Source: an uncultured Candidatus Saccharibacteria bacterium (GTDB lineage: Bacteria; Patescibacteriota; Minisyncoccia; Phycocordibacterales; Zambryskibacteraceae). From it: DNA of 64,000 nt. The position numbers and the translations under genes are program-made. Below the pieces are notes generated by a model. That model did not search any database and had not been told where the DNA came from. It worked only from the letters and a program-made list of their open reading frames with translations. Location: NCBI GenBank assembly GCA_964582295.1, contig CAZOQP010000001.1:9588-73587 (forward strand), in the 5' to 3' direction. Position 1 is the first letter of the stretch, and each line of letters opens with the position of its first letter. Positions 1 through 64,000 of the stretch are shown in pieces.

Positions 1-47
1 TCTACGGTCGCATTTTTTGTGCCACCACACTTTATCATGAGATGGCC

Positions 48-122
48 TGGTGCCGATGGGTGGAATCGAACCACCATTTTAGGCTTATGAGTCCCACGTT
101 CTAACCATTGAACTACACCGGC
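48..122 (-). tRNA. tRNA with anticodon CAU (Met or Ile2), 75 nt, CCA encoded
   Basis: The reverse complement folds as a canonical cloverleaf. Acceptor GCCGGTG/CATCGGC, U8, D-arm with GG, anticodon loop CUCAUAA, T-arm GGTGG-TTCGATT-CCACC, discriminator A, CCA. Confidence 0.85.
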
Positions 123-208
123 AAATGTCCAGAGAGTATAACTTTTTAAGGGTGAAAAATAAAGGAAACTTGAAGAGGCCCTCTCATATTGATATAGTGT
201 GCCCCTAT

Positions 209-279
209 AGCGGGGTGGAGAAGTAGTATCTCGCAAGGCTCATAACCTTGAGGCCTAGGTGCAATTCCTAGCCCCGCAA
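209..279 (+). tRNA. degenerate tRNA-like element with CAU anticodon loop (pseudo-tRNA or non-canonical tRNA)
   Basis: Folds with acceptor AGCGGGG/CCCCGCA (A1:A72 mismatch), D-stem GAGA/TCTC with a 7-nt D-loop lacking GG, anticodon stem CAAGG/CCTTG with loop CUCAUAA, and T-stem CTAGG/CCTAG with loop UGCAAUU (G at position 55). Core tertiary-contact bases are missing. Confidence 0.3.
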
Positions 280-290
280 CAAGATTAAGA

Positions 291-328
291 CACCACGAAC
301 CCGCCAAGCACTTGGCGGGTTCGTGGTG
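291..328. terminator. 18-bp perfect inverted repeat hairpin (CACCACGAACCCGCCAAG-ca-CTTGGCGGGTTCGTGGTG), likely bidirectional terminator
   Basis: Perfect palindrome with a 2-nt loop, immediately 3' of the minus-strand gene 334..1017. Flanked by A/T-rich sequence. Confidence 0.6.
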
Positions 329-333
329 ATGAA

Positions 334-1017
334 TTAAATAACTCCAAACTCTTTGAAAACAGATTCGTATAAAGAAACTATACGGCGCACTTCGTGCTGA
401 TTCAAATGCAGGGCACCTGTATCATGAGCTATGGCATTCCTCATTTTGTGTGCTTCCCAGGCAGCGTTCAAAGTATTGAAATCGGCTGGCTCCACGGCCT
501 TCAGCTTATCCCCCACTGATTGTCCGCGATAGCTCATGGCGGTAAGAAGTTCATCTAGCATTATGTCCGCCGTGATAATAGCTATCTTCCAGTCGTTCAT
601 TGTGGCTCCGCCCGCATGCTTCAGAACTTCCTCCCATTTGGTATTTTTAGCAGCAGGTGCCGAAGAGATAATGGCCGCGGGGCGGAAGACCGCATTCTGC
701 TCGCGATTGAGGACTGTTAATCGCTTCACCGTTGCATATATTCCGTATATGAAAATAATTGAAAATACGAACGCCAGAAGGCGGATAACCGGATATGCAT
801 TTTCACGGAACCATACAGAAAAGGTGCGAAGCGGAGAAAGATCTGCAAAAGAACTTGCCCCAAAGAAAATAGCTATCCTCCCCAAGAGAGCGGAAATCAC
901 AAAAAGAATAAATATCCAGACCAAAAGATCCGCTGTGAATTCCCCGAGGGTCGCGCCTCCGGTATCTTCTTTTTTAGCGTCTTTTTTCGGATCTTTTTTA
1001 TCCTTAGGATCTGCCAT
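334..1017 (-). CDS. membrane-anchored hypothetical protein with C-terminal HEPN-like Rx4H motif
   Basis: 227-aa ORF with a Lys/Asp-rich N-terminus and two hydrophobic helices. The C-terminal ~90 aa contains MRNAIAHD (Rx4H), the HEPN/DUF4145-type motif. Confidence 0.7.
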   Translation of the reverse strand: MADPKDKKDPKKDAKKEDTGGATLGEFTADLLVWIFILFVISALLGRIAIFFGASSFADLSPLRTFSVWFRENAYPVIRLLAFVFSIIFIYGIYATVKRLTVLNREQNAVFRPAAIISSAPAAKNTKWEEVLKHAGGATMNDWKIAIITADIMLDELLTAMSYRGQSVGDKLKAVEPADFNTLNAAWEAHKMRNAIAHDTGALHLNQHEVRRIVSLYESVFKEFGVI

Positions 1018-1024
1018 ATATGTA

Positions 1025-2425
1025 TTATGCTTCGCCTGCGAAAATTTTTCCTACCGAAAAAAGTATATCTTCTCTGTAATTGTCCGCCATCAATTGGAAA
1101 CCTAGAGGCAGGGAAACACCATCGCGCTCAACCGTACCCGACGGAATGGAAATAGCCGGTATTCCTGAAATGTTCGCAGGCACCGTAAAAATATCAGCAA
1201 GATACATCTCCACGGGATTACCTGTTTTTTCTCCGAGCTTGAATGCAGGCCCCGGCGTAGTTGGAGTGGCGATAGTCGAAACTTCAGCGAAAGCATTCTT
1301 GAACTCTTCTTTGATGACTTTTTGGGCAGCGAGAGCGGAGCCGTAGTATTCATCATTGTAACCAGATGAAAGCACATAGGTGCCGAGCATTATGCGCCTC
1401 TTGGCCTCGGCACCAAAACCGGCTTTCCTTGTTTCCAAATATTCCTGAAGAACAGTCTCGGCAGGAACACTCAAGCCGAAACGCACTCCGTCGTAGCGAG
1501 CAAGATTTGAAGAAGCTTCAGCCGGCATGATGATGTAATACACAGCAAGGGAAAGCGCCATGTGAGGCATCTCAATTTCTTTTATTTCAAAACCATTATC
1601 CCGGAGCCGTGCAAGAGAGCTTTCAAAATTTGCTTTAACGTCTTCTTCAAGACCGTTAGTTATTCCTTTCGGCACTCCTATAACTTTTGCAAAATCTTTT
1701 TTCCCGTCCTCGGGATAAAAAGATGTTCCATCTTCCACATCGCCGCCTTTGATACACTCAAAAATAATTTCTGCATCCGTTACGCTATTCGTAAGAGGAC
1801 CTATCTGATCTAAAGAAGAACCGAGGGCGAGCAGGCCGTATCGCGAGACTGCGCCGTATGTGGGCTTCATTCCCACCACTCCGCAAAAAGCCGCCGGCTG
1901 ACGTATGGAACCACCTGTGTCCGATCCGAGCGCGGCAATAGCTTCCCCTGCCGCCACGGCCGCCGCCGAACCGCCAGATGAACCACCTGGAACACGGGAA
2001 ACATCCAAAGGATTTTTGGTCGGGCCGTAAGCTGAATTCTCTGTGGAACTTCCCATTGCAAATTCGTCCATATTAGTGCGACCGATGAACACTACTCCTT
2101 TCTCCTCAAGTTTCCGGATAGCTGTTGCTGTGTAAGGAGAAACATACCCTTCAAGTATTTTTGAGCCAGCGGTAACTTTTTTCCCAGAAATAGACATGTT
2201 GTCTTTCACTGCTATAGGAATGCCGCGCAAAATATTTTCAGGGAGAGAATCTGCCCGTTTTGCCTGAGCGATCACATCGTCAAATACTTCAAGATATGCA
2301 TGAACACTGTCATCTTTTTCTTTTATAACATCAAGGAATTTTTGGGAAAGCTCCGCGGAGGAAATTTCTTTTTCGCGGAGTGCCCGCGCGGCCTGGCTTA
2401 TGGTTAGATGCGGATTATCTTTCAT
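1025..2425 (-). CDS. gatA: Glu-tRNA(Gln) amidotransferase subunit A
   Basis: 466 aa with amidase signature GGSSGGSAAAVAAG and KDN motif. Followed by gatC. Confidence 0.93.
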   Translation of the reverse strand: MKDNPHLTISQAARALREKEISSAELSQKFLDVIKEKDDSVHAYLEVFDDVIAQAKRADSLPENILRGIPIAVKDNMSISGKKVTAGSKILEGYVSPYTATAIRKLEEKGVVFIGRTNMDEFAMGSSTENSAYGPTKNPLDVSRVPGGSSGGSAAAVAAGEAIAALGSDTGGSIRQPAAFCGVVGMKPTYGAVSRYGLLALGSSLDQIGPLTNSVTDAEIIFECIKGGDVEDGTSFYPEDGKKDFAKVIGVPKGITNGLEEDVKANFESSLARLRDNGFEIKEIEMPHMALSLAVYYIIMPAEASSNLARYDGVRFGLSVPAETVLQEYLETRKAGFGAEAKRRIMLGTYVLSSGYNDEYYGSALAAQKVIKEEFKNAFAEVSTIATPTTPGPAFKLGEKTGNPVEMYLADIFTVPANISGIPAISIPSGTVERDGVSLPLGFQLMADNYREDILFSVGKIFAGEA

Positions 2426-2429
2426 CTTT

Positions 2430-4789
<2,360 letters not shown>

Positions 4790-4805
4790 CTATGGAGAAC
4801 GTTTT

Positions 4806-5312
4806 CTAGTAGTCCGCCTGGACAGCCCTTTCCACTCGCCTTGGGTTATTTACGTCACATGAATTGTAGCCACGCGATTCTATGTGGGTTTCCAAAACAC
4901 CTCCATTATAAGTTTTTACCACTGTCACATCCGCACAATACGGCTCGGGCTTGAATAAAATCCTGAAAGTGGAAGTTTCATCTCCGCCGACCACCATATT
5001 TTCGTTCTCCGGATTATTTTCGTCGGCATTGCATGAAATAGTAGTGGCGGTGGTGGTGGAAAAAGCGCTTCCTCCGCCTGCGGCCTTAACGTCCCAGTAA
5101 AGAGCACACTCGGCCCCCGAGTCTGCCGCGAAGAAAGCCAAGTGCGAATCACGGTTAATGGACGCCAGCTTAACCTGCTTCAGGGTAACGTTCGCAATAG
5201 CTGAAGAAACCAGCAGAAGTGTCGTGGTTATGATTATAGCCACATACAAAGTTACCCCTCTCTCCTTGGAGTTTTGTTGCGGATTATTGGTTATTTGTTT
5301 GTTGTTTCTCAT
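4806..5312 (-). CDS. PilX-like minor pilin / pilus assembly protein
   Basis: 168 aa. The N-terminus ERGVTLYVAIIITTTLLLVSSAIA resembles PilX-type hydrophobic segments. It is the last gene of the pilin block. Confidence 0.5.
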   Translation of the reverse strand: MRNNKQITNNPQQNSKERGVTLYVAIIITTTLLLVSSAIANVTLKQVKLASINRDSHLAFFAADSGAECALYWDVKAAGGGSAFSTTTATTISCNADENNPENENMVVGGDETSTFRILFKPEPYCADVTVVKTYNGGVLETHIESRGYNSCDVNNPRRVERAVQADY

Positions 5313-5887
5313 CGTTGCCAGTTGAAAAGATTCTCATGAACCACGAATTGCCGAGTGTTAACGCCTTTTGTCCACGACACGATTACAGTGAGAGCCACTT
5401 CATCAGGTGAGATCTCCTTGAACAAAAGGGATCTCCTGAACTGGGTTGTGCTCCATCCGCTTGCAAGCCCGTAAGCTCCATAGGAAACCGACTGCTGGCT
5501 AGTGTCTTGCTTCAACATGGGGCAATCCACAGCGGCGGATCCACATGGGTCAATATTTTTGTTAGGAGAATCAATGGCGCAGTAATTGCCAAAGTAACAA
5601 TCGTCGCCCGGATCACCAGAAATACCTGTAAGCCAACCTGCCTCATTCAAACTATTTTCATCGCGAAGGTTCCTTATAAATTCAACTCCTTCCTGGGCCA
5701 GATAATAAGCAGTCACTTCATCGCGGGCGGAAATAGAAAGAGAGAGGCCGTTCTGGGCCACTGAAAAAGCGGCTGTCAGAGCAAGAATGAGAATAGAAAT
5801 GGCAACCAAGGTCTCCAGGATAGTAAAACCCTCGGTCGTAGACCTATGAGCGAGACCTTTCTGATTTTTTGTAAAAAATATTTTCAT
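5309..5887 (-). CDS. type IV pseudopilin (prepilin-type N-terminal cleavage/methylation domain)
   Basis: Start moved to the internal Met (MKIFFTKNQKGLAHRSTTEGFTILETLVAISILILAL). The longer track ORF 5309..6016 would overlap the upstream pseudopilin. GFTILE prepilin motif. Confidence 0.7.
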   Translation of the reverse strand: MKIFFTKNQKGLAHRSTTEGFTILETLVAISILILALTAAFSVAQNGLSLSISARDEVTAYYLAQEGVEFIRNLRDENSLNEAGWLTGISGDPGDDCYFGNYCAIDSPNKNIDPCGSAAVDCPMLKQDTSQQSVSYGAYGLASGWSTTQFRRSLLFKEISPDEVALTVIVSWTKGVNTRQFVVHENLFNWQR

Positions 5888-5888
5888 A

Positions 5889-6446
5889 TCATTCGGTATC
5901 AAGGACTCGCTGGGAAATACTTGTTTCCAGGATAAATGTTGATTGGGTAGTCGGTTTGGAGCCAGCATAACCGCGAAGGAGAATAATGACTTTCGGCTGA
6001 AGGAATTCATTTTCAAGCACCTGTCCGGCTCCTAAAACGAAGAACTTCAAATGTTCTATGGTGATATCAGGTGCGGTCACTCCCAAAAATGTTTCGCCTC
6101 CGTCTTCCGATTTTTTAAGCTGTGAATCTTCCACAGTGTAGGCGATCTGTATACCTTCCGCAGAAAGGAAAGAAATGAAATCGCTCCCAGAAGAGCAATT
6201 TTGCGGCTCTTCTATATCCCCATCCTCGCCGCAGTGATAATTTTCTCCGAAACGTATCTCGCGGGCCATCACTTCAACAGCAAAGTTCAAATTGGTGATG
6301 ATAGCTTTGAGAGATTGCGACTTTCGATTTGCGTCAAAAATACTTGCAATAGAGCCAAGGGCGACCGTTACCAGAACGGCAAATATTCCGACCGAGATAA
6401 GTATCTCAATAAGAGTAAACCCTTTTTTTGTTACCTGTTTGGTCAT
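5889..6446 (-). CDS. type IV pseudopilin
   Basis: N-terminus MTKQVTKKGFTLIEILISVGIFAVLV is a class III prepilin signal. Confidence 0.8.
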   Translation of the reverse strand: MTKQVTKKGFTLIEILISVGIFAVLVTVALGSIASIFDANRKSQSLKAIITNLNFAVEVMAREIRFGENYHCGEDGDIEEPQNCSSGSDFISFLSAEGIQIAYTVEDSQLKKSEDGGETFLGVTAPDITIEHLKFFVLGAGQVLENEFLQPKVIILLRGYAGSKPTTQSTFILETSISQRVLDTE

Positions 6447-7079
6447 TTAAATGAGTGAGATCTGTCCCGTAGTGTACACCCTGATCTCGCGTTTATTCCC
6501 CAATGGCGAAAGGAACTCAATAAGCACACCCTCCCGGTCAGAGATACCTATCGGCTGTCCGGCAGGATTAAAGAACTGGATACGTGCCGCTGGGTCAGGA
6601 CGGATGAATGAAATGTCCACTCGTCCCACGATCGGTGCACATTCTTGTGAACCGTTCGTTTTGAGCGCACATATTCGGCTTATGACAACACCCCTTGTGA
6701 GATTCACACGCATAATACATTCGGAGCTTCCGCCAACCACACATGTAGGGCCGCCGTCATACCAGCCATTCTGCGCTCCCCTGTCTGCAAAAGAAATGTA
6801 AAAAGTTTCATCACCAGTGGATACTCTGCTTACGCTGATACCGTAAGCGGCAGAGAATTCGCTTCCGGACGGTGAAAATTCCTTAACAGCCACTCCATAG
6901 ACCTGTGACTGGCGTATTTGAAGCTCAAGGTCTCCCGCATTGGTCGCAAGCGAAAACCTGTCTATGAAATCTCCCTGATTGAAAAGGATGACCGCAAATA
7001 TAATAGCAATGATAGCGATAGAGATCATCATCTCTATAAGACTAAAGCCGCGGCTAAGATTTATTTTTTTAAAAGCCAT
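6447..7079 (-). CDS. type IV pseudopilin
   Basis: N-terminus SRGFSLIEMMISIAIIAIIFAVILF is a prepilin motif. Confidence 0.8.
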   Translation of the reverse strand: MAFKKINLSRGFSLIEMMISIAIIAIIFAVILFNQGDFIDRFSLATNAGDLELQIRQSQVYGVAVKEFSPSGSEFSAAYGISVSRVSTGDETFYISFADRGAQNGWYDGGPTCVVGGSSECIMRVNLTRGVVISRICALKTNGSQECAPIVGRVDISFIRPDPAARIQFFNPAGQPIGISDREGVLIEFLSPLGNKREIRVYTTGQISLI

Positions 7080-7902
7080 GTAAAGGAATGACAGCGCCGA
7101 GATACGCCAGGAACGAGCCCAAGAAAAGGAACGGACCGAAAGGAATTTCAGATCTCATTGTAAGGGGTTTTCCGTCTTTACTCAATGATCTTCCATAACG
7201 TCGCATTACAGAATCCGCAAAAGCGATGAGAAGGACCACCACCGCTCCTGTCCAGAAAGAAAGCGCCCATGCGGAAAATATTTTCCCAAGGCCTAGGAAA
7301 ATACCAAAAGCAAAAGCTATCTTTGCATCGCCCAAACCCATCCAGCGGCCGCGGGAAATAAGCCATAGCACAAAAAAGAATACTCCGAATATGAGTCCCC
7401 CCGAAAGATTGGAAATTATTCCTTTCCAGTCCCCCCACAAGAAAACTACGGATGAAAACGCTCCCAAGCCGGAGAGCCAATAAACCCAGGTATCCGGAAT
7501 TATAGTGTGACGCAGATCGTAAAGAACTATAGCCAGGGCGAGGGACCAGAAAAGAATGTGGATGCAAAATAAGATAAGAGGTAATAGGAAAGAGGAAATA
7601 GGTGGGATGATAAAGGAAAAATGTGCACCGATGAGAACGAACATTATACCTGTCGCTGTTTCAACAAGCGGATAAAAAAGAGGCAGAGAGGATTTGCACG
7701 TACGGCACCTTCCGCCGAGCGCCACATAAGATGCTATAGGGACGAGGTCCGTTCCCGCAAGCTTCACTCCGCAGGACGCACAGTGTGAACGCCCTCCCAA
7801 AGAGCGGCCGGTGCCGCGCCTCAACACGAAAACATTTAAGAAACTTCCGACTATACTGCCGAGAATGAAAAGAAAGACAAGTGCAAGAGGGGGCATATGC
7901 AT
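7069..7902 (-). CDS. pilD: prepilin peptidase (A24 family) with N-terminal Zn-binding CxxC...CxxC
   Basis: 277-aa polytopic membrane protein. CASCGVKL...CRTCKSSL tetracysteine motif and peptidase A24 core with conserved Asp residues. Confidence 0.88.
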   Translation of the reverse strand: MHMPPLALVFLFILGSIVGSFLNVFVLRRGTGRSLGGRSHCASCGVKLAGTDLVPIASYVALGGRCRTCKSSLPLFYPLVETATGIMFVLIGAHFSFIIPPISSFLLPLILFCIHILFWSLALAIVLYDLRHTIIPDTWVYWLSGLGAFSSVVFLWGDWKGIISNLSGGLIFGVFFFVLWLISRGRWMGLGDAKIAFAFGIFLGLGKIFSAWALSFWTGAVVVLLIAFADSVMRRYGRSLSKDGKPLTMRSEIPFGPFLFLGSFLAYLGAVIPLHGF

Positions 7903-7978
7903 ATTCTAAACCAAACTAAATCACTTGGCTTGCGCCAAGTGATTTAGTTTTCGAATAAACCCAAACAAGACGAGCTTA

Positions 7979-8449
7979 TTAGTTGTTGCAGTTAGTGGTC
8001 GCGGTCTGAAGGGCGTTCGTACGGCCAACAGAATTCCCGGTGGAATCTACGCACCAGTGGGTAAAGTTACCGTCAGACACTTTTAGAGGAACTGACACTG
8101 CCCATGCCGATCCGGATGAGTAACAACGGTTAGATGTTGAATCTCCTGCCGCTGTTTTTGCTGCGTTTATCATGCCGGAGATATTCGGGTCCTTAAAGAG
8201 GGTGCTGCTATCTGCGGGTGTCACAGAACACGCTGCCACGTTGAATGCCGCGCCGTAGCTGTTGTTTGAATCGTAGTAGAGTTCTGCCTGACCACGTACA
8301 TTCGCAAGGTTACCTTTAATGGCCGCGTTCGCACCCTTACCTCTGGCCGTATTCAAGCTTGCCAGAACGACAGAGGAAAGTACTCCTATAATCGCGATAA
8401 CAACTAGAAGTTCTATAAGGGTGAAGCCGCGGGCTTGATGTGCTTTCAT
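7979..8449 (-). CDS. pilA: major type IV pilin
   Basis: Start set at the internal Met (MKAHQARGFTLIELLVVIAIIGVLSSVVLASL). The purine-rich stretch AAGAAAGAAG lies upstream. Confidence 0.8.
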   Translation of the reverse strand: MKAHQARGFTLIELLVVIAIIGVLSSVVLASLNTARGKGANAAIKGNLANVRGQAELYYDSNNSYGAAFNVAACSVTPADSSTLFKDPNISGMINAAKTAAGDSTSNRCYSSGSAWAVSVPLKVSDGNFTHWCVDSTGNSVGRTNALQTATTNCNN

Positions 8450-8547
8450 TTCTTCTTTCTTAATATTTATTTTATAAGCCTGCACTCCAGATTATACACC
8501 CATCCTGAAGCCAAAGGGTACCTTCTGTGGATTGCCTTAAAAAGGGC

Positions 8548-9759
8548 CTAAAATCCGGCCGAGGAGGCAATGTTGTATATAGGCAGAAGAACTGATGCCA
8601 GAAGAACGCCCACACCCAAGGCAAGCATGACTATCATGACCGGCTCTATGAGGGAAACCAGCACGTCAACGGCATTATTGACCTCTCGTTCATAGAATTT
8701 GGCCATAGTGCTTAAAATGCTCCCTAATTCTCCCGTTTCCTCTCCCACCTTTATCATCTGCACCAAAATACCCGGTATTTCCTGATAGCGGGCCAAGGAT
8801 TGCGAAAGGGGGCTTCCGCTTTTAACTTCCCCCGCCGCTGTTTTCAATATCTCTTTATACACAGCATTGTCCACCACCGAGCCCGTTATCTCTATAGCTT
8901 TGAGCATGGGGATGCCGGAAGCAACCATGGTGTGCATATTGTCCGCAATGACCGAAAGATAAAGCTTGCGATATAAATTTCCAAGATAAGGAAAAGATAT
9001 TTTGAAACGATCAAAAGCAACTTTGCCTTCCGCCGTTCGCACGAAACGTATAAGAAAGAAAGTGCCGACCACTGCAAGGGCTGCCAGGAATACTCCGTAA
9101 TTCAGGAAAAAGTCCGAGGTGGCAAAAACTATTTTTGTGTAAAAAGGCAGTTCCTGTCCGGAATCTTTTATGATGACAGCGATCTTCGGAATGATAAGAG
9201 TGAACATAAGCACCATTACGCCGATGAAAACCACCACCACGAAAGAAGGGTACACGAAAGCATTCCTGGCTTTAGACATCACCTCATACGTGCGGTCCAG
9301 ATGGTCGGCCAGATATTTGAATATTTCATCTAGCTTTCCGGTCTCTTCACCGGAGCGGACCATGTTCACGTAGAAATCCGAGAATATCTTGGGGTGTTTG
9401 GCGAGAGCTTTGGAGATGGATGTGCCGCCCTGAAGATCGTCCGCTATCTCAGCCAATGCTTCTTTAAGGGTCTGGTTCTCTGACTCCGCCGCCAAAAGTT
9501 TGAAAACCCTCAAAGCCGAGACTTGAGCTTCAAAGAGGGTCGCCAACTGGCGCGAAAGGATGACGACGTCGCGGTTCGTAACACGGTTCAAAAGACCCAT
9601 GAGAAATGCGAACTGTTTTTTTTCTTCAACAGGGGTGATACGCGAAACTGTAAGGCCGCGCTTATGAAGTGATGCGATAGCGACATCAAGAGAGACAGCG
9701 TCAATTGTCCCCTCTTCGCTTTTTCCCTCCGTTGAAAGTGTTTGGTATCGGTACAACAT
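8548..9759 (-). CDS. pilC: type IV pilus inner-membrane platform protein (GspF/PilC family)
   Basis: 403 aa with two T2SS-F repeats and 3 transmembrane segments. Confidence 0.9.
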   Translation of the reverse strand: MLYRYQTLSTEGKSEEGTIDAVSLDVAIASLHKRGLTVSRITPVEEKKQFAFLMGLLNRVTNRDVVILSRQLATLFEAQVSALRVFKLLAAESENQTLKEALAEIADDLQGGTSISKALAKHPKIFSDFYVNMVRSGEETGKLDEIFKYLADHLDRTYEVMSKARNAFVYPSFVVVVFIGVMVLMFTLIIPKIAVIIKDSGQELPFYTKIVFATSDFFLNYGVFLAALAVVGTFFLIRFVRTAEGKVAFDRFKISFPYLGNLYRKLYLSVIADNMHTMVASGIPMLKAIEITGSVVDNAVYKEILKTAAGEVKSGSPLSQSLARYQEIPGILVQMIKVGEETGELGSILSTMAKFYEREVNNAVDVLVSLIEPVMIVMLALGVGVLLASVLLPIYNIASSAGF

Positions 9760-9760
9760 G

Positions 9761-10831
9761 TTACATAAGTTTCTCTAGCGAGCGCGGATCAGTTGAGAAC
9801 AGGAACGCATTCTCTGCTGTTATCTCGCCCCGCCTCACAAGGTCGGCAAGAGAGCGGTTTATATCTATCATACCGAGCTCTGAAGATGTTTCTATTACAT
9901 TATCTATCTCGTGAGTGCGGTTGTCTCTTATAAGGTTTGAAACGGCGGAATTGTTGATAAGAAGCTCGTATGCCGGCACCAATCCTCCGGAAATGCGCGG
10001 CACAAGACGCTGGGAAAAAATGCCAACAAGGCTTCCCGCAAGCTGAACACGTATCTGGTTCTGCTGGGTTGCCGGAAATGAGTCAATGATACGCTCTATG
10101 GTCTGGGATGCGGTGTTAGTGTGAAGGGTCGCCATCACATAGTGCCCCGTCTCGGCAGCAGTCACGGCAGTTGAAATAGTCTCAACATCGCGCATTTCCC
10201 CCACCATAATAACGTCCGTGTCCTGTCTGAAAACACCGCGAAGCGCCGCGTGGAAGCTTGGAGTGTCTATCTTCACTTCGCGCTGGTCAATGAGAGCTTT
10301 GTCTTCCGTGAAAATATATTCAATAGGCCACTCAATGGTGGTGACGTGCTCCATGCGCTCGTGATTAATGATGTCAATGAGAGCGGCGAGGGTAGTTGTC
10401 TTGCCGTGGCCTGCAGGGCCCACCACAAGGAAAAACCCCTGCTGCTTGCGTGCGAATTGTTCCAGAATAGGCGGAAGATTAAGCTCCGCAATGGTTCGTA
10501 TTTTTTGCGGGATAAGGCGCAAGGCAATAGAAATTTTTCCAAGCTCAAAATATGCATTGCCTCTGAAGCGCGATTTTGAAACATGCGTATATCCGAAATC
10601 CACTTCTTTCTGGTCCTTGAATTCAGTGAGATCTTTTTCTGAAAGAAGAGAGGAAAGTATTCCTTCTATTCCCTCGCGGGTAAAGGGCTGTTTTTTCACA
10701 AGCGGTATTAAAAAGCCGTCCACGCGTATAAGGGGCACTCTTCCTTCGGACAAATGGAGGTCAGAGCCGTTCTCCTTCAGGCATACGTCCACCAGTTCAT
10801 CAAATATCTGTTTTTGTTCCGGAGTTATCAT
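9761..10831 (-). CDS. pilT: twitching motility / pilus retraction ATPase
   Basis: 356 aa with Walker A GPAGHGKTTT, Asp box and His box of PilT/GspE secretion ATPases. Confidence 0.9.
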   Translation of the reverse strand: MITPEQKQIFDELVDVCLKENGSDLHLSEGRVPLIRVDGFLIPLVKKQPFTREGIEGILSSLLSEKDLTEFKDQKEVDFGYTHVSKSRFRGNAYFELGKISIALRLIPQKIRTIAELNLPPILEQFARKQQGFFLVVGPAGHGKTTTLAALIDIINHERMEHVTTIEWPIEYIFTEDKALIDQREVKIDTPSFHAALRGVFRQDTDVIMVGEMRDVETISTAVTAAETGHYVMATLHTNTASQTIERIIDSFPATQQNQIRVQLAGSLVGIFSQRLVPRISGGLVPAYELLINNSAVSNLIRDNRTHEIDNVIETSSELGMIDINRSLADLVRRGEITAENAFLFSTDPRSLEKLM

Positions 10832-11295
10832 TGTATTGGTTGTGAAATTGGAGCGGGTTCGCCAGCTGGCGGAGGTGTGGCAACTGGTGGAGGCGAGAGA
10901 GGCGCAGCTGGTGGGCTTATAAGAGTGTTAACTCTTTGCACCAAATTGGCAGGAATTGTTTCTGATTTCACCAAATAATCTTTTATCCCCGCCTCTCTCG
11001 CCCGCGCCATGGTTTCCTCTGTCGTGTCGTTGGTGAGTATGAGGATGGGCACACCGGGAAGAAGATTTTCTTTCCTCATCCTCTCCACCAGCTCCACCCC
11101 GTCAACGGCCGGCATGCGCGCGTCGGTTATCATGGCGTCGAAATGTTTCCCTGATTTTATTTTATGAAGAGCGTCGGCCGCCCCCACTCCCACTTCCACA
11201 TTGTACCCCGCTTCAGTGAAAGTTGTCTTGTAGATATCAAGAAGAAAACGGTCATCATCTACCAGAAGAACAGATTTTTTGTTTGTGTCATCCAT
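10828..11295 (-). CDS. CheY-like response regulator (receiver domain, Pro-rich C-tail), PilH-like
   Basis: 155 aa. VLLVDDD...MITDARMP receiver motifs with the phospho-acceptor Asp. Embedded between pilB and pilT. Confidence 0.8.
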   Translation of the reverse strand: MDDTNKKSVLLVDDDRFLLDIYKTTFTEAGYNVEVGVGAADALHKIKSGKHFDAMITDARMPAVDGVELVERMRKENLLPGVPILILTNDTTEETMARAREAGIKDYLVKSETIPANLVQRVNTLISPPAAPLSPPPVATPPPAGEPAPISQPIQ

Positions 11296-11314
11296 TGTGT
11301 TGGAGTAGCACCGC

Positions 11315-13090
11315 TTACAGTCCTGCTATTTCTTCAAACGGTATCTTTCCTTCAAACGCCTTGAGCATTGCATCTTCTTTCATGGTAAGGAAACCTTTGG
11401 CCCGCGCCACTTTGTATATCTCATTCTCGCCCGCGTTCGAGAGAATTAGCCCTTCCACTTCTTTATCCATCTCAAGCACTTCCATAACAGCCATACGTCC
11501 GCGGGTCCCCGTAGGACAGTCCTCCGTAGGAGATATCCCGTAAAATTCCTTCCCTATCTTTACTTTCTTTTTATATTCTTCCGGCAAGTCCTCAAACTGC
11601 TTTTCAACCATAGTTTTTATGCTTCCTTCAAGCGGAAGCTTTTTGCCGGCGCCCGGGCAAAGCGTCCTCACCAGGCGCTGTGCGATAGCAAGGTTCAATG
11701 TCGGCGGGATAAGATACTGGTCAACCCCCATGTCTATCAGACGCGGAATGACGCCCACTACATTATTAGTGTGGATAGTTGAAAGCACTAAATGGCCGGT
11801 AAGCGCCGCCTGAATGGCGAGCTGTGCGGTTTCTTTGTCTCGAATCTCTCCCACCATGATAATGTCCGGGTCTTGTCTCAAAGTAGTGCGCAAGCCTGTT
11901 GCAAATGTATATCCGATGTCGGGGCGCACCTGCGATTGGGAAACGCCCGCGATGTTGTATTCAATAGGATCTTCAAGAGAAAGCACGTTCTTGTGGTCAC
12001 GGTCCATTTCCTGAAGCATGGCGTAAAGAGTGGTGGATTTTCCGGAACCGGTCGGGCCAGAGATAAGCACCAGTCCATACGGCCTTTCTATAGCGTTCCT
12101 TATAAGCGCCAGGTTTTCTTTTGAAAGGCCCAGTTCATCCAAAGTCTTCACTCCCTTGTTCTGGTCCAAAATTCTCATCACCACTTTCTCTCCGTAATAG
12201 GCGGGAAAAGTGGAAACACGGAAATCAACCTTGCGATCGCCCAGGCGCGCCGAAAAGCGGCTGTCCTGCGGTTTTCTTTTCTCATCCAGGCGCATAGCGG
12301 AAAGTATTTTGATACGCGCCACCACCGCCATATGCACTTTGGGCGGCAGGACAAGGGAAGTATCAAGAACGCCGTCAATACGGAAACGCACCCTTACACT
12401 CTCACCCATATGCTCTATGTGGACATCCGAGGCGTTGCCGTCTATTGCGTAGCGGAGAATTGTCTGCACCATTTTTGTAACAGGCGCATCCTCCACGATA
12501 GTAGACATTCCGTTCTTATCCGTGCGTGCGATAGTGCCAGTGATGTCTTCATCCAAACTCGTGTCGGTGGCTTCCTGCGGGGTGTCCTGGCCAGACTTCG
12601 CGGCCTTTTTAGTTTCCTCGGCTATTTCCGTTTCAAGCTCGCCCAAAACTTTTGTCACTTCGCCTGAAAGACCTTTGTATTGAGTTATTATTTTTTTGAA
12701 ATCTTCTTCCGTGATAAGAAAAAGCTTGTAAGGCATTTCAAGCTTTGATGAAATGAAATTCAAAGCGTCGCGCGCCTCTATGTTATCCGGATCAACAATG
12801 CCGACCTCAAGCACTCCGTCCACAACGGCAATAGGCACGAAGCGATAATACGTGGCCGACTCTTCAGGGATAAGCTCAAGCACACTGCCTGCCACCTCCG
12901 TTGTGGAAAGATCGCGGGTGGGGATGTCCAAATACTGCCCTTTGCTTTTTAAAATCTCCTCGGCATCAATACCGCGGTTTAGAAGAACTCTTTCAACTGT
13001 TATGCCCTTCCCTTCCGCTTCTTCTTGTATAGAAGGGATATCTTTGGCCGATATTAGTTTTTTGTCGGCAAGTATTTCAAGAAAGCTCAT
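11315..13090 (-). CDS. pilB: type IV pilus assembly ATPase (GspE/PilB) with N-terminal T2SSE_N domain
   Basis: 591 aa with Walker A GPTGSGKST and secretion-ATPase motifs. Confidence 0.9.
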   Translation of the reverse strand: MSFLEILADKKLISAKDIPSIQEEAEGKGITVERVLLNRGIDAEEILKSKGQYLDIPTRDLSTTEVAGSVLELIPEESATYYRFVPIAVVDGVLEVGIVDPDNIEARDALNFISSKLEMPYKLFLITEEDFKKIITQYKGLSGEVTKVLGELETEIAEETKKAAKSGQDTPQEATDTSLDEDITGTIARTDKNGMSTIVEDAPVTKMVQTILRYAIDGNASDVHIEHMGESVRVRFRIDGVLDTSLVLPPKVHMAVVARIKILSAMRLDEKRKPQDSRFSARLGDRKVDFRVSTFPAYYGEKVVMRILDQNKGVKTLDELGLSKENLALIRNAIERPYGLVLISGPTGSGKSTTLYAMLQEMDRDHKNVLSLEDPIEYNIAGVSQSQVRPDIGYTFATGLRTTLRQDPDIIMVGEIRDKETAQLAIQAALTGHLVLSTIHTNNVVGVIPRLIDMGVDQYLIPPTLNLAIAQRLVRTLCPGAGKKLPLEGSIKTMVEKQFEDLPEEYKKKVKIGKEFYGISPTEDCPTGTRGRMAVMEVLEMDKEVEGLILSNAGENEIYKVARAKGFLTMKEDAMLKAFEGKIPFEEIAGL

Positions 13091-13098
13091 AAGCTTGA

Positions 13099-13464
13099 TT
13101 ACTGGCTGGTAGTTGTCGCGGAAGTTCCGCTTCTCGGAGCCGTAGCAGGAGCACTTGTAACAGAGCCCACATCAACACCAATTCTTTCAAAAGGATTCGG
13201 GCGGCCGAGTGCTGGGGCAGGTAAATTAACAGACCAATCGGTGAGACTCATGAAAACTTCGTCGTTAAATATGTCGGTGGTAAGGTTTATAGATTTGAGA
13301 TCGGAAAGAAGCTGAAGAAGGTCACTCCCCACCGTTTGAGCACCGATAGCATTGCCGCTCTCATCAAAAAGGGGCTCTGGGGTTTTGGAGATAAGGAGGT
13401 AGGCCGCTCCTGCTATCACGAGTATCACCACCACCCAGCCAACCATTTTTGTGTTTATATGCAT
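13099..13464 (-). CDS. small single-TM protein, possible PilP-like pilus assembly component
   Basis: One hydrophobic helix followed by a Ser/Thr/Pro-rich tail. Start chosen at the internal ATG to avoid overlap with pilO. Function inferred from position only. Confidence 0.45.
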   Translation of the reverse strand: MHINTKMVGWVVVILVIAGAAYLLISKTPEPLFDESGNAIGAQTVGSDLLQLLSDLKSINLTTDIFNDEVFMSLTDWSVNLPAPALGRPNPFERIGVDVGSVTSAPATAPRSGTSATTTSQ

Positions 13465-13465
13465 A

Positions 13466-14011
13466 TTATTCAATCCAGTAAGTTTGTATGGTGACCTCAA
13501 ACTGATAATTGCTTGATTCGGCGCCAGTAGAGTTCATGGAAACAGCTTTCACATCTACGAGCTCCAGGCTTTTTTCCATATCCCGCAGGAAAGCTACAAA
13601 ATTTTGGTAAGTGGAGACAACTCCAAAAGAAAGAGTGCTGGTGCGATATCCTTTTTTAGGTTGGTTATTGATGGTTGCGCGGCTGTCGCTCGTCTCCTCC
13701 ACCATCTTTACTCCCCGCAAAGACATGCCATGCCTGCCCGCGACCGCATCAAGGTCGGTTATCAATTTCACACTGTTGAAACCTGTAGGCATCAACAGTT
13801 CCAGACGCGCACTTTCCTGGGGCGGCATACCGGAGAGCTGGCTTTCGAGCGAATCTCGGAGAGCTTTCACTTCTTCAATGTTGGCGAGCGCCATTTTATA
13901 ATCGCTCCTCTGCTGCATCAGGTCCCGGATGTTCATATAATGCGGATTGATATAAAGATAAAAAAGTCCGACAGCGATCGCGACGAGCAAGATTGGTACA
14001 AAAGGTTTCAT
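13466..14011 (-). CDS. pilO: PilO-like pilus assembly protein
   Basis: 181 aa with an N-terminal TM helix, a coiled-coil and a C-terminal globular domain. Position follows pilN. Confidence 0.6.
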   Translation of the reverse strand: MKPFVPILLVAIAVGLFYLYINPHYMNIRDLMQQRSDYKMALANIEEVKALRDSLESQLSGMPPQESARLELLMPTGFNSVKLITDLDAVAGRHGMSLRGVKMVEETSDSRATINNQPKKGYRTSTLSFGVVSTYQNFVAFLRDMEKSLELVDVKAVSMNSTGAESSNYQFEVTIQTYWIE

Positions 14012-14012
14012 T

Positions 14013-14630
14013 TTATTGTTGCGATGGGATTATCTTGGACGAATATGAAATGGCCTCGGGCAGAAGAACGGTTTTGAAAGAGAAAATGACGGCGCCCTGC
14101 CTGTCGAGGTCTAGGTCGAAAAAATTAGGGTCTTTGAAAGTGGTCTCCTTGTTGAAAACTTCCGCCTGCTGGGCGACTGACACATATCCGATCGCCTCAC
14201 CTTTCAGAAGCACCTCTATCCCCTTGCTTCCGAGGGTAGTGAAAGAGAAATTGCTGAAGCGCAGGCTTTTTACGGTAAGGGTCTGAAGTTTTTCAAAAAA
14301 AGCAGAGAGTGCCACATGCTCCGAAAGAAGAGATTTTACAGAAGTGATACGCTCGTGGGCGCGGGTAAGCTCTGCTATTCTTTCCGGCTCTATCTCCTCG
14401 CGGGCGGCAGCAAGCGAGGTGTCCATAGAAGCGATGGTGCGATTGAGGTACCACTCCACTCCGAAAATTATGAAAGAAGCCACCACAGCAATAGTGAAAA
14501 GGGTGTTCGCAATAAAGCTCCATATTCCACCCATTTCACGCGGGCCATGTGCCGAAACCATTTTGGGCGCATTTGGTGCGGAAACTACGGGGCTTTTTGG
14601 TATGAAAGATGTCTGAAACTTTGGTTCCAT
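14013..14630 (-). CDS. pilN: PilN-like fimbrial assembly protein
   Basis: 205 aa with a single TM helix after a short cytoplasmic N-terminus and a coiled-coil periplasmic region. Downstream of pilM. Confidence 0.65.
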   Translation of the reverse strand: MEPKFQTSFIPKSPVVSAPNAPKMVSAHGPREMGGIWSFIANTLFTIAVVASFIIFGVEWYLNRTIASMDTSLAAAREEIEPERIAELTRAHERITSVKSLLSEHVALSAFFEKLQTLTVKSLRFSNFSFTTLGSKGIEVLLKGEAIGYVSVAQQAEVFNKETTFKDPNFFDLDLDRQGAVIFSFKTVLLPEAISYSSKIIPSQQ

Positions 14631-14690
14631 CTCTAATTATTATACATCCTGCAAAGTCAATATCTCTTTCATTCTCCACAAGGGCGCTCA

Positions 14691-15038
14691 TTCAACAGCA
14701 TTTTTCAAATAGCAATCGTTCGGGAGTCCCACTAAAAGAGACCACTCCGGGGCGTTTGCCCAAGTCTTAGTCTCTTTTAGTGGGACTCCCTCACTCTAAA
14801 TAACTCCAATTTGAAAAATGCTGTTGGATTCGCTTTAAGTTCTAATATTTAAGGAGCGAAGATAATACCCTTTTTCACACACGCGGGAGGTGATTTTAGA
14901 AATCAAGGAGTTGAGTAGGAAAATGGGAGTGTTTGAGGAAGCCGAAGGCTGACGAGTTGCCCATTTTACGTTATGAGACGACTATGATTTCGTAAGCACC
15001 GGAGCGGCAGCTGTTTGAAAAAGGGTGTTATCTGAGTG
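14691..15038. repeat. composite structured intergenic repeat, copy 1 (long hairpin + ~165-nt conserved core)
   Basis: Shares the core TTTTTCACACACGCGGGAGGTG.TTTTAGAAATCAAGGAGTTGAGTAGGAAAATGGGAGTGTTTGAGG...GAGTTGCCCATTTT.CGTTATGAGACGACTATGATTTCGTAA.CACCGGAGCGGCAGCTGTTTGAAAAA with copies at 39196 and 43847. Preceded by a ~134-nt hairpin (14691-14824). Confidence 0.8.
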
Positions 15039-15043
15039 ACGTC

Positions 15044-16168
15044 TTATATTATCTCCCTCAACTTCCTCAACCCCAATCCGATAGCAACCGCAAATTCAGG
15101 TCCCGTATCTTTAAGAACGTTCTCCAAAAAGGCGGGTGTTTCGGTTTTTGAAAACGGGTCACTCATCTCTACGGGCGTTTCAAAGCTTTCCTGTGCAAGG
15201 GTTGCCAATCCTTTGAGTGCCGAGCCGCCTCCCACGAAAAGTATCTTCTTTAGGTTTTTATTGTATTTGCGCTCAAAGTTTAATATCACGCGATTGGCCT
15301 CGGCAAAAATATATTCAAGCGAAAGATGCACGATGTCTTTCATATCTTTGTCGCCGCTATCTGTGAGGCCGACACTTCTTTTCATAACCTCCGCCTGATC
15401 TATCGGAAGTCCCAAAGATTTTGCAATGGCGATAGTGATGTCGTGCGAGCCGCGGTTTATAGTGTGTGAAAGCCGCACAATGCCGCGCTCCACCACATAA
15501 AGCTTGGTTGAAGCGGCGCCCATATCAAATATCATCACAGGCGCGATGGTTTCATCTAACGCCGCACGCATGGTGGAGAAAATTTCTATTTCGTAGAAAG
15601 TTGCTGAAAGCCCTGATGCCTTCACGATAGCGTCATATTTCTGGAGCACTGCATTGTGAATGGCGACCAGGAGCACATCCAAAGTTTTCTCGCGCGGCTT
15701 TGCAAGCACGGGCCCGCCTTCCGGATTGTCTTCTATCTCCACGAAATCTTTCGGGATAAGAGACCAATCAAGAGAGACTTCGGACATGGGAAGAGGGATA
15801 TACTTGCGGGCTTCTATCGGGATAAGGTTCTGAAGCTCCTTGGGGCCAACCTCCGGCACTTCAATAAGGGACATCAAGCTTGAGGAGAAAGGGATGGCAA
15901 GAGCGCATGATTTAGTGGACACATTCACTTCCTTTTCCTTCAGAAGATCGTTCAGGGCCTCTATTATTTTCTCTTTAGGAAGATTGGTGGCTTGCCCCAC
16001 GCTTCCCCCTGCATATGGACCGAGCGCCAATTCCCCGTATGTCTCAAGCACAGCCGTCTCGCCTTTTTTGCGGAGTTGCACTATCTTTATAGCTGAAGAG
16101 CCAATATCAATGCCGAGGATACTCTTTTCCTCTTTTTGAAAAATGCGGGAGAATGAAGGGAACTGCAT
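15044..16168 (-). CDS. pilM: type IV pilus assembly ATPase-like protein PilM (actin/HSP70 fold)
   Basis: 374 aa. The N-terminus ILGIDIGSSAIKIVQL matches the actin-like ATPase fold. Confidence 0.9.
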   Translation of the reverse strand: MQFPSFSRIFQKEEKSILGIDIGSSAIKIVQLRKKGETAVLETYGELALGPYAGGSVGQATNLPKEKIIEALNDLLKEKEVNVSTKSCALAIPFSSSLMSLIEVPEVGPKELQNLIPIEARKYIPLPMSEVSLDWSLIPKDFVEIEDNPEGGPVLAKPREKTLDVLLVAIHNAVLQKYDAIVKASGLSATFYEIEIFSTMRAALDETIAPVMIFDMGAASTKLYVVERGIVRLSHTINRGSHDITIAIAKSLGLPIDQAEVMKRSVGLTDSGDKDMKDIVHLSLEYIFAEANRVILNFERKYNKNLKKILFVGGGSALKGLATLAQESFETPVEMSDPFSKTETPAFLENVLKDTGPEFAVAIGLGLRKLREII

Positions 16169-16192
16169 AGGAAGTACATTATATCATCAGCC

Positions 16193-16831
16193 ATGAAAAG
16201 CTTAATTGAAAAAATACTTTCACTCATTTTTCCGAAAGGAGCAGGGGTGGAGGAGCTTGAAAAACTTTCTGCATCCGAATTGGTGCGCCTTTTGCCGCCT
16301 GGGCGCCAGGAAAATGGCATTTCTCCCCTCTTCTTATATAAAGACAGGCGTGTGAAAGCACTGGTGCACGAGATAAAACAGAATGCAAATGAAGTGCTTG
16401 CAGGAAAAGTAGCGGAGTTGATGGCTGAAAAGGTGCTTGAGTTTTTTGAAGACTCGCTTGTTTTCGGCGAGCATAAAATAGCTCTGGTGCCTGTGCCCAC
16501 ATCCGGGAAAAGGCAGGGCTCGCGCGGCTACAATCCGGCAGAAATGCTTGCACAAAAAATGGCAGCCGTGCGCCCAGACATTTTTGAGTACGCCCCAATA
16601 CTGGTGAAGATACGCGAAACGGAAAGACAGGCAAAACTTCGCAGGAAAGAGCGACTTACAAATCTTGTGGGAGCATTCAGAGCCGAACCTTTCGGCACGC
16701 CGAAAGGTTCGGCCTCCCCCGCCCTCATTATTGACGACGTCTCCACTACAGGCGCCACCATAACTGAAGCCAAGCGCGCTCTAACAGATAAAAATATCAA
16801 CGTTCACGGCACATCCGTCATCGCACGCTAA
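16193..16831 (+). CDS. comF: ComF family protein (phosphoribosyltransferase domain)
   Basis: 212 aa with PRTase motif LIIDDVSTTGATI. Adjacent to the pilus/competence cluster. Confidence 0.8.
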   Translation: MKSLIEKILSLIFPKGAGVEELEKLSASELVRLLPPGRQENGISPLFLYKDRRVKALVHEIKQNANEVLAGKVAELMAEKVLEFFEDSLVFGEHKIALVPVPTSGKRQGSRGYNPAEMLAQKMAAVRPDIFEYAPILVKIRETERQAKLRRKERLTNLVGAFRAEPFGTPKGSASPALIIDDVSTTGATITEAKRALTDKNINVHGTSVIAR

Positions 16832-16850
16832 CTTTTTTACCTCTTACCTT

Positions 16851-17366
16851 TTACCTCACCTGCGCTGTCGCCAAAGTATCCCAAATAGCACGGCGGAGTA
16901 CGGTTTCCTGTTGTTGTGTTGAGCTATCCACGGAGCATGTCGCATCGCTCGGCTCAAATATCAGATAAAAATTTTCAAATATTTTCACTTGCGGAGGCAT
17001 ACCATCTTTCGTTTTGCTTCCTTCAAGAAGGGTTACCGTGTTCCATTCCCCATTCTCGCCATTCGGTTTTGAAAGTTCGGCTTTATCAATGCGGCGAAAT
17101 ACTCCGAGAGTGCACATGGGCTCGTTCGTCTCCGGATTTGCAATAGAAACCGAAAGCGAAGTGCCACCATTTGGAACATTCTGTCTTATATATGCGAGGC
17201 CGTTCAAAGCTTCAAGTGTCGGGATAATCACCCCGAGCGCCGCAAAGCCCCCCTCTGCATTCACCACTGCCGCCTCATTTCTCACACCACCCCTCCCCAC
17301 CAGCCAGATGACAAGGATGATAACCACAATGACCGCTACCGTACCTATAAGAGTTTTTTTCTCCAT
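16851..17366 (-). CDS. hypothetical membrane-anchored protein
   Basis: 171 aa with an N-terminal TM helix. No recognisable domain. Confidence 0.55.
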   Translation of the reverse strand: MEKKTLIGTVAVIVVIILVIWLVGRGGVRNEAAVVNAEGGFAALGVIIPTLEALNGLAYIRQNVPNGGTSLSVSIANPETNEPMCTLGVFRRIDKAELSKPNGENGEWNTVTLLEGSKTKDGMPPQVKIFENFYLIFEPSDATCSVDSSTQQQETVLRRAIWDTLATAQVR

Positions 17367-17494
17367 TTTTTAATAATTAAGGGATATATACCCCGTGAGA
17401 TATGAAATACGAAGTGTCAGGTATTGATCAAAATTGGTTATCTCACGGGGTATACCCGTTGAGACGTTTCGCCCTATAGCCGCTTACATACGAA

Positions 17495-17529
17495 AAGGCC
17501 GTAAGGAAGCTCTGCTTCCTTACGGCCTT
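17495..17529 (-). terminator. rho-independent terminator
   Basis: AAGGCCGTAAGGAAGC-tct-GCTTCCTTACGGCCTT followed by a T-tract on the minus strand, 3' of gene 17552..18265. Confidence 0.7.
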
Positions 17530-17551
17530 ATTTGTTCCAGAGCAAAATGTT

Positions 17552-18265
17552 TTATCTCTTGTAGTTCCCTGAGTAGTGAAAATTGTGGGAATACTCCCAC
17601 GCGACCCTTGCCTCCTCGAGCATCCGATTGGCGTTCTTCGGGTAGTCCATCCACTGCCCGATAGCGGTGTCGTATTGACCTGTGTACCTGAATACCGCCG
17701 CAGCAAGTGCCTGCCTGAACCCTGCCGCTTCTTCTGCACCTCTCGGAGACAAAAGCTCATCTATCACGGATTCATAATCCCCAGGGCTACAGACCGCCCA
17801 CACATGGGGCCAATTCTTTGCCGCCGCCCGAAGAAGTGTCGGGCCGCCGATATCTATCTGTTCAATGCTGGGATTTCCTGCAAAATCATAAAGATTGCAG
17901 ACCACCAGGTCTATCATCTTCATGGAATGTTCCCAAGCCGCTTCCATATGCTCCACATTGGAGCGATCAGGAAGTATACCGCCGTGGATTTTATGGTGAA
18001 GCGTCTTCAAACGTCCTCCCATCATTTCAGGTAAACCCGTCACCTCTTCAATGGGAGTGTGCGGAATTCCATACTTCTCAAGCTCCCTCGCTGTGCCTCC
18101 GGTTGAGATGATTTCCCACCGGCCGATGTCTGTCAGAGCTTCGAACTTATCCAGTCCCCTTTTGTTGGTAACGGAGATAAGCGCCCGACGCCGTTCAATC
18201 GGTTCGTTCATTATCTGCCTCGCAAGTGTATTGTTAGGAAGCCACAGGTGCGGCTCCAAGAACAT
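17552..18265 (-). CDS. stand-alone IMP cyclohydrolase (PurH N-terminal MGS-like domain only)
   Basis: 237 aa matching the PurH IMPCH domain (ALISVTNKRGL...STGGTA...GGRLKTLHHKIHGGIL...NLYDF...IDIGGPTLLRAAAKN). No AICAR transformylase domain; a terminator follows. Confidence 0.75.
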   Translation of the reverse strand: MFLEPHLWLPNNTLARQIMNEPIERRRALISVTNKRGLDKFEALTDIGRWEIISTGGTARELEKYGIPHTPIEEVTGLPEMMGGRLKTLHHKIHGGILPDRSNVEHMEAAWEHSMKMIDLVVCNLYDFAGNPSIEQIDIGGPTLLRAAAKNWPHVWAVCSPGDYESVIDELLSPRGAEEAAGFRQALAAAVFRYTGQYDTAIGQWMDYPKNANRMLEEARVAWEYSHNFHYSGNYKR

Positions 18266-18300
18266 CCAGCCGCTACACTACTCGCCCCACCGAAACAGTC

Positions 18301-18333
18301 AAATACCCGCGAGAAAATCTCTCGCGGGTATTT
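18301..18333 (-). terminator. hairpin terminator
   Basis: AAATACCCGCGAGA-aaat-CTCTCGCGGGTATTT, 3' of ORF 18356..18622. Confidence 0.55.
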
Positions 18334-18355
18334 TAAAGCCAGAAAACTGCTACGG

Positions 18356-18622
18356 TCAGATAGATCCTCGAGAGTCCCAAGCACCTACACTCACTACGCG
18401 ATTCTGTTCCTGATAAGCATCCATCTTTTCACGTACTTGGTCCCAAGACGGCGCAATTACGGTATAGATTGGATTACCATCCGGCAAATCGCATTCTTCG
18501 GGATCCTCTAACTTATCCCACACCTCGGTGTAGACTCCAGTACTGTCTTCGACAATCGGTCCCGAAACCTTATACAGCCGACACCGATGATTTTGAATAC
18601 CAACCACGGCATTGTCCTGCAT
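18356..18622 (-). CDS. hypothetical small acidic protein
   Basis: 88-aa ORF downstream of the AbrB/MazE-like gene. No recognised domain. Confidence 0.45.
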   Translation of the reverse strand: MQDNAVVGIQNHRCRLYKVSGPIVEDSTGVYTEVWDKLEDPEECDLPDGNPIYTVIAPSWDQVREKMDAYQEQNRVVSVGAWDSRGSI

Positions 18623-18694
18623 GATGTCGCCTCTCCGATGAATGAGGTAAAGATCGTTCCTGCCCGCAATAATACCTTATTACGATAGATATTA

Positions 18695-18883
18695 TTATTT
18701 CTTCCTTTTCTTAGTACGAGCGTCGCGGATGATGAGTGCCCCGCCCGATTTCCTCACCTTCACCCTCTGCCTCTCCCTCCAGCCAAGGCTCTTAACCAAG
18801 TCGGCAGGCAAAGTAAGTCCAAGACTGGCCCGCCCCATCCTCGTCAGCTTCCTTGTATTTGTTTCTGTAGATTTCTTAGCCAT
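18695..18883 (-). CDS. AbrB/MazE/SpoVT-family DNA-binding protein (antitoxin-like)
   Basis: 62 aa. RMGRASLGLTLPADLVKSLGW...VKVRKSGGALIIRD matches a swapped-hairpin AbrB-type domain with a basic C-tail. Confidence 0.75.
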   Translation of the reverse strand: MAKKSTETNTRKLTRMGRASLGLTLPADLVKSLGWRERQRVKVRKSGGALIIRDARTKKRKK

Positions 18884-18915
18884 GTACGTACATATGTAAG
18901 TAGATATGTACGTAC
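18884..18915. promoter_or_regulatory. 12-bp inverted repeat GTACGTACATAT-N8-ATATGTACGTAC abutting the start codon of the AbrB-like gene (candidate operator)
   Basis: Perfect inverted repeat immediately 5' of the start codon at 18883. Confidence 0.5.
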
Positions 18916-18964
18916 ATTGTACATCAAACCTAATTTCATTCGAGTGATTACTTTAACAAAATGC

Positions 18965-19402
18965 TCATTTCTTATATAAAACAAAGAACGGTATTTCATC
19001 GATTCTTATATAGTTGAACATTTTATAATTTGCACGTCTAGCTGTTGAGGATAATTGACGCATTTTTAAATTTATTTTTGGAATAAAAGGATAGAATCTG
19101 ATTTCATGGTGTTTCTCCTTTTTATTTTTATCATCCCATTTAAAATTAGTTATAAGCGGCGGAACCATATAGCCTGATTTCATTACTTTTGAAATAATCT
19201 CCCACCCAGCACCAAAAATTATTGGCTTCGGTTTACTATTGTTTGTTTTTACTTGTGCACGAAAAAGGCATGCCTTACATTGAATATCATATAAGGGGTA
19301 ATTCTTGGGAAGCGCCATAAGTTTCTTTCCACAGTTAGGGCACGGAACAAGTTCTACAACCTCCAATTCTCCTGCATCCCCCGAATCCTTATTTTTACTC
19401 AT
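18965..19402 (-). CDS. DpnI-like PD-(D/E)XK nuclease catalytic domain (no winged-helix domain)
   Basis: 145 aa. PCPNCGKK...YDIQCKACLFRAQVK...GAGWEII...SSTARRANY parallels DpnI motifs (CPNCG, D..EFELK, APTARRAGW). QVK stands in place of ELK. Confidence 0.55.
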   Translation of the reverse strand: MSKNKDSGDAGELEVVELVPCPNCGKKLMALPKNYPLYDIQCKACLFRAQVKTNNSKPKPIIFGAGWEIISKVMKSGYMVPPLITNFKWDDKNKKEKHHEIRFYPFIPKINLKMRQLSSTARRANYKMFNYIRIDEIPFFVLYKK

Positions 19403-19467
19403 ACGAGCATTAGATCATCCAAGGTTTTATAACACAAGACTAGAAAATATTCCTAAATTAAAAATCT

Positions 19468-20205
19468 TTATTTTTGAGCAGCTATCATATCTTTAAGTTT
19501 TTCAATTGAAAGAATAATTGCCTTTTTTCGATGGATGATTCTGTGACAATTTGAGCATACGGGAACAACATTTTTCAGTGCATCCATGATTGACTGTTCA
19601 AGATTATCTTCATACGCAAAAATTGGTTTTAGATGATGAATTTCAATGAATCCTTTACCAGCAAGGCCATAGAACTCTTCAAAATTGAAATTGCAAGCTT
19701 CGCAATAAATTTTATTGTGCTTTTTGAAATGTTCTTTCGCAATCTCAATTAACTTCTTCGATCGAAATCTTGTTTTTACATGGTTAGATCTAATGAAACC
19801 TTCTTCAATAATTAGGTTAACGAAATTTTGATCAATAACTTTTTCTCTATCATTTTCAGAAAAACCATTAGTTTCTATGAAGTCAAAGCCGTCAATGTTG
19901 TCAGAAATATATTTTTTACCTAAGTCAGTTATTTTAAGTAACCCTTTATTTTTACTAATTGTATCGTAGGTTGCTAAACCTTTTTTAAATATACTTCTTT
20001 GGGAAATACCTCTATGAGAAATTATATTTCTTACTTTTTGACTAAAGCGAGTATCCTTGCGATTAGCACTCAGCTCAAGATCTTTCCCTTCTGGTTTTAA
20101 AGTTTCTGTTAGATAAATAATCAGGTTTGATGTCAAAATTCCATCCTCTTTTGACGAAAGATAGACTAACGTGGGCATTATTAAATCACTCTCACTGTAA
20201 ATCAT
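19468..20205 (-). CDS. winged-helix + HNH endonuclease
   Basis: 245 aa. The C-terminus CEACNFNF...IEIHHLKP...VCSNCHRIIH is an HNH domain. The N-terminal region resembles the DpnI C-terminal winged helix. Confidence 0.75.
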   Translation of the reverse strand: MIYSESDLIMPTLVYLSSKEDGILTSNLIIYLTETLKPEGKDLELSANRKDTRFSQKVRNIISHRGISQRSIFKKGLATYDTISKNKGLLKITDLGKKYISDNIDGFDFIETNGFSENDREKVIDQNFVNLIIEEGFIRSNHVKTRFRSKKLIEIAKEHFKKHNKIYCEACNFNFEEFYGLAGKGFIEIHHLKPIFAYEDNLEQSIMDALKNVVPVCSNCHRIIHRKKAIILSIEKLKDMIAAQK

Positions 20206-20207
20206 AT

Positions 20208-21455
20208 TTAGAAGTTATAAATTATAAGATGTTCAACCTCCCTATCATTACGACCTTTTATATTGTACAAATAAGTTTTATCGAAAGTCTTAATTTTAAT
20301 ATTTAACCTGTTTTTATATAAACCTAAAATAAATGGGGTTTTTTTGATTATCAGGATAAATTTTGCTTTTGTTTTATATAAGCAATTAGCTAATCTTTTC
20401 TGATCATTCTTATCAAAAGATTGTTTTTCGTAATCACTAAAATCTGTATCGTATGGTGGATCTAGAAAGATAAAATCTTTTGGTGATAAATCTGTTTTTT
20501 TAATTATCTCTTCAAAATCTACATTTTTAATAGAAGTATTTTTAAAAATTCTTTCTATATTCTCACTTAATATATAGTCAACTTTTTTACGAAAATCTTT
20601 TGAATTATAAGCTATGCCTCCGTAAGGAATATTAAAATGACCCTTGGAATTAAACCTAAACATTGAACCATAGCAAAATTCTCTTACAAAATAATAATTT
20701 GCAATCTTTTTTGATAAAGAAGTCGGATATCTATTTCCATTAAAATTCATCACATCCCTAAAGTGCATGTAGAAACCACTTCTAAACGCTGTTTCAATAT
20801 TCATACGTAGATCTCTGTCATCTATATTCCCTCGCTTTATTTCGATTTCCTTCACCCTCCCAAGTTTAGATATTAGGTTAGAAATGATTTGTTTTAATAG
20901 GTTCTGGTCATCAAGACAAAAACTTTTATGGAATAGTCCATTAAATTTCTTCTCCTCAGCTTTTAGGTAATTATTTACAATATTTTTTAAATTCTCCTTG
21001 GTGATTTTGTCTTTTTTGAAATCAGAATATAATTTTATTAATTTGTCCTCAAAAATATCAATATACTTTGGTATTTTTTCCCAATTATCAACGTAATCAT
21101 AAATTTCTTTTTTAAATTCTTTTTTATTTTTTTCTCCTTTTATAAATTTATAGAAAAAAACTAATTCTTCGCAGATATCGCTTACCACTGCTTCTTTGGG
21201 CTGCAATCTCAAAAAAACTGCACCGCCACCAAAAAATGGTTCTATATATCTATCAAAATCTGGGATTAAATGTTGTATGTATTTAAACTCTTCTGACTTA
21301 CCCCCCGGCCATTTAATAAGAGGCCTGGCATACACGGACTGATTTCCCAAGATGTCACCGCCATTAAAAAACCTAGATTCTTGTAGTACACTCCGATGCT
21401 TTTTATATGATGACAACGTACTCTTTTTTTTAGACCCAAAAAGAATTATCCCCAT
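20208..21455 (-). CDS. Dam-family (D12 class) N6-adenine DNA methyltransferase
   Basis: 415 aa with KWPGGK...EPFFGGGAV (AdoMet binding) and DPPY catalytic motif (FLDPPYDTDF). Confidence 0.85.
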   Translation of the reverse strand: MGIILFGSKKKSTLSSYKKHRSVLQESRFFNGGDILGNQSVYARPLIKWPGGKSEEFKYIQHLIPDFDRYIEPFFGGGAVFLRLQPKEAVVSDICEELVFFYKFIKGEKNKKEFKKEIYDYVDNWEKIPKYIDIFEDKLIKLYSDFKKDKITKENLKNIVNNYLKAEEKKFNGLFHKSFCLDDQNLLKQIISNLISKLGRVKEIEIKRGNIDDRDLRMNIETAFRSGFYMHFRDVMNFNGNRYPTSLSKKIANYYFVREFCYGSMFRFNSKGHFNIPYGGIAYNSKDFRKKVDYILSENIERIFKNTSIKNVDFEEIIKKTDLSPKDFIFLDPPYDTDFSDYEKQSFDKNDQKRLANCLYKTKAKFILIIKKTPFILGLYKNRLNIKIKTFDKTYLYNIKGRNDREVEHLIIYNF

Positions 21456-21542
21456 AGTTTAATTATATATGAAACATATCCACAAAAAGTAAGGGCTGTG
21501 GATCAATTTTAAGAACATATACCCTAAAAGTTAAGGCGGTTT

Positions 21543-21995
21543 TTGGGAATTACAACCACATATCGACTCTATGTATACAACATTATTGGTCGTCGTGGGG
21601 ATATTGTTCCGATATTAGAACCTAAAATGCAGCTCAAATTCGAGAATCTTGATAAAAGTAAACAGAAATTAAGAGCTATCTACAAAGTTCACTCAGATTG
21701 GTTTGAGGTGCTTCAACCCAAGCCTACTAAGAGTAGGAATAATGTGGATTATTCCATCCAACTCAAAAGACTCCAGCTGCAACCTGGAAGATGGCCGCGT
21801 ATGAATAAAGATTACCTTTGTTCTCCCTATCAAAATCCGCTGAAGGGTTGTTACTGCCGAAGAGATGAGGACGCTGAGGAGTGCGAAGACGAGCCAATTC
21901 ATGAGTTAATTATAGCCCTCCTTGGAGATATTCGAGAAATTCACATGGCAGTAAAGATTAGCTGCTATAATATTAACTGTGACAACATCCCATGA
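21543..21995 (+). CDS. hypothetical Cys-rich protein
   Basis: 150-aa ORF in the AT-rich island, overlapping the start of the next gene by 4 nt. No recognised domain. Confidence 0.45.
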   Translation: MGITTTYRLYVYNIIGRRGDIVPILEPKMQLKFENLDKSKQKLRAIYKVHSDWFEVLQPKPTKSRNNVDYSIQLKRLQLQPGRWPRMNKDYLCSPYQNPLKGCYCRRDEDAEECEDEPIHELIIALLGDIREIHMAVKISCYNINCDNIP

Positions 21996-22627
21996 TCATG
22001 CATAAATTAAATTCAAAAAATAAATATGCATTCACGACTGATAAGCTAATCCGCCAAGAACTGAAGAAAACGATTGAAAAGAGATATAAGGACGCGCCTG
22101 TGAGAATTATCGAGGAGTTTGGTTTAGATGATCATGCTACGCGAATTGATATTGCTGTAGTAAATGGAATTTTACATGGTTATGAAATCAAGAGTGACTT
22201 GGATACACTAGGGAGGTTGCCGAAGCAAATGAGTTCTTATAACTCTATTTTCGACCAAATAACTTTGGTTGTTGGAACCCAGCATCTTTATGATGCTTTC
22301 AATATTGTGCCAGACCATTGGGGCATCATGGTCGCTAAGATAGATGGAAAAGGCTCTGTATATTTCAATCACATACGGACAGCCTCTGAGAATACCTCCC
22401 AAGAGAAACTTCCAATAGCAAGACTTCTGTGGAGAGATGAAGCCATCCATTTACTTGAAGATATTGGTTGCGCGCGAGGATATAAGAGTAAGTCAAAAGA
22501 TTTAATTCATAGCAGAATTTCTGATCTTCTTGATCTGAATACTCTCAAAGAAAGAGTGCGCGAGACGCTACTTCTTTCTAGGACTGATTGGAGAGCTGGG
22601 ACAGTACCAGTGCTATATGGTGACTAA
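21992..22627 (+). CDS. sce7726-family-like protein with PD-(D/E)XK nuclease motif
   Basis: 211 aa. RIDIAVVNGILHGYEIKSDLDTLGRLPKQ fits a D-x12-E-I-K restriction-endonuclease-like core. Family resemblance is from memory. Confidence 0.55.
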   Translation: MIMHKLNSKNKYAFTTDKLIRQELKKTIEKRYKDAPVRIIEEFGLDDHATRIDIAVVNGILHGYEIKSDLDTLGRLPKQMSSYNSIFDQITLVVGTQHLYDAFNIVPDHWGIMVAKIDGKGSVYFNHIRTASENTSQEKLPIARLLWRDEAIHLLEDIGCARGYKSKSKDLIHSRISDLLDLNTLKERVRETLLLSRTDWRAGTVPVLYGD

Positions 22628-23759
22628 TCCCTGCTGAGATCCAGTAGGTTGCTGCACCAGTTCCCTTACCTTTATTTTTTTCATCTTTCTTAACAAGTTC
22701 CATATAGGCAGGAAAATAATCTGACTTTTCTTTTATGCGCCTGTCGCCTTCGCTGAAAGCTTCCCCATAAAAGAAGGTACTATCATTCACGAGTTGTTGC
22801 GCATGTGCCAGATACTGATCGTTTCTCTTCTTCTCGCCTCTAAATATTATCCAGTTATTCTCGTGAGTGTATTTCAGCGTTGCAGACGCTTGCATGTATC
22901 GCAGTGCCTCGCTATGCATTGGATAGCGTATCGTATAATCTCCAAAAATTGGTTCTCGCACGAGTTTCCTGCCTTTTTTTGCAGCTAACCATAACTGCCA
23001 GTCATTGCGCGCCTCCATGCATGGACTATCTTCCACTTTGAGATGCCCGACATTCACAGGAAATGATCCGCTAGCAAAGATGACTGCTCTCCAAGCACTT
23101 AGGTTATGAATTTCCTGCACGTTTGAGAACAATTCTGCATATGACGCTTTTGTAGCATCATCGAGATATTTAATATCTAGGAGTAAATCTATTTGGTTTT
23201 CTTTGATGCCGGTCTCAACAACAAAGCTTCTCAATTTTGAGTTCAGATCATCAACCTTTTTCAAATCTGATAGCGTAACTCGTATGCAGATACCAACGAT
23301 AGTGCCTTTCTTGAACTGCTGCACAATTTCGTTCGCAACTTCCTTATCATCGTTTAAGTAGACTACAGGTCTTATATCTACTCCTTTTGCGTGACAAGTT
23401 TCAGCAACCTTTTGGACGCTCTCGACCTTGAGATTTGTTGTTCCAGCTCCATCGTGGATAAGATTGAAATCAATGGTTGCGCTTAGCTTGCCACGGCATT
23501 TTTCAATCTCATCCGGAATTTCCTTCAGACGAAAGTTTTTATACTTCTGAACCACCTCGTTATGTATCTCTTCTTCCGATTTACGAACTCTGGTCTTCTT
23601 ACCTTCAATAACAACAGTTTTATCCTGTGAAACACCGGGTAATACAATTTCAAGAACAGGGAGCAGATTGGCTCTATCTTTTTCAGGAACATTCGTCAAA
23701 GCCGCGATCTCAGCAGCTCGCCATTTAAGAATTGGGCTGTATAAGTAATTTTCTTTCAT
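22578..23759 (-). CDS. sce7725-family-like (beta-protein-like) partner protein
   Basis: 393 aa. N-terminus YSPILKWRAAEIAALTNV...LPVLEIV. Convergent with, and overlapping, the sce7726-like gene. Assignment tentative. Confidence 0.5.
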   Translation of the reverse strand: MKENYLYSPILKWRAAEIAALTNVPEKDRANLLPVLEIVLPGVSQDKTVVIEGKKTRVRKSEEEIHNEVVQKYKNFRLKEIPDEIEKCRGKLSATIDFNLIHDGAGTTNLKVESVQKVAETCHAKGVDIRPVVYLNDDKEVANEIVQQFKKGTIVGICIRVTLSDLKKVDDLNSKLRSFVVETGIKENQIDLLLDIKYLDDATKASYAELFSNVQEIHNLSAWRAVIFASGSFPVNVGHLKVEDSPCMEARNDWQLWLAAKKGRKLVREPIFGDYTIRYPMHSEALRYMQASATLKYTHENNWIIFRGEKKRNDQYLAHAQQLVNDSTFFYGEAFSEGDRRIKEKSDYFPAYMELVKKDEKNKGKGTGAATYWISAGISHHIALVLSQLSNQS

Positions 23760-23764
23760 ATCAG

Positions 23765-24997
23765 TTAAGCTGAATTAAATTCAGGAAAATACTTACGAAC
23801 TTTCGCTTCGCCAACTACTTTGCTCAGACGTTTGAAATCTCTTTCAAACCGCATTCTTCCCGCGATGATAGCAACATGTACACCCAATTCCTTTGCCAAA
23901 GATGTTGCGGCAGTCTTGGATGGAATTAGTTTTGCGGGGCTAATTTCCCATTTCTCCGTAGGAACAAGTGCTTCACCGGCCAAGCTATCTGCTTCGTGCT
24001 CCATTACTCCAATATCTCTACCTTTGATTTCATCGAGTTCGTCATAAAACAACTCACTATCGTTGTTCATGTGAAGTGCAACATGAGCCAACTCGTGCAT
24101 GAGCGTAAACCAGAAGTTATCTATACGGTCGTACCTAAGTGTCAGCCCTATTATAGGATTGTCTTTATTAAGGAAGATTGCCGCTCCGTCAAGTTTCGTT
24201 TTTTTAAACTGTTTTTCAATAACCAAAATAATTCCGTTATCTAGGAGAAACTTTTGCGCCAGAATCGGCGCACCGTCCTTAACACTTAGCTTGGCGAGAT
24301 CTTTCATGAAGTTGAGATTTACCGTGCTAGATTTATATTTCTTCTGTACTTTAACTTTTTGCGCTTTATAGAGGACGCAACCAAGCCACGCCGCGAGAGC
24401 TTGTTTATTTGTTGTTGGAGAAGTTCGGTAGTTTGTTTGTCTAAGCAAAGCACCAAAGTTCAGACTTGCATGATTAAGTGGTGAGAAAAATCTAGAGACT
24501 ACAGCCATTCGACTATCTTCTTTGGGACTGGTATCGTTGAGATACCCACGACTTTTTATTTCCTTGATGACGTCTAGGTGTATGTTTTCAAAGAGATCTT
24601 CTGTCTCTTCTGCAGGCTGTATAAGCACCTTAGCAGGTATACTTAGTTCTTTTTCAAGAGTACGGATCATTTTAAGAGTTAGAGGCGTTTTTCCAGAAAA
24701 TACTTCTGACACCTTACTCTTGCTGCCAATGTAGTGAACCATGTCAGAATCTTTGAGACCCATTTGTTCCATTCTGAACTTGATAGCCTCGACAGGATCA
24801 GGGAGAGAAGAAGGAAAATGGCTCTTTTCATAATCCTCAATCAAGGTGGCTAGCAGGTGGAGTTTGTCTGCTTCAGCAGAACCATTTTTTGGATTCATCA
24901 AAATTAGGCTCTCAAGTATTGCAAGAGCTTCCTTGTGATCTGCTTCTGTTTTAATTATTTTTATTTCCATAAAATTAAGTGATTTTCCACTTTTCAT
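23765..24997 (-). CDS. HigA-like XRE-HTH antitoxin fused to ImmA/IrrE-family Zn-metallopeptidase
   Basis: 410 aa with an N-terminal HTH and a C-terminal HEXXH (HELAHVALH) COG2856-type domain. Confidence 0.75.
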   Translation of the reverse strand: MKSGKSLNFMEIKIIKTEADHKEALAILESLILMNPKNGSAEADKLHLLATLIEDYEKSHFPSSLPDPVEAIKFRMEQMGLKDSDMVHYIGSKSKVSEVFSGKTPLTLKMIRTLEKELSIPAKVLIQPAEETEDLFENIHLDVIKEIKSRGYLNDTSPKEDSRMAVVSRFFSPLNHASLNFGALLRQTNYRTSPTTNKQALAAWLGCVLYKAQKVKVQKKYKSSTVNLNFMKDLAKLSVKDGAPILAQKFLLDNGIILVIEKQFKKTKLDGAAIFLNKDNPIIGLTLRYDRIDNFWFTLMHELAHVALHMNNDSELFYDELDEIKGRDIGVMEHEADSLAGEALVPTEKWEISPAKLIPSKTAATSLAKELGVHVAIIAGRMRFERDFKRLSKVVGEAKVRKYFPEFNSA

Positions 24998-25262
24998 ATT
25001 CAGTGTGAGTGCCGATTTTCTTGACCAAAACCATCTGATTTTCGTAATCGATAATCACCCACAGCCGGTACCTGTTGCCACATATGTTAAATATCGTGCT
25101 CTTGTTTCCCACGGAGTCTGCAGTCGGGAATTTCTGCTTCAGTTCGTGAGGGGTCTTCCATGAGGCATCCTCGATTTCGCTCTCCCAGCTTTCGATCTTG
25201 CTCTTTGCGTCTGTATGCTGCCGTTTGAAGTCGTGCAGGGGTTGCTTACCTAGTAATATCAT
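24975..25262 (-). CDS. higB: HigB-family type II toxin (RelE/ParE superfamily)
   Basis: 95 aa. IFNICGNRYRLWVIIDYENQMVLVKKIGTHTEYEK matches the HigB signature. Sits upstream of, and overlaps, the HTH gene as in higBA. Confidence 0.8.
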   Translation of the reverse strand: MILLGKQPLHDFKRQHTDAKSKIESWESEIEDASWKTPHELKQKFPTADSVGNKSTIFNICGNRYRLWVIIDYENQMVLVKKIGTHTEYEKWKIT

Positions 25263-25289
25263 GGCTTGTAACGATATTTCACATTTATA

Positions 25290-25310
25290 ATTGTTCCCGA
25301 TTCAGGAACA
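25290..25310. promoter_or_regulatory. palindrome TTGTTCC-cgattca-GGAACAA upstream of higB (candidate operator)
   Basis: 7-bp inverted repeat about 30 bp upstream of the higB start. Confidence 0.35.
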
Positions 25311-25448
25311 ATACTCTATGTGATAGACTAATGCAAGCGTTTCAAAAGAAGGAAATGGTTTAGGAGATCAGTCAATACCGTTCCCTTTTTAAGTTACTAA
25401 ACTATAAACGTAAGAACCGACATTTTATGCCGGTTCAAGCATTGAAAT

Positions 25449-25617
25449 CAGGCGGAGGGGATGGGAATTTCACTGCTCGCCCCTCGGCAAGCTCGGGGCT
25501 GCGCTTTAAAACCTGCGGGTTTTAAAGTTTCCACCACGGGAAACTCCCGTTTCCCGACCTCATCGAGTCTGAGGACTCTCAGAGTCTAAACGACCCTTCC
25601 CCGGTTCAAATCCCATC
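25449..25617. repeat. hairpin-rich element built from inverted partial copies of the tRNA-Ser 3' end
   Basis: GGCGGAGGGGATGGGAATTT (5' end) and GGTTCAAATCCCATCCCC (3' end) are inverted and direct near-copies of the tRNA-Ser T-arm/acceptor. Internal perfect hairpins: CTTTAAAACC-tgcg-GGTTTTAAAG, GGGAAAC-tccc-GTTTCCC, GAGTCTGAGGACTC. Confidence 0.6.
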
Positions 25618-25663
25618 CCCATAAACAATTTTAAAATATCAAAAGATATTGAAAATTGTCTTG

Positions 25664-25752
25664 CGGAGGGGATGGGATTTGAACCCATGCGGGATGTATT
25701 AGACCCCGACGGTTTAGCAAACCGTTCCGTTAGACCGCTCCGGCACCCCTCC
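25664..25752 (-). tRNA. tRNA-Ser (anticodon GCU), class II with long variable arm, CCA not encoded
   Basis: The reverse complement reads GGAGGGGTGCCGGAGCGGTCTAACGGAACGGTTTGCTAAACCGT CGGGGTCTAATACATCCCGCATGGGTTCAAATCCCATCCCCTCCG. Anticodon loop UUGCUAA. Confidence 0.85.
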
Positions 25753-25828
25753 ATTGCTCCGCCAATTTATCACATTTTCCCCTTCTTTTCTCCTCAATTT
25801 CCATTCCAATCCCTTTCACCTCTCCCAC

Positions 25829-25876
25829 CCCACAATCTATTCCAGTATTCTCAAGAATACTGGAATAGATTGTGGG
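25829..25876. promoter_or_regulatory. 48-bp palindrome (22-bp perfect stems, loop TCAA) upstream of the ArsR-family regulator
   Basis: CCACAATCTATTCCAGTATTC-tcaa-GAATACTGGAATAGATTGTGG, about 55 bp upstream of the regulator start. Confidence 0.5.
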
Positions 25877-25930
25877 TATGATATAAAATTTATGGGTGTA
25901 AAATTTGCAGGTATAGATATAAATATACAT

Positions 25931-26200
25931 ATGAAAAATTTTAGACAACTCGAGCGATTGGTAAAAGGATTCGCCAATCACCGTAGAATCGAGATCCTCA
26001 ATCTTCTCGATAAGACTCCGGAACTTTCAGTATTTGAGGTTGCCGAAAGATTGAAGATCAACTTCAAGACTGCTTCAGAACACATCCTCCGTCTTGCTAT
26101 CGCCGGCCTGGTGGTGAAAAGAAACGAAGGAAATAACGTGCGACATGCACTTACCAACACCGGAAAATCTATTCTCAAATTCTTGAGAAGACTAGAATAG
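25931..26200 (+). CDS. ArsR/SmtB-family winged-helix transcriptional regulator
   Basis: Start set at the internal ATG (MKNFRQLERLVKGFANHRRIEILNLL...VFEVAERL...RHAL). The track ORF 25754..26200 runs through the upstream palindrome. Confidence 0.7.
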   Translation: MKNFRQLERLVKGFANHRRIEILNLLDKTPELSVFEVAERLKINFKTASEHILRLAIAGLVVKRNEGNNVRHALTNTGKSILKFLRRLE

Positions 26201-26253
26201 ATTTGGATAATAATTGTCCTGATCTTCTTATATTCATTTAGTACAATACCGCC

Positions 26254-28380
26254 ATGCTTGATGAACTCTTTCGACTGAATCCGGCTCAGAAATCCGCCCT
26301 GAAAAAACTGGGTATCACTTCCGTTGAATCTCTCCTTTACCATATCCCCACGCGCTACGCTTCTTTTGATGGGAATAATTCCATAGCGAGCGCGCGGGCA
26401 GGAGAAGATATCGCGCTCATAGTAAACATAGAAAAAATAGAGACCAAAAAAGGATTCCGCTCAAAAATACCAATGGCAACAGGGCGCGTATCAGACCCCA
26501 CAGGGAAAATGGACGTAGTGTGGCTTCGCCAGCCGTACATTGCACGCATGTATCTTGCCGGTTCCACCATAAAAATCTCTGGCAAAGTTTCGGAAAGGAA
26601 CGGAAAGATCTCAATGGTGAACCCTAAAGTGCATCCGCTCACAGGAGAAGAGAACACTCCAATCTTTAGCGGCAAAGAAGGAGAAAGTTTGACTCCTGTA
26701 TATGCGGAAAGCCGCGGAGTGACAAGCGAATGGCTGCGGAATGCGGCTATTCGTCTCATAAAAAACAAACTGCATGAAGCTATAGAAGATCCAATACCGC
26801 CGGAAATGCTTTCTCGTTTTAATCTGCCTACTTTGAAAACCGCTTTTGTGTGGGCGCACATGCCGAAAAAACACGAGCACGCAGAAGCCGCTCGCAAGCG
26901 CTTTGCATTTGAAGAAGTTTTTTTCATACAGTTGGAAAAGCAGAAAGAGCGTGCGGAATGGCAAGCCCATCAGGCATTCGTTATTGAACCGGCAGAAGAA
27001 ACAGAAAGATTCATGGAATCGTTCCCCTACTCGCTCACGGCGGGACAGAAAAAAGCTATTGCGGATATTTTCGGGGATTTTGGCTCGGGTCGGCCGATGG
27101 CGCGGCTTCTTGAAGGCGACGTCGGCTCCGGCAAGACGGCCGTGGCGGCCGCCACGGCCTACGCCACTATCCGCACCCGGCCCAAAGGGCAAACTTTCGG
27201 AGCGCTTCAGGTGGCATACATGGCGCCCACAGAAATACTGGCATCCCAGCATTTTGAATCCTTCATACAATATTTTGTGGGTTCAGGAATTCAGATAGGC
27301 CTCATTACCGGTTCCGGCTGCAGAAAATTCCCGTCCAAAATAAAACGAGACGGCTGGACGGATATTTCCAGAACACAATTATTGAAATGGGTTGAGAACG
27401 GAGAAATACCAATTCTCATAGGTACGCATGCGCTCATACAAAAATCCGTGAAATTCAAACACTTGGCATATGCTGTGGTGGACGAGCAGCACCGCTTCGG
27501 CACGCGCCAGCGCGCGGCCTTGATACAAAAAGACGGCCGCGCGCCGCATCTTCTCTCCATGACAGCCACCCCTATTCCCCGCACATTGGCTCTCACGGTG
27601 TTTGGCGATCTTGATCTCACAGTGTTAGACGAAATGCCGCCGGGACGCAAACCAATAATGACCAAAATAGTGCCGCCGGATCAAAGATTTCATGCATATG
27701 AAGAAGTACGAAAGGAATTGACAGCGGGCAGGCAGGCGTATGTAATCTGCCCGCGTATAGACGAGCCGGATCCGGACAAGGAAATGGCAGTGCAGGCAAA
27801 ATCGGTGAAAGAAGAAGCGGCACGCCTCAAGAAAGAAGTTTTTCCTGAATACGAGATAGGAATTTTGCACAGCAAGATGAAGCCCTCGGAAAAAGATGAA
27901 GTAATGAAAGAATTTTCGGAAGGGCGCATACATATTTTGGTCGCAACATCGGTTGTGGAAGTGGGAGTGAACGTTCCGAATGCCACGTCTATCATCATTG
28001 AAGGTGCAGAAAGGTTCGGCCTGGCACAGCTTCATCAGCTGCGCGGACGTGTGGTGAGAAGCACTCATCAATCACGCTGTTTCGTGTTCTCTGAAGGAAC
28101 GAGTGAAAATACTTTTAGACGTCTGAAATCTTTTGAAAAAGCCAAAAATGGTTTTGAATTGGCTGAATTTGACCTGGAAACACGCGGTGCGGGAGACCTT
28201 GCAGGCGACAAGCAGTGGGGAGTTACCGACCTCGGTATGGAAGCCCTTAAAAATATAAAGATGGTTGAAGCGGCACGGAACGAAGCCAAAACCATAATTG
28301 AAAGCGATCCGGAGCTTTCAAAACATCCATCTCTCCAATCTCACCTGTCCGGACGCCGAACTAAAATTCATTTGGAATAG
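26254..28380 (+). CDS. recG: ATP-dependent DNA helicase RecG
   Basis: 708 aa with wedge domain, Walker A GDVGSGKT, DEQH box and a C-terminal helicase domain. Confidence 0.93.
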   Translation: MLDELFRLNPAQKSALKKLGITSVESLLYHIPTRYASFDGNNSIASARAGEDIALIVNIEKIETKKGFRSKIPMATGRVSDPTGKMDVVWLRQPYIARMYLAGSTIKISGKVSERNGKISMVNPKVHPLTGEENTPIFSGKEGESLTPVYAESRGVTSEWLRNAAIRLIKNKLHEAIEDPIPPEMLSRFNLPTLKTAFVWAHMPKKHEHAEAARKRFAFEEVFFIQLEKQKERAEWQAHQAFVIEPAEETERFMESFPYSLTAGQKKAIADIFGDFGSGRPMARLLEGDVGSGKTAVAAATAYATIRTRPKGQTFGALQVAYMAPTEILASQHFESFIQYFVGSGIQIGLITGSGCRKFPSKIKRDGWTDISRTQLLKWVENGEIPILIGTHALIQKSVKFKHLAYAVVDEQHRFGTRQRAALIQKDGRAPHLLSMTATPIPRTLALTVFGDLDLTVLDEMPPGRKPIMTKIVPPDQRFHAYEEVRKELTAGRQAYVICPRIDEPDPDKEMAVQAKSVKEEAARLKKEVFPEYEIGILHSKMKPSEKDEVMKEFSEGRIHILVATSVVEVGVNVPNATSIIIEGAERFGLAQLHQLRGRVVRSTHQSRCFVFSEGTSENTFRRLKSFEKAKNGFELAEFDLETRGAGDLAGDKQWGVTDLGMEALKNIKMVEAARNEAKTIIESDPELSKHPSLQSHLSGRRTKIHLE

Positions 28381-28454
28381 TCCGCCCGCTTGGACTTGAA
28401 CCAAGGACCCTCGAGGTATAAGCTCGATGCTCTAACCAACTGAGCTACGGGCGG
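28381..28454 (-). tRNA. tRNA-Ile (anticodon UAU), CCA not encoded
   Basis: Canonical cloverleaf: CCGCCCG-TA-GCTC-AGTTGGTTA-GAGC-A-TCGAG-CTTATAC-CTCGA-GGGTC-CTTGG-TTCAAGT-CCAAG-CGGGCGG-A. Anticodon positions 34-36 are UAU. Confidence 0.8.
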
Positions 28455-28570
28455 ATGTTTGAGAAGCTTACAGCGTATATCATACCCCTTCAAGTTATAC
28501 ACAAACATACATATACCAAGTTAAAGCGGGGCTATAATGGATGAGTACCATTATTATTTATCCGTAAAAT

Positions 28571-28759
28571 ATGAAACTTCACAAGATCGCATTCGTACTT
28601 CTCATTATCGGCGGTTTGAACTGGCTCCTGGAAGCCTTCGGATACGGCATCGGAAATTATGTTTCCGGCTCCGTCTCCCAGGTTATCTACATCCTCGTCG
28701 GAGTTGCCGCTATATACGAGATCTTCTCTCACAAAGCTCGCTGCAAAGAGTGCATGTAA
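28571..28759 (+). CDS. DUF378-family small membrane protein
   Basis: 62 aa. LIIGGLNWLLEAFGYGIGNYV matches DUF378. Followed by a terminator. Confidence 0.7.
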   Translation: MKLHKIAFVLLIIGGLNWLLEAFGYGIGNYVSGSVSQVIYILVGVAAIYEIFSHKARCKECM

Positions 28760-28782
28760 TATAAGGTTTCTGTGCATAAAAT

Positions 28783-28812
28783 AAACCCGCCAGCCAGCTG
28801 GCGGGTTTGTTT
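28783..28812. terminator. rho-independent terminator AAACCCGCCAGC-ca-GCTGGCGGGTTT + T-run
   Basis: Perfect 12-bp stem followed by GTTTTAT. A near-identical hairpin recurs at 63140. Confidence 0.75.
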
Positions 28813-30854
28813 TATGCCTGATGCTCTATATCTTTTTTCTTTTTCAAAGGGATACCGTGAGCCACAAGCATTTTTTCAAATTCCTCCCTTTCAATGGTTT
28901 CTTCATCCATTAATCGCTTTGCTACAGCGGCAAGGAGCTTGCTGTGTTTTTTGAGGACTTTTTCCGCCTGCTTCAGGGCATCTCTCATTATTGCGTCCAC
29001 TTCGGAATCAACAAGAGAAGCAACTCTTTCAGAATATTCCTCTTCCACACCGCGGCCCAAAAGCATTTTGCTCGGCTCAAGCGCCTGCGCACCGACTTTT
29101 TCAGACATTCCGTATTTAGTGACCATGTCGCGTGCGATAGCCGACGACACCTGAAGATCGTTCGATGGGCCGGTGGTAATATCGCCGAATATCATTTTCT
29201 CCGCCACGTATCCGCCAAGGCCCGTCGCGATGTCATCCAAAAATTCCCGGCGAGACTGAAGCCTCCTGTCTTCAAGCGGAAGCTTCAGTGTGTAGCCGCC
29301 TGCATGGCCGCGCGCGATTATGGATATCTTATGTACTGGATCGGCATACAAGAGAACAGATGAAACAATAGCGTGCCCCGCTTCGTGATAAGCGGTTATC
29401 TCTTTTTCTTTTTTGGAAAGAAGATGGCTCTTGCGTTCTGGCCCAAGCATCACTTTTTCAATTGAGCGAATGAGATCGTACTGGGAAACTTTGGAGCGGT
29501 CTTCACGCGCCGCAAGAATAGCGGCTTCGTTCATAAGAGAGTAAAGATCAGCGCCTGAAAATCCGGGGGTGCGCTCTGCCACCACTCCCAAATTCACATC
29601 TTCCGCGAAAGGCTTGGTGCGGGAATGTATTTTTAAAATGTCTTCGCGGTCATGCCTGTCCGGCAGATCAATGATGACGCGCCTGTCGAAGCGGCCTGGG
29701 CGGAGAAGTGCAGGGTCAAGAACATCGGGCCTATTGGTAGCCGCCATGACTATCACTTTCTCATTCGGCTCAAAGCCGTCCATTTCAACCAGGATCTGAT
29801 TCAGGGTCTGCTCGCGCTCGTCGTTGCCACCTCCGAGCCCCTGCCCCCTTGCGCGCCCCACCGCATCTATTTCATCTACGAAAACAATAGCCGGCGCCGC
29901 GCGCTTGGCCATCTGGAAAAGGTCACGCACGCGAGAAGCACCAACACCCACGAACATCTCCACAAATTCAGAACCGGATATGGAAAAGAAGGCCACATTG
30001 GCTTCCCCAGCCACGGCGCGGGCCAAAAGAGTTTTACCTGTGCCGGGCGCACCCATCAATATCACACCTTTGGGAATTTGCGCGCCGATATCCAGGAATT
30101 TTTTAGGATGGCGCAGGAAATCCACGATCTCCGAAAGCTCCTGCTTGGCTTCCTTAGCTCCCGCCACGTCCTTGAAAAGCACACGTTGCTTGGTGTCGTT
30201 GGGCGCGATTATTTTGGGCTTTGACTGACCGAAAGTGAATGCCTGCATACCACCCGCTTTTGCCTGTCGAGACAAGTACCAAAAAAAGAAAACTATGAAA
30301 ATGATAGGCAATGCAATAGGCAAAATATTCGCGAACCAAAACCAAAAGCCAGACTCCCCTTTTATTTCGAGTTCAACCGCCAAAAGTTTTTCTTTTGAGA
30401 CGCCGTAATCCGCAAGGGTTTCAAGAAGCGCTGCGCTCGGCTCCTTGGTGGTCACTTTTGATGTGCCATCTGCGAATTGCGCCGTTACTTCATTGCCTTT
30501 AACTGAAACAGAAATGACATTTCCGGTTTCTATCTCGCGCGCAAGCTCGGAGAGCGAAATTTTTTGGAGAGTGGCCGAAGATGAAAAAACTCCGGAGATG
30601 GCCATGAGCAAAAGGAAGATGACGACGATGGAAAGTACGTTCGCCCAGAAGCCCCCCTTTGGAATTTTGAAATTCTTTTTTATATTTTTCGGAAAATCCT
30701 TTCGCACCATCAGGCGTATTTTTTTTCTGGAGCCTGGAGGCATCTTGGACGGACTGTTTTCACCGTCCCTGTCATTAATCTTCTCGTTGTCGGCTGGCGC
30801 ACCTTTCTGTTTTTCTTTTTTGTTCGGAGGCATAGGTATTGATACTATACCCAT
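28812..30854 (-). CDS. ftsH: ATP-dependent zinc metalloprotease FtsH
   Basis: 680 aa with AAA+ Walker [12 protein letters not shown] and HEAGH zinc motif. Lys-rich N-terminal extension and 2 TM segments. Confidence 0.95.
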
Positions 30855-31328
30855 ATGACGAAAAAAAGCACGAACTCAAACAGCCATGCAAAACCTTACG
30901 CGGAAAACCGCAAGGCGTATTTCAATTACGAAATTCTGGAGGAAATAGAAGCCGGCTTAAAGCTCCTGGGATTTGAGGCAAAGGCGGTGAGGGCGGGCAA
31001 AATATCCCTGGCGGGTTCCTATGCGGCCGTGCGCGGCGGAGAGCTCTTTCTGGTAAATGCCCGTATAGAGCCCTATCAGCCCAAAAACACCCCTCCTGAA
31101 TACGAGCCACTGCGCTCCCGTGTCCTACTCGTCTCCAAAAAAGAAGCCACCCGGCTGGCCGGTTTTGAGGCCGCCCAGGGCTTGACATTGATACCCCTCT
31201 TGGTGTATAATAAAGGAAGCGTTATCAAGCTCCGGCTAGGTGTCGCCCGTGGAAAGAAAAAGGGCGACAAGCGTCAGACAATAAAGAAGCGCGAGGCCGA
31301 ACGCGAGATGCGCAGAACATTGAAATAA
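30855..31328 (+). CDS. smpB: SsrA-binding protein
   Basis: 157-aa SmpB fold with a basic C-terminal tail (GKKKGDKRQTIKKREAEREMRRTLK). Confidence 0.9.
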   Translation: MTKKSTNSNSHAKPYAENRKAYFNYEILEEIEAGLKLLGFEAKAVRAGKISLAGSYAAVRGGELFLVNARIEPYQPKNTPPEYEPLRSRVLLVSKKEATRLAGFEAAQGLTLIPLLVYNKGSVIKLRLGVARGKKKGDKRQTIKKREAEREMRRTLK

Positions 31329-31343
31329 GAACGGTTTTCATAC

Positions 31344-31725
31344 GGGGGTGAAAGGTATCGACAAGATGCCTTCTCCGAAAGATGCGGGAGAGAGTGGAAC
31401 CTCTTTAACTTCCAAAAACCTAACTGCAAAAAACGCGGTAGCACAAGTCTCTCCGTATTTTACGGAGAATGACTTCCAGTTCGCATTCGCTCGCGCTTAA
31501 TTGCGCGACCGTGCGACAGATTACTTCACGACGCCTCTGGTGGAGTAAGCTGGCTTTATGAGGCACCTCTTCTCTTCGTGGCCCATGAGGAGAAGAAAAA
31601 CAGGGCTTGGGTAATGAGCGCTTTGTCAGTTTGTGGCTCATTACCGACAATTCAAATTGACTATCTTTCGTAGATTCATTCGGAAAAACATCTTGCACGG
31701 GATTTCAATATCCCCACCTCCACCA
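31344..31725 (+). ncRNA. ssrA: tmRNA (transfer-messenger RNA)
   Basis: Immediately 3' of smpB. The 5' end GGGGGUG pairs with the 3' end CACCUCC-A-CCA, including the G3:U70 Ala identity wobble. T-arm-like GGGAUUUCAAUAUCCC. Internal reading frame ending ...ENDFQFAFARA-TAA (about 31470-31500). Length 382 nt. Confidence 0.8.
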
Positions 31726-32313
31726 TTAACTGCTCAGACCCTCAATAGCTTCAATAACTTGAGGCAGTTCTTTTGTATTGGATTCATCATTCAAATGTGC
31801 TCCTGATTCGAGGATGATGACTTTCGAACCCAGCTTTTCTTGATAAAACTCAGCATTCTTCACATCAACAAAAGGATCATCCTTGGTAAAAATAGCCACA
31901 GACTTATGGCAAATAGTTCTGACCTTTTGAAAATCGATTGGAGTTTCGAGCCATGGTAATGCCGCCTGCCTATCTTTCTCTTCATAATCATCAAGGCCTT
32001 TCAAGGTAAGCCACCCAGCTACATACACTATTCCTCCTATCCTCGTTTCCGGCGATAAAGTTTCTAAATATCTATCAATGCTCTGGCATCCAATGCTATG
32101 ACCAATGAAATAAGTATCCTCGTCGGGCTGGCCAACCACATCCTGAATGACATTCAGTCTTCCTTCAATTGTAGGTTGTTCTCTTCCATATGCGTCTGGC
32201 ATAGTCGGAATATAAACTTCAAAACCTCTTTGTTCCAATTCTTTTTTTGCCCAAGGGAACCATCCTTCATCTGGATTTCCTGCCCATCCGTGAATGATAA
32301 AAGCTTTTTTCAT
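31726..32313 (-). CDS. alpha/beta hydrolase (YdeN/RBBP9-like serine hydrolase)
   Basis: 195 aa with GHSIG nucleophile elbow. Confidence 0.75.
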   Translation of the reverse strand: MKKAFIIHGWAGNPDEGWFPWAKKELEQRGFEVYIPTMPDAYGREQPTIEGRLNVIQDVVGQPDEDTYFIGHSIGCQSIDRYLETLSPETRIGGIVYVAGWLTLKGLDDYEEKDRQAALPWLETPIDFQKVRTICHKSVAIFTKDDPFVDVKNAEFYQEKLGSKVIILESGAHLNDESNTKELPQVIEAIEGLSS

Positions 32314-32374
32314 ATTTAGATACTAACATCAAATTTTTGAAGTATAATCAGTAAACAAGTTAACAAAATAAAAC

Positions 32375-32755
32375 ATGACAGCTATAGAAACAATTGCTCT
32401 GGTGCTAGTGATAGTGTCCGCACTCAAGATAATTTTTCTTCTTGTGCGCCCCAGTGCTTGGTTCAACACCGTCGGAAAATTATGGGCGAAGCCGGGAATC
32501 TTTACTGCGGTATCTTTAGTTTTGGGTGTAATAGTTTTGCGCTACCTTCTAGTTGAACTCACTATCGTGCAGGTATTCGCGGTCTTTGCGTTTACAGCCC
32601 TCTTCTACTGGGTTGCTCTCGCACCTTACAGACAGGAGCTTTACGATATGGCAAGAAGAAAGATGGAAAACGGAAGCATTATAAAAACAAACTGGCTCGC
32701 CACTATCATCTGGATAGTCTTGGCAGTCTGGGTTCTCAAAGAAATATTCGCTTAG
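32375..32755 (+). CDS. hypothetical membrane protein (4 TM)
   Basis: 126-aa hydrophobic ORF followed by terminator 32764-32793. Confidence 0.55.
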   Translation: MTAIETIALVLVIVSALKIIFLLVRPSAWFNTVGKLWAKPGIFTAVSLVLGVIVLRYLLVELTIVQVFAVFAFTALFYWVALAPYRQELYDMARRKMENGSIIKTNWLATIIWIVLAVWVLKEIFA

Positions 32756-32763
32756 TCATTCAC

Positions 32764-32793
32764 TAAAAACCCCACTGCATGCAGTGGGGTTTT
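32764..32793 (+). terminator. rho-independent terminator AAAAACCCCACTGCATGCAGTGGGGTTTTT
   Basis: Perfect palindrome with a T-tract. Confidence 0.75.
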
Positions 32794-32858
32794 TGCATTG
32801 CATTTCCTACTCCGCTGGGTAGGATGCATAGAGATAAAAAGCGTTTCAATCATCTGCC

Positions 32859-33161
32859 TTGGAGGTATTCATTATGAACGCCCGCAAAGTTCTTGAAGTA
32901 CTTGTGCTATACCGCTTGAAGTTTATAGACCTCGAGGTAGGCAAGATAGACTATCCTCACGCAGAGTTTCTGCCACTTCAAGGATTGCGTAATCTTGCTC
33001 TGGCCCATTGTCATGGCATGATAAGCCAGATTGAGGATTTCGTAGCCACCGACCGCATGGAGAAAGTTTTCCGCTGGCTCGGATTTATCCAAGGAGTGCT
33101 CTGGGTATTACGTGTCTATACGCTCGAAGAACTGAAGAGTCATAACCGCCCTGCTGAATAA
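32859..33161 (+). CDS. hypothetical protein
   Basis: 100-aa ORF with no recognisable domain. Confidence 0.4.
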   Translation: MEVFIMNARKVLEVLVLYRLKFIDLEVGKIDYPHAEFLPLQGLRNLALAHCHGMISQIEDFVATDRMEKVFRWLGFIQGVLWVLRVYTLEELKSHNRPAE

Positions 33162-33201
33162 GCAGGGCTTCACTTTCTCACGTACTTTCTGTCTAGAAAA
33201 C

Positions 33202-34323
33202 TTATTTAGTGCTCAAATAAACCTCGTCGAACCAGAAGTAGTCGTTCTGTTTTTTAGAATCGTTAACACCGCCCCATGTGGGGCTCAATTTATATTCTGC
33301 AATAGTCGCACCCGGTGGGAATTTAACATCTGAATAACTTCCCACAAGCACGCCATCAAGCCACCACTTTATAACGCCTTTAGTATTGTCTTCGGATATC
33401 TCTATCAGCCATTCAATGCGGTGCCAGTCGCCAAAACTTATGACACCTAAAGACATGTTCGGCTTAAGCCAACAGCGCTCATCCCCTCCGGCTGTTTTGA
33501 ATTGCAGACATACACGAAGCTCATAAGGGCCGCCTGGAGAGCCGTAGGTAGTGAGATAAATATCGCTGTTCTCGGAAAGAAAGATGAATTCCAGTTTGTT
33601 CACATTGCTTTCGTGTCCCTGCCAGCCGGCATTTGCCTTCCACCATGTGCCCATGAAAAGATTTTTCTTGCCGTCTACAGGATAAAAAGCTGTGGCCGGA
33701 GCGGAACCTCCCCCAAATCCTTGCGGATAAAGAACAGAAAAAACTTTAGAATCAGAGGCGGGAGCTGAGGGGTCGGAAGCACTCGTGCCATTGCCTTTGC
33801 TATTCCAAAGTATCCGCCAGCCATCAGAAATCGGAAGATTCTCGCCAGCAGGAATATTTGCACTAAATGTCTGAAGCGAGAGCAAAGAGTAGCCAGCCGG
33901 CTCGTTTGGCCAGGCGCTAGAAGGTTCAGGAGGTTTTGGGGGAATTACTGGCTCCGGCTCTGGTCCGGCCGGAGGCGTAGCCGAAGGTTCCGAGCTTGTC
34001 GAGGAATCAGATTCTGGTGTAGGAGCGGGCTCTGAAATTTTCGGCTGGATAACGGGTTGAGAGATAACCGTAGGTTGGATAACGGATTGAGAAACAACCT
34101 TAGGAACGGGCGAACTCGCAATTCCCACGCCGCTGTCTTTCTGTTCAACTGGTTTGGCTACTGGAGCAAGTTTTGTAACGATTTCCGGAATAACTTCTGG
34201 TTCCGGTAAAGAAGGGATAGGTTCTTCAGGGACGACTCGTGCAAACGCCGATAAAAGCGCCACGCTCATACTTATAGACACCAATGTGATGATAGAGAAC
34301 CTTGAAAACATCAAGGGCCACAT
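33202..34323 (-). CDS. secreted protein with signal anchor, Pro/Ser-rich linker and C-terminal beta-rich domain
   Basis: 373 aa with an N-terminal hydrophobic signal. PEPEVIPE...QPVIQPKISEPAPTPE repeats. C-terminal WGG-containing domain of unknown function. Confidence 0.65.
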   Translation of the reverse strand: MWPLMFSRFSIITLVSISMSVALLSAFARVVPEEPIPSLPEPEVIPEIVTKLAPVAKPVEQKDSGVGIASSPVPKVVSQSVIQPTVISQPVIQPKISEPAPTPESDSSTSSEPSATPPAGPEPEPVIPPKPPEPSSAWPNEPAGYSLLSLQTFSANIPAGENLPISDGWRILWNSKGNGTSASDPSAPASDSKVFSVLYPQGFGGGSAPATAFYPVDGKKNLFMGTWWKANAGWQGHESNVNKLEFIFLSENSDIYLTTYGSPGGPYELRVCLQFKTAGGDERCWLKPNMSLGVISFGDWHRIEWLIEISEDNTKGVIKWWLDGVLVGSYSDVKFPPGATIAEYKLSPTWGGVNDSKKQNDYFWFDEVYLSTK

Positions 34324-34358
34324 CCTACCACGGGGTGTTATCTTGACACTACCGAAAT

Positions 34359-35762
34359 TTATTTTGCTGATTTTTTAGCCAAACGGTATTCGCAAAAGGC
34401 CATGCCGGTTATAGCGCACAGGGCACCAAGGACGAAGCCGGCAAAGACATCGCTTGCATAGTGGACGCCCAGATAAACACGGCTTATGCCGATTAGAAAT
34501 ATGAGAACAGCAAAAATAATAGTGCTCCAGATCTTCACCTGCACATTCTTAACGGTGCGGATGATTATGTAAATGAGAAACCCATACAAGGCCATGGAAA
34601 GAGTGGCGTGGCCGCTCGGGAAAGAAAAAGATGTTTCTTCTACAAGCATCTGAAGCGGACGTGAACGCCCTACCAGCTGCTTGCCCAAAAGATTGAAAGC
34701 TTCAGCGAAAGCCAGAACCCCGGCAAAAGGAATGACAAGAGAAAGGTGTTTCCGCATGAAAAGATAAACGATGGCAACGGCGGCAACCGACGGCACCCAC
34801 ACTTCCCCGCCGAGATTCGTAATGAATATAAAAAATGAAGTCACTGCAGGATGGTGGAAACCGGCAGAGAAATTGAGTAGGCGCTCGTCAACGCCGGTGA
34901 CGGCCCCCAGCTTCAGCACTTTTTCGGTAACACCTGCCAAAATAAAGACCAGAGACAGGAATAACAGAATGAAAAATGTGAGAGGTAATCCGCTGAATGT
35001 ATGCCTTTTAAAACGGCCAGATACGAAAGATATTGTGCGGGGGTGGCTTGAAAACAAGCGGGATATATAAGTATTGGAGATAAATACATTTACCAAGGCA
35101 GCGCTTTTTGCATTCAGAAACCCTGTAAGCTTTTGTCGATGCTGTACTGCAACCATAAGGAGTATGATCGCCCCCACCAGAATAAGAAGCGCTACCCCTG
35201 CAAAAGGAGACCACTTTTCAATAGCTTCAAGAGATGTGCCGAAGAAATATCCGAGAGTGAGATGGAATGTAACCCATACAAAAGCACTTCCAACATTCCA
35301 AGCCTGGAAACGTCGCTTATCCATGTGGGAAATCCCCGCAATGAAAGGGATGATGGGGCGAAGAGGGCCAGTGAAGCGACCAAGAAGAATACTTTTGTCT
35401 CCGTAAGTTGAGAAGAATTTTTTGCCACGTTCAAGATTTTTCTCATTGAGCCACCTGCTGCCCGGCTTAAAGAAACGTGCGCTCTTGGTGCCGACAAAAT
35501 AACTCACACTGTCTCCTATGATGCCGCCCGCGGCCGCTGCCAAAACAAGAAGGCCGAAATTGTAGTAGCCGTGGGCGGCCAAAAACCCCGCAAAAATAAT
35601 TCCCACAGACCCCGGAATGAAGGAGCCAAAAATAATAAGGGATTCAACAAGAGCGATCAGGAATAAAGCTCCGTATCCCCATGCTCCAAGATGCGCAAGG
35701 GGCGCTGCCGTCGCAAAGATGAATTTAATGATAAGCGCCCCCAACTGTTCCATTACTTCCAA
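34359..35762 (-). CDS. DedA-family membrane protein fused to PAP2 (type 2 phosphatidic acid phosphatase) domain
   Basis: N-terminal DedA/SNARE-associated region (VESLIIFGSFIPG...GGIIGDSVSYFVG). C-terminal PAP2 motifs (PSGHA...SRVYLGVHYASDV). Confidence 0.8.
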   Translation of the reverse strand: MEVMEQLGALIIKFIFATAAPLAHLGAWGYGALFLIALVESLIIFGSFIPGSVGIIFAGFLAAHGYYNFGLLVLAAAAGGIIGDSVSYFVGTKSARFFKPGSRWLNEKNLERGKKFFSTYGDKSILLGRFTGPLRPIIPFIAGISHMDKRRFQAWNVGSAFVWVTFHLTLGYFFGTSLEAIEKWSPFAGVALLILVGAIILLMVAVQHRQKLTGFLNAKSAALVNVFISNTYISRLFSSHPRTISFVSGRFKRHTFSGLPLTFFILLFLSLVFILAGVTEKVLKLGAVTGVDERLLNFSAGFHHPAVTSFFIFITNLGGEVWVPSVAAVAIVYLFMRKHLSLVIPFAGVLAFAEAFNLLGKQLVGRSRPLQMLVEETSFSFPSGHATLSMALYGFLIYIIIRTVKNVQVKIWSTIIFAVLIFLIGISRVYLGVHYASDVFAGFVLGALCAITGMAFCEYRLAKKSAK

Positions 35763-35826
35763 TGTACGCCATCACAAGATTTATAACAATAAGAGATGTG
35801 CCGGCATTTGATACAATAGCTCTTAC

Positions 35827-36972
35827 GTGAAAACGGGCGAAAAACAAATGAGACGAACCCCCGCAGCAATATTGGCCGCCCTATTCTTCTGCGCTCTTAT
35901 TGGCCCTGCACCCCTTGCAGAGGCCCAGGAGCTTCACCAGGACCTGGTGAGCGTTTACCGAGGCACAGTGGTTGAGGTGGTATCAGAAACGACAGACCCC
36001 CTCCCCGGCACCGAGCTCATCACTACTGTTCAGGAATTGAAAATCCTCCTTAAAGAAGGCCCGCGAAAAGGCGAGATAGTTGATGTGGTCAACGATTACG
36101 CGGTTTTCAAAAAAGGCAGCCCTGTGTATGTGAATTATCTTAAAACTATTGACGGGCGCGAGATAATTTCCATCCGGGATGCCGACAGAACATTTCCCCT
36201 TTTATTATTCACGGCCCTTTTCTGTGCCGCAGTTATTTATTTCGGAGGAAAGCAGGGCTTAAGAGCGCTCATTGCCCTGATTGGCAGCATTCTTGCAATA
36301 ATTTTCATATTGGTGCCAGCGCTCCTTAAAGGCGTGCAGGTGGAAGTCATAACTTTCTTCATCGGCGCCGGCATCCTGGCCGCTGCCATCTTCATGACAC
36401 ACGGCCTCAAGCGCCTTTCGGTTGTCGCATACCTCGGCACTATTTTTTCTGTTTTCTTTACGATCATCCTTGCTCACATTGCCGTGGTAGCAACAACCCT
36501 TATGGGATTCGGTTCGGATACGAGTGTGTTCCTTAACATGGCAACATTTGGAACTATAGATGCGCGGGGTATTCTTTTAAGCGGAATTATAATCGGCGTA
36601 CTTGGAGTGCTTGACGACGTAGCTGTTACCCAGGCGGCAGTGGTGAACGAAATAAAAGCCCTTCATCCGACGCTTCCCCGCAAAGAGGTTTTCTTCCGTG
36701 CAATGAGAGTGGGGCGAGAACACGCGGGTGCACTAGTGAACACGCTTTCATTTGCCTACGCAGGTACGGCCCTTCCCCTTCTTCTTTTGTTTGCCACGGG
36801 AGATGCACCACTTCGCCTGATACTTTCCGGAGAAAATGTGGCAACTGAAATAATCCGCACACTGGTCGGCGGCATGGGTCTCATCCTCACGGTGCCTATC
36901 ACTACTTATCTTGCAGTGAAATATCTTTCAGGGAGTTCAAAAGAAGGCGCACATCACCACCATGCACACTGA
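35827..36972 (+). CDS. YibE/F-family membrane protein
   Basis: 381 aa with a signal, a periplasmic domain, a polytopic C-terminus and a His-rich tail. Confidence 0.65.
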   Translation: MKTGEKQMRRTPAAILAALFFCALIGPAPLAEAQELHQDLVSVYRGTVVEVVSETTDPLPGTELITTVQELKILLKEGPRKGEIVDVVNDYAVFKKGSPVYVNYLKTIDGREIISIRDADRTFPLLLFTALFCAAVIYFGGKQGLRALIALIGSILAIIFILVPALLKGVQVEVITFFIGAGILAAAIFMTHGLKRLSVVAYLGTIFSVFFTIILAHIAVVATTLMGFGSDTSVFLNMATFGTIDARGILLSGIIIGVLGVLDDVAVTQAAVVNEIKALHPTLPRKEVFFRAMRVGREHAGALVNTLSFAYAGTALPLLLLFATGDAPLRLILSGENVATEIIRTLVGGMGLILTVPITTYLAVKYLSGSSKEGAHHHHAH

Positions 36973-38044
36973 CTGGCAATTTTTTCTTAAATCGGACGAT
37001 GCATGGACTGCGATGAAAGACGCGTGCAGAGACGCGCAGAAAGAAATCCTGTGCGAGCAATACATATTGAGCAATGACGAGGCAGGCAAGGAATTCATAG
37101 AGATCCTCACGGAAAAGGCCAGGAGCGGCGTGGGTGTGCAAGTGATACTGGATATGGTGGGCTCGGCGCTTTACGGATTTTATTTTGACGAAACGCTCAT
37201 ATCAAAGATGCGTGATGCGGGCGTACAGCTTGTTTTTTGGAACCCGATAAAATTCTTTAGAGTGGACACGTTCTTCTCGTGGTTTTTCCGCGATCACAGG
37301 AAGCTTATGGTGGTTGACGGTTTACATGGCTTCGTGGGAGGCGTTGGCTTCCGTGCTGATATGCGCGAATGGAGGGACACGCATCTCAAGGTGGCGGGGC
37401 CAGTGGTAGAGGAAATGCGCCATGCATTTTTTGAAATGTGGGCGCTCGCGCATGAAAAGCGCTTCTTCCGCCGCTTGCACAAACGCAAATTCTTTTCACG
37501 GGGCTTCCAGTTTGTGACGAACTCGCCGTCCCTTCACAAAAGATTCCTTTACAACACCATCATTTACGAACTAGCAGCCGCCAAAGAGCGCGTACTTCTG
37601 ACCACTCCATATTTTATTCCAGACAGAAAAATGATGCGCCAGCTTCGTTTGGCCGCTCTCCGTGGAGCAAGGGTGGAAATACTGGTACCTAAAAAATCCA
37701 ATCACCCATGGGTGGACAGAGCCAGCCGTTCGGCATGGGGCAAACTTTTAAAAAGCGGAGCGCATATATATGCATATGAGGGCAATATGATACACGCCAA
37801 GTCGCTCGTGGTGGATGATGCTTTCGCGACGGTCGGCAGTTTCAATTTTGATTCACTTTCCTTCAATTTTAATTACGAGGCCAATGTAGTTTCCCACCAG
37901 CCGCTTTTCGTGGATCAGGTGGCGGCCTATTTTGAAGAAGACCGCTCAAAGGCCTCACACATCGCACTTCATGAATGGAAGAAAAGGTCTCTTAGGGAAA
38001 AAGTAGGAGAAATACTTATCGCTCCTTTCCGTCGGCTATTGTAA
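36962..38044 (+). CDS. cls: phospholipase D / cardiolipin synthase family protein
   Basis: Two HKD motifs (HRKLMVVDG, HAKSLVVDD). Confidence 0.85.
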   Translation: MHTDWQFFLKSDDAWTAMKDACRDAQKEILCEQYILSNDEAGKEFIEILTEKARSGVGVQVILDMVGSALYGFYFDETLISKMRDAGVQLVFWNPIKFFRVDTFFSWFFRDHRKLMVVDGLHGFVGGVGFRADMREWRDTHLKVAGPVVEEMRHAFFEMWALAHEKRFFRRLHKRKFFSRGFQFVTNSPSLHKRFLYNTIIYELAAAKERVLLTTPYFIPDRKMMRQLRLAALRGARVEILVPKKSNHPWVDRASRSAWGKLLKSGAHIYAYEGNMIHAKSLVVDDAFATVGSFNFDSLSFNFNYEANVVSHQPLFVDQVAAYFEEDRSKASHIALHEWKKRSLREKVGEILIAPFRRLL

Positions 38045-38087
38045 AGAGGAGAGCCTCATGTTATATAATGCATAAACAAATACGACC

Positions 38088-38612
38088 TTGAGCGAAAGAC
38101 TCCGCATTAATCATCAGATACAGGCGCCCAAACTCCGCGTCATTGGCCTCCAGGGGGAAAACTTCGGAGTACTTTCGCGTATGGATGCTTTGGCAAAAGC
38201 GGCAGAATTCGGCTCCGACCTCATAGAGATATCTCCCAACGCAGAGCCACCCATTGCAAAGGTGATGGATTACGGAAAATACCAGTATATGGAGGCAAAG
38301 AAGCACAAGAATGCCAAAGGTAAATCCCATATCACGGAAATGAAGACTGTCCAGATACGCCTCGGCACTGGAGAAAATGACCTTAGTTTGAAGGCCAAGA
38401 AAGTTTCCGAATGGATAAAGGAGGGGCACCGCGTGAAGATAGATCTTTTCCTGCCCGGCCGCGCTAAATATTTGGATGAGAAATTTTTGAGGGAAAGGAT
38501 AGAGCGCTTCCTTCTCCTAGTAACTGAAAGCTTCAATGTGACAGATACACCAAAGAAAAGCCCTAAGGGCATGACTGTGGTGGTGGAAAAGGCGGTCAAG
38601 AAAGCCGGATAG
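38088..38612 (+). CDS. infC: translation initiation factor IF-3
   Basis: 174-aa IF3 N- and C-domains with a non-ATG (TTG) start, as is common for infC. Followed by rpmI-rplT. Confidence 0.9.
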   Translation: MSERLRINHQIQAPKLRVIGLQGENFGVLSRMDALAKAAEFGSDLIEISPNAEPPIAKVMDYGKYQYMEAKKHKNAKGKSHITEMKTVQIRLGTGENDLSLKAKKVSEWIKEGHRVKIDLFLPGRAKYLDEKFLRERIERFLLLVTESFNVTDTPKKSPKGMTVVVEKAVKKAG

Positions 38613-38645
38613 ACAATCGGCCCTAAATTCGTATAATGGCTGGCT

Positions 38646-38843
38646 ATGTCCATAAAGACCAATAAGTCTTACAGCAAGCGCATAAAAGCTACCCGCAGGG
38701 GCAAGCTTGTGGCACGCCGCCCGGGCCAGGATCACTTCAATGCCAAGGAGTCACGCCGGGGCCAGCTCAATAAAAAGAGGACCGCTTCTTTCACTATTTC
38801 AAACAAAGCCGCTAGCCGATTTTTGAGGAACATCAAGAAATAA
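38646..38843 (+). CDS. rpmI: 50S ribosomal protein L35
   Basis: 65-aa basic protein in the infC-rpmI-rplT arrangement. Confidence 0.9.
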   Translation: MSIKTNKSYSKRIKATRRGKLVARRPGQDHFNAKESRRGQLNKKRTASFTISNKAASRFLRNIKK

Positions 38844-38849
38844 ACCCCC

Positions 38850-39194
38850 ATGACAAGAGTTAAAAAAGGAGTAAATGCATTAAAGACCCGTCGAAAGATC
38901 CTCAAACAGGCCAAAGGATATCGTTTTGGCCGCTCCAAAAAAGAAAGAGCTGCCTACGAAGCCCTCCTTCATGCTGGCTCTTATGCTTTTGCTCACCGAC
39001 GCGACAAAAAGAATGATTTCAGACAACTATGGATCATTCGCCTTTCCGCAGCCCTTCGTCCTCACAATATTTCATATAGCGTGTTCATAAATAAACTCAA
39101 GAAAGGTGGGGTAACTTTAGACAGAAAGGTACTTTCACAAATTGCCGCTGAATCTCCTGAAACTTTTAATTCGATTGTAGAAAAAGTTAAATAA
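38850..39194 (+). CDS. rplT: 50S ribosomal protein L20
   Basis: 114 aa (MTRVKKGVNALKTRRKILKQAKGYRFGR). Confidence 0.92.
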   Translation: MTRVKKGVNALKTRRKILKQAKGYRFGRSKKERAAYEALLHAGSYAFAHRRDKKNDFRQLWIIRLSAALRPHNISYSVFINKLKKGGVTLDRKVLSQIAAESPETFNSIVEKVK

Positions 39195-39195
39195 A

Positions 39196-39612
39196 ACGTC
39201 GCTCGGGGTATTCTCTGAAAATGGAGGCACGCACTCAGACACAAAAAGAGACCACTCCGGGGCGTGCCCCGGGTCTTAGTCTCTTTTCGTGTCTGAGTGC
39301 TTTACTCAAAAAACATTTTCAGAGAATACCCCTCGCTCCAAAATCAAAATCCACGTAGGACAGTCCTACGTGGATTTGGTAGCGGAGGGCATGACTCGCT
39401 CCTTAAGAAATAAAACTTAGAGCGAACCCAACAGCATTTTTCACACACGCGGGAGGTGGTTTTAGAAATCAAGGAGTTGAGTAGGAAAATGGGAGTGTTT
39501 GAGGAGGCGGATTGTGCCGACGAGTTGCCCATTTTGCGTTATGAGACGACTATGATTTCGTAAACACCGAAGCGGCAGCTGTTTGAAAAATGCTGTTGAG
39601 TGAGCGGTATTT
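39196..39612. repeat. composite structured intergenic repeat, copy 2 (with nested hairpin insert flanked by TCGCTC direct repeats)
   Basis: Same conserved core as copies 1 and 3 (39429-39598). The flanking helix CAACAGCATTTTT / AAAAATGCTGTTG covaries relative to the other copies. Extra hairpin AAATCCACGTAGGAC-ag-TCCTACGTGGATTT between CTCGCTC repeats. Confidence 0.8.
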
Positions 39613-41021
39613 TATAAATGATATTCTTTTCCTTTTTCTAGAACCTGGGGAGGAATGTCTAAAGTATCTTTTATGCGCTGGGCGAGGAAGCTTGCAGATT
39701 TTAGTTCTCCCATACCTATAAAAACTTTTTTGGGATGAGGAGTTAATTTTGATACAAATTCCACAAGATGGTCAGAATCTTTGTGGCCTGAAAAACCGTG
39801 AATAGAAATTATCCTGGCGCGCACTTTTATTTTCCCTGTTCCTATCATCACTTCCTTTGCCCCCTCTTCAAGCATTCTTCCCACCGTGCCCGCTGCCTGA
39901 TAGCCCATAAGAAGCACTGTGGTGTCCGGGTCCGGAAGATAACGTGCTTCGTGGGAAAGGATGCGGCCTCCCGAAGACATTCCGGAGCCCGCAAGAATTA
40001 TTTTCGGCCCGAGCACTTTTTCTATTGTGTGTGAATCGGAGACACGCGCTGTTTCTTTGAGAGTTGCGAAACGGAAAAGGCCGTCCTTTTCATTCATGCT
40101 TTGAAGCGCCCCTTCATTAAAAAGCTCGGTCATTTTTTCATATATATGCGTCACCCGGATAGCGAGAGGAGAATCTAAAAACACAGGCACGCGCGGCAGA
40201 AGGCTGGCATCCCACATTCCGTTCAAAAGCGAAAGAACTATCTGGGTACGCTCAATTGAAAAACACGGAATAAGAATAGTGCCGCCATTCTCCACGGCTT
40301 TTTCAATAGTATGTCTGAAATTGGCTTCTCTTTCCTCTATACCTTCATGGTTCCGGTCACCATATACGCTCTCCATAAGCAGAAAATCTGGACCCGGCGG
40401 GATTTCGGTATCCCGCAGAAGGAGTGACGGGGAATTACCCAGGTCTCCTGTTGCTAAAAGAGAACACTCCCCTGTAGGTGTTTTCATGTTTATCCAGTAC
40501 ATAGCTGAACCCAAGATGTGGCCAGCGTCGTACGGAACTACGGAAACGCCGGGAGCTATCTCCGTACTTTCATGATAAGAAACCGTTTGCCACAGGGAGA
40601 AAGCGCGCACAAGATGAGCTTCATTGAAAGCGGGCGGGACATTCGCTATGCGGCTTTTTTCGGCCTCAATATGCGCCGCATCCTGAAGCGATACTTCGGC
40701 AATAGCTTTGGTCTCACGGGTTGAATAAATAGTGCCGGTAAAACCTTCTTTCACAAGCTGGCCTATGCGGCCGATATGATCCAAATGCGCGTGAGTAATA
40801 AGAAGAGCACGAATTTCTTTTGCATCATATGCAAATTGCTTTCTGTTCTCCCTTTCATTCTCAGGTGTTCCCTGATGAAGACCACAATCAATAAGAATTT
40901 TTACGGGTGCACCTATTCCATCCGCAGGCGGTATACGGATCTCAAAATTAGCACCTGTAACGGTGCCGGCGCCGCCCCATGGAGAAAGTACGATGCCGGA
41001 ATTTTCTTCAGGTTTCGTCAT
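39612..41021 (-). CDS. MBL-fold metallo-hydrolase, beta-CASP ribonuclease family (RNase J/CPSF-like)
   Basis: 469 aa with HAHLDH motif, beta-CASP and RNA-specificity domains. Confidence 0.8.
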   Translation of the reverse strand: MTKPEENSGIVLSPWGGAGTVTGANFEIRIPPADGIGAPVKILIDCGLHQGTPENERENRKQFAYDAKEIRALLITHAHLDHIGRIGQLVKEGFTGTIYSTRETKAIAEVSLQDAAHIEAEKSRIANVPPAFNEAHLVRAFSLWQTVSYHESTEIAPGVSVVPYDAGHILGSAMYWINMKTPTGECSLLATGDLGNSPSLLLRDTEIPPGPDFLLMESVYGDRNHEGIEEREANFRHTIEKAVENGGTILIPCFSIERTQIVLSLLNGMWDASLLPRVPVFLDSPLAIRVTHIYEKMTELFNEGALQSMNEKDGLFRFATLKETARVSDSHTIEKVLGPKIILAGSGMSSGGRILSHEARYLPDPDTTVLLMGYQAAGTVGRMLEEGAKEVMIGTGKIKVRARIISIHGFSGHKDSDHLVEFVSKLTPHPKKVFIGMGELKSASFLAQRIKDTLDIPPQVLEKGKEYHL

Positions 41022-41374
41022 GATTGTTTAGGAGACAGAAAATAAATAGTGGCGCCAGCTGCTGCGATCGCCGTGAAAACATCATACAAAGTGTCGCTCA
41101 GGAAATTATCTGAAACAAATGTAGTGCCTGTCTGAAATTCAAATATCTCCCAGAACAAAGCAAGAAGAAGTACCACTAGAAGAGCGTAGGAGCGTTTCAA
41201 ATATACGAGTGCAAGGGCGGCAACGCCAATGCCTATGAGCGCGTGCATTAAAAAATCAGACCATTGGTATCTCCAGTACCAAAAACCATGAAGAGCGGAG
41301 CGATGAAAGACCGACGCCGCAAAAATAGAGAAAAATGAAAGGGCAAGAGCAAATGGCCGCCGGGCTGGATGCAT
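41018..41374 (-). CDS. hypothetical membrane protein
   Basis: 118 aa with 3 to 4 TM helices. Confidence 0.55.
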   Translation of the reverse strand: MHPARRPFALALSFFSIFAASVFHRSALHGFWYWRYQWSDFLMHALIGIGVAALALVYLKRSYALLVVLLLALFWEIFEFQTGTTFVSDNFLSDTLYDVFTAIAAAGATIYFLSPKQS

Positions 41375-41420
41375 GAGTTTATTCTATTATCGCACACCAT
41401 TCAAACAGAACGAAAGAATT

Positions 41421-41457
41421 CAGCCATATGGCTGAATTCTTTCGTAGGGCCGCGGCA
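41421..41457. repeat. 37-bp perfect palindrome AACGAAAGAATTCAGCCATATGGCTGAATTCTTTCGT
   Basis: Seen directly, in the 364-bp intergenic region between ndk and the membrane protein gene. Confidence 0.5.
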
Positions 41458-41738
41458 GAAATTCCCTTTGCATGAAGCAATGTGGGTTTCCGCAGCCGGG
41501 GAGCTATGTGAAGTCCGTAAAACGGAGTCAACGTGCTCGGGCAATATAGGAATCCCTGAGAATTTGGTATCCGGAAATTTCGCCAGAACGACCCTGCAAG
41601 AATTATAGACGCGCGAAAGTCCGAATACCAACAGGGATAGCGGAATACGAAACAAAATGCGATATGAAGGCAAGCTGGAGCACTAAAATAGCTCTTTATA
41701 TCAGGATTTTTTGAAATAGCTTTTTATTCCAGCACTTA

Positions 41739-42338
41739 TTACTCCAAAATCCCGTCTATGTTGACGTCGTAGAGTATCTTTTCCTGAACAAGAGTGTAAT
41801 TGATCAGTTCCGCAGGAGAAAACCATATATCTATCTCTCTTAGAGCTTCAGAAGGTTGGTCGGAACAATGGACGAGGTTTCTCACAGCCCGGCCGTCTGT
41901 GTTTGAAATGTCATATGAATCCAAAGTGAAGTCTCCGCGAATGGTACCAACATCAGATGTAGTAGGTTCCGTGCCCCCAACAAGTTTTTTTACGATAGCC
42001 ACGGACTGATTGCCTTCAACTACAAAGCCAACGATAGGACCTATCATGAAATATTTATAAAGCGCCTCCAATACGTCGCGGCCGTATTCAATGGCGGACT
42101 TTACGGGCTCCTTCCCGTCTTTTTTGAGATTTTCCACTGTACGCGACCCTACCTTTTCACACCATACGTCGTCTTTTCCATAATGTTCAACCGTTCTTGC
42201 TTTATCTGGTACGAACATTTTCATGGCAATTATCTTGAGGCCCGTTTGTTCTACGCGCTTCACTATCTCCCCTAAAAGGGAGCGCTGGATGCCGTCGTGC
42301 TTCACGGCCACGAATGTTCTTTCTTTTTTAGGATGCAT
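41739..42338 (-). CDS. ndk: nucleoside diphosphate kinase (with internal insertion)
   Basis: TFVAVKHDGIQRSLLGEIVKRVE...NLVHCSD active-site His motif. 199 aa. Confidence 0.8.
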   Translation of the reverse strand: MHPKKERTFVAVKHDGIQRSLLGEIVKRVEQTGLKIIAMKMFVPDKARTVEHYGKDDVWCEKVGSRTVENLKKDGKEPVKSAIEYGRDVLEALYKYFMIGPIVGFVVEGNQSVAIVKKLVGGTEPTTSDVGTIRGDFTLDSYDISNTDGRAVRNLVHCSDQPSEALREIDIWFSPAELINYTLVQEKILYDVNIDGILE

Positions 42339-42378
42339 AAGGCGTAAGCTTACAGCTTTTATCTTTTAGCTTCAAGCT

Positions 42379-43152
42379 TTAATGAGCAGTGAGAATAATC
42401 GGGCCATCTTTTGTAATAGCGACCGTATGCTCGAAATGAGCGGATTTGGAACCATCCGCCGTTTTATATGTGAAGCCGTCACGTGAAAGAGAAATGTGGG
42501 GCGACCCGGGAGTGAACATGGGCTCAATTGCTATAACAAGTCCTTCTACAAGCCGTGTACCTTCTCCCTTAACTCCCATGTTTGGTACATAAGGATCTTC
42601 ATGCACGGAATATCCCACACCATGCCCCGCCAAGCCCTCGCAAATATTAAAGCGGGCACGATCGGCCACTCTTTCTATAGTCGCGCCTATGTCCCCAGTG
42701 TGGTTGCCTAAAAGGGCCGCATCAATTCCTGCGTAAAGCGCGCGCTGTGTCGCGGAAATAAGCATCTCATCGTCATGGGATATTTTTCCCACTGCAACAG
42801 TGATAGCGGAATCGGTGATAAGACCTTCATGGCGGATACCGAGATCTATGGAAACAACATCCCCTTCTTTAAGTATCTTCATTTTCTCGTTCGGCACGCC
42901 GTGGACTATCTCTTCATTGACCGAAACGCAGAGAGTGGCCGGATATGCTCTCTTTGCGCCTTCCGGTTTGTAGTTCAAAAAGGCGGGCACATCGCCATAT
43001 GCCTTGATGCGCTTCATGGCATATTCATTAAGCTCATTCGCGGAAATTCCGGGCTTTATCATTTCCTTGAGCTCTTCAAGAATGAGGGCGTGTCTTTTAC
43101 CTCCTTCACGAAGGATCTGGATCTCAGAGAACGTCTTGGGTCGGATTGTCAT
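42379..43152 (-). CDS. map: methionine aminopeptidase type I
   Basis: 257 aa with pita-bread fold metal ligands (D, D, H, E, E). Follows adk as in the spc operon. Confidence 0.9.
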   Translation of the reverse strand: MTIRPKTFSEIQILREGGKRHALILEELKEMIKPGISANELNEYAMKRIKAYGDVPAFLNYKPEGAKRAYPATLCVSVNEEIVHGVPNEKMKILKEGDVVSIDLGIRHEGLITDSAITVAVGKISHDDEMLISATQRALYAGIDAALLGNHTGDIGATIERVADRARFNICEGLAGHGVGYSVHEDPYVPNMGVKGEGTRLVEGLVIAIEPMFTPGSPHISLSRDGFTYKTADGSKSAHFEHTVAITKDGPIILTAH

Positions 43153-43828
43153 CTAGATTTATCGCCTCTTCTTTAGGCGCGAGAGCAGAAGATACATAAC
43201 TGTATGAACTAACGCAAGCTGTAGGATCTTTAGGGAGAGCGGCCACCTTCGGAAGCTTGGCCATGATATCTTGCGAGACTTTTTCTATGGACTGCTCGCC
43301 ATTTATCTCAATAAAATTGAATGGCTTTTTCTCACGAAGGTAATCAACTGCCGGCATCACTTCCGTATCAAACCAGGACATCCTCAAAGATATTTCTTTA
43401 GTGTTGTCATCTGCCCGCCCGCGGCCTACCAGGCGGTCGTGGGCCCATCCCTTTGATACATTCATATAAATGACCGTTGGGTTAATGAAACCCAGGAATG
43501 GAAATAGCCCGTCCAAAACATATGCTTCGGATAACGTGCGCGGAGTGCCATCGAAAATAAGACTCTGTCCTTTCTTGTATTCATTCATGATTATGTGACC
43601 CCACGCCCCTACTGCAAGGAATGACGGCTGAAGACCGCCCGTGTCCATGACATTTTTTGCCAAGGTCGCGACGAAATTTTCCTTTTTCATGAACTCACGA
43701 AAAAAATCGCCCAGATAAACGGAAAGATAAGGAATGCCGCAACCCTCCAAATGCTTTGTGAGAAGTGACTTTTGAGTACCCTTTCCGCACCCAGAACGCC
43801 CGATAAACATGAATACTTCCGGCTGCAT
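43124..43828 (-). CDS. adk: adenylate kinase family protein
   Basis: P-loop GRSGCGKGTQ, FDGTPRT. Start set at the internal Met (MQPEVFMFIG) because the upstream part of track ORF 43124..43930 lies inside repeat copy 3. Confidence 0.7.
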   Translation of the reverse strand: MQPEVFMFIGRSGCGKGTQKSLLTKHLEGCGIPYLSVYLGDFFREFMKKENFVATLAKNVMDTGGLQPSFLAVGAWGHIIMNEYKKGQSLIFDGTPRTLSEAYVLDGLFPFLGFINPTVIYMNVSKGWAHDRLVGRGRADDNTKEISLRMSWFDTEVMPAVDYLREKKPFNFIEINGEQSIEKVSQDIMAKLPKVAALPKDPTACVSSYSYVSSALAPKEEAINLDDNPTQDVL

Positions 43829-43846
43829 AGGAATATTGTACACCCT

Positions 43847-44190
43847 AAAATGTCGCTCGGGGTGATGACGAAAAGAGTACGCATAAAAATCTGCTGATTT
43901 TTTGCTCACCCTCGCGCCGTCGCGCTGCACAGCCTCTTTTCGTCATCACCCCTCGCTCCTTAAGAGTTGGAACTTAGAGCGAAAAGTGCAGTATTTTTCA
44001 CACACGCGAGAGGTGGTTTTAGAAATCAAGGAGTTGAGTAGGAAAACGGGAGTGTTTGAGCAACACCCTAACATACGATATATCGTATGTTAGGGTGTTG
44101 CGAGTTGCCCATTTTCCGTTACGAGACGACTATGATTTCGTAACCACCGGAGCGGCAGCTGTTTGAAAAATACTGCACTTTGAGCGGTCA
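43847..44190. repeat. composite structured intergenic repeat, copy 3 (apex replaced by a 42-bp perfect palindrome)
   Basis: Core at 43986-44178. The flanking helix GTGCAGTATTTTT / AAAAATACTGCAC covaries. The apex carries CAACACCCTAACATACGATATATCGTATGTTAGGGTGTTG. Upstream hairpin GGGGTGATGACGAAAAGAG...CTCTTTTCGTCATCACCCC. Confidence 0.8.
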
Positions 44191-44193
44191 TCT

Positions 44194-45468
44194 TTAGTAT
44201 TCTCGAGCGGTAATCTGCGCGCCCAATTTTTTCACAACATCAAGAATAACTGAAACCACAATAAGGAGTGCTGTACCACCGATAGCAAGCGCTTGGAAGC
44301 CGGTCAAAGCTCGCATAACGAGAGGAAGGACAGCGATAACGCCGAGGAAGAGAGCACCAATGAGAGTGAGGCGGGTCAAGATCTTTGCAACATATTCGGA
44401 TGTGGACTGGCCCGGGCGAACTCCGGGAATGAATGCCCCGTTTTTCTGCAAATTATTAGCCATCTGATCTGGATCAAATGTAACGGCAGTGTAAAAATAT
44501 GTGAACAAAAAGATGAGAATGAAATAAGAGACGCCGTAGAACCACTGATTAGCAAGGATAATGGTACCTGTCGCAGCTATCTGCCTTATCACTTCATTTC
44601 CTGCGGTGGACAAGAAGTTGAGGATCATTTGAGGGAAAAGGAGTATGGAAAGAGCAAAGATAATTGGAATAACTCCCGCCTGGTTGATGCGAATAGGAAG
44701 ATAGGTGGACAAGCCGCCATAGACACGGTTGCCTCTCACTCTTTTTGCATAAGTTACTGGAATGGGCCGCTCGGCTTCTGTTACTACCACCACTCCGAGA
44801 ATAACTGCCACGGATGCCACCAGGAAAGCCGCGTACACAGGGATCTGTGCTGGAGTGAAGGAGATAAGAAGCTGGCCCAAGCTCTGAGGCAGAGCAGCCA
44901 CGATTCCAGCAAAGATGATGAGGGAAACACCGGAACCCACGCCGTATTCGGAAATAAGCTCTCCCAGCCACATAAGAAGAATTGAACCAGCTGTGATGAT
45001 AGCCACGTTCAGGAACATTGCTCCAGCCCCAAGCGGCTCAAGCGCACCTTGGCGGGTGAGGAGGGTAAGAAAGGCAACTCCCTGAAGGACTGCCAAAGGC
45101 ACCGTGAGTAAACGTGAATACTGTGCAAAGCGCTTGCGCCCTGCATCCCCTTCTTCCTGCATCATGGCCTTGAGTTTCGGGAAGATGATGGTCATGAGCT
45201 GCATGATGATGGAGCCGGTAATGTAAGGGCCGACGCCCAACATGATTATTGAAAGATTGGAAAGACCACCGCCTGTGAAAATGTTCAAAAGACCCAGGAA
45301 CTGGTTCTGAGCAAAGAATTCCGCCAGGCGCGAAGGATCAACACCCGGAATAGGAATGACCGAAAGCACCCGGAAAATGAACAAGATAGCGAGAACGAAA
45401 AAGATGCGCTTGCGCATCACGCTGTCTTCAAAAAGGAGTTTCAGCTTTTGGACAAATTCGTTCAACAT
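44194..45468 (-). CDS. secY: preprotein translocase subunit SecY
   Basis: 424 aa with 10 TM segments. Follows rplO. Confidence 0.95.
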   Translation of the reverse strand: MLNEFVQKLKLLFEDSVMRKRIFFVLAILFIFRVLSVIPIPGVDPSRLAEFFAQNQFLGLLNIFTGGGLSNLSIIMLGVGPYITGSIIMQLMTIIFPKLKAMMQEEGDAGRKRFAQYSRLLTVPLAVLQGVAFLTLLTRQGALEPLGAGAMFLNVAIITAGSILLMWLGELISEYGVGSGVSLIIFAGIVAALPQSLGQLLISFTPAQIPVYAAFLVASVAVILGVVVVTEAERPIPVTYAKRVRGNRVYGGLSTYLPIRINQAGVIPIIFALSILLFPQMILNFLSTAGNEVIRQIAATGTIILANQWFYGVSYFILIFLFTYFYTAVTFDPDQMANNLQKNGAFIPGVRPGQSTSEYVAKILTRLTLIGALFLGVIAVLPLVMRALTGFQALAIGGTALLIVVSVILDVVKKLGAQITAREY

Positions 45469-45472
45469 ATGC

Positions 45473-45901
45473 TTATGCTCTCACAGAACCGCCGGCCTTT
45501 TCAATGGCCTCTTTCGCTGAGGCAGAGACCTGGATGCCTTTGAGCACGAGGGCGGAGGAAAGAGTGCCGGTGCCAAGGATTTTCACACGCGGGTACATGT
45601 TACCTGTTTTTTTGATAAGACCTTTCATTTCAAGAGTGCGAGTGGTAACTTCTCCTTTCGGCATTTTCTCAAGAGTTGAAAGCGGAAGGGAAACCACACG
45701 CTTCTGAATGGTGTTGTTAAAATAGCCGCGGAGCTTAGGGAGCTTCTTGATGATATCTCGTTCCTCCGGACGCTTTTTGCGGCCTGAGCGGGCATTCTGG
45801 CCTTTAGTGCCACGACCTGCCGTTTTACCGCGCTTACCTCCGCGTCCTACGGTGCGGGACTTCAGGCGCTTGGTTTTTCTTTTTATAGTATTTAATCGCA
45901 T
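45473..45901 (-). CDS. rplO: 50S ribosomal protein L15
   Basis: 142 aa, Gly/Lys-rich. Confidence 0.9.
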   Translation of the reverse strand: MRLNTIKRKTKRLKSRTVGRGGKRGKTAGRGTKGQNARSGRKKRPEERDIIKKLPKLRGYFNNTIQKRVVSLPLSTLEKMPKGEVTTRTLEMKGLIKKTGNMYPRVKILGTGTLSSALVLKGIQVSASAKEAIEKAGGSVRA

Positions 45902-45916
45902 GGGAGTATTTGAAAA

Positions 45917-46603
45917 CTATTTTTTGGAAACTCTTTGAGCACCGGAAAGAAGGGACAACGCTTTAAGTGTGGCCTTTGAGATATTCAAAGCATTCTTTGA
46001 ACCGGAAAGGATCTTTGCATTCACTTCTTTGATGCCGGCAAGCTCAAGCACGATACGGGTCGCGGAGCCCGCAAGAATACCTCGGCCCGGAGCTGGCATT
46101 ATCTTCACGCGTGCGCTTGAATATTTAGCCGAAGTTTCGTGGGGAATGCGCATAGCTTTGGTGAGCTCCACTGTCATCAGATGCTTCTTCGCATTCCTTA
46201 CGGCCTTTTCAATGGCAATAGGGGTGTCACCCGCCTTTCCCTGTCCGATACCGACCATACCTTTTCTATTTCCTACCGCAACGATAGCGGAGAAAGAGAA
46301 GCGGCGGCCGCCAGCGACAGTACGGGACACGCGACGGATAGTGATAAGACGATGATCAAATTCGCTCTTAGGGCGGTCGTCGCGCCTGTCTTTCCTTCCA
46401 CGGCGAGGGCCGCCACGCGCACCACCTCGTGCTCCCCTTTTATCTCTCATGTCAGGAGTGAACTGCTTATCAGCCGCCGCAACAGGAGCCATAGGTGCCG
46501 CCGGCACTGGAACATCTGCAACAGGAGCTTCAGCAACTTCAATTGCTTCAGTAGCTACTGTAGTTTCTTCTGTATCTCCAATTATTTTTGTTTCGTCAGA
46601 CAT
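45917..46603 (-). CDS. rpsE: 30S ribosomal protein S5 (long N-terminal RGG/Pro-rich extension)
   Basis: S5 dsRBD and C-terminal domain (RVSRTVAGGRRFSFSAIVAVGNRKGMVGIGQGKA). 228 aa. Confidence 0.9.
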   Translation of the reverse strand: MSDETKIIGDTEETTVATEAIEVAEAPVADVPVPAAPMAPVAAADKQFTPDMRDKRGARGGARGGPRRGRKDRRDDRPKSEFDHRLITIRRVSRTVAGGRRFSFSAIVAVGNRKGMVGIGQGKAGDTPIAIEKAVRNAKKHLMTVELTKAMRIPHETSAKYSSARVKIMPAPGRGILAGSATRIVLELAGIKEVNAKILSGSKNALNISKATLKALSLLSGAQRVSKK

Positions 46604-46608
46604 GATAT

Positions 46609-46962
46609 TTAAAATGTAAGCCCGCCCTCACGTGCACCATTAGCGAATGCCTCTACCTGGCCAGTGTAAATGAAGCCGCCGCGGTCAAAAACAACCGCTT
46701 TAATACCCTTCGCAATAGCCGCTTTGGCCAAGGCATTGCCCGCCATGGCCGCGCGCTCCGTCTCATTTTTACCCTTTACGCCCTTGGTGGTAGCGGAAGC
46801 GATAGTTACTCCTGCCATATCATCTATTATCTGCGCCCAGAAAAAACGGTTGGATTTGTATATGGAAAGACGAGGACGTAAGGATGTACCAGCCACTTTG
46901 GAGCGGATGCGCGCATGGCGCCTCGTTCTCTGTGTTTGTTTTTTCTGTGAAAGGGATTTCAT
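46609..46962 (-). CDS. rplR: 50S ribosomal protein L18
   Basis: 117 aa. Confidence 0.9.
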   Translation of the reverse strand: MKSLSQKKQTQRTRRHARIRSKVAGTSLRPRLSIYKSNRFFWAQIIDDMAGVTIASATTKGVKGKNETERAAMAGNALAKAAIAKGIKAVVFDRGGFIYTGQVEAFANGAREGGLTF

Positions 46963-46981
46963 GTTTTTCTCTTTTTGGTTT

Positions 46982-47515
46982 TTACACCGATTTCTTGCCC
47001 TGCTTTCGCTTGATGACCTCGTCCGAATAACGGAAGCCCTTTCCTTTGTATGGCTCAGGCTTCTTTAGGTCACGCACGCGGGCAGCGAATTCGCCCACGG
47101 TTTCCTTATCGCTTCCGGTTATTGTCATGGTTCCCTTTTCGATCGCGACCTCAATTCCTTTCGGGATCGGCACCAAAACAGGATGGGAAAAACCCAGGGC
47201 AAGGTGAAGCGTATCATCTTTAACTTCCATCTTGTAGCCGATGCCTTCAAGAATAAGAACTTTTTTGAATTTATCATTTACACCATTCACCATGTTCCTT
47301 GTATGGGAAGCCACAGTGCCTACGAGGGACTTGGTTTCCAAATTCATAACTTTGGGTTTGAAGGAAACCGAATCACCTTCTAGGATTATCTCTATCAAAG
47401 GATTGAGAGGGCGCGATAGTTCTCCTTTGGGGCCTTTCACAGACAAAGTATTATCCGCAACCGTGAGAGTGGTGCCAGATGGAAGCTTTATTCCTTTTTT
47501 TGCGAGACGTGACAT
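46982..47515 (-). CDS. rplF: 50S ribosomal protein L6
   Basis: 177 aa. Confidence 0.9.
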   Translation of the reverse strand: MSRLAKKGIKLPSGTTLTVADNTLSVKGPKGELSRPLNPLIEIILEGDSVSFKPKVMNLETKSLVGTVASHTRNMVNGVNDKFKKVLILEGIGYKMEVKDDTLHLALGFSHPVLVPIPKGIEVAIEKGTMTITGSDKETVGEFAARVRDLKKPEPYKGKGFRYSDEVIKRKQGKKSV

Positions 47516-47542
47516 ATATTTATTTATAGTGAAATTTTTGAA

Positions 47543-47941
47543 CTACCAAATAGTGAAAAGAGCTTCGCCGCCGACCTTTTCTTTACGGGCTTCCATGTCT
47601 GTCATGAGGCCTTTAGGCGTTGAGATGACCATCATTCCGTAGCCGTTCTTTACCGGGCGCATATCGCGGGCAGATTTATACACACGGCGGGAAAGCTTTG
47701 AAACACGCTCTGCTCCGCGGATGCGAGGGCGGGAGCCGACATATGAAAGGGATACGTCAATGTAGCGAGGAATCTTACTTTCTTTGTTCTCACGGGCGGC
47801 CACAGCGGAGATGAAACCGCTCTTTTCCAAAAGATTGAGGATCTCAAGATTGAGGCGCGAATATGGCATAGAAACAGACGCCTTCTCTACGGCTCCTGCA
47901 TTTTTCAAACGTATTAGCATGTCTGCGATCTTGTCGTTCAT
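47543..47941 (-). CDS. rpsH: 30S ribosomal protein S8
   Basis: 132 aa. Confidence 0.9.
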   Translation of the reverse strand: MNDKIADMLIRLKNAGAVEKASVSMPYSRLNLEILNLLEKSGFISAVAARENKESKIPRYIDVSLSYVGSRPRIRGAERVSKLSRRVYKSARDMRPVKNGYGMMVISTPKGLMTDMEARKEKVGGEALFTIW

Positions 47942-47953
47942 TTTATTTAAAAT

Positions 47954-48139
47954 TTACCAGGATGATTTCTTTATACCGGGGATCTTTCCCTCATTGGCAA
48001 GCTCACGGAAGCAGATACGGCAGAGATCGAAATCCCTCATATAGCCGCGCTTGCGTCCGCAACGGAAACAACGGCGAACCGCCCGAGTGGAAAACTTGGG
48101 GGTTTTAAGCGACCTTGCTACAACTGATTTTTTAGCCAT
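47954..48139 (-). CDS. rpsN: 30S ribosomal protein S14 type Z (zinc-binding)
   Basis: 61 aa from the internal Met ([12 protein letters not shown]...[25 protein letters not shown]) with a CxxC...CxxC motif. Confidence 0.88.
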
Positions 48140-48265
48140 TGTTTCTAAGTTTCTAAACAAAAAAAGCTCCAAAAAGCTTCGGCTCATCCTAGCAGGGAGA
48201 GGTATCCCTGTCAACGGCTCAACCGGCTGGTTGAGCCGTCTAAAACGGCCTGGTTGAGCGGCTTT

Positions 48266-48799
48266 TTATTTCTTGAACGGAATCCCTAAAAGAGATAGGA
48301 AAGCCAGGGCTTCTTCCTTGGTCCTGGATGTGGTCACTACCGTAATGGCCATGCCGAAAACATCCTTCAATTCTTCGTCCGAGGTCTCCGGGAAAATAGT
48401 GTGCTCTTTTATTCCCATAGTGAGGTTGCCCATTTCATCTACTGCAGAAGTAGAGACGCCACGGAAGTCTTTTGTGCGGGGAAGTGCGATATGAATAAGC
48501 TTCTCAAGAAAATCATGGGCGCGGGTGCCGCGAAGAGTTACCTGAAGTCCCACGATATCTCCCTGCCTTGTCTTGAAGGTTGCGATGGACTGCTTTGCAC
48601 CACGCTCCGCAGCTTTCTGACCAGTTATCTTTGCAAGGCGATCTGCCGCCAGTTCTATCTTCTTTTTATCTTTAAAAGAGCCCACGCCCGCTGAAACCAC
48701 CACTTTGGATATCTTGGGTGTTTGCATTACGTTCTTATAGCCGAAATCCCCTTTCAGCTTTTCAAATACCTTTTTCTGATGTTCTTTTATGGTGATCAT
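48266..48799 (-). CDS. rplE: 50S ribosomal protein L5
   Basis: 177 aa. Confidence 0.9.
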   Translation of the reverse strand: MITIKEHQKKVFEKLKGDFGYKNVMQTPKISKVVVSAGVGSFKDKKKIELAADRLAKITGQKAAERGAKQSIATFKTRQGDIVGLQVTLRGTRAHDFLEKLIHIALPRTKDFRGVSTSAVDEMGNLTMGIKEHTIFPETSDEELKDVFGMAITVVTTSRTKEEALAFLSLLGIPFKK

Positions 48800-48807
48800 G
48801 GAAATAT

Positions 48808-49116
48808 TTAGGATATCTTGGCTCCGCTCTTCACGGCAGTGCGAACTTTCTTGCCTTTTTCAAAAGTGAAGCGCACACGCGTCGGCTTTTTTGTCTTCGG
48901 GTCAACGATCATGACGTTTGAAACCTGAACAGGCATGGCCTTCTCTATCTTCTGGCCTTTCTGGATGTTCTTGCCGGCGCGCTTGTGAACGATGCGCATG
49001 TTCACCCCCTCCACCAGAATTTTTCCGTCGCGCGGGAAAGACTTAACAACGGTGCCTGTTTTGCCCTTGTCCTTTCCGGAAATTATTATTACGTTGTCGC
49101 CTTTGCGGATTTTCAT
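48808..49116 (-). CDS. rplX: 50S ribosomal protein L24
   Basis: 102 aa with a KOW motif. Confidence 0.9.
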   Translation of the reverse strand: MKIRKGDNVIIISGKDKGKTGTVVKSFPRDGKILVEGVNMRIVHKRAGKNIQKGQKIEKAMPVQVSNVMIVDPKTKKPTRVRFTFEKGKKVRTAVKSGAKIS

Positions 49117-49120
49117 GTTT

Positions 49121-49492
49121 TTATACGACCTCGGGTGCGAGGGAAATTATTTTCTGGAAGCCCATTTCACCGAGCTCGCGTGGAATTGGTCCGAAAACAC
49201 GCCCCGCGATGGGCTCGTGCTTGGCTTTATCTACGAGGATAACGGCATTCTCGTCAAAGCGGATGTATGAGCCGTCTGCACGGCGAGTGGCCACTTTGGA
49301 GCGAGCCACGACACCGTAAACAACATCCTTCTTTTTCACCGGCTTTCTCGGCTCAGCTTTCTGGATGGAAAGCACCACCAGGTCCCCTATCTTTGCATAG
49401 CGCTTCTTGGAACTTCCTAGCACCTTGAAAATTCGGCCTATCTTGGCGCCTGAATTGTCTGCTATTTTCACTATGGAGCGGGGCTGTATCAT
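49121..49492 (-). CDS. rplN: 50S ribosomal protein L14
   Basis: 123 aa (MIQPRSIVKIADNSGAK). Confidence 0.92.
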   Translation of the reverse strand: MIQPRSIVKIADNSGAKIGRIFKVLGSSKKRYAKIGDLVVLSIQKAEPRKPVKKKDVVYGVVARSKVATRRADGSYIRFDENAVILVDKAKHEPIAGRVFGPIPRELGEMGFQKIISLAPEVV

Positions 49493-49496
49493 TGGA

Positions 49497-49736
49497 TTAA
49501 GAGACTACCACGAAGTGCTTATCTTTGGAAATCGGCCTTGATTCAATAATTTCCACTTTGTCGCCCACCGCTTTGGTGTTACCAGGGTCATGGGCTTTGT
49601 ATTTCTTGTCGCTTGAAATGTATTTTCCGTAGCGCGGATGCTTGCGGAAACTTTTCACGGAAACGACCACGGTATCCTTCATTTTGTTGGAGACCACTAC
49701 GCCTGCGAGTATTCTTTTTTTTGTATTTTTTTCCAT
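49497..49736 (-). CDS. rpsQ: 30S ribosomal protein S17
   Basis: 79 aa. Confidence 0.9.
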   Translation of the reverse strand: MEKNTKKRILAGVVVSNKMKDTVVVSVKSFRKHPRYGKYISSDKKYKAHDPGNTKAVGDKVEIIESRPISKDKHFVVVS

Positions 49737-49742
49737 ATATTT

Positions 49743-49934
49743 TTATTCCGCTTTCTTCATTCTCTTGTTGATCTCCGTCATAAGGCGTGCTATTTCCAGG
49801 CGATGAGTGCGGCCTTCACGCACGTTCCTGGTTTTTGAACCTTCCACTGCAAAACGGAACGAGCGAAGCGCCTCGCGCTTGTCGCGGAGATCTTTTATCA
49901 GGTCCTCATTGGTTTTTTTGGAAAAATCAGCCAT
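49743..49934 (-). CDS. rpmC: 50S ribosomal protein L29
   Basis: 63 aa. Confidence 0.88.
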   Translation of the reverse strand: MADFSKKTNEDLIKDLRDKREALRSFRFAVEGSKTRNVREGRTHRLEIARLMTEINKRMKKAE

Positions 49935-49939
49935 ATATT

Positions 49940-50359
49940 TTAGTGTCTCTCAACTATCTTGGTTTTCAAAGGAAGTTTAGTACCCCCTTTGCGCAAAGCT
50001 TCGCGCGCGATCTCCGGAGTTACTCCATCCACTTCAAAAATGATGCGCCCCGCGAGAACTGGCACCTGGTAGCCCGCGAGATCGCCCTTGCCTTTGCCCA
50101 TCTTCACCTCCGCCGGCTTCTGGGTGTAAGGCATGTCTGGGAAAACACGGATCCAGACCTTGCCGGTCTTACCAACTGCGCGCGAGATAGCTTTGCGGGC
50201 CGCCTCTATCTGATTTGATCTCACACGGTGAGGCGCCTGGGCTTTAAGACCGAACTGTCCGAAGGAGACTTCGGTTCCGCGAGTGGCCGGCCCCACCCTT
50301 TTTGGGTTGCGGCGCATAGTGTGCCATTTTCTGAATTTTACTTTTTTGGGGACTAACAT
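49940..50359 (-). CDS. rplP: 50S ribosomal protein L16
   Basis: 139 aa (MLVPKKVKFRKWH). Confidence 0.92.
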   Translation of the reverse strand: MLVPKKVKFRKWHTMRRNPKRVGPATRGTEVSFGQFGLKAQAPHRVRSNQIEAARKAISRAVGKTGKVWIRVFPDMPYTQKPAEVKMGKGKGDLAGYQVPVLAGRIIFEVDGVTPEIAREALRKGGTKLPLKTKIVERH

Positions 50360-50364
50360 GTTTT

Positions 50365-51033
50365 TTATGCTCCTTTTTTCTCAGCGAAAACTTCGCCTTT
50401 GTATATCCAAACTTTGATGCCGATGTGCCCGTACGGAAGCTTGGCTTCGTAATGAGCATAGTCGATATCCGCACGCATCGTCTGCAAAGGAATACGACCA
50501 AGCTTCCTTGTTTCCGAGCGGGCGATTGAAGAACCCGCCAGGCGTCCTGCTGCGGTTATCTTTACCCCCTTCACTTCCCGGTTGGCCATCACTTTCTCCA
50601 CCATCTGCTTCTGCACACGGCGGTAAGGCAAACGTTTTTCCAATCCTTCAGCAACCATCTGCGCCACTATCATGGCGTTTGATTCAGGAGATTTTATCTC
50701 GCGGATATCAAGCTTCACATCAATATTTCCCAAAAGGTCGCGAGATTTCAAAAGCTTCACTATCTCCTCTTTAAACTTGGTAGCTCCGTCTCCTTGGCGG
50801 CCAATAATAAGACCCGGGCGCGATGTTTCAATAATGACACGCATGGTTTTCTCGCCGCGCTCTATCTGAACATCGGCCACATACATTCCGCGCAATTTTT
50901 TCCCTATGAAATCACGTATCAGAAGATCGCCTCGGAGCATCCCCTGGAATTTTCCTTTCGGCGCGAACCAGCGGGACTTCCAATCCCTGATGATGCCTAA
51001 CCTATGTGAATATGGATGGACGGTATGCGACAT
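50365..51033 (-). CDS. rpsC: 30S ribosomal protein S3
   Basis: 222 aa with a KH domain. Confidence 0.92.
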   Translation of the reverse strand: MSHTVHPYSHRLGIIRDWKSRWFAPKGKFQGMLRGDLLIRDFIGKKLRGMYVADVQIERGEKTMRVIIETSRPGLIIGRQGDGATKFKEEIVKLLKSRDLLGNIDVKLDIREIKSPESNAMIVAQMVAEGLEKRLPYRRVQKQMVEKVMANREVKGVKITAAGRLAGSSIARSETRKLGRIPLQTMRADIDYAHYEAKLPYGHIGIKVWIYKGEVFAEKKGA

Positions 51034-51037
51034 GGTA

Positions 51038-51415
51038 TTAGCTTTTTTCCTCTAACTTTAATTTCTTGGTTTTTTTCTTTGGAGCACCGGTTGAAAGCAC
51101 GATGGTGATATGGCTTGAGCGGCGGCGCACCGGGTGAGCAGCTCCGCGGGAAGCCGGGCGGAAACGCTTTATCATGCCGCCATTGTCCACGCGCATTTCT
51201 TTTATGAAAAGATCGTCTTCAGCAAGACCCAGAGCGCGAGCATTTGAAATAGCGGATGAAATTAGCTTTCTCAAAGGCAAAGCGGGGCGCTTCACGGCAA
51301 AATCCAAAAGAGTGAGGGCTTCTTCTACTCTTTTTCCCTGAACAAGCTTGGCAACTATCCTGGTCTTTCGAGGAGTCTGCCTGTAGCCCTTAAGATATGC
51401 CGTTGCTTGTGCCAT
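51038..51415 (-). CDS. rplV: 50S ribosomal protein L22
   Basis: 125 aa. Confidence 0.9.
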   Translation of the reverse strand: MAQATAYLKGYRQTPRKTRIVAKLVQGKRVEEALTLLDFAVKRPALPLRKLISSAISNARALGLAEDDLFIKEMRVDNGGMIKRFRPASRGAAHPVRRRSSHITIVLSTGAPKKKTKKLKLEEKS

Positions 51416-51418
51416 GGT

Positions 51419-51766
51419 TTATTTTTTTACTGCTTCAGCCGGAGCTGCCTTGGATGCCTGGGCGGAAGCTATTTCAGCTTCCTTTTTCTTGGTTTCCAGT
51501 TCCTTCTGCATCTTTCCTCCGTGCTTTATGAATTTGCGGGTGGGAGAGAATTCGCCCAAGCGGTGACCCACCATATCTTCCGTAACGAAAACCTCAATGT
51601 GTTCCCGGCCGTTATGGACCCCAAAGGTGTGCCCCACCATCTCCGGAGCTATCTGGCTGTCTCTTGCCCAGGTCTTTATCACTCCGGCAGAGCCGGGCTT
51701 TTTACCCTCAATCTTCTTGAGGAGTTTTTCATATACATAGGGTCCTTTTGAGGATGAACGTGTCAT
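51419..51766 (-). CDS. rpsS: 30S ribosomal protein S19 (C-terminal Lys/Ala-rich extension)
   Basis: S19 core ([13 protein letters not shown]...[35 protein letters not shown]). 115 aa. Confidence 0.9.
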
Positions 51767-51826
51767 TTTTGACAGAAAAAAGCTCGTCAGAGCTTGGCGA
51801 AATATTATATGAATAGGAGCATAGTG

Positions 51827-52714
51827 TCAACGGGTAGGTCTATTCCTAAAAACGGAGATTTTCTCCTTCAATTTATACGCATTCCCATGTCTCAATAGCC
51901 CCAGATAAGACTGCACCGTTTCCGCCTTAACATCACCATTTTCGAGATTTTTCATCATCCTTCGCTTGGTAGTGGTTCTCAATACGCGATAATCATGAAA
52001 ATGCACCCAGCCCAGGAAATCCACACCTGAAGCCAAGGTTTTAATGAATACCTTGTCCGGATGAAGAGTGAGTTTAAGCTTCTCTCCTAGATAACATACG
52101 ATATATCGTATGTTATCTAGGAGGTTTCCTTTGTCATGGTGGAGTATTACGAAATCATCTGCATAGCGTATGTAGTGTTTTACTTTGAGCGTGTGCTTCA
52201 TGTATTGATCAAACTCGTTCATGTAGACATTTACCAGAAGCTGGGAGGTGAGGTTCCCGAGGGGCAGTCCAATGCCAGAAGCAGTGCTTGAGAAGCTTCC
52301 TATGACCTTTTGGAGAAGCCACATGGTGTCCTCATCTTTTATATGCTTGTTCAGGATTTCAATGAGTATTGAATGATCAATTGATGCGAAAAACTTGCGC
52401 ACATCGCATTTCAATATAAAACATGTGCGTGTCCTGTTGTTTGAAACTTTATATGAAAATCTTTTAAATCTCTCCATCGCCTTGTGGGTGCCTTTAAAGT
52501 TCCGGCAGGAATAGGAATCGTGTATGAATCTTTTGTCAAAGTACGGATACAAAACCCTGTATATGGCGTGGTGGAGCAGTCTGTCCCTCACGCTCGCCTT
52601 GTGGATATTCCTCGGCTTGGGGTCCGAAATGTTGAAAGCTGAATATCCTCCATGTGTATATGTTTTTCCGGCCAAATCCTGATGCAAAGAGAGTATGTTG
52701 TCCATGAGCCGCAA
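51827..52714 (-). CDS. diversity-generating retroelement reverse transcriptase
   Basis: 295 aa. RT motifs 1-7 with IRYADDFVIL (motif 5) and the DGR-specific motif 4 variant LGNLTSQ (I/LGxxxSQ, in place of QGxxxSP). No maturase or endonuclease domain. Confidence 0.85.
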   Translation of the reverse strand: MRLMDNILSLHQDLAGKTYTHGGYSAFNISDPKPRNIHKASVRDRLLHHAIYRVLYPYFDKRFIHDSYSCRNFKGTHKAMERFKRFSYKVSNNRTRTCFILKCDVRKFFASIDHSILIEILNKHIKDEDTMWLLQKVIGSFSSTASGIGLPLGNLTSQLLVNVYMNEFDQYMKHTLKVKHYIRYADDFVILHHDKGNLLDNIRYIVCYLGEKLKLTLHPDKVFIKTLASGVDFLGWVHFHDYRVLRTTTKRRMMKNLENGDVKAETVQSYLGLLRHGNAYKLKEKISVFRNRPTR

Positions 52715-52826
52715 GCCAAACTCCTGAACATCCTTTCTGTTCCGCTTGCCTCTTAAAAATTCCCTCCACGCTTCAAGGAGATTGTCTAAAGAAATGATAT
52801 CGTTATAGGTATGAGAAAACTCCCCT

Positions 52827-53213
52827 TTGAAGTCCCCCCCCCCCGCAGATTTCAGTAGTCATCTTATTCCTGTAATCATAAAGCTTAAAGACCTATATGG
52901 CCTATGGCAAGGATATTTGGCACACTTTCCGAAGTCAAAACGTTTTACACTCGGTTCCAAGCTTGATGACCTATTTTTGAGCGCCATTGAAAATTGCTTT
53001 TTAGCTAGTTACTCTTCAGGTGAAGAAAAGAACACATATGTTGACCGCTCAATCTCACGAGTGGATCTCATAAAATTATTACTTCAACTTGCATGGGAAA
53101 CTAGAGTCCTTGATACGAACAAATATTCTCATTTATCCGAAAATCTATCAGAGGTTGGGAAAATGCTTGGTGGATGGAAAAGACAACTGACAAGAAAAAC
53201 TCCCCCGCGGTGA
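52827..53213 (+). CDS. Avd-like four-helix-bundle protein (IVS-encoded protein family, DGR accessory variability determinant homolog)
   Basis: 128 aa with a TTG start. The sequence pattern ...FPKSKRFTLGSKLDDLFLSAIENCFLASYS...RVDLIKLLLQLAWETRVLD... is typical of four-helix-bundle/IVS proteins. It sits 23 bp from the TR but on the opposite strand to RT, TR and VR. Confidence 0.7.
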   Translation: MKSPPPADFSSHLIPVIIKLKDLYGLWQGYLAHFPKSKRFTLGSKLDDLFLSAIENCFLASYSSGEEKNTYVDRSISRVDLIKLLLQLAWETRVLDTNKYSHLSENLSEVGKMLGGWKRQLTRKTPPR

Positions 53214-53236
53214 TACGGGGGAGAACCATAATAGTG

Positions 53237-53365
53237 GCGCACGGCGAGGAACCGGCAACGCTCATCCCACTCGTTGTCGTTCCAGTTCAGATTGAGCTTG
53301 CGCTTAGAATCGTTCACGTCGAGATACGGAACGTTGCGATTGTCGTCCAACTGCGAGACGGAGCC
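53237..53365 (-). repeat. DGR template repeat (TR), 129 bp
   Basis: Near-identical to 53706-53834. All 14 mismatches have A in this copy (minus-strand sense) and G or T in the other. Confidence 0.85.
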
Positions 53366-53612
53366 TTGTACGACAAACCATCCATACCACCACCCATTGA
53401 ATAATCCCCGGGTTGAATCTTATTCGTGACCTTTGTGTCACATAGTTTGTCGCACCAACTTTCTCTGGTTTTTACCAAACCCGGAAACTCTCTTTCGGAA
53501 GCCGTGGCCGCCGAAACTCTCATTACTCGGGCGTGCGAACAAGTTACCCAAAGCCGTAACCGTAGGTTTTTCACTTGTCTCAATTATTGTATAGAAAAAA
53601 TTTACATATGAA

Positions 53613-53642
53613 AACTCCGTCGGACAGCTGTCCGACGGAGTT
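53613..53642 (-). terminator. 30-bp perfect palindrome AACTCCGTCGGACAG|CTGTCCGACGGAGTT + T-rich tract, 3' of the VR gene
   Basis: About 60 nt downstream of the VR end. It could also be the hairpin/cruciform element that follows DGR VRs (IMH-associated). Confidence 0.6.
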
Positions 53643-53700
53643 GTTTCCAAAGCCCAAGTACCAAGGCCAAAAACGAAGCCAAAGCTCAAGGGCCCAAGTA

Positions 53701-54309
53701 CTACTTGCGCACGGCGAGGAACCGGCAACGCTCACCCCACTCGTCGTCGCTCCAGTCCAGACTGAGCCCGCGCTCAGAATCGTCCACGTCGAGAAACGGA
53801 ACGTCGCGAAAGTCGCCCAACTGCGAGACGGAGCCGAGAGCGATAATGGGAAATCTCCGTTGAACCTCCGGAAATGTTGCTCCGAAAGCCAGAAGTTCCT
53901 CCATGGTAGCCGGGCGCATTCCCATCTTGTCGATTTCTTTCTTCACTTCATCGGTCGCAATAACACGATTTAAGTGAATGAGTTCGACGGTGGTCTCCAC
54001 CTTACCCTTACCCTTTACAGGGAAGCGCTCAGTGGTAATATCATCGTTTTTCCAATCGTACCGGCCGGATGCGATCATCTCCGCGAGCGTCATGGAATAA
54101 TCCACGACGACTTTGAGAACGAGCGGGCCCAGGCCGAGGAAATCCCGAAGCTCCCCGCGGGGTTTGTTGAAACCCGTCGCGAGAGCTTCCAGAAAATCCG
54201 GCAGGATGCCGTCGGAGACCGCTACCGCCAACTGTTCCTTGCTCACCCCTTTCTGGTCAATGAGGGTAAGGATGTGTCCCGCCTGCGGCAGTGTTGCGTT
54301 GGTGCTCAT
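53701..54309 (-). CDS. DGR variable (target) protein, VR at C-terminus
   Basis: 202 aa with no signal peptide or TM helix. The last ~43 codons are the VR (...VSQLGDFRDVPFLDVDDSERGLSLDWSDDEWGERCRFLAVRK). The TR encodes the Asn-rich template version (DDNRNVPYLDVNDSKRKLNLNWNDNEWDERCRFLAVR). Confidence 0.8.
   Translation of the reverse strand: MSTNATLPQAGHILTLIDQKGVSKEQLAVAVSDGILPDFLEALATGFNKPRGELRDFLGLGPLVLKVVVDYSMTLAEMIASGRYDWKNDDITTERFPVKGKGKVETTVELIHLNRVIATDEVKKEIDKMGMRPATMEELLAFGATFPEVQRRFPIIALGSVSQLGDFRDVPFLDVDDSERGLSLDWSDDEWGERCRFLAVRK
53706..53834 (-). repeat. DGR variable repeat (VR)
   Basis: 129 bp matching the TR except at 14 TR-adenine positions (11 A-to-G, 3 A-to-T). Confidence 0.85.
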
Positions 54310-54520
54310 AGGGTTCTCCTATGTGGCGCTACCTTTAGGGTAGCTGGTTCGCTAAATGTGCGACCTTAGTGTCGCCATAGCTTTTAATCCTCCATCTTGA
54401 AGAGCTAAAAGCTATGGCGAACAAGTAGTTCTTAAGGTTCTTTATCTTTTTCCATTATACACCTATTGACATATTTTGTCAAGTACTTCTTGGGTACCAA
54501 AAAATAGCCCTTTGTTGAGC

Positions 54521-55227
54521 TGTTTTTTACATAGGCAAGACCTATGTATAATTAAGATATGGCAATTAGAGAAATCTCCTTTGCTCCTGGATGCTATTAT
54601 CACATTTACAATCGAGGTAATAGCAAGCAGAAAATATTTCTTGATAAGAACGACTATCACCGTTTCATTAAGCTCCTTTATATTTCAAACTCACGGCAAA
54701 ACTTTGCCATCAGAAACTTTTCCAAGAAAAATATATACGACGTTGATCGCGGACAGAAACTGGTATCCATGGGAGCTTTTTGTTTAATGTCAAATCATTT
54801 CCACATTCTTTTATGCCAGCCGGAGAATGGCGACATCAGCAAGTTCATGCAAAAATTGAGCACATCTTACTCGATGTATTTTAATAAGAAATATGAACGG
54901 ACTGGCGGACTGTTTGAGAGTAAGTTCAAATCTGAATATGTAGAGACCGATCGTCATCTGAAATACCTATTTTCTTACATACACCTCAATCCATTAAAGA
55001 TCGTTGACCCGAAATGGAGAGAAAAAAGTGGGAATGATTTATCGGGGTCAATGAAATTCTTGGAAAATTACAATTTTTCTAGCTTTGATGAGTACATTGG
55101 GAAATCCCGTATTGAACAAGTTATTTTGGATAGACAGGATTTTCCAGAGTATTTCCCAGCCGAAAAAATATTTTTAGAAGAAATTACTGAATGGATTAAC
55201 TTTACATAGGCAAGACCTATGTAAGTC
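54521..55227 (+). mobile_element. IS200/IS605-family Y1 (HUH) transposase gene of RAYT/TnpA-REP type, flanked by identical subterminal hairpins
   Basis: CDS 54559..55209 (216 aa) with HIYNRGN...LMSNHFHILL (HUH) and a downstream Tyr region (YSMYFNKKYERTGGLFESKFKS). Both ends carry TTACATAGG-caaga-CCTATGTAA (54521-54547 and 55201-55227). Confidence 0.75.
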
Positions 55228-55229
55228 TG

Positions 55230-56069
55230 CTACTTTTTCCCTACCTTCCTTCGCTTCACTATGTAAACGTTTGAGTATTTCTTGGCACGGCGGGACTTCT
55301 GGCCCTTACCTGTCGGCTTGCCGTGGCGAGTGCGGGCACGACGGTGACCTCGGCCGGAGCGGCCTTCGCCTCCTCCGTGCGGATGGTCAACAGGGTTCAT
55401 GGCAGAACCACGAACGGTAGGGCGGATACCAAGCCAGCGAGAGCGTCCGGCTTTGCCGAGGTTCATCAGGCGATTTTCTGAATTGGAAACTTCTCCGACG
55501 CTTGCCCATGCATTGCTGTGTATCTTTCGCACTTCAGTTGAAGGCATTTTTATATCAACATATTCCCCGTCTTTTGCTACTACTTCCGCATAGTTTCCTC
55601 CGGAGCGAGCTACTTTCGCCTCTCCACCTTTTTTAAGCGAGATGTTGTACACAAAAGTTCCAACGGTCAGGCGGTGGAGAGGAAGACGGTTACCAGGAAT
55701 TTCCGCGGCGGTTTCTGAAGTTACAAAAGTGTCGCCAACCTTTGCTGATTTAGGCAGGAGAACGTAGCGCTTTGCGCCATCGTGGTAAAAGACGAGACCA
55801 ATGTAGCCAGAGCGGTTCGGATCGTACTCAACGCTCTTCACCACATAAGGAATATCGAATTTGTCGTATGAAAAATCAATGTCTCGGAAAAGGCGCTTGT
55901 GGCCACCACCCTTGTGCTGAACGGTAATGCGTCCGTGATGGTTGCGACCCTTATGGCGCTTGCGGCCAAAGGTGAGTTTTTTTGCAGGCTCAGAGGCAGT
56001 GGTTACCTCCTTGTACGGCAAAACCGTCATGTGCCTGCGGGATTTAGTTGTAGGTTTAAAACTTTTCAT
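55230..56069 (-). CDS. rplB: 50S ribosomal protein L2
   Basis: 279 aa. Confidence 0.93.
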   Translation of the reverse strand: MKSFKPTTKSRRHMTVLPYKEVTTASEPAKKLTFGRKRHKGRNHHGRITVQHKGGGHKRLFRDIDFSYDKFDIPYVVKSVEYDPNRSGYIGLVFYHDGAKRYVLLPKSAKVGDTFVTSETAAEIPGNRLPLHRLTVGTFVYNISLKKGGEAKVARSGGNYAEVVAKDGEYVDIKMPSTEVRKIHSNAWASVGEVSNSENRLMNLGKAGRSRWLGIRPTVRGSAMNPVDHPHGGGEGRSGRGHRRARTRHGKPTGKGQKSRRAKKYSNVYIVKRRKVGKK

Positions 56070-56071
56070 TT

Positions 56072-56389
56072 TTATACGAGTTTGAGGGTATCACCTTTTT
56101 TCAAAAACACATAAGCCTTTTTTCCGCGCGCCGTTCTGCCCCTCTTGTTCCTCACTGTCACATTTTTGGCCGGAATGCTTACCATATTTACGCGAACCGG
56201 CTTCACTTTGTACTGAGCGGCTATTGCCTGAGCAACTTCTTTTTTAGTAGCGGAAAGGGGCACATTGAAAACATGAACATTTCTTGAAGAAAGAAGGGAT
56301 GCCTTTTCCGTGATGCGCGGAGTCTTCAGGATAAAGATTTTTCTTCCTTCCTGAAGCGCGGTCCTGTTTTGTATTTTTGAAGTAGCCAT
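56072..56389 (-). CDS. rplW: 50S ribosomal protein L23
   Basis: 105 aa. Confidence 0.9.
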   Translation of the reverse strand: MATSKIQNRTALQEGRKIFILKTPRITEKASLLSSRNVHVFNVPLSATKKEVAQAIAAQYKVKPVRVNMVSIPAKNVTVRNKRGRTARGKKAYVFLKKGDTLKLV

Positions 56390-56392
56390 AAA

Positions 56393-57136
56393 TTATTTTG
56401 CGGCAGACTTACGAGCTTTCACTGTGCGCTTCTTTTTCTCAGGAGCTGCACTGTCTGTCGATTCAGAGCTAACTTTGCCGCCCATCTTTGCTTCCAGTAT
56501 GGAAAAAGTTTTCTCCGGGTCAACGAATACGAGGTATTTTGCCTTGAGAGCGGAAACAACATCCAAATTCCTAGTCTCCCCTATGGAAAGATTGCCGATA
56601 TTCCTGAGGGCTCTCTCGGTCATTTCGTTCTTCACCGGCAAAAGAACATAAGCGGCATTCTCTCTTTTGTTGCGAAGAGCAGAAGCGCGGGCACCAGTTG
56701 AAAGTGCATGCACCATGGCGATACCTTCTTTGGTTTTACCTGCCAAAGAAAAATCCTCTGTGAAAATAATTTCCTTATCCTTCACTTTTCCTGAAAGCAC
56801 AGCTACGAGTGCCGCTGTCCTCATTTTGCGATTCACTTTTCGGAAGAAATTCTTGTCGTTGCGCGGGCCGTGAGCTACACCTCCTCCAACCCATATAGGT
56901 GAGCGAGTGGAACCATGACGTGCGCGGCCTGTACCTTTCTGCTTCCAAGGCTTTTTTCCGCCTCCTCTTACCTCGCCTCGGGTTTTAGTGTGAGCGATGG
57001 CACTACGTGCGGAAGACATCATGGAACGCACCACCTGCTCCACCAAGTCGGCATTTTTCTTTACGCCGAAAAACTTGGATGGGAGTTCCACCTCACGTGA
57101 TTTCTTTCCTTCTTTTGTAAATACGTCCGCGTTCAT
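56393..57136 (-). CDS. rplD: 50S ribosomal protein L4
   Basis: 247 aa. Confidence 0.9.
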   Translation of the reverse strand: MNADVFTKEGKKSREVELPSKFFGVKKNADLVEQVVRSMMSSARSAIAHTKTRGEVRGGGKKPWKQKGTGRARHGSTRSPIWVGGGVAHGPRNDKNFFRKVNRKMRTAALVAVLSGKVKDKEIIFTEDFSLAGKTKEGIAMVHALSTGARASALRNKRENAAYVLLPVKNEMTERALRNIGNLSIGETRNLDVVSALKAKYLVFVDPEKTFSILEAKMGGKVSSESTDSAAPEKKKRTVKARKSAAK

Positions 57137-57144
57137 TTTATATT

Positions 57145-57831
57145 TTAAGATTTCTTGCTCAGGATCTTGACGAGAGTTCCTCTGCGTCCCGGCACGGCTC
57201 CTGCAAGAAGTATTTCGTTCGCTTCGGGAAGGACTTGAAGAACTTTCAGGTTATCAACCGTGACAATGGTGCCTCCCATGCGGCCGGCCATCCTTTTACC
57301 TTTAGGCACTTTGGTGCGAAGCCCGCCTCCAATAGAGCCCGGCTCACGTTCCGAGTGCTTCTGGCCGTGAGAGCGCGGGCCGCCGTGGAAGCCGTGGCGC
57401 CTTACAACACCCTGAAAGCCTTTGCCTTTAGAGGTTGCTGTGACGCGCACTATATCTCCGACCGAGAAAGTGGAAACATCAAGTGATGCACCTCTTTCAA
57501 GACCGAGCGACTCACCTGTTTTAGAGCGGAACTCGCGGAGAACTTTGAAATTTCCAAGTTCCTTTGTGTGGCCTTTGAGCGCCTTTGAGATCCTTTTTTC
57601 TTTACGCGTACCCGCACCTACCTGCACAGCCTCATATCCGTCCGAGGAAGAATTTTTCACCTGGGTTACCACCACCGGTGTAACAGAGATGATGGTGGCA
57701 GCATGAACACGGCCTTCTTCGTCGAAGACCTGTGTCATTTCTTTTTTTTCTCCAAGAATAAATTTCATATAAGTTTCTAAGTTCAAAAAGTTCCGCTCGC
57801 TTTGCGAGTTTATAAGTTCTATAAGTTTCAA
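57145..57831 (-). CDS. rplC: 50S ribosomal protein L3
   Basis: 228 aa. Confidence 0.9.
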   Translation of the reverse strand: MKLIELINSQSERNFLNLETYMKFILGEKKEMTQVFDEEGRVHAATIISVTPVVVTQVKNSSSDGYEAVQVGAGTRKEKRISKALKGHTKELGNFKVLREFRSKTGESLGLERGASLDVSTFSVGDIVRVTATSKGKGFQGVVRRHGFHGGPRSHGQKHSEREPGSIGGGLRTKVPKGKRMAGRMGGTIVTVDNLKVLQVLPEANEILLAGAVPGRRGTLVKILSKKS

Positions 57832-57854
57832 ACTTACCTAACTTATTTAACTTC

Positions 57855-58235
57855 CTAAACTATTTTCACGTCTATCATCACGCCCGAGGGCAGAGAAAGA
57901 TTAGTGAGTGATTCGATGAGCTTCGGTGTAGGGTTCAGAATATCTATCAATCGCTTGTGTATCCTCATCTCAAATTGCTCTCGCGCGTTTTTGTAGACGA
58001 AGGCCGAGCGGTTGACAGTGTATTTCTTGAACTCTGTCGGAAGAGGGATAGGACCATGCACTACTGCATCGTAGCGCTCGGCTGTATCTATGATCTGCTT
58101 CACCGAAAGGTCAAGAATCTTGTTCTCGTAAGCCCGCACTCTTATGCGCAGGCGCGAGATAGCCGGTTCTTCCTTCTTTTTGGAAGGTTTCTTGGCTTTC
58201 TCTTCCGTGTTGGTTTTTTTTGTTGACGATGCCAT
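57855..58235 (-). CDS. rpsJ: 30S ribosomal protein S10 (N-terminal Lys-rich extension)
   Basis: S10 core (RIRVRAYENKILD...). 126 aa. Confidence 0.9.
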   Translation of the reverse strand: MASSTKKTNTEEKAKKPSKKKEEPAISRLRIRVRAYENKILDLSVKQIIDTAERYDAVVHGPIPLPTEFKKYTVNRSAFVYKNAREQFEMRIHKRLIDILNPTPKLIESLTNLSLPSGVMIDVKIV

Positions 58236-58271
58236 GTAAGGAACTTTGATTTCGGTCGGGTCCTCTAGAGC

Positions 58272-59471
58272 TTAGGCAACTATTTTTGTTACCACGCCTG
58301 CACCCACCGTTTTGCCTCCTTCACGGATGGCGAAACGCATTTTATCTTCAATAGCAACTGGCGCCACGAGCTTCACTTTGAAAGTCACAGTGTCTCCAGG
58401 CATTACCATTTCAACACCTTCAGCCAAAGTAACTTCGCCTGTTACATCCGTGGTGCGGATGTAGAACTGCGGCTTGTAGCCAGTGAAGAACGGAGTGTGG
58501 CGGCCTCCCTCTTCTTTCTTGAGGATGTACACTTCCGCCTCAAAATCAGTATGAGGTTTAACAGAGCCTGTCTTTGCAAGCACCTGGCCGCGAGTGAGGT
58601 CTTCCTTGCGGGTACCGCGAAGAAGAATACCTGCGTTGTCTCCCGCCTGACCCTGCTGAAGCGATTTGTTGAACATTTCAATTCCGGTCACAGTTGTCTT
58701 GGCGGTGTCCTTAAGGCCAACGATCTCTATTTCATCACCTACCTTGAGAGTACCGCGCTCGATCCTTCCGGTTGCCACTGTGCCTCGGCCTTCAATAGAG
58801 AAGATGTCTTCGATAGGCATGAGGAACGGCTTGTCCAATTCACGCTCCGGGATCGGAATGTAGCTGTCCAAGGTGTTTACAAGCTCAAGAATTTTCTTTG
58901 CCCACTCGTCGTCATTCGTTGATGCTTCAAGGGCTTTAAGTCCTGAACCGCGGATGATAGGAGCATTCGCACCGTCGTAATTCTGCTTGGTCAAAAGCTC
59001 GCGCACTTCCTCTTCCACGAGGTCGATAAGTTCCTGATCAGGAACCATGTCGCACTTGTTTAGGAAGACGATGACTTTCGGCACACCCACCTGGCGGGCG
59101 AGCAGAATGTGCTCACGTGTCTGCGGCATCACGCCGTCCGTAGCTGCCACCACAAGGATAGCGCCGTCCATCTGAGCCGCACCAGTGATCATGTTCTTGA
59201 TGTAGTCGGCGTGGCCTGGAGCATCGATGTGAGCATAGTGCCTGTTCGGCGTCTCATACTCGTTGTGGGAAAGGGCGATAGTAATACCGCGGGCCTTTTC
59301 CTCAGGAGCCTTGTCAATGCCGTCAATGCCAACAACCTTAGCGGAGTAGCCATCTCCTTGGCGGTTCAAAACCGAAAGAATAGCCGCCGTAAGGGTGGTT
59401 TTGCCGTGGTCAACGTGGCCGATGGTGCCTACGTTCACATGCGGCTTCGAACGATCAAATTCTGCTGCCAT
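58272..59471 (-). CDS. tuf: elongation factor Tu
   Basis: 399 aa with [14 protein letters not shown] and NKCD GTPase motifs. Confidence 0.97.
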
Positions 59472-59645
59472 GGTAATTATTGGGAATAAAAGATAATAAG
59501 TTGAAGAGTACCGCGCTTTCCCTGTCGCGAGAGCGTTGACAGAGAGAACGTGCTACAGCGCCATAACGAAAAAAGCCGAAACAGGCGGTAGGGAATATCT
59601 TACGGGAGAGCCACGGAAAGTCAACCCCGAACAGACCTATAGAGC

Positions 59646-59681
59646 AAAAACCCTGTCCGCCAGCTGGCGGACAGGGTTTTT
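59646..59681. terminator. bidirectional rho-independent terminator AAAAACCCTGTCCGCCAGCTGGCGGACAGGGTTTTT
   Basis: Perfect palindrome with A/T runs on both sides, between the MscS-like gene and tuf. Confidence 0.75.
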
Positions 59682-59711
59682 GCTTTCCGGATACCAATAC
59701 CGGCTTAAGTC

Positions 59712-60404
59712 TTATTGCTGTCTGTGAGACATTTCTGAACGAGCTCTGTCAAGCCAGCGTGCCGCAGCTTCCTGACCTCCGAGCCCGAATGAAAGGCCGA
59801 ATGCCAAGGCGATAGCTACTACAACACCCATGAAGAGGGTCTGAATGATCTGCACTCCGATACCAAGCTGTGAAAGTGCGACCAAGAGACCGAAGATCCA
59901 GATGGACCAGCGAGCGAGCGTGCCGAGCATATTGGCAGAGCGAACTTCAGCCGCCCTTGCGGACGATGAAACTATTCTCTGTACAACGTCACCCAATACA
60001 CCAGCCACTAGAAGGACAAGCACTGCTACGATCACCTGAGGAAGGTAGCCCAAAACTGCCTGGGAGAGGAAAGCATTGACCTGACTAAGGCCAAGAACCT
60101 CAAAAGCAGCGATGAAGAACACCACGATAATGAACCATTTAACCAAGCCACCTACAAAGGCGCCCGAGTTCAAGTTCATGCCGCCGCGGCGCATCAAGTC
60201 CTCCGCACCGGTCTTCTTGAGGGCTTCATCAACTCTAATTGAACGGAATATCTGCCAAATTGCTTTGCCGATTACCGAACCGATAAGCCAGCCCAAGATA
60301 ACGATGATCAAGGCAACTACGAGATTCGGAAGGAATCGCGCTACGCCGAGCCATACGTCTTGAAATGACGCTGTTAAAACGTCACCCCATGTCTGAAACA
60401 TCAT
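59712..60404 (-). CDS. membrane protein with conserved TM-helix repeats (MscS-like small mechanosensitive channel family)
   Basis: 230-aa polytopic protein with repeated hydrophobic helices. Confidence 0.6.
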   Translation of the reverse strand: MMFQTWGDVLTASFQDVWLGVARFLPNLVVALIIVILGWLIGSVIGKAIWQIFRSIRVDEALKKTGAEDLMRRGGMNLNSGAFVGGLVKWFIIVVFFIAAFEVLGLSQVNAFLSQAVLGYLPQVIVAVLVLLVAGVLGDVVQRIVSSSARAAEVRSANMLGTLARWSIWIFGLLVALSQLGIGVQIIQTLFMGVVVAIALAFGLSFGLGGQEAAARWLDRARSEMSHRQQ

Positions 60405-60524
60405 ATGATTACTGTTATTGCTTTAATAATGACCTTAATTTGAGACCCTGTAATACATTATAGCCCCTGTGGAAAAGCTGGGGGACAAATGCATGGAAAA
60501 CGTGTGGATAAGCCGGGGAAAACC

Positions 60525-61157
60525 CTACTCTGCAAAAATGGCCAGTTTATTGAGGATTTTGTCGTGCTTATAGTCAAAAACGTCCCTTATAAGCTTGTCA
60601 TACATGCCGTAACGATATAAAAATTCAGGGGTTTCAAAGGCGGCATAGCGAATTTCACGGCCTAGCTTGGCCTCTATAAGCCCAACCGCTTTTTCAACAG
60701 CTGCTTTTTTCATATTGTCGGCGACCACAATGAGGTCCAGGCGCGCCTCCGTATCTTCTAGGAACATTCCCGAGATGCTTACGAGCTTCAAGGTGCCCGT
60801 TTGGGAAAGCTTGGTCACGATATCTTTCGATGGAAGGATGTTGGTGCGGTGGAAAAACTGGTTAAGGGCATCCGTAAGAGGAAAATTGGGGTGGAGCATC
60901 CACACGGTTTTTCTCACGCGCGTAGTTTTCCTTTTCCCGCCTTTTTTAACTACCAAGTCCCGGACAGCTCTCCCCCGCTTCAGGAATCCGAGCTTTTGGA
61001 GGTAATCTATCGCATTTTTAGCCCACTCCGGGTTTTCCTTCACCCTGTCGGTTATTTCTTCATGCGTCAGGGCAGTTTCCTGATTGAACAGGAAAAACTT
61101 GAGGGTCTTAACCGTTGCCGCTCCGCCAAACAGCTTTTCCAGTATTGCATCCGTCAT
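60525..61157 (-). CDS. hypothetical protein (N-terminal winged-helix-like region)
   Basis: 210 aa with no confident domain. Confidence 0.5.
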   Translation of the reverse strand: MTDAILEKLFGGAATVKTLKFFLFNQETALTHEEITDRVKENPEWAKNAIDYLQKLGFLKRGRAVRDLVVKKGGKRKTTRVRKTVWMLHPNFPLTDALNQFFHRTNILPSKDIVTKLSQTGTLKLVSISGMFLEDTEARLDLIVVADNMKKAAVEKAVGLIEAKLGREIRYAAFETPEFLYRYGMYDKLIRDVFDYKHDKILNKLAIFAE

Positions 61158-61203
61158 TGCATTTCTATACTTTGGATTGTATTCCTAAAATCAAAGAGAG
61201 CAA

Positions 61204-61243
61204 GTGCATCAAAAAACGCCCCTAGGGGCGTTTTTTGATGCAC
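61204..61243. terminator. 40-bp perfect palindrome GTGCATCAAAAAACGCCCCTAGGGGCGTTTTTTGATGCAC (bidirectional terminator 3' of rplL)
   Basis: GC-rich core stem flanked by A6/T6. Confidence 0.75.
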
Positions 61244-61257
61244 TAATGCAATATCTC

Positions 61258-61653
61258 TTATTTGAGGGTCACTTTTCCTCCTGCCTCTTCTATTCTTTTC
61301 TTCAATTCTTCCGCTTCTTCCTTTTTCATATCCGGCTTGAGGACTGCAGGTGCACCGTCCACGAGGTCTTTTGCTTCCTTGAGACCAAGAGCGAGAACTT
61401 CCTTCACAATCTTGATAACTGCGATCTTGTTTGCGCCGCCATCTGTCAATTCAACCGCGAAGGTTGATTTCTCTTCGGCCTCTGCTCCACCACCGGCTGC
61501 CGGGGCTGCCGCTACTGCCGTTGCTGATACTCCGAACTTTGTTTCAAACACTTTCACAAGCTCATTTAGATCAATGACCGACATAGCTTCTATCTCGTCC
61601 ACTATCTTTTTGAACTTTGCAGGAACTTCTGCTTTTACCTGTGTGTCTTCCAT
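61258..61653 (-). CDS. rplL: 50S ribosomal protein L7/L12
   Basis: 131 aa with an Ala-rich hinge and C-terminal domain. Confidence 0.93.
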
Positions 61654-61664
61654 GTTTTTGTTAA

Positions 61665-62150
61665 TTATTTTTTATCTGCTATCGCTTTAAGACCAATAAC
61701 CAATCGCTGTATAGGCGAATTGATGATGTTCACGAATTTGCCGTGAAGAACGGAGAGAGAAGGAATGGATGCGATATTCATCATTTCTTCCCTGTTCATG
61801 AACTTTCCTTCGAAAACTCCTCCCAAAATGGAAAGGTTCTCCGGGAATTTTTTCTGGAACTCAAAGATGTTGCGTGCCGGTGCAACCAGGTCTTCTCCGT
61901 ATGCCCATGCGACTTCTCCGGGAAGCTCGGGCTCTGTTCCTTCCACTTTTAGATCTTCAAGAGCTTTGCCCATGAGAGATTTCTTCGCAACGGTATATGA
62001 AATACCTTCACCTGTGAGGGCTCTGCGAAGATTAGTGGTATCTGCCACGTTCAAACCTTTGAAGTGCACGAACACAATAGACTTGGCTTTTTTGGCCGCA
62101 ATTTTGAGTTTCTCAAGGATCTCTCCTTTTTTTGCTTTGTTTAATGCCAT
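61665..62150 (-). CDS. rplJ: 50S ribosomal protein L10
   Basis: 161 aa. Confidence 0.9.
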
Positions 62151-62313
62151 TTTTTAGCTGTTTTGCTAAAAATAAAATCGACCTGTAAGGGCCGAATGAG
62201 AATGGGAAACATCTTTCAATGTTTCCGCCTCGGCGGGTCTTCTGTCTTTAGACCGCCCGCTGTCTTTGGCCTTACGAGGGGTACTTTACGTAAATAAATA
62301 GTAAAAAGCAATA

Positions 62314-62340
62314 GGGGCGGACGCCGTTGGCGTCCGCCCC
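62314..62340 (-). terminator. rho-independent terminator GGGGCGGACGCC-gttg-GCGTCCGCCCC
   Basis: 3' of gmk, followed by a T-rich tract on the minus strand. The region 62151-62313 is the presumptive rplJ leader. Confidence 0.7.
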
Positions 62341-62351
62341 CTGTATCACTT

Positions 62352-63062
62352 TTAGAACTCGCGAAGAAGTATTTCCACCCTTTCTGCCATCGCCTTAACA
62401 GTTAAGCGCTCTGCTCTTTCGGAATCTGCCGAAGCAACATGTGCTCCCCTGTTCCGTCTCGCTCGCTCTACACGAATGATGGCGGCGAGATCTTCCACTG
62501 CATGCTCAAGTATGTCGTTCTCAACAACATAATCGAACAGGAGGAAGGACTCAATCTCGCCACGAGCATTATTCATACGCTCTGCAAAGTCGATAACGGA
62601 TTTGCTCTCATTAAATACTTTTCCTTGCTCGACCGCTCTTTGCTTCTCGGCTGCCATACGGTCGGTCAAGCGACGCATGAGAACCCTTTTGGAGGGCGGG
62701 ATGATGAAGATACTCAATGCATCAGGGCGCTTATCCTTTACCTGCCTTTGGCCCTGCACATCGATATCAAGCAGAACATCCTTTCCTGAGGCCAGCATTT
62801 CTTCGAGTGCCTGGATACTTGTGCCATACCAGTTGCCATGCACTTCTGCCCACTCCACGAATTCACCCGCATCTTTCATTCGGATGAACTCGTCAACCCC
62901 TCGAAAGAAATAATGCACTCCCTCATCCTCATTGGGCCGTAGCAAACGCGTGGTATGGGATACACTAAAACCCAGGCAAAGCATGGAATCCATCACTCCT
63001 GTGAGAAGAGTGCCCTTACCCACACCCGAAGGACCTGAAGCAACAACTGGCATTCTATTCAT
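62352..63062 (-). CDS. gmk: guanylate kinase (C-terminal extension)
   Basis: P-loop GPSGVGKGT and guanylate kinase motifs. 236 aa. Confidence 0.88.
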   Translation of the reverse strand: MNRMPVVASGPSGVGKGTLLTGVMDSMLCLGFSVSHTTRLLRPNEDEGVHYFFRGVDEFIRMKDAGEFVEWAEVHGNWYGTSIQALEEMLASGKDVLLDIDVQGQRQVKDKRPDALSIFIIPPSKRVLMRRLTDRMAAEKQRAVEQGKVFNESKSVIDFAERMNNARGEIESFLLFDYVVENDILEHAVEDLAAIIRVERARRNRGAHVASADSERAERLTVKAMAERVEILLREF

Positions 63063-63139
63063 GTGAACTCCTGAAAGAGCGAAGATTACTAGAACTCTAG
63101 GGTGTATTCAACACAAAAATCAAAAATTAGCAAACAAAT

Positions 63140-63165
63140 AAACCCGCCAGCCGGCTGGCGGGTTT
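63140..63165. terminator. rho-independent terminator AAACCCGCCAGCC|GGCTGGCGGGTTT + T-run
   Basis: Near-identical to the 28783 hairpin. 3' of fusA. Confidence 0.75.
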
Positions 63166-63173
63166 ATTTGTTT

Positions 63174-64000
63174 TTATTTTCTGGATTCAATAATGGTCTG
63201 CGCTACGTTAGGTGGGACGATGGCATAGTGATCAAATTCCATAGTGGAAGATGCGCGGCCTTCAGTCATGGAGCGAAGGGATGTTACATATCCGAACATT
63301 TCTGAAAGAGGAACTTTAGCACGAATAACTTTCAATTCACCTCTCTCTTCCATACCTTCTATTTGTCCACGCTTGCCAGAAAGGTTGCCTGTTACATCAC
63401 CCATGAATTTCTCTGGTGTTACAACTTCTATTTTCATAATAGGTTCAAGGAGAACCGGTTTGGCTTTTTTAGCCGCTTCCTGGAAAGCTTGCGAAGCCGC
63501 TATCTTGTAAGCAATTTCAGACGAGTCCACATCGTGATAAGAACCATATAAAAGCTCGCATGAAATATCAGTCATCTTGAAGCCGGCGAGAATACCTCTG
63601 TCCATGGCCTCGCGTACACCCTTCTCCACGGCCGGAATGAATTCCTGTGGAATTACACCGCCTTTGATGGAATCAATGAATTCAAAGCCATCCTCGCGAT
63701 GCGCATTTTTAGGCACCTTTTCTTCCGGATCATATTCAGGAAGCGGCTTGATGAGGATCTTTACGTGACCGTACTGGCCCTTTCCTCCCGTCTGCTTGAT
63801 ATATTTATTTTCCACTTCAGCTTCACCTGTGATGGTTTCTTTGTATGCCACCTGGGGCGCACCCACATTTGCTTCCACGCCGAATTCTCTCTTCATACGA
63901 TCAACAATGATCTCCAAATGAAGCTCTCCCATGCCCATAATGACGGTTTCCGCTGTTTCCTGATCAGACTTGATCCTGAATGTCGGGTCTTCATCAGAAA
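63174..64000 (-). CDS. fusA: elongation factor G (C-terminal part; gene continues beyond window end)
   Basis: EF-G domains III-V ([35 protein letters not shown]...). The ORF is open to the window edge. Confidence 0.9.

Follow-up and report, generated by a model that had tools for sequence, protein, structure and literature searches.

Genomes of CPR bacteria measure about 1 Mb and contain almost no spare DNA, and yet those examined here keep non-coding hairpin modules of 170-420 nt inside core operons, including the spc/S10 ribosomal, secY-adk, type IV pilus, clpP, greA and rnc loci, and even in an rRNA intron. Three such intergenic repeats lie in a 64,000-nt stretch of one genome (hereafter the window). 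The new data place these three loci in a family of long non-coding repeats that form hairpins, occur in a Patescibacteria clade and have no catalogue entry; compensatory changes keep the fold of this family across species. Such a family would be either a new REPIN-type, long-lived genomic parasite or symbiont in a phylum without a described one, or a new regulatory RNA. A search of the literature on Patescibacteria with intergenic palindromic repeats or miniature inverted-repeat elements returned no description of a REPIN-type repeat.

The initial annotation had placed three copies of a structured non-coding or MITE-like element at pilM/pilN, rplT/RNase and secY/adk sites. The positions and the common plus-strand orientation are confirmed, as are the sites (between pilM and a pilN-like gene, between rplT and a beta-CASP RNase gene, and between secY and adk), the quoted core sequence and its internal AAAATGGG/CCCATTTT pairing are both present, and the general description of the element is supported. 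Specifically, pairwise BLAST aligns copies 1 and 2 at 86% over 207 nt (E 3e-64), copies 1 and 3 with an E of 1e-43 and copies 2 and 3 with an E of 3e-52; identity between the cores alone is 89-92%. On either strand, every locus has a folding energy far below that of shuffled controls (z = -8.7 to -14.6), and a covariance model run unfiltered over the 64 kb window recovers exactly three full copies. Because apex lengths differ among the copies, by 2 nt and about 25 nt, no reading frame is common to all three, which agrees with the original view that frame shifts between copies leave no conserved peptide. By eye, an AUG after AAGGAG opens ORFs of 9, 19 and 24 codons in copy 1, the related locus L005 and copy 2, is replaced by ACG in copy 3 and is absent in L010. 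As the frames shift and the AUG is not conserved, the peptide hypothesis was rejected.

In each locus, a full and a degenerate unit seem to be joined tail to tail as an inverted doublet, bounded by CGCTC/GAGCG, and a short outermost helix (GTCGCTC...GAGCGGT) closes the whole. The copy 1 locus (14684-15039, plus strand) is closed by GCGCTCA (14684-14690) and TGAGTG (15033-15038). Its core hairpin (14860-15033, plus strand; 160 bits) carries an outer stem of AGATAATACCCTTTTTCA/TGAAAAAGGGTGTTATCT, a conserved interior and a short apex, and on the minus strand begins 10 nt past the pilM stop codon (15044-15046). The adjoining 'hairpin A' (14691-14826, minus strand) is probably an inverted, degenerate unit whose interior has been replaced: the arms on its outside, CAACAGCATTTTTCAAA/TTTGAAAAATGCTGTTG, are those of the copy 2 core, its interior, AAAAGAGACCACTCCGGGGCG...GTCTTAGTCTCTTTT, is common to copy 2, and the model matches the minus strand at 14686-14824 with 21.8 bits (E 0.005). 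Between them, 'hairpin B' (14830-14861; TTCGCT..TTAA...TTAA..AGCGAA) would be formed where the tails of the two inverted units face each other.

The copy 2 locus (39198-39608, plus strand), closed by GTCGCTC (39198-39204) and GAGCGGT (39602-39608), occupies the entire convergent spacer between rplT and the beta-CASP RNase gene. Its core (39429-39598, plus strand; outer stem CAACAGCATTTTTCA/TGAAAAATGCTGTTG; 156.7 bits) starts on the minus strand about 13 nt past the RNase stop (39612-39614), with the CGCTC head motif 6 nt past that stop. Hairpin A (39205-39332, plus strand; GGGGTATTCTCTGAAAATG ... CATTTTCAGAGAATACCCC, between the GTCGCTC and a TCGCTCC) starts 10 nt past the rplT stop, and we read it as a degenerate unit oriented in the sense of rplT; its frame, ACGCTC-GGGG...CCCC-TCGCTTTAAAG, also surrounds a diverged post-secY core in L010. 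An extra hairpin, A2 (39347-39377, minus strand; AAATCCACGTAGGACTGTCCTACGTGGATTT then TGATTTTGG), looks like a terminator on the sense strand of the beta-CASP gene and is similar to the hairpins on either side of the Y1 transposase gene of the window, and hairpin B follows at 39396-39425 (TCGCTCCTTAAG...CTTAGAGCGA). The copy 3 locus (43852-44188, plus strand) is likewise closed by GTCGCTC and GAGCGGT. It consists of hairpin A (43859-43952, plus strand; GGGGTGATGACGAAAAGAG ... CTCTTTTCGTCATCACCCC, between GTCGCTC at 43852-43858 and TCGCTCC), hairpin B (43953-43982; TCGCTCCTTAAG...CTTAGAGCGA) and a core (43983-44181, plus strand; outer stem AAAGTGCAGTATTTTTCA/TGAAAAATACTGCACTTT; 146.8 bits) whose apex is a 42-nt perfect palindrome and whose CCGCTC head motif lies, on the minus strand, 6 nt past the secY stop (44194-44196). 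Directly past this stop, a 12-mer, AGATGACCGCTC, repeats AGATTACCGCTC from within the 3' coding end of secY (11/12). The doublet arrangement would give rise to the extra helices, 'B' from the facing tails and 'P0' from the heads.

How widespread is the element? A relaxed pattern scan and the inspection of syntenic relatives yielded a family of 15 distinct full-length cores and one weak inverted copy, all in Patescibacteria MAGs; the host group found here comprises only these Paceibacterota/Minisyncoccia-type CPR bacteria. The scans demanded four conserved motifs, so that the conservation of these four is partly ascertainment. Viral contigs scanned with the relaxed pattern and a BLAST of copy 2 against phages and plasmids gave zero matches, and exact or transition-tolerant 5'-loop patterns met chance matches only (phage structural genes, a low-complexity contig) in viral, genome and metagenome collections. 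The comparison with Rfam that the initial annotation had proposed gives no matching family, even at E<=10. Specifically, Rfam 15 at the gathering threshold finds a tmRNA and four tRNAs in the window, the search at E<=10 adds only sub-threshold miRNA and snoRNA noise outside the core for copies 2 and 3, and ten related loci contain only 16S rRNA, tmRNA and a group I intron. Hammerhead-like, 6S-like and SRP-like features, sought by eye on both strands, had no match either, in agreement with Rfam.

The fold itself is strongly conserved. In the family alignment, 95.9% of cells are paired and both sides change in 22 of 40 pairs; the covariation score, computed on an alignment fitted to the model, is 0.527, against 0.18 in shuffles (none of 500 reaches the observed value) and 0.05-0.11 in slid controls. 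In this larger alignment, the inner helices show a strong covariation signal, in support of the structural reading of the initial annotation. The conserved structured part spans about 165 nt, and its invariant asymmetric loops persist across genomes whose SecY proteins are at most 80% identical. Furthermore, the fold is retained over long divergence between the orthologous copies 1 and L022 as well as L005 and L010. Compensatory changes are, however, also common in REPIN hairpins (PMC3116915), which are hairpins of DNA.

The outer helices, which the initial annotation had read as covarying, require a different explanation. They are indeed paired in each copy (ACCCTTTTTC/GAAAAAGGGT, CAACAGCATTTTT/AAAAATGCTGTTG and GTGCAGTATTTTT/AAAAATACTGCAC), and that of copy 1 is longer than first given (AGATAAT/GTTATCT, with one G.U), but 8-13 bp differ wholly between the paralogues round a core that is about 90% identical, which cannot be the result of compensatory point substitution. 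True covariation is confined to P2-P4 and, between genomes only, to the outer stems. The outer arms are instead locus-specific or recombined modules: the outermost arms differ among copies, the pair found round the copy 2 core also surrounds a different interior, the upstream hairpin, in copy 1, and one outer stem of L010 repeats, in inverted form, a 5' flank whose counterpart in the orthologous L005 copy is unpaired. Perfect palindromes with a common centre but different arms even occur inside a coding gene, the RT ORF, where the sequence at 52083-52122 has 24 nt in common with the copy 3 apex. Like the inverted flank copy and the perfect palindromes inserted in L022 and L010 copies, they would be expected if the elements had arisen at gene ends from replication errors that create palindromes (template switching, snap-back synthesis or arm-to-arm conversion), with selection on neither sequence nor structure. 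This account was already disfavoured and is highly improbable, because arm-to-arm conversion would erase the asymmetric loops and specific unpaired nucleotides that are conserved in many genomes, and because it leaves the strand bias of the wobble pairs unexplained.

The initial annotation had missed the fixed placement of the element, as it had the antisense polarity, the doublet architecture and the gain and loss of units. Thirteen copies start 0-13 nt past a stop codon, with the plus strand antisense to the gene concerned. On the sense strand of the host gene, the unit reads stop, 0-13 nt, (G/C)CGCTC, a 150-200-nt irregular hairpin and (C)TCGCT(C/T)TAAAG; the 'core' described previously is the reverse complement of this hairpin. 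The hosts include secY, rplB, rplT, clpP, greA, rnc and pilM, all highly expressed housekeeping genes, and no linked protein gene was found near the copies, whose neighbours are housekeeping genes only. Nine copies lie within co-directional operons, and in copy 2 and L010 a unit stands at both convergent genes, face to face. The 3' end of the plus strand always adjoins the convergent stop codon, followed by U-rich sequence. The opposite orientation is found in L013 and in the second copy of L022. An unrelated-looking 'family 2' hairpin, with a canonical-looking GC stem and U tract, occupies the same niches in L008 and L010.

Structurally, the two strands are far from equivalent. The plus strand folds better in all 14 copies tested, by 3-20 kcal/mol, and the consensus fold reaches -26.1 kcal/mol on this strand against -16.8 on the other. 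There are 20 G.U against 5 A.C wobbles, the unpaired bases number A 268, G 232, T 216 and C 102, and imperfections of the outer stem are G.U on the plus strand (three in L022, one in copy 1). The invariant UUUG/CGAG helix, moreover, pairs on the plus strand only, where its changes run from U.G to C-G and from G-C to G.U. Mutational bias as a source of this asymmetry was rejected, as cytosine deamination on the non-template strand would predict the opposite.

All structural signals thus point to the plus strand, and they are compatible with a structured RNA made from it, be it a cis-acting insulator or terminator that halts convergent or antisense transcription ahead of the adjacent gene or an antisense or trans-acting small RNA. 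Its loops are purine-rich and poor in C, the fold is kept at orthologous sites, and both the convergent stop with its U-rich sequence at the 3' end and the face-to-face units in copy 2 and L010 would suit such a role; the RNA may have been domesticated from a mobile hairpin, and each unit of a doublet would then face transcription from the opposite side. We regard this as a real possibility, if a somewhat unlikely one. Pattern scans of the plus strand find no conserved or sigma-70-like promoter, the sole conserved upstream motif being CTTA(A/G)AGCGA, and the nine copies in co-directional operons would need a promoter inside the downstream gene, just as the L021 copy would need antisense transcription of an rRNA gene. 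The consensus terminator scan calls the A2 hairpin of copy 2 and small chance-level sites in copy 3, but neither the core nor a whole locus, the U-richness is expected anyway from the antisense of a stop with Lys/Glu codons, and the two copies in the other orientation do not fit. A further proposal, in our estimate unlikely, sees in the core a new class of structured nucleic acid on the antisense strand of housekeeping operons, with the stop-codon placement as part of its mechanism and not a side effect of selection, serving either as an RNA insulator or terminator or as a single-stranded scaffold or guide of a putative mobility or recombination system.

Could the sense strand be the functional one? 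REP/BIME and ERIC elements are thought to act as sense-strand 3' UTR or intercistronic elements, and the family might do so by protecting mRNA 3' ends, by providing a processing site, or by CUCCUU/CCUCC anti-Shine-Dalgarno mimicry that tunes translation of the next gene. Such a role would account for a sense start just past the stop in 13 copies and for the location after highly expressed housekeeping genes, and the 'family 2' hairpin sits in the same L008 and L010 niches as if some structure were wanted there. Terminator-like hairpins also lie downstream on the sense strand in copy 2 and, by eye, in L017 and L016, so that the element is almost certainly transcribed in the sense orientation. 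Selection for a sense-strand function is nevertheless quite unlikely, since sense is the weaker folder in every copy and the wobble pairs belong to the other strand. Relatives, furthermore, lack the element at the same sites, and the AAGGAG that would specify CUCCUU was demanded by the search pattern, whereas copies found by the model carry AACGAG, ACTTAG or AATGAG.

The comparison of orthologous sites indicates gain and loss. The spacer between the beta-CASP gene and rplT measures 9-10 nt in L005 and L008 but holds an element in both the window and L010, the core of the latter adjoining rplT instead of the beta-CASP gene. At the pilM/pilN site, the window and L022 are filled, while L024 (49 nt) and L026 (38 nt) are empty. 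L024 carries a tandem GTGAATAA GTGAATAA, a candidate excision footprint. In L021 a 16S rRNA gene is interrupted by a group I intron, which has one copy in its 5' part, and L014 holds a truncated second copy in tandem. Identity among the three copies within the genome is 89-92%, against 71-77% for pairs at orthologous sites.

Marks of insertion were also sought. Most units lie between CGCT(C) motifs (CGCTC at the left end, TCGCT at the right), which are absent in L016, L013, L012 and the L010 copy at rplT; single units have these motifs as direct repeats, doublets only a 5-7-nt inverted motif (CGCTC ... GAGCG). The L022 locus lies between 9/9 direct repeats of GGAGAATAA that include the pilM stop, and L008 shows a similar duplication (GAAATAA..CTCGCTC). 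A direct-repeat scan of 16 boundaries found none above chance, although its window as set missed the L022 repeat seen by eye. With regard to the plain MITE that the initial annotation had considered, a clear direct repeat is thus present, but at one site only, and inverted termini extend over just 5-7 nt. No parent IS with the same ends was seen in the 64 kb window or in the flanks of relatives (up to 10 kb).

The window contains a Y1 transposase gene at 54559-55209 with a Pfam Y1_Tnp match (1.4e-10), whose best NCBIfam match is the REP-associated tyrosine transposase REP_Tyr_transpos at 46 bits, under the cutoff of 80. Its flanks, however, carry ACATAGGCAAGACCTATGT hairpins rather than core units, and a link between the core and this gene was rejected for that reason. 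The DGR reverse transcriptase and its target gene were likewise discarded as partners, as the L005 ORF beside a core is not homologous to the DGR target of the window. The presence of a Y1 gene, the related short motifs at the left flank and right end (CGCTC ... TCGCT) round quite different hairpins, the lack of long terminal inverted repeats and, mostly, of target duplications, and the strong orientation bias would all be expected of a non-autonomous IS200/IS605-type element (PATE), an omega-RNA-like scaffold or transposase substrate inserted 3' of CGCTC and ending in TCGCT. This reading is very unlikely, given that no TnpB or IscB gene lies beside any copy, that Rfam gives no match and that the element is one long palindrome and not two subterminal hairpins. 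The 9-nt direct repeat of L022 does not fit it, the Y1 gene has other flanking hairpins, and convergent spacers hold both orientations, each tied to its own gene and not to replication.

Taken together, the available data is best, though at slightly less than even probability, accommodated by a model in which the family is a new REPIN/BIME-like non-autonomous mobile hairpin repeat selected as a single strand. Units are gained and lost at gene ends, and within a genome they are either recent copies or homogenised. That compensatory change keeps the fold on the strand complementary to the host mRNA suggests that selection acts on the element as a single strand of this polarity. That strand would most likely be a DNA hairpin handled by a putative single-strand enzyme, for instance an HUH/Y1-type transposase, and the complementary hairpin, which is weaker, would merely be carried along in the 3' UTR or an intercistronic spacer of the host mRNA. 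Purifying selection that keeps the very stable strand, rich in Shine-Dalgarno sequence, out of transcripts may explain part of the orientation bias. From the repeat, its conserved fold and strand asymmetry, its position and orientation and its presence or absence at orthologous sites, all observed, we infer the mode of mobility, the enzyme and the absence of a host function. Several observations weigh against a mobile repeat: no enzyme is linked to the copies, and the Y1 gene of the window has different hairpins and a sub-cutoff score; the conserved part of about 165 nt far exceeds any REP or MITE end in size and in likeness to RNA; the retention of the fold at orthologous sites exceeds what a dead insertion needs; the structured strand, if genes run in the direction of replication as judged by GC skew, lies on the leading-strand template, which is the opposite of the IS200/IS605 rule (IS608); and the direct-repeat search found nothing above chance at the other copies.

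The findings also have practical implications. A Logan contig from this organism, which is also present in SRR6868922, breaks off within the apex palindrome of copy 3, which indicates that the repeats probably fragment short-read assemblies. They also add to the apparent 'intergenic' space of MAGs and can give rise to spurious ORF calls, for example at 39344-39532. The insulator or terminator form of the RNA reading, if true, would shield gene 3' ends from convergent transcription in tiny, dense genomes.

Like intrinsic terminators, including bidirectional ones, the family places a hairpin at the gene end followed by U-rich sequence on the plus strand; unlike them, it has A/U-rich outer stems and large internal loops, is left uncalled by the scan and also occurs inside operons. 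With IS200/IS605 PATEs and omega-RNA it may share, in most copies, a short related motif at the left flank and right end and the lack of classical TIR/TSD. An orientation bias and a structured non-coding stretch exceeding 100 nt are further points of likeness, but there is no TnpB or IscB nearby and no Rfam match, the fold is one long rod-like hairpin, and orientation in convergent spacers follows the gene, not replication. Bacterial MITEs and the palindromic repeats that are transcribed within mRNA (ERIC, Correia/NEMIS, RUP, BOX and Rickettsia RPE) differ from the family, in which terminal inversions extend over just 5-7 nt, no parent IS was seen in the window or the flanks of relatives, and a clear target duplication is found at one site only; deep cross-species covariation, invariant asymmetric loops and a fold on the antisense strand further set it apart. 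These elements resemble it as non-coding imperfect palindromes of 100-200 nt that lie between operon genes, are co-transcribed, modular or nested, and present or absent among strains. REP elements are 20-40 nt long, whereas the unit measures 150-200 nt with a conserved irregular interior, its core lacks the conserved GTAG-type head, and its position directly past stop codons and its strand are fixed, unlike in REP/REPIN; only the extra copy 2 hairpin A2 (ACGTAGGACAGTCCTACGT) is REP-like. The Y1 gene, flanked by other hairpins and not by the core, departs from REPIN-RAYT systems in this respect, even though a RAYT-like Y1 gene in the window is itself a point of likeness. REP/REPIN elements are long-lived and vertically inherited, and the family shares with REP/REPIN-RAYT systems and BIMEs its extragenic location at gene 3' ends, its multiple copies, its hairpins and its inverted doublets.

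Analysis of the window bears out the composite repeat that the initial annotation had described at 14691-15038 (copy 1), 39196-39612 (copy 2) and 43847-44190 (copy 3), all on the + strand. Specifically, a core of about 165 nt recurs in all three loci (pairwise BLAST E values of 3e-64, 1e-43 and 3e-52). An apex whose length varies interrupts this core, and the outer arms around it are unlike from copy to copy yet complementary inside each copy. Both strands of every locus fold much better than shuffled sequences (z -8.7 to -14.6), and in the window a covariance model run with its filters off recovers three full copies and no more. The proposed settings hold as well: gene calls place copy 1 between pilM and a pilN-like gene, copy 2 between rplT and a beta-CASP RNase gene, and copy 3 between secY and adk. 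From the source names of its SecY relatives, the host is judged to be a Patescibacteria (CPR) bacterium of the Paceibacterota/Minisyncoccia type. The suggested Rfam check returned no matching family, even at E<=10.

Strict patterns recovered no genuine relatives, and family members were gathered via syntenic contigs of SecY and PilM homologues and by scanning species-representative genomes with a relaxed pattern; the collection pattern fixes four motifs, and the sequence read spans 64 kb from the source genome plus at most 10 kb around each relative. Including the window, the family counts 15 distinct full-length cores and one weak inverted copy, all from Patescibacteria MAGs, and no member was found among viral contigs, phage records or plasmids. 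The predicted fold is a rod of five helices, in which both sides change in 19 of 40 pairs (RNAalifold, 12 sequences). In a 14-sequence alignment, itself fitted to the model, 22 pairs change on both sides, 95.9% of cells are paired versus 78% in shuffles, and the covariation score is 0.527, which none of 500 shuffles reaches (0.18); with slid partners it drops to 0.05-0.11. Additionally, copies found by model rather than by pattern keep the asymmetric internal loops GAG, TAG, CTGTTTGAG, GAGTT, CGT and CGACTAT. Loops and statistics together establish that the inner helices truly covary, and to that extent the earlier claim of compensatory change stands. It does not extend to the outer arms of the paralogues: these are wholly different around a core that is about 90% identical, which excludes their having arisen by compensatory point mutation after the paralogues split. 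One arm pair surrounds the core in copy 2 and a different interior in copy 1, and the outer stem of a copy after rplB in contig L010 is an inverted copy of its flank, which is unpaired at the orthologous copy in L005. The origin of the arms lies in locus-specific history, recombination or inverted duplication.

On the gene-sense strand, the reverse complement of the core as first written, most units read (G/C)CGCTC - hairpin - (C)TCGCT(C/T)TAAAG. The window composites look like tail-to-tail doublets in which a full core unit precedes an inverted degenerate one, hairpin A. In copy 1, hairpin A gives a weak inverted-orientation model match (21.8 bits), and the orthologous locus in L022 is organised likewise; in copies 2 and 3 its frame, GTCGCTC-GGGG...CCCC-TCGCTCCTTAAG, recurs in a diverged core after secY in L010. 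On this reading, the short hairpin B between hairpin A and the core would arise from the facing tails and the outermost helix from the two heads. Copy 2 has a unit immediately after the stop of each convergent gene. Both convergent genes carry a hairpin in L010 too, the one on the beta-CASP side belonging to a second hairpin element, family 2. Its copies (L008 2167-2320 and 11273-11460; L010 15855-15985) are 76-86% identical, include a canonical-looking terminator (AAACCCCGCCAGCGCGGGGTTTT) and immediately follow the stops of rplB and secY in L008 and of the beta-CASP gene in L010, with the same CGCTC/CTCGCTCTAAAG type of flank as the core family. Different hairpin families thus use the same few niches, and family 2 may itself be related to the core, either distantly or as a deleted form.

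Occupancy of these sites varies among relatives. In L005 and L008, 9-10 nt separate the beta-CASP gene from rplT. Between pilM and pilN lie 49 nt in L024 and 38 nt in L026, whereas L022 has about 540 nt there. A direct repeat matching at 9/9 positions, GGAGAATAA, brackets this L022 locus and takes in the pilM stop; the window still shows a decayed trace of the repeat, and L008 has a duplication resembling it. At the other copy boundaries, direct repeats do not exceed chance. Empty sites carry short tandem duplications beside stop codons, GTGAATAA GTGAATAA after pilM (L024 6584-6600) and CGCT CGCT at beta-CASP/rplT (L005 15285-15297), which may be excision footprints or preferred targets. L014 has a second, truncated tandem copy. 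In L021, the 16S rRNA gene of a Patescibacteria MAG (145-2126, -) has several interruptions, among them a group I intron (Rfam RF00028, 83 bits, 340-618) inserted between GGATTAGAT and ACCCCTGTAGTCC (also given as GGATTAGAT and ACCC); a core copy lies between its 5' splice site and the modelled intron core in transcript-sense orientation, and further long insertions occur upstream in the gene. The L013 and L016 copies are 96% alike and the three L010 copies 73-81%. Cores within the window are 89-92% identical versus 71-77% for orthologous-site pairs, so in this genome the element has either spread recently or been homogenised by gene conversion.

In 12 of 13 cases, the core as first written has on its 3' side a gene encoded by the other strand. 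Read gene-sense, 13 copies begin 0-13 nt past a stop codon, namely of pilM (two genomes), secY, rplB and clpP (two each), rplT, the beta-CASP gene, greA, rnc and one unnamed gene; L013, the second L022 copy and the intron copy depart from this pattern. Terminator-like hairpins on the sense strand 3' of the element (copy 2, by scan; L016 and L017, by eye) argue that the sense, weaker-folding version is very probably transcribed. A 3'-UTR role for this sense strand is improbable. The structured strand is, however, the + strand, antisense to the gene whose stop codon adjoins the element. It folds more stably in 14/14 copies, by 3-20 kcal/mol (consensus -26.1 versus -16.8 kcal/mol), its wobble cells comprise 20 G.U versus 5 A.C, its unpaired bases are rich in purine and poor in C, and the invariant UUUG/CGAG helix, with rare U.G to C-G and G-C to G.U variants, pairs on this strand only. 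Deamination bias on the non-template strand would predict the opposite asymmetry. Replication direction was taken from GC skew alone, itself confounded by coding bias. Our tentative preference is that the element is non-autonomous mobile hairpin DNA of a new kind, under selection as a single strand with + polarity. Its complement would then be carried passively by the mRNA, and the orientation bias could stem from the insertion mechanism, from selection that keeps a stable, Shine-Dalgarno-rich strand out of transcripts, or from the two combined. In the chief alternative, the + strand would act as RNA, for instance as an insulator that guards against convergent transcription. This view accepts the strand asymmetry and the lasting retention of copies at orthologous sites as they stand; however, no promoter-like site or conserved upstream motif was found for the + strand, and copies sit inside operons and in an rRNA intron, leaving it rather unlikely.

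A Y1 (HUH) transposase gene (54559-55209, +; region 54529-55222; Pfam Y1_Tnp, 1e-10) has as its best NCBIfam match the REP-associated tyrosine transposase (46 bits, below cutoff). Its 3' end adjoins the convergent rplB stop codon, and two identical hairpins, ACATAGGCAAGACCTATGT, flank it; an extra hairpin in copy 2 (39353-39371), ACGTAGGACAGTCCTACGT, is related to these with compensatory change, and the pattern has five matches versus 0.3 expected. The core family is very unlikely to be an IS200/IS605-type PATE. Specific tests set it apart from REPIN-RAYT systems and terminators and did not cleanly identify it as a MITE or an IS200/IS605 PATE, and its conserved structured part is far larger than theirs. 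The copy 3 apex is a 42-nt perfect palindrome, whose centre (44069-44092) is identical to the central 24 nt of the palindrome at 52083-52122. Palindrome growth without function is hardly credible as the origin of the family.

The palindrome at 52083-52122, 40 nt and perfect (CTCCTAGATAACATACGATAT followed by ATCGTATGTTATCTAGGAG), lies within an intact reverse-transcriptase ORF, and L004, a Logan contig of the same organism, starts and stops in this and the copy 3 apex palindrome. The ORF belongs to a complete diversity-generating retroelement between rpsS and rplB (51827-54309, -), with reverse transcriptase (51827-52705; RVT_1 7e-21, YADD motif), template repeat (53229-53376) and a variable repeat (53699-53846) that forms the 3' end of a 202-aa target ORF (53701-54309); all repeat mismatches fall at template A. 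Terminator-like hairpins of about 34 nt (AAATAAACCCGCCAGCCAGCTGGCGGGTTTGTTT and variants), unrelated to the core, mark gene ends at 293, 28779, 31136, 59645 and 63136. A segment of low GC at about 16000-28000 (0.40 versus 0.47-0.48 elsewhere in the window) is probably a restriction or defence island gained by horizontal transfer; it encodes an HNH protein, a D12-class adenine methyltransferase, a 'Beta protein' (PF14350) and a Peptidase_M78/IrrE-like protein. The window also holds a tmRNA gene (31344-31725, +; Rfam, 104 bits) with adjoining smpB (30855-31328), and four tRNA genes (51-122, 209-279, 25664-25752, 28381-28454). The roughly 360-nt spacer after ndk (41375-41738) has no convincing ORF or Rfam match, and syntenic L005, L008 and L010 also have a gap there, of about 370-510 nt.

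REPIN hairpins likewise show compensatory change (PMC3116915), and such change alone is therefore no argument for RNA. Taken together, the family resembles REPIN/BIME and ERIC/Correia repeats in being multi-copy, non-coding and hairpin-forming, with doublets, gain and loss at gene ends, nesting and one intron copy, and this combination of features places it nearest to these repeat types.

Follow-up and report, generated by a model that had tools for sequence, protein, structure and literature searches.

The 64-kb window analysed here, the whole of a DNA stretch from an uncultured Candidatus Saccharibacteria bacterium, contains a foreign-looking, AT-rich segment of ~6.4 kb (18965-25262) that carries anti-phage genes and lies at the 3′ end of a tRNA-Ser gene (Table 1). 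Our preferred interpretation, to which we assign a probability of about 0.6, is that this is a horizontally acquired, integrase-less defence island composed of multiple cassettes in a tRNA-Ser slot, and that it is accompanied by a separate trailer element. The locus is a compact defence island, with a restriction-modification (RM) block and a PD-Lambda-2 system with a cII-like partner, in a Patescibacteria genome. The Patescibacteria have tiny genomes, CRISPR is mostly absent from them, and their phage defence and gene flow are poorly understood.

Table 1. Features of the island, the trailer element and the adjacent genes, in window coordinates.
Feature	Coordinates	Strand	Basis	GC	Remark
MazE/AbrB-like gene	18695..18883	-	PF04014 1.4e-5	0.52	left-edge marker
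DpnI-like nuclease domain protein, 145 aa	18965..19402	-	PF06044 E=1.1e-10; PADLOC mREase_II 5.4e-5	0.34	
HNH nuclease, 245 aa	19468..20205	-	Pfam HNH 1.1e-4; PADLOC mREase_IV 1.4e-6	0.31	
Dam-family (D12) N6-adenine DNA methyltransferase	20208..21455	-	PF02086 1.7e-32; TIGR00571 1.5e-46; PADLOC MTase_II 7e-55	0.28	
Small ORF 'hyp150'	21543..21995	+	tblastn recurrence in relatives		
sce7726-family / phage P4 cII-like protein, 211 aa	21992..22627	+	NF033832 4.6e-46; PADLOC 'cll' 4.6e-26; PF26915 (precomputed)		
PD-Lambda-2 component C (Beta protein), 393 aa	22578..23759	-	PF14350 6.3e-55; PADLOC PD-Lambda-2_C 8e-37		
PD-Lambda-2 component B, 410 aa	23765..24997	-	PADLOC PD-Lambda-2_B 4.8e-135, full length; PF06114 2.4e-10		
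PD-Lambda-2 component A (HigB-like), 95 aa	24975..25262	-	PADLOC PD-Lambda-2_A 2e-34; PF09907 3.1e-28		
Terminator-like hairpin	25414..25436	-	terminator scan		just distal to trailer element
Trailer 3′ arm	about 25452..25470	-	direct tRNA-Ser 3′-end copy		T-loop to discriminator
Trailer core	25471..25602	-	fold z = -4.1 and -4.7		4-5 hairpins
Trailer 5′ arm	25603..25620	-	inverted tRNA-Ser 3′-end copy, exact 18-mer; long-hairpin alignment		
AT-rich hairpin spacer H0	25621..25662	-	sequence and fold		between tRNA and 5′ arm
tRNA-Ser(GCU) gene	25663-25752	-	ARAGORN; Rfam tRNA 56.3 bits		

A preliminary description of this DNA reported a sharp drop in composition from ~18900 to 25300, and both the GC and the tetranucleotide profiles confirm that the composition is non-uniform. 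When 2-kb windows are compared with 106 background windows, GC reaches a peak z of -11.9 in the island and the tetranucleotide L1 distance a z of up to +17.6, the background GC of the rest of the window being 0.477 ± 0.016. Within the island there is a lower tier with a GC of 0.28-0.34 (18.97-21.46 kb) and an upper tier of 0.39-0.45 (21.5-25.3 kb); per-gene GC and GC3 also deviate, and the tetranucleotide TCGA, which is avoided in the background (observed/expected 0.49), is not avoided in the island (0.98). The genes earlier listed for the region are essentially as stated, with the exception that the MazE/AbrB-like gene, upstream of which lie ATGTACGTACAT palindromes, is of native composition (GC 0.52) and outside the AT-rich island. 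Homologues of the RM, cII-like and PD-Lambda-2 genes are absent near recG in all 160 relatives sampled, in agreement with the earlier designation of the segment as an accessory island. Those relatives are all distant (their RecG proteins are 56-72% identical to that of the window), and the absence of the island from them gives no date for its acquisition. The foreign origin rests on the composition z-scores, GC and GC3, TCGA use and the absence near recG, and the reading of the stretch as an accessory island that arrived by horizontal transfer and borders a tRNA 3′ end is supported. The search for an integrase, transposase or recombinase in the island came up empty, as the preliminary description had indicated for an integrase: all eight ORFs have other functions or none, and the intergenic gaps are at most 189 nt. 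Nor was a recombinase found in the precomputed annotation of 16-38 kb or among 20 further window ORFs. Counting against our interpretation, the ComF-recG interval in 46 relatives contains ordinary, varied genes and is not generally a defence hot spot.

The methylase, HNH and DpnI-like genes adjoin on the same strand. The family assignment of the methylase is firm, whereas the nucleases are only candidates for a cognate role; the HNH nuclease is the probable partner of the methylase. The best PADLOC matches of both nucleases are to methyl-directed classes, with weak E-values, and the DpnI-like protein is without the C-terminal winged-helix part of DpnI. Because homologues of the methylase (66-79% identity) are 373 aa long, its true start is probably near 21329. 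The closest of these homologues, in L167, is followed by a 243-aa gene, whose likeness to the 245-aa HNH ORF is one of length and position, and the methylase recurs in other RM contexts, there trailed by a 243-aa or a 140-aa gene. As in Type II RM systems with a Dam-family methylase, a D12 methylase (TIGR00571) is directly followed by an HNH nuclease; unlike those systems, the window adds a third gene, for a DpnI-like (methyl-directed) nuclease reduced to its catalytic part.

The genes earlier described as 'higB/higA-immA' are present, but the description was incomplete, in that together with the adjacent Beta gene they match a three-gene PD-Lambda-2 system in PADLOC, and components A, B and C are predicted to constitute the complete system. 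The three are co-oriented in the order A-B-C on the minus strand, with ORFs that overlap or abut, and component B is a HigA-like helix-turn-helix (HTH) domain fused to an ImmA/IrrE metallopeptidase. A PD-Lambda-2 system would be expected to protect against phages, with a toxic B that A neutralises and a C that defence requires. The cII-like and Beta genes converge, the former extending over the 3′ end of the latter, an arrangement also present in L163, L165 and L166, where the HigB-ImmA-Beta/cII-like unit is conserved at 70-75% identity between unrelated flanks. In its published form (Vassallo et al. 2022, PMC9519451) PD-Lambda-2 consists of three genes, for a HigB-like protein, a peptidase with a fused HigA-like HTH, and a protein resembling P4 beta, and the window has the same three components in the same order, with a full-length HMM match for B. 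It differs in its host, here a Patescibacteria genome, and in the convergent P4 cII-like gene, which is found here and at the three closest homologous loci and is absent from the published three-gene description. A Beta-family protein adjoining a cII-family protein in a defence context is also a feature of the gop-beta-cII system, which is carried by satellite P4 (Rousset et al. 2022, PMC9122126), but the toxin side in the window is a HigB-like protein plus an ImmA peptidase, without a Gop homologue. PADLOC recovers only 'beta' (1.7e-9) and 'cll' (4.6e-26) of that system in the window, with no match to its Gop model, and the match of the Beta protein to PD-Lambda-2_C (8e-37) is far better than that to the gop-system beta. 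The conserved four-gene arrangement of PD-Lambda-2 with a cII-like gene links two systems that have been experimentally validated in E. coli, and this link may help to clarify the roles of the Beta and cII proteins.

The small ORF has no match in Pfam or NCBIfam, and a segment of ~70 aa at its N-terminus is found again in other Patescibacteria, where defence blocks beside tRNA-Ser genes carry it at the edge away from the tRNA. By tblastn it is found at 46-57% identity in L009 (two copies), L055, L085 and L140/142, and it is 64% identical to P0247 of L170. It forms the far edge of blocks lying directly against a minus-strand tRNA-Ser, on its 3′ side, in L009 (AbiTii, LexA-MTase, BglII-like), L140 (OLD/AAA_15, LexA, MTase), L055 (LexA, C5 MTase) and L170 (N6_Mtase, Panacea), and the layout of small ORF, defence genes and tRNA-Ser 3′ end is seen in five independent loci, including one with a different isoacceptor and neighbourhood. 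A distal tRNA-end repeat is present at only one of the six loci carrying the small ORF; in L170 a 4.26-kb AT-rich segment has the tRNA-Ser end at one boundary and, at the other, a repeat of that 3′ end in the same orientation (20/23 match). Because the L170 islet shares the small ORF and the layout and is bounded by tRNA-end repeats, tRNA-directed site-specific insertion is credible for the family, and by analogy with L170 we consider it plausible.

We propose that the island was assembled from at least two independently circulating cassettes. One would be the very AT-rich RM block of Dam-family methylase, HNH nuclease and DpnI-like domain protein, and the other the HigB-like, HTH-ImmA peptidase and Beta genes (PD-Lambda-2) with the convergent P4-cII-like gene, preceded by the small ORF. 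From the small ORF up to the tRNA, the stretch would belong to the family of islets in the tRNA-Ser 3′-end slot of Patescibacteria, which were most likely inserted by a recombinase that acts in trans and recognises the tRNA 3′-end sequence; since no integrase, transposase or distal att site accompanies the window's island, we infer this step by analogy with L170 and L006. The locus points to a recurrent slot at the tRNA-Ser 3′ end that has no integrase of its own and in which unrelated defence cassettes are swapped. Genomic islands linked to tRNA genes are known to have integrase-less derivatives, such as the cis-mobilisable elements (CIMEs) of streptococcal ICEs, and the window's island resembles these in its tRNA 3′-end position, deviant composition and accessory (defence) cargo. 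At the related loci L170 and L006 the likeness extends to directly repeated tRNA 3′-end sequence, and accretion could occur in tandem; the window's island differs in having neither integrase nor distal repeat, and here the repeat brackets a 190-nt structured element.

The tRNA-Ser(GCU) gene is encoded on the minus strand and so points its 3′ end at the island, which, at lower coordinates, is on the 3′ side of the tRNA, the canonical side. Both tRNA-end copies sit in the interval that separates the two, and not beyond the tRNA as had been thought. The preliminary description was right that there are two copies of ~18 nt, and both are far above chance, but its labels were swapped: the direct copy is at 25452-25469 (17/18 match to the tRNA-Ser 3′ end) and the inverted copy at 25603-25620 (18/18, extending to 42 nt at 74%). 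A distance of 194 nt separates the direct copy from the tRNA, which places this copy at the tRNA-proximal side of the island. Further att sites, which that description had suggested looking for, did not emerge, with no additional tRNA-end copy at the far edge or elsewhere in the 64-kb window (other Smith-Waterman scores at most 22, against null maxima of 19-26) and none upstream of the small ORF in a focused scan (score 16, against a 95% null of 19-20). The proposal that the copies are att duplications of the island does not hold, in that they bracket only ~190 bp; as island att scars they were also rejected on the ground that the same bracketed module occurs in relatives with little or no island. 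The copies are instead the two arms of a separate hairpin-rich element.

This trailer element is ~190 nt long, with the tRNA-end arms bracketing ~130 nt of hairpins; its GC is 0.57 over 25452-25620, and there is only one copy in the window. The 5′ arm could pair either with the 3′ half of the tRNA itself or with the 3′ arm, and hairpins equivalent to H0 are present in the trailer elements of all the relatives. The terminator-like hairpin just beyond the element is probably the tRNA's own original terminator, pushed outward by the insertion, and in L088, a filled site, the original terminator is in the equivalent position. The window core contains a motif, GGTCGGGAAAC..GTTTCCCGTGGNGGAA, that it has in common with L034, L009, L056 and L080, and nhmmer with the window core alone matches L080 (3e-4) and L034 (0.018), both downstream of tRNAs. 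Rfam 15 gives only chance-level hairpin (miRNA-type) matches at 25452-25662, and Rfam has no match at the elements of L138, L108, L122 and L034. The window's element is a divergent subtype whose core resembles other copies only modestly (E = 3e-4 to 0.02), and a covariance model built on the other subtype does not match it.

In ~2.2 Mb of relatives that covariance model yields 52 matches, 38 of them no more than 150 nt downstream, on the same strand, of tRNA-Ser, tRNA-Ile, tRNA-Ala or tmRNA genes, where random placement would give 0.7. Paired cells make up 91.5% of the model alignment as opposed to 35-49% in slid controls, and compensatory changes occur at 29 of 32 pairs, counted on a model-fitted alignment that leans towards structure; the core contains a conserved three-way junction. 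The arms follow the adjacent gene, with a direct match of at least 7 nt between arm and tRNA in 49% for cognate tRNAs versus 6% for non-cognate ones, and the copies in L019 have a common spacer hairpin and arms tailored to either tRNA-Ile or tRNA-Ala. Empty and filled sites, respectively, can be compared in L086/L087 versus L088 and in L003 versus L005, in each case with boundaries at the tRNA end, and several genomes hold two to three copies within 22 kb. Multiple related copies, with filled and empty sites in related genomes, are as expected of a non-autonomous mobile element (MITE/PATE-like). The element also occurs without an island, with the next conserved gene 176-720 nt away, and between the 96%-identical strains L006 and L138 the sequences diverge from precisely the distal boundary of the 3′ arm, past which L006 has a 1.2-kb AT-rich cargo and then a second copy (27/29 match). 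This is apparently an undescribed, hairpin-rich element that resides behind tRNA and tmRNA genes in related genomes.

Such an element would have entered precisely where the tRNA gene ends, with a 5′ arm complementary to the tRNA 3′ end and a 3′ arm that repeats it. Because the 3′ arm recreates the tRNA 3′-end sequence it can serve as a landing site for further insertions, and we suggest, tentatively and as a possibility that we do not yet favour, that this element represents an undescribed class of small mobile DNA in Patescibacteria, specific to tRNA and tmRNA 3′ ends, and that, with its three-way-junction core and arms rewritten, one inverted and one direct, over up to 20 nt for each tRNA, it is a decoy pad for integrase-less defence islets by which the tRNA is spared. 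If confirmed, the trailer element would represent a novel type of small element matched to its target, and would account for how partial tRNA copies beside an island can lead att-site calls astray.

Alternative origins for the island need to be weighed against this evidence. It is very improbable that the whole of 18.9-25.3 kb entered by one integrase-mediated insertion into the tRNA-Ser 3′ end, with the copies as attL and attR and the integrase since lost. The island does abut the 3′ side of the tRNA, a same-orientation 17/18 copy is present, and there are comparable att-bounded islets in L170 and L006, but the geometry contradicts such an event: the copy, 194 nt away, is on the tRNA side and so leaves the island unbracketed, the far edge and its surroundings lack any copy, and the bracketed module is also found in island-free relatives. 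The island moreover has two to three compositional tiers, and its cassettes circulate separately. Acquisition through DNA uptake and homology-facilitated or illegitimate recombination, with an incidental tRNA adjacency, would account for there being neither recombinase nor distal repeat, and is consistent with the type IV pilus/ComF competence-like cluster directly to the left (PilM, ComF, T2SS E/F, prepilin peptidase) and with the occurrence of the cassettes elsewhere in unrelated contexts. We nonetheless think it unlikely, as the layout of small ORF, defence genes and tRNA-Ser in five independent loci, once with att-like repeats, is hard to obtain by chance.

For the tRNA-bracketed module, one alternative to mobile DNA is a co-transcribed trailer RNA like E. 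coli rtT, whose tRNA-like end would let tRNA-processing enzymes release the RNA and whose arms would be kept matched by selection for RNA pairing. The same-strand location of model matches downstream of tRNA and tmRNA genes, the conserved three-way junction with its many compensatory changes, and the coincidence of the discriminator position with the end of the 3′ arm all fit this explanation. We judge it somewhat unlikely, however, given that a terminator-like hairpin usually lies between tRNA and element, that the 5′ arm in a read-through transcript would sequester the 3′ half of the tRNA itself, and that insertion events are indicated both by differences in its presence among close relatives and by genomes with several copies; the RNA and mobile-element readings are compatible and not exclusive. 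Movement of a non-autonomous element as single-stranded DNA by a Y1 (IS200/RAYT-type) transposase, which would read its target via base pairing of the tRNA end with the 5′ arm beside the hairpin foot, we regard as quite unlikely. The window does encode a Y1 transposase (54559-55209) with identical flanking hairpins (unit 54526-55223), a 50%-identical homologue is present in L066, also an element carrier, and the orientation-specific insertion exactly 3′ of a defined sequence, the target-complementary 5′ arm adjoining a hairpin, and the several copies with short or no terminal repeats are all in keeping with this mode of transfer. The hairpins flanking the transposase are without sequence similarity to the element, though, and known IS200/IS605 guides are 4-5 nt, compared with up to 20 here.

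Small hairpin repeats of the REP/BIME, PATE and MITE types are moved by Y1 transposases (IS200/IS605, RAYT). The trailer element resembles these repeats (for REP classes see PMC3733652) in being small, non-coding, hairpin-rich, multi-copy and present or absent among relatives, with a Y1 transposase in the window. It is unlike them in its strict location at tRNA and tmRNA 3′ ends, in its conserved three-way-junction core, and in arms that copy up to 20 nt of the adjacent tRNA. Another known arrangement is that of the 178-bp trailer repeats of E. coli tyrT and their rtT RNA, a family included in Rfam, which likewise form a segment behind a tRNA gene and close with a duplicate of the final ~19 nt of that tRNA. 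The trailer element has no sequence or Rfam match to these, and it adds an inverted copy and a conserved structured core and spans several kinds of tRNA as well as tmRNA.

The tRNA-Ser(GCU) gene beside the AT-rich defence island lies on the minus strand with its 3′ end facing the island, and two copies of that end are located between the gene and the island. The copy at 25452-25469 (GCGGAGGGGATGGGAATT) is in the orientation of the tRNA end and matches it at 17 of 18 positions, while that at 25603-25620 (GGTTCAAATCCCATCCCC) is inverted, with weaker complementarity lengthening the match to 42 nt. The preliminary description had the labels direct and inverted exchanged, and had both copies beyond the tRNA, away from the island; both points were wrong. 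It also read the copies as the att footprint of an integrase-mediated insertion; the copies do exist, but they belong to a structured, hairpin-rich module of ~190 nt, here called the trailer element, which we consider a more interesting result than the island itself and one that merits a genome-wide survey.

The layout of the element is given in the table. It folds far better than shuffled sequences (z = -4.1 and -4.7) and matches no Rfam family. Neither ARAGORN nor Rfam gave a match in 25452-25620 at E values up to 10, which speaks against an additional tRNA, a tmRNA-like gene and a known ribozyme there. A decayed tRNA-Ser(ACU) was also considered, but the arms do not match that sequence and agree instead with the tRNA-Ser(GCU) of the window; a hammerhead-like reading of 'GATGAG...GAAAC' is ruled out by sequence inspection together with the Rfam negatives.

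Features of the window (trailer-element coordinates run in the sense of the tRNA)
Feature	Coordinates	Strand	Remarks
88-aa ORF	18356-18622		downstream of MazE/AbrB-like gene; no family match
Two ATGTACGTACAT palindromes	18877-18917		immediately 5′ of MazE/AbrB-like gene
RM block	18965-21455		gene GC 0.28-0.34
DpnI-like catalytic-domain protein		minus	145 aa
HNH nuclease		minus	245 aa
Dam-family D12 methylase		minus	annotated ORF 415 aa
Small ORF	21543-21995	plus	150 aa
Four-gene unit	21992-25262		cII-like gene and PD-Lambda-2
sce7726/P4 cII-like protein		plus	4-nt overlap with small ORF
Beta protein (PD-Lambda-2 C)		minus	PADLOC 8e-37
HTH-ImmA peptidase (PD-Lambda-2 B)		minus	PADLOC 4.8e-135
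HigB-like protein (PD-Lambda-2 A)		minus	PADLOC 2e-34
Terminator-like hairpin	25436-25414		after 3′ arm; PD-Lambda-2 promoter region next
3′ arm	25470-25452		repeats tRNA, T-loop to discriminator
Core			~130 nt of GC-rich hairpins between the arms
5′ arm	25620-25603		complementary to last 18 nt of tRNA
H0	25662-25621		AT-rich hairpin directly after tRNA
tRNA-Ser(GCU)	25663-25752	minus	
Palindrome	25829-25876		perfect, 23+23 nt; before start of ArsR-like gene
ArsR-like gene	25892-26200		
Related palindrome	26166-26203		38 nt, 84% complementary; past ArsR-like gene
recG	26254-28380		
tRNA-Ile(UAU)	28380-28454		adjoins recG, as in most relatives
tmRNA	31344-31725		Rfam 103.8 bits; missed by ARAGORN
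rpsS	51419-51766		
Diversity-generating retroelement	51827-54309		
Reverse transcriptase	51827-52714	minus	
bAvd-like gene	52827-53213		
Template/variable repeat pair	53229-53376, 53699-53846		148 nt, 85% identical
ORF with variable repeat copy at 3′ end	53701-54309		
Y1 transposase gene	54559-55209		IS200/RAYT-like; unit 54526-55223
rplB	55230-56069		

The element is not peculiar to this genome. Among 118 tRNA-Ser genes (GCU and ACU) of relatives, 18 have their 3′ end repeated within 450 nt downstream (16-mer, at most 2 mismatches), the copy ending 116-211 nt beyond the tRNA end in 17 cases, and such copies also stand behind some tRNA-Ile genes. There are two sequence subtypes with a common layout and a GGGGTC-hairpin-GTG motif; that of the window is also present at four other loci (L034, L009, L056, L080). 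A covariance model built on the other subtype and run over ~2.2 Mb of relatives recovered 52 copies, of which 38 share the strand of a tRNA-Ser, tRNA-Ile, tRNA-Ala or tmRNA gene and lie at most 150 nt downstream of it, where 0.7 would be expected at random. Several of the remaining matches come after tmRNA-like ends missed by ARAGORN, so that the measured association is an underestimate; ARAGORN also seems to miss the tmRNAs of L022 and L072. In 28 aligned copies 91.5% of paired cells are complementary, against 35-49% with the partners slid, and compensatory changes occur in 29 of 32 pairs, an alignment that was fitted to the model and to that extent favours the structure, with a margin that is large. 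These data support a predicted three-way junction composed of the arms (P0), P1 and P2. The motifs of the element gave no matches in viral contigs, and no description of such tRNA-trailer elements was found in Rfam or the literature searched, the nearest paper dealing with an unrelated subject, the group I introns that interrupt Patescibacteria tRNAs at position 35/36. Separately, three loci carry a plain duplicate of the 3′ ~35-55 nt of tRNA-Ile (approximately L019:12571-12604, L020:21343-21397 and L080:12617-12655), 25-90 nt downstream, with the T-arm intact and no trailer core between; these resemble ordinary att-type or tandem partial duplications.

Comparison of closely related loci indicates that the element is inserted DNA. 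At L088 there are ~107 extra nt precisely behind tRNA-Ile that are missing in L086 and L087, with 97% identity upstream and 88% downstream, and the original terminator has been moved to directly past the element; L005 and L003 form a second filled/empty pair. The arms follow the tRNA: copies from the single genome L019 have H0 flanks in common, with 5′ arms of GTCCG behind tRNA-Ile (...CGGAC) and GTGGA behind tRNA-Ala (...TCCAC). Arm length ranges from 4-6 nt to ~20 nt, and long arm matches are found to the cognate tRNA far more often than to non-cognate ones, both direct (49% versus 6%) and inverted (34% versus 8%). Because at empty sites the native terminator likewise forms base pairs with the tRNA end, we suggest that the arms may grow through templated correction of quasi-palindromes. 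The element also occurs where the next conserved gene is only 176-720 nt away, and is thus independent of islands.

The island itself is of foreign composition, and the sharp drop noted in the preliminary description stands up to quantitative analysis: against 106 background 2-kb windows (GC 0.477 ± 0.016), GC reaches z = -11.9 and the tetranucleotide L1 distance z = +17.6. There are two tiers, the RM block and a less extreme part from 21543 to 25262 (GC 0.39-0.45). The left edge is sharp, with the MazE/AbrB-like gene (start 18883, GC 0.52) on one side and the DpnI-like stop codon (18965) on the other, and the AbrB-like gene, previously counted among the island genes, is therefore outside the AT-rich part. 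The palindromes upstream of that gene resemble an antitoxin operator. The tetranucleotide TCGA, strongly avoided in the background (observed/expected 0.49), is not avoided within the island (0.98), which again points to a foreign source. CTAG is likewise strongly under-represented outside the island (0.51) but not within 18900-25300, and the two depletions hint that the host lineage has a restriction system specific for TCGA.

Little of the island is non-coding, and its cassettes circulate separately. The nearest non-self homologues of PD-Lambda-2 B are 67-84% identical, and three loci with homologues at 70-75% (L163, L165, L166) have unrelated flanks; in all three of these contexts, the only ones examined, a four-gene unit is kept in which the cII-like gene is convergent with Beta, overlapping its 3′ end by ~50 nt as in the window. 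The order of the PD-Lambda-2 components is that published by Vassallo et al. 2022 (PMC9519451). The arrangement points to a unit related to gop-beta-cII of P4 (Rousset et al. 2022, PMC9122126), which it links to PD-Lambda-2, although Gop is lacking here. The D12 methylase has many homologues (66-79% identity) of 373 aa, so that the annotated ORF probably begins too early; its homologue is followed by a 243-aa gene in L167, where it lies inside another RM system, and by a 140-aa gene in L168 and L169. As had been stated earlier, no integrase is present: neither the annotation of 16-38 kb nor 20 more of the window's ORFs include a recombinase, and there is no room for the decayed integrase suggested as a target of search, since intergenic stretches do not exceed 189 nt.

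The distal repeat expected of an att-bounded island is absent too. No further tRNA-end copy occurs in the 64 kb, and the suggested search for an att site on the far side of the island remained at null level by 23-mer search (3 mismatches), whole-window Smith-Waterman alignment and a scan upstream of the small ORF. An inverted match between 18968-18995 and 25374-25401 (28 nt, 71%) falls inside the DpnI-like coding region and was set aside as a candidate terminal repeat.

The host is an uncultured member of the Patescibacteria, of Paceibacteria/Parcubacteria type, and is distant from its sampled relatives; RecG is at most 70-72% identical to its best matches among 160 related loci from GTDB genomes and JGI metagenomes. 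In a search for strain-level variants, identical flanking proteins turned up on just one other contig (Logan, SRR6868922), which has the same island, and a protein search returned an identical copy in a 216-kb NCBI contig. As its earlier description as accessory implied, the island is not universal: homologues of the RM, cII-like and PD-Lambda-2 genes lie within 10 kb of recG in none of the 160 loci, an absence that, with relatives so distant, tells little about the time of arrival. The common gene order of relatives is PilM-ComF-[variable interval]-RecG-tRNA-Ile(UAU)-FtsH-tmRNA. ComF and recG are 292 bp to >9.5 kb apart in 46 relatives, and the interval holds mainly ordinary genes (e.g. MgtC, HhH-GPD, response regulators, glycosyltransferases), with no integrase family seen two or more times, and we therefore reject the notion of a general hot spot for defence genes spanning the whole interval. 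The relative closest in RecG (72%) has an AT-rich segment (0.30-0.35) upstream of tRNA-Ser(GCU), L083:1-3540, with genes for a Schlafen-group-3-like helicase and for a MazG-like protein, a different accessory set in a position comparable to that of the island.

A narrower slot does recur at tRNA-Ser 3′ ends. Counterparts of the N-terminal ~70 residues of the small ORF, 46-64% identical, are encoded in L009 (twice), L055, L085, L140/L142 and L170. L085 has no tRNA gene in the locus; in the others the ORF is oriented towards a defence block reaching as far as the 3′ end of a tRNA-Ser gene on the minus strand. The block consists of AbiTii, a LexA-fused N6_N4 methylase and a BglII-like nuclease in L009, an OLD/AAA_15 protein, LexA and a large methylase in L140, a ClpP-like protein, LexA and a C5 methylase in L055, and an N6 methylase and HTH-Panacea protein in L170, which is beside tRNA-Ser(UGA) in another neighbourhood. 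At L009:3732-5324, L140:5265-8403 and L055:3027-4824, all adjoining tRNA-Ser, a LexA-like repressor (DNA-binding domain plus S24 peptidase) is fused to or directly precedes the RM methylase. L170 is a textbook case of a tRNA-Ser-bounded islet: a 4.26-kb segment (GC 0.31-0.38 against 0.44-0.50 in the flanks) has the tRNA-Ser 3′ end at one limit and, at the other, a copy of that end in the same orientation (20/23), immediately beyond the small ORF, with no integrase within 9 kb. The layout of the window from 21543 to the tRNA is that of L170 minus the distal copy, and the more AT-rich RM block, past the small ORF, looks like a further addition.

How the element and the island might be connected is suggested by L006 and L138, which are 96% identical and whose point of divergence is precisely the outer limit of the 3′ arm. 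There L006 carries an AT-rich cargo of 1.2 kb and, behind it, another and longer tRNA-end copy (27/29, including the T-arm); a G/T difference in the copies fits a crossover within the common core. L016, moreover, has two trailer elements in tandem. The 3′ arm thus acts as a tRNA-end-like site that can be used more than once. In the window the displaced terminator lies between the 3′ arm and the island, which accordingly does not start at the arm, and direct insertion there is only a candidate. By analogy with L170 and L006, we infer that the 21.5-25.3 kb part entered by recombination at the tRNA-Ser 3′-end sequence with an enzyme acting in trans, the RM block probably being added separately. 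In itself the island is of an ordinary kind, a set of defence genes next to a tRNA; its host is unusual, and it has no resident recombinase. As to the element, a candidate mover is the Y1 (IS200/RAYT-type) transposase encoded 29 kb off between identical hairpins, whose chemistry would be well matched to a hairpin element with target recognition by base pairing.

The hairpins flanking the Y1 gene are two identical 23-nt repeats (TTTACATAGGCAAGACCTATGTA), and L066 encodes a homologue of the transposase (50% identical). The gene is inside the S10 ribosomal-protein operon, as is a diversity-generating retroelement between rpsS and rplB. The tRNA-Ile(UAU) gene beside recG suggests that AUA is decoded without a lysidine-modified CAU tRNA. 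Bacterial A34 tRNAs are rare, tRNA-Arg excepted; an additional tRNA-Ser(ACU) (anticodon loop UUACUAA), absent from the window, is conserved beside tRNA-Ser(GCU) in at least 26 relatives (L004, L006, L008, L009 and 22 others), an example being L071:9877-9966.

Follow-up and report, generated by a model that had tools for sequence, protein, structure and literature searches.

Background

How a nuclease of the DpnI kind can be encoded side by side with a Dam-family adenine methyltransferase is the question raised by this locus. Were the methyltransferase to produce Gm6ATC, it would be suicidal to encode, in one operon with it, a mini-DpnI that depends on Gm6ATC; either the small nuclease or the methyltransferase would therefore have another specificity. 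The earlier note on this DNA regarded the arrangement as puzzling, a view which is shared here, and the combination is a recurrent one: the methyltransferase, HNH and DpnI-like trio, or a superset of it, is found again in at least five other independent loci (L006/L007, L010, L062/L138, L065 and L080).

Layout of the locus

The three genes lie consecutively on the minus strand, as previously described, and their open reading frames are listed in Table 1; positions refer to the window, i.e. the whole 64-kb stretch of DNA that was analysed. Two nucleotides separate the methyltransferase from the HNH gene, and a further 65 nt lie between the latter and the DpnI-like gene. The trio lies in a low-GC island, GC being 0.28-0.34 in all three genes vs 0.48-0.52 in the flanking genes, and palindromic ATGTACGTACAT repeats are found at 18877-18917, immediately upstream of a MazE/AbrB-like ORF of the host. 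In a promoter and terminator scan, no terminator-like site was found between the three genes, and the promoter-like matches among them were not above those of shuffled sequences. The search for flanking repeats or att sites around the three genes had as its sole find an 18-nt copy of a tRNA-Ser 3' end, near the far end of the island.

Table 1. Features of the locus, with positions in the window
Feature	Position	Strand	Basis
Low-GC block edge	18877..18964	.	GC climbs from 0.28 to about 0.5 within 100 nt
Putative mini-nuclease of 145 aa made of a lone DpnI catalytic domain, no winged helix	18965..19402	-	Pfam DpnI, profile, Foldseek
Predicted PD-QxK active site E12, D39, Q50, K52 (span D39-K52)	19247-19288	-	
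AT-rich 65-nt spacer, HNH stop to DpnI-like start	19403..19467	-	ORF coordinates
wH-HNH endonuclease, 245 aa, probable restriction enzyme partnering the methyltransferase	19468..20205	-	Pfam HNH, Mrr_N family matches
Zinc-finger HNH, residues 168-226 of the 245-aa protein	19528-19704	-	
Mrr_N-type winged helix, about residues 1-112 of the 245-aa protein	19870-20205	-	
D12-class (Dam-family) N6-adenine DNA methyltransferase (ORF of 415 aa)	20208..21455	-	Pfam, NCBIfam, PDB matches

A DpnI catalytic domain standing alone

The assignment of the 145-aa protein to the PD-(D/E)XK catalytic domain of DpnI, proposed in the earlier note, is borne out, far above chance, by family, profile and structure searches alike. 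With the Pfam DpnI model (PF06044) the protein reaches 41.9 bits (E = 1.1e-10), the cutoff being 26.7; a family profile searched against the PDB retrieves DpnI 4esj at E = 5e-15, with QVK aligned to ELK and D39 to D53; and the AF2 model of the protein (pLDDT 94) has DpnI 4kyw_A as its top Foldseek match (E = 2.9e-7, TMq 0.71). The CPNCG and TARRA motifs, as well as QVK in place of ELK, are all present in the translation. [quoted passage not shown]

Compared with R.DpnI and Neisseria Drg (PF06044, Type IIM, Gm6ATC), the protein shares the PD-(D/E)XK fold and the Cys4 positions (C21, C24, C42 and C45, in agreement with the DpnI zinc site described in PMC3424567), and E12, D39 and K52 align with DpnI E25, D53 and K66. 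The position of E64, however, is taken by Q50. An alignment read against PMC4117772 indicates that the equivalents of N48, L129 and R135 are kept, L129 and R135 being methyl-cleft residues and N48 a G-contact, and that position 138 remains aromatic (W to Y); Neisseria DpnI homologs, too, can have Y here, with activity partly retained (PMC4117772). On the other hand, R126 and G140 are both replaced by M, and the equivalents of N77/D78 are lost. DpnI and the small protein differ in setting too, for DpnI replaces dam while the genes for the small protein are encoded beside methyltransferases, and in distribution, the latter occurring in CPR and DPANN lineages.

The residues of the putative active site are conserved well beyond this locus. 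Among 18 close homologs, E12 and the four cysteines are invariant; among 44 diverse homologs, D39, Q50 and K52, the predicted catalytic residues whose conservation was in question, are nearly invariant, as is C42, with C21, C24 and C45 invariant. In addition, PD-QxK catalytic sites have been described for the modification-dependent enzymes Mrr and MspJI, of which MspJI cleaves in vitro (PMC12707154). It is therefore unlikely that the protein is an inactive remnant of DpnI, one of the possibilities raised in the earlier note. Mrr and MspJI, which act on methylated DNA, likewise have Q instead of E in their active sites (PMC12707154, PMC11037411), yet no sequence-family relationship between them and the 145-aa protein was detected, its Pfam match being DpnI and not Mrr_cat, and they are equipped with a winged helix or SRA as reader domain, which the small protein lacks.

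The methyltransferase and the HNH endonuclease

That the 415-aa protein is a D12-class m6A methyltransferase with DPPY and FxGGG motifs stands confirmed, family models scoring above their cutoffs (NCBIfam dam TIGR00571, 159.2 bits against 114.85; Pfam MethyltransfD12 PF02086, 113.5 bits against 22, E = 1.7e-32) and FFGGG and DPPY being found in its translation. Its best PDB match, and closest solved relative, is DpnM (2dpm, E = 2.4e-22). Homologs are mostly 373-403 aa long, and translation may therefore begin some 40 codons downstream of the ORF start. Between motif I and the Dam beta-hairpin, the DNA-binding region is longer by about 100 residues, and the hairpin YGSMFRFN..GHFNIPYGGI is conserved across 50 homologs. 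In comparison with EcoDam and in the alignment with DpnM, the roles of the GATC-contact residues being those given in PMC4417163, the equivalents of EcoDam K9, Y119, R124 and P134 are kept, while N120 is changed to G, L122 to M and Y138 to I, R137 being also changed. Within the 64-kb window, it is the sole ORF of at least 180 aa with a (D/N/S)PP(Y/F/W) motif.

The 245-aa protein does end in an HNH nuclease, as previously suggested: the Pfam HNH model scores 22.7 bits against a cutoff of 21.4, and all of 37 homologs have C168, C171, H190, H191, C217, N219, C220, H221 and H225, which make up the invariant pattern CxxC...HH...CxNCH...H. The proposed likeness of its N-terminus to the C-terminal winged helix of DpnI was not confirmed. 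No DpnI_C match is among the Pfam families listed for the members, 27 of 37 match Mrr_N (PF14338), and DpnI is absent among the top 50-60 structural matches listed for the protein; the winged helix appears to be of the Mrr_N type rather than of the DpnI_C type. Its helix FSQKVRN is only loosely like DpnI E228-K-I-R-Q, numbered after PMC3424567.

The two genes travel together. A D12 methyltransferase adjoins the HNH homolog in 5/5 distinct places looked up, and a homologous D12 methyltransferase is encoded at 60 of 80 metagenome loci carrying a wH-HNH homolog, usually 0-63 nt upstream; of these 60, 55 have both genes on the same strand, mostly 0-63 nt apart, and 5 have them convergent and overlapping. 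An N6_N4 methyltransferase homolog alone is present at 8 more of the 80 loci. No methyltransferase was detected at 12, most of them with less than 700 nt of upstream sequence; an Eco57I-type methylase occurs at two of the 12 and an N6_N4 methylase at one. Moreover, HNH and methyltransferase identities to the proteins of the window co-vary (r = 0.81, n = 45), the catalytic motifs are intact in both, and a temperate phage carries the same pair along with a 75-aa C-protein-like HTH; HHPV4 is not among the phage matches. Methyltransferase and wH-HNH are a co-inherited pair that looks like a conventional Type II restriction-modification (R-M) module.

Distribution and neighbourhood of the DpnI-like gene

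The 145-aa protein has 1,406 homologs, the best 120 of which are 142-154 aa long and 72-100% identical to it, and all but a few of the family members examined have 142-155 aa. It is because of this uniform ~143-aa family that the protein is not taken for a fragment, and the idea that the edge of the island had cut short a DpnI gene was rejected on the same ground. No published description of a ~143-aa mini-DpnI family was found in the literature.

At 53-85% identity, the gene is present in contigs labelled CPR, DPANN, Nitrososphaerota and Proteobacteria. Neither the HNH gene nor a close D12 methyltransferase is found at any of those 48 reference-genome loci. The neighbours are HsdR (7 loci), HsdS (2), Res plus Mod (2), C5 methyltransferases, an NPPF methyltransferase with DUF262-HNH (2), an OLD-like protein and housekeeping genes, usually less than 30 nt upstream and on the same strand. 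Many copies lie 3'-terminal in unrelated R-M operons (type I, II or III), and some directly downstream of aminoacyl-tRNA synthetase and other housekeeping genes. Fusions to HARE-HTH, which is a domain of restriction endonucleases, are found in rare relatives.

Most HNH/methyltransferase loci are without the DpnI-like gene. The copies that do lie inside such operons belong to three lineages and occupy three positions, and the gene has entered the operon independently from each of the three. Nevertheless, of the closest HNH/methyltransferase operons about one in two carries it, a local association stronger than pure independence predicts. At the level of sequence, the DpnI-like gene presents itself as an independent, mobile module rather than as part of the pair.

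A proposed two-module reading and its alternatives

The reading preferred here, to which a probability of roughly 0.6 may be assigned, is that of a Type II R-M pair accompanied by an autonomous, mobile mini-DpnI nuclease, and all three genes would have been acquired horizontally, as two functionally separate modules. In the conventional pair, the methyltransferase would methylate an adenine in a short target wherever this occurs in the host, and incoming DNA would be cut by the wH-HNH enzyme at unmethylated copies; the Mrr_N-type winged helix is predicted to recognise the sequence and the zinc-finger HNH domain to cleave. The other module would be the autonomous gene of a horizontally mobile ~143-aa family, made of the DpnI catalytic domain only. 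Its product most likely acts by itself as a compact restriction nuclease, probably modification-dependent by analogy with the isolated catalytic domain of DpnI, which cleaves Dam-methylated DNA only (PMC3424567), and its specificity would have to be compatible with the methylation put down by the neighbouring methyltransferase. The tendency of the gene to lodge inside or 3' of varied restriction operons would explain its place here, and the two modules are probably co-transcribed. The single split or domain-shuffled restriction system envisaged in the earlier note is disfavoured by the stand-alone ~143-aa family, by the Mrr_N helix and by the presence of three lineages at three positions.

A tighter bond between the genes has been considered in two forms. 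One integrated three-component system, in which DpnI-like and wH-HNH subunits cooperate and the methyltransferase acts as shared protector, would be in keeping with the co-orientation of the three genes with no terminator-like site between them, with their similar low GC and with the recurrence of the trio; but the DpnI-like gene is missing from most HNH/methyltransferase loci, the HNH gene from 48/48 reference loci of the DpnI-like gene, the copies within such operons are polyphyletic and variably placed, and the winged helix of DpnI, when supplied in trans, does not assist the catalytic domain but inhibits its cleavage (PMC3424567), all of which makes such a system very improbable. It could take the form of a heteromeric or two-nickase enzyme, with the winged helix serving the DpnI-like domain in trans. 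The other form is a functional coupling: ~143-aa DpnI-core proteins would be distinct, widespread, minimal PD-QxK restriction nucleases, either not directed to Gm6ATC or tied to the methylation state of the host R-M operon, and their pairing with a Dam-like methyltransferase would be no accident of insertion. This is held to be unlikely. The former option might involve another methylated context, the latter a methylation-checking or back-up nuclease that coexists with a GATC-type Dam-family methyltransferase.

Whether the small protein is a nuclease at all, and what its gene does for the host, may also be asked. A dead (E to Q) DNA-binding or methylation-reading regulator or sensor of restriction operons is suggested by the replacement of the metal-binding E64 of DpnI by Q in all family members examined, by the close coupling of the gene, at the ends of operons, to the R-M genes upstream of it, and by the existence of degenerate relatives fused to FtsK-gamma DNA-binding domains. 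However, E12, D39 and K52 are conserved as much as Q50, which fits a working active site of the PD-QxK kind described for Mrr and the cleaving MspJI, and the neighbours are of unrelated specificity (type I, C5, N6), so that a site-specific regulator is hard to picture; the regulatory role is rather unlikely. Somewhat more doubtful is a selfish ORF akin to a homing endonuclease, whose nuclease would drive its spread into gene junctions with no role in defence. Its marks could be seen in the scatter of the gene over contigs labelled as from several phyla and both prokaryotic domains, in GC systematically below that of the flanks (0.355 vs 0.407), in precise, ORF-sized presence/absence between neighbouring genes (L006 vs L008, between methyltransferase stop and HNH start) and in the copies directly 3' of aminoacyl-tRNA synthetase and other housekeeping genes. 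Yet neither repeats flanking the gene nor a shared target sequence could be seen, two scans of 2.9 million viral contigs yielded no relatives, and the enrichment beside R-M genes fits defence islands.

The remaining alternative concerns the wH-HNH enzyme, which might itself be modification-dependent (Type IV), the methyltransferase not being its protective partner. Haloarchaeal wH-HNH enzymes of this type, dependent on N6mA and toxic to Dam+ E. coli, have been described (Helbrecht et al. 2024, PMC11037411). They have the same two-domain architecture, and the 245 aa of the present protein fall within their 224-283 aa (PMC11037411); the Type IV enzyme Mrr has a winged helix of the Mrr_N type, too, and distant wH-HNH relatives adjoin Eco57I-type methylases, a pairing also reported in PMC11037411. 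The haloarchaeal enzymes, however, are mostly stand-alone, 87% being without a methyltransferase neighbour, whereas the family studied here is almost always found, tightly spaced, beside one co-evolving D12 methyltransferase family, and methyltransferase linkage argues against modification dependence by the criterion of PMC11037411. The phage copy, with its C-protein-like gene organisation, points in the same direction, and the Mrr_N helix, with no DpnI_C match listed, would set the present family apart from the haloarchaeal enzymes as these are described. A Type IV role for the wH-HNH enzyme is thus very unlikely, and the Type II pair with an autonomous mini-DpnI remains the preferred reading.

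The GATC question

GATC, or a site containing GAT/ATC, is a plausible target of the methyltransferase. Word statistics reveal GATC at less than 0.4 of expectation in 15 of 43 contigs with a homologous pair, with none observed against 30 expected in L011. The ratio is only about 0.73-0.76 in close CPR relatives and in the host of the window, and the depletion is restricted to low-GC contigs carrying the pair, where it may be a lineage effect; since GATC is depleted in some carrier contigs and not in others or in the host, palindrome depletion is not decisive for the target. NlaIII-type systems likewise combine a small HNH endonuclease, of ~230 aa, with an alpha-class (D12) m6A methyltransferase, their site being CATG. 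In contigs carrying the pair, CATG depletion is less consistent than that of GATC.

Significance and relation to GATC cassettes

The methyltransferase and wH-HNH pair would be a routine addition to the Type II catalogue. The mini-DpnI family, for its part, counts more than 1,000 members, mostly in little-studied CPR bacteria and DPANN archaea, and, if active, would represent a ~143-aa nuclease of the DpnI type devoid of a reader domain. Being small and reader-free, it would then be a candidate compact reagent for methylated DNA, as well as a natural test of the share of DpnI methyl specificity residing in the catalytic core alone. Its coexistence with a Dam-family methyltransferase would offer a concrete case of modification-dependent and modification-generating enzymes that avoid genetic conflict.

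GATC cassettes of the DpnII, MboI and LlaDCHI type, to which DpnM belongs, comprise an endonuclease and a D12 methyltransferase, to which a second methyltransferase, of the beta class, may be added. The present pair differs from them in that its nuclease is a wH-HNH protein and not of the DpnII family, and in the extra DNA-binding-region residues and changed EcoDam equivalents of its methyltransferase. In CPR relatives, a D12 methyltransferase, an N6_N4 methyltransferase and a nuclease are encoded in one operon, an arrangement resembling the dpnM-dpnA-dpnB order.

Genomic setting

Read from sequence, the locus is an ordinary restriction-modification (R-M) pair, namely a D12-class methyltransferase and a winged-helix-HNH protein (wH-HNH), joined by a hitch-hiking, uncharacterised gene for a DpnI-like catalytic domain (mini-DpnI). 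The three consecutive minus-strand ORFs described in the earlier note are exact in coordinates and length. The observation is confirmed, apart from the likeness of the winged helix to that of DpnI, and its interpretation is supported in part only. The ORFs are 2 nt and 65 nt apart; a scan found no terminator-like sites between them and promoter-like matches no better than in shuffled controls, so that co-transcription is plausible. The block is sharply AT-rich (gene GC of 0.283, 0.306 and 0.338, vs 0.48-0.52 in the genes to the left), the jump in GC lying within about 100 nt of the mini-DpnI stop codon. To the right, the island goes on at a GC of about 0.39-0.46, with further defence genes, until the tRNA-Ser gene.

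The palindromic repeats at the GC boundary may be an operator or a recombination scar. The partial tRNA-Ser copy inside the island resembles an att remnant; within the low-GC island, no integrase was observed.

Features of the window and of homologous loci on other contigs (L-handles)
Feature	Sequence	Position	Strand	Remarks
Two tRNA-Met genes	window	48-280		divergently oriented, at window start
MazE/AbrB-like ORF, 62 aa	window	18695-18883		
ATGTACGTACAT repeats	window	18877-18917		exactly at GC boundary, directly upstream of MazE/AbrB-like ORF
mini-DpnI, 145 aa	window	18965-19402	minus	
wH-HNH, 245 aa	window	19468-20205	minus	
Methyltransferase, 415 aa	window	20208-21455	minus	
ORF, 150 aa	window	21543-21995	plus	precedes sce7726-family gene; no family match
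sce7726-family protein	window	21992-22627	plus	NCBIfam E = 4.6e-46; PADLOC 'cll'; between R-M genes and PD-Lambda-2-like set
PD-Lambda-2-like set	window	22578-25262	minus	three genes resembling this anti-phage system
Beta_protein	window	22578-23759	minus	of that set; PADLOC PD-Lambda-2_C, E = 8e-37
HTH + M78-peptidase protein	window	23765-24997	minus	of that set; PADLOC PD-Lambda-2_B, E = 4.8e-135
HigB-like toxin	window	24975-25262	minus	of that set
Copy of tRNA-Ser(GCT) 3' end	window	25452-25469		18 nt (17/18), 211 nt inside island
tRNA-Ser(GCT)	window	25663-25752		island border
Perfect hairpin	window	25829-25876		23-nt arms, just past tRNA-Ser
Related second copy of hairpin	window	26158-26200		330 nt off
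tRNA-Ile	window	28380-28454		unusual anticodon TAT
LexA-S24-C5 fusion	L002	4280-5872		527-530 aa
LexA-S24-C5 fusion	L003	3829-5412		527-530 aa
Phage locus with the pair's homologs	L141 (PV036456.1)	4001-6748		
Nested operon	L006	2604-6514		also L008, L061, L064, L065

The methyltransferase and wH-HNH pair

The methyltransferase belongs to the D12-class (Dam-family) N6-adenine type (Pfam PF02086, E = 1.7e-32; NCBIfam TIGR00571, 159 bits against a cutoff of 115) and carries the FFGGG and DPPY motifs, in agreement with the D12-class m6A assignment of the earlier note. Its best solved relative is DpnM (2dpm, E = 2.4e-22), from which it differs in being about 100 residues longer in the stretch that links motif I to the Dam beta-hairpin. 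Of the two domains that the earlier note had ascribed to wH-HNH, the C-terminal nuclease holds, being a zinc-finger HNH domain (Pfam HNH above cutoff; PDB match to the McrA-like HNH 6ghc) whose HNH and Cys residues are invariant among the 37 homologs compared. The likeness of the winged helix to that of DpnI was not confirmed: the helix is of the Mrr_N type by Pfam (27 of 37 family members, best E = 1e-7), the families listed for the 37 members include no DpnI_C match, and the top structural matches of the protein do not include DpnI.

Every wH-HNH homolog place looked up, one of them on an archaeal contig, is adjoined by a homologous D12 methyltransferase of 373-403 aa. The HNH family profile recovered 80 metagenome loci. 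The methyltransferase is encoded in 60 of these, in 55 cases immediately upstream in the same orientation, mostly at a distance of 0-63 nt, and in 5 cases convergent and overlapping; 8 further loci have an N6_N4 methyltransferase homolog only. The remaining 12, in which no methyltransferase was detected, mostly extend less than 700 nt upstream; an Eco57I-type methylase occurs in two and an N6_N4 methylase in one. HNH identity to the window copy tracks that of the partner methyltransferase (r = 0.81, n = 45), which points to a long history of joint inheritance. The pair is also present in a temperate Monoglobales phage, with a 75-aa HTH protein resembling an R-M controller (C protein); in this phage (locus L141) the wH-HNH gene, a 223-aa ORF of unknown kind, the D12 methyltransferase gene in convergent orientation and the HTH gene lie near the phage integrase, on an 8.7-kb stretch with 7 GATC sites vs 27 expected.

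Helbrecht et al. (PMC11037411) applied a criterion to such enzymes whereby a winged-helix nuclease is taken as modification-dependent if it stands alone and as independent of modification if linked to a methyltransferase. Given its linkage, the pair is predicted to be an ordinary Type II system, with an alpha-class methyltransferase and the HNH nuclease as restriction enzyme; as such it adds a member to a kind already known.

A nested operon of four or five genes with gaps of 3-4 nt occurs in CPR contigs (L006 and others), comprising a TdeIII/HinfI-like endonuclease, a D12 methyltransferase, an optional DpnI-like gene, wH-HNH and an N6_N4 methyltransferase; two R-M systems appear to be interleaved there.

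The mini-DpnI family

The homology to the DpnI catalytic domain, as claimed initially, is genuine: the Pfam match (E = 1.1e-10) is above the curated cutoff, the family profile matches DpnI 4esj (E = 5e-15), and the AF2 model (pLDDT 94) matches DpnI 4kyw in Foldseek (TMq 0.71). A large protein collection holds 1,406 homologs, of which the 120 listed are 142-154 aa long and 72-100% identical; clustering at 50% leaves only 130 representatives, very few of them longer. Databases annotate the family only as "DpnI domain-containing protein" or hypothetical, and a literature search found no paper describing it.

In an alignment read against PMC3424567, E12, D39 and K52 correspond to the DpnI catalytic residues E25, D53 and K66, Q50 stands at E64, and the four cysteines match its zinc ligands. 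Among 44 diverse members, C21, C24 and C45 are invariant and G8, P22, D39, C42, Q50, K52 and a few others nearly so, which answers in the affirmative the question, raised earlier, of whether the D/Q/K residues are conserved; E12 is invariant in 18 close homologs. All but two of the 120 close homologs listed have Q-[VI]-K at the site, and the glutamine is therefore a fixed family feature rather than decay. Unlike DpnI proper, which is defined by both, the family has neither the ExK glutamate nor the winged helix, and is most aptly regarded as a novel variant within the DpnI kind.

In rare relatives (proteins P0248 and P0352) a HARE-HTH is fused to the C-terminus; the Pfam name of this domain refers to restriction endonucleases, in which it occurs. 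A more distant group, about 205 aa long, includes P0326, which has a match to an FtsK-gamma domain, and P0350, P0361 and P0370, which have similar C-terminal sequence; the D..QxK motif is absent from this group by reading of the sequences.

The isolated DpnI catalytic domain cuts Dam-methylated and not unmethylated DNA (PMC3424567), so that even a homolog devoid of the winged helix could in principle be a modification-dependent enzyme complete in itself. As to the residues with which DpnI reads its target and both methyl groups (PMC4117772), the alignment of the family profile with DpnI indicates that equivalents of N48, L129 and R135 are kept and those of R126, N77/D78 and G140 are not, W138 being replaced by Y, as in Neisseria homologs, a change with which DpnI retains partial activity (PMC4117772). 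PD-QxK is the catalytic site described for methyl-directed Mrr and MspJI, the latter cleaving in vitro (PMC12707154, PMC11037411). Taken with the HARE-HTH fusions, the solitary activity of the DpnI core, the partly retained reading residues and the PD-QxK precedent favour mini-DpnI as a predicted autonomous, probably modification-dependent nuclease.

Distribution and association with the pair

Species-representative genomes hold mini-DpnI at 53-85% identity in 48 loci, on contigs labelled Paceibacteria, Saccharibacteria, Magasanikbacteria, Moraniibacteria, Micrarchaeota, Iainarchaeum, Nitrososphaerota and some Proteobacteria (some MAG labels may be unreliable); wH-HNH and close relatives of the methyltransferase are absent from all 48. 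The gene averages a GC of 0.355 vs 0.407 in its flanks, with which it correlates (r = 0.68), and usually follows a same-strand neighbour within 30 nt. Such upstream neighbours are type I HsdR (7 loci, sometimes with a YgjP-like gene), HsdS (2 loci), type III Res with Mod (2 loci), an NPPF methyltransferase with a DUF262-HNH protein (2 loci), LexA-S24-C5-methyltransferase fusions, an OLD-like ATPase, and housekeeping genes such as ArgRS, AspRS, AsnB and RluA. No relatives were found in viral contigs.

The LexA fusions in L002 and L003 combine a LexA DNA-binding domain, an S24 self-cleaving peptidase and a C5 DNA methyltransferase in a single protein, adjoining a Bsp6I-like or PDDEXK nuclease and the DpnI-like gene; SOS-linked R-M control may be at work.

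About half of the closest relatives of the HNH/methyltransferase pair, on CPR contigs, have a DpnI-like gene, placed between methyltransferase and HNH (L006/L007, L062/L138), after HNH (the window, L080) or after a second methyltransferase (L010, L065). These operon-resident copies form three lineages: the window copy shares 83-85% identity with genes from unrelated contexts (L013-L016) and only 56-67% with other operon-resident ones. L006 and L008 differ by an ORF-sized presence/absence between methyltransferase stop and HNH start, with a 3-nt spacer on each side. Three lineages, three arrangements and the ORF-sized difference thus indicate that the association is real but arose repeatedly, as would be expected of a small gene that readily lodges in R-M operons and defence islands, but not of a subunit belonging to this one system. 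The suggestion, made at first, of a new, domain-shuffled type of restriction system finds no support.

Target of the methyltransferase

Were the methyltransferase to make Gm6ATC and the mini-nuclease to cut it, such an operon would be lethal to its host, in which 143 GATC sites were counted over 57 kb; since the combination of DpnI-like and Dam-family genes recurs, at least one of the two assumptions is wrong. A GATC target is plausible, at roughly even odds. DpnM is the closest solved relative, and the hairpin carrying the EcoDam contacts is conserved across the methyltransferase family (~373-415 aa), with equivalents of K9, Y119, R124 and P134 kept (roles in PMC4417163; the DpnM alignment was computed); those of N120, L122, R137 and Y138 are, however, changed, and a large insertion lies upstream of the hairpin. 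GATC falls below 0.4 of Markov expectation in 15 of 43 pair-carrying contigs of at least 5 kb (0 observed vs 30 expected in L011, 0 vs 21 in L130, 1 vs 20 in L077) and in 10 of these no other 4-bp palindrome is as strongly depleted, but only in low-GC contigs, which avoid other palindromes too; depletion is absent from GC-0.5 carriers and weak in close CPR relatives and the window host (0.73-0.76). Should GATC be the target, the mini-nuclease would need a specificity that differs or does not conflict, which would be the more interesting outcome. The significance of the locus lies in the size and odd distribution of the mini-DpnI family and in its coexistence with a Dam-family methyltransferase.

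In the host sequence outside the island (1-18900 and 25801-64000), TCGA (68 observed vs 141 expected), CTNAG (60 vs 117) and AGNCT (76 vs 140) are all more depleted than GATC, which hints at other restriction pressures.
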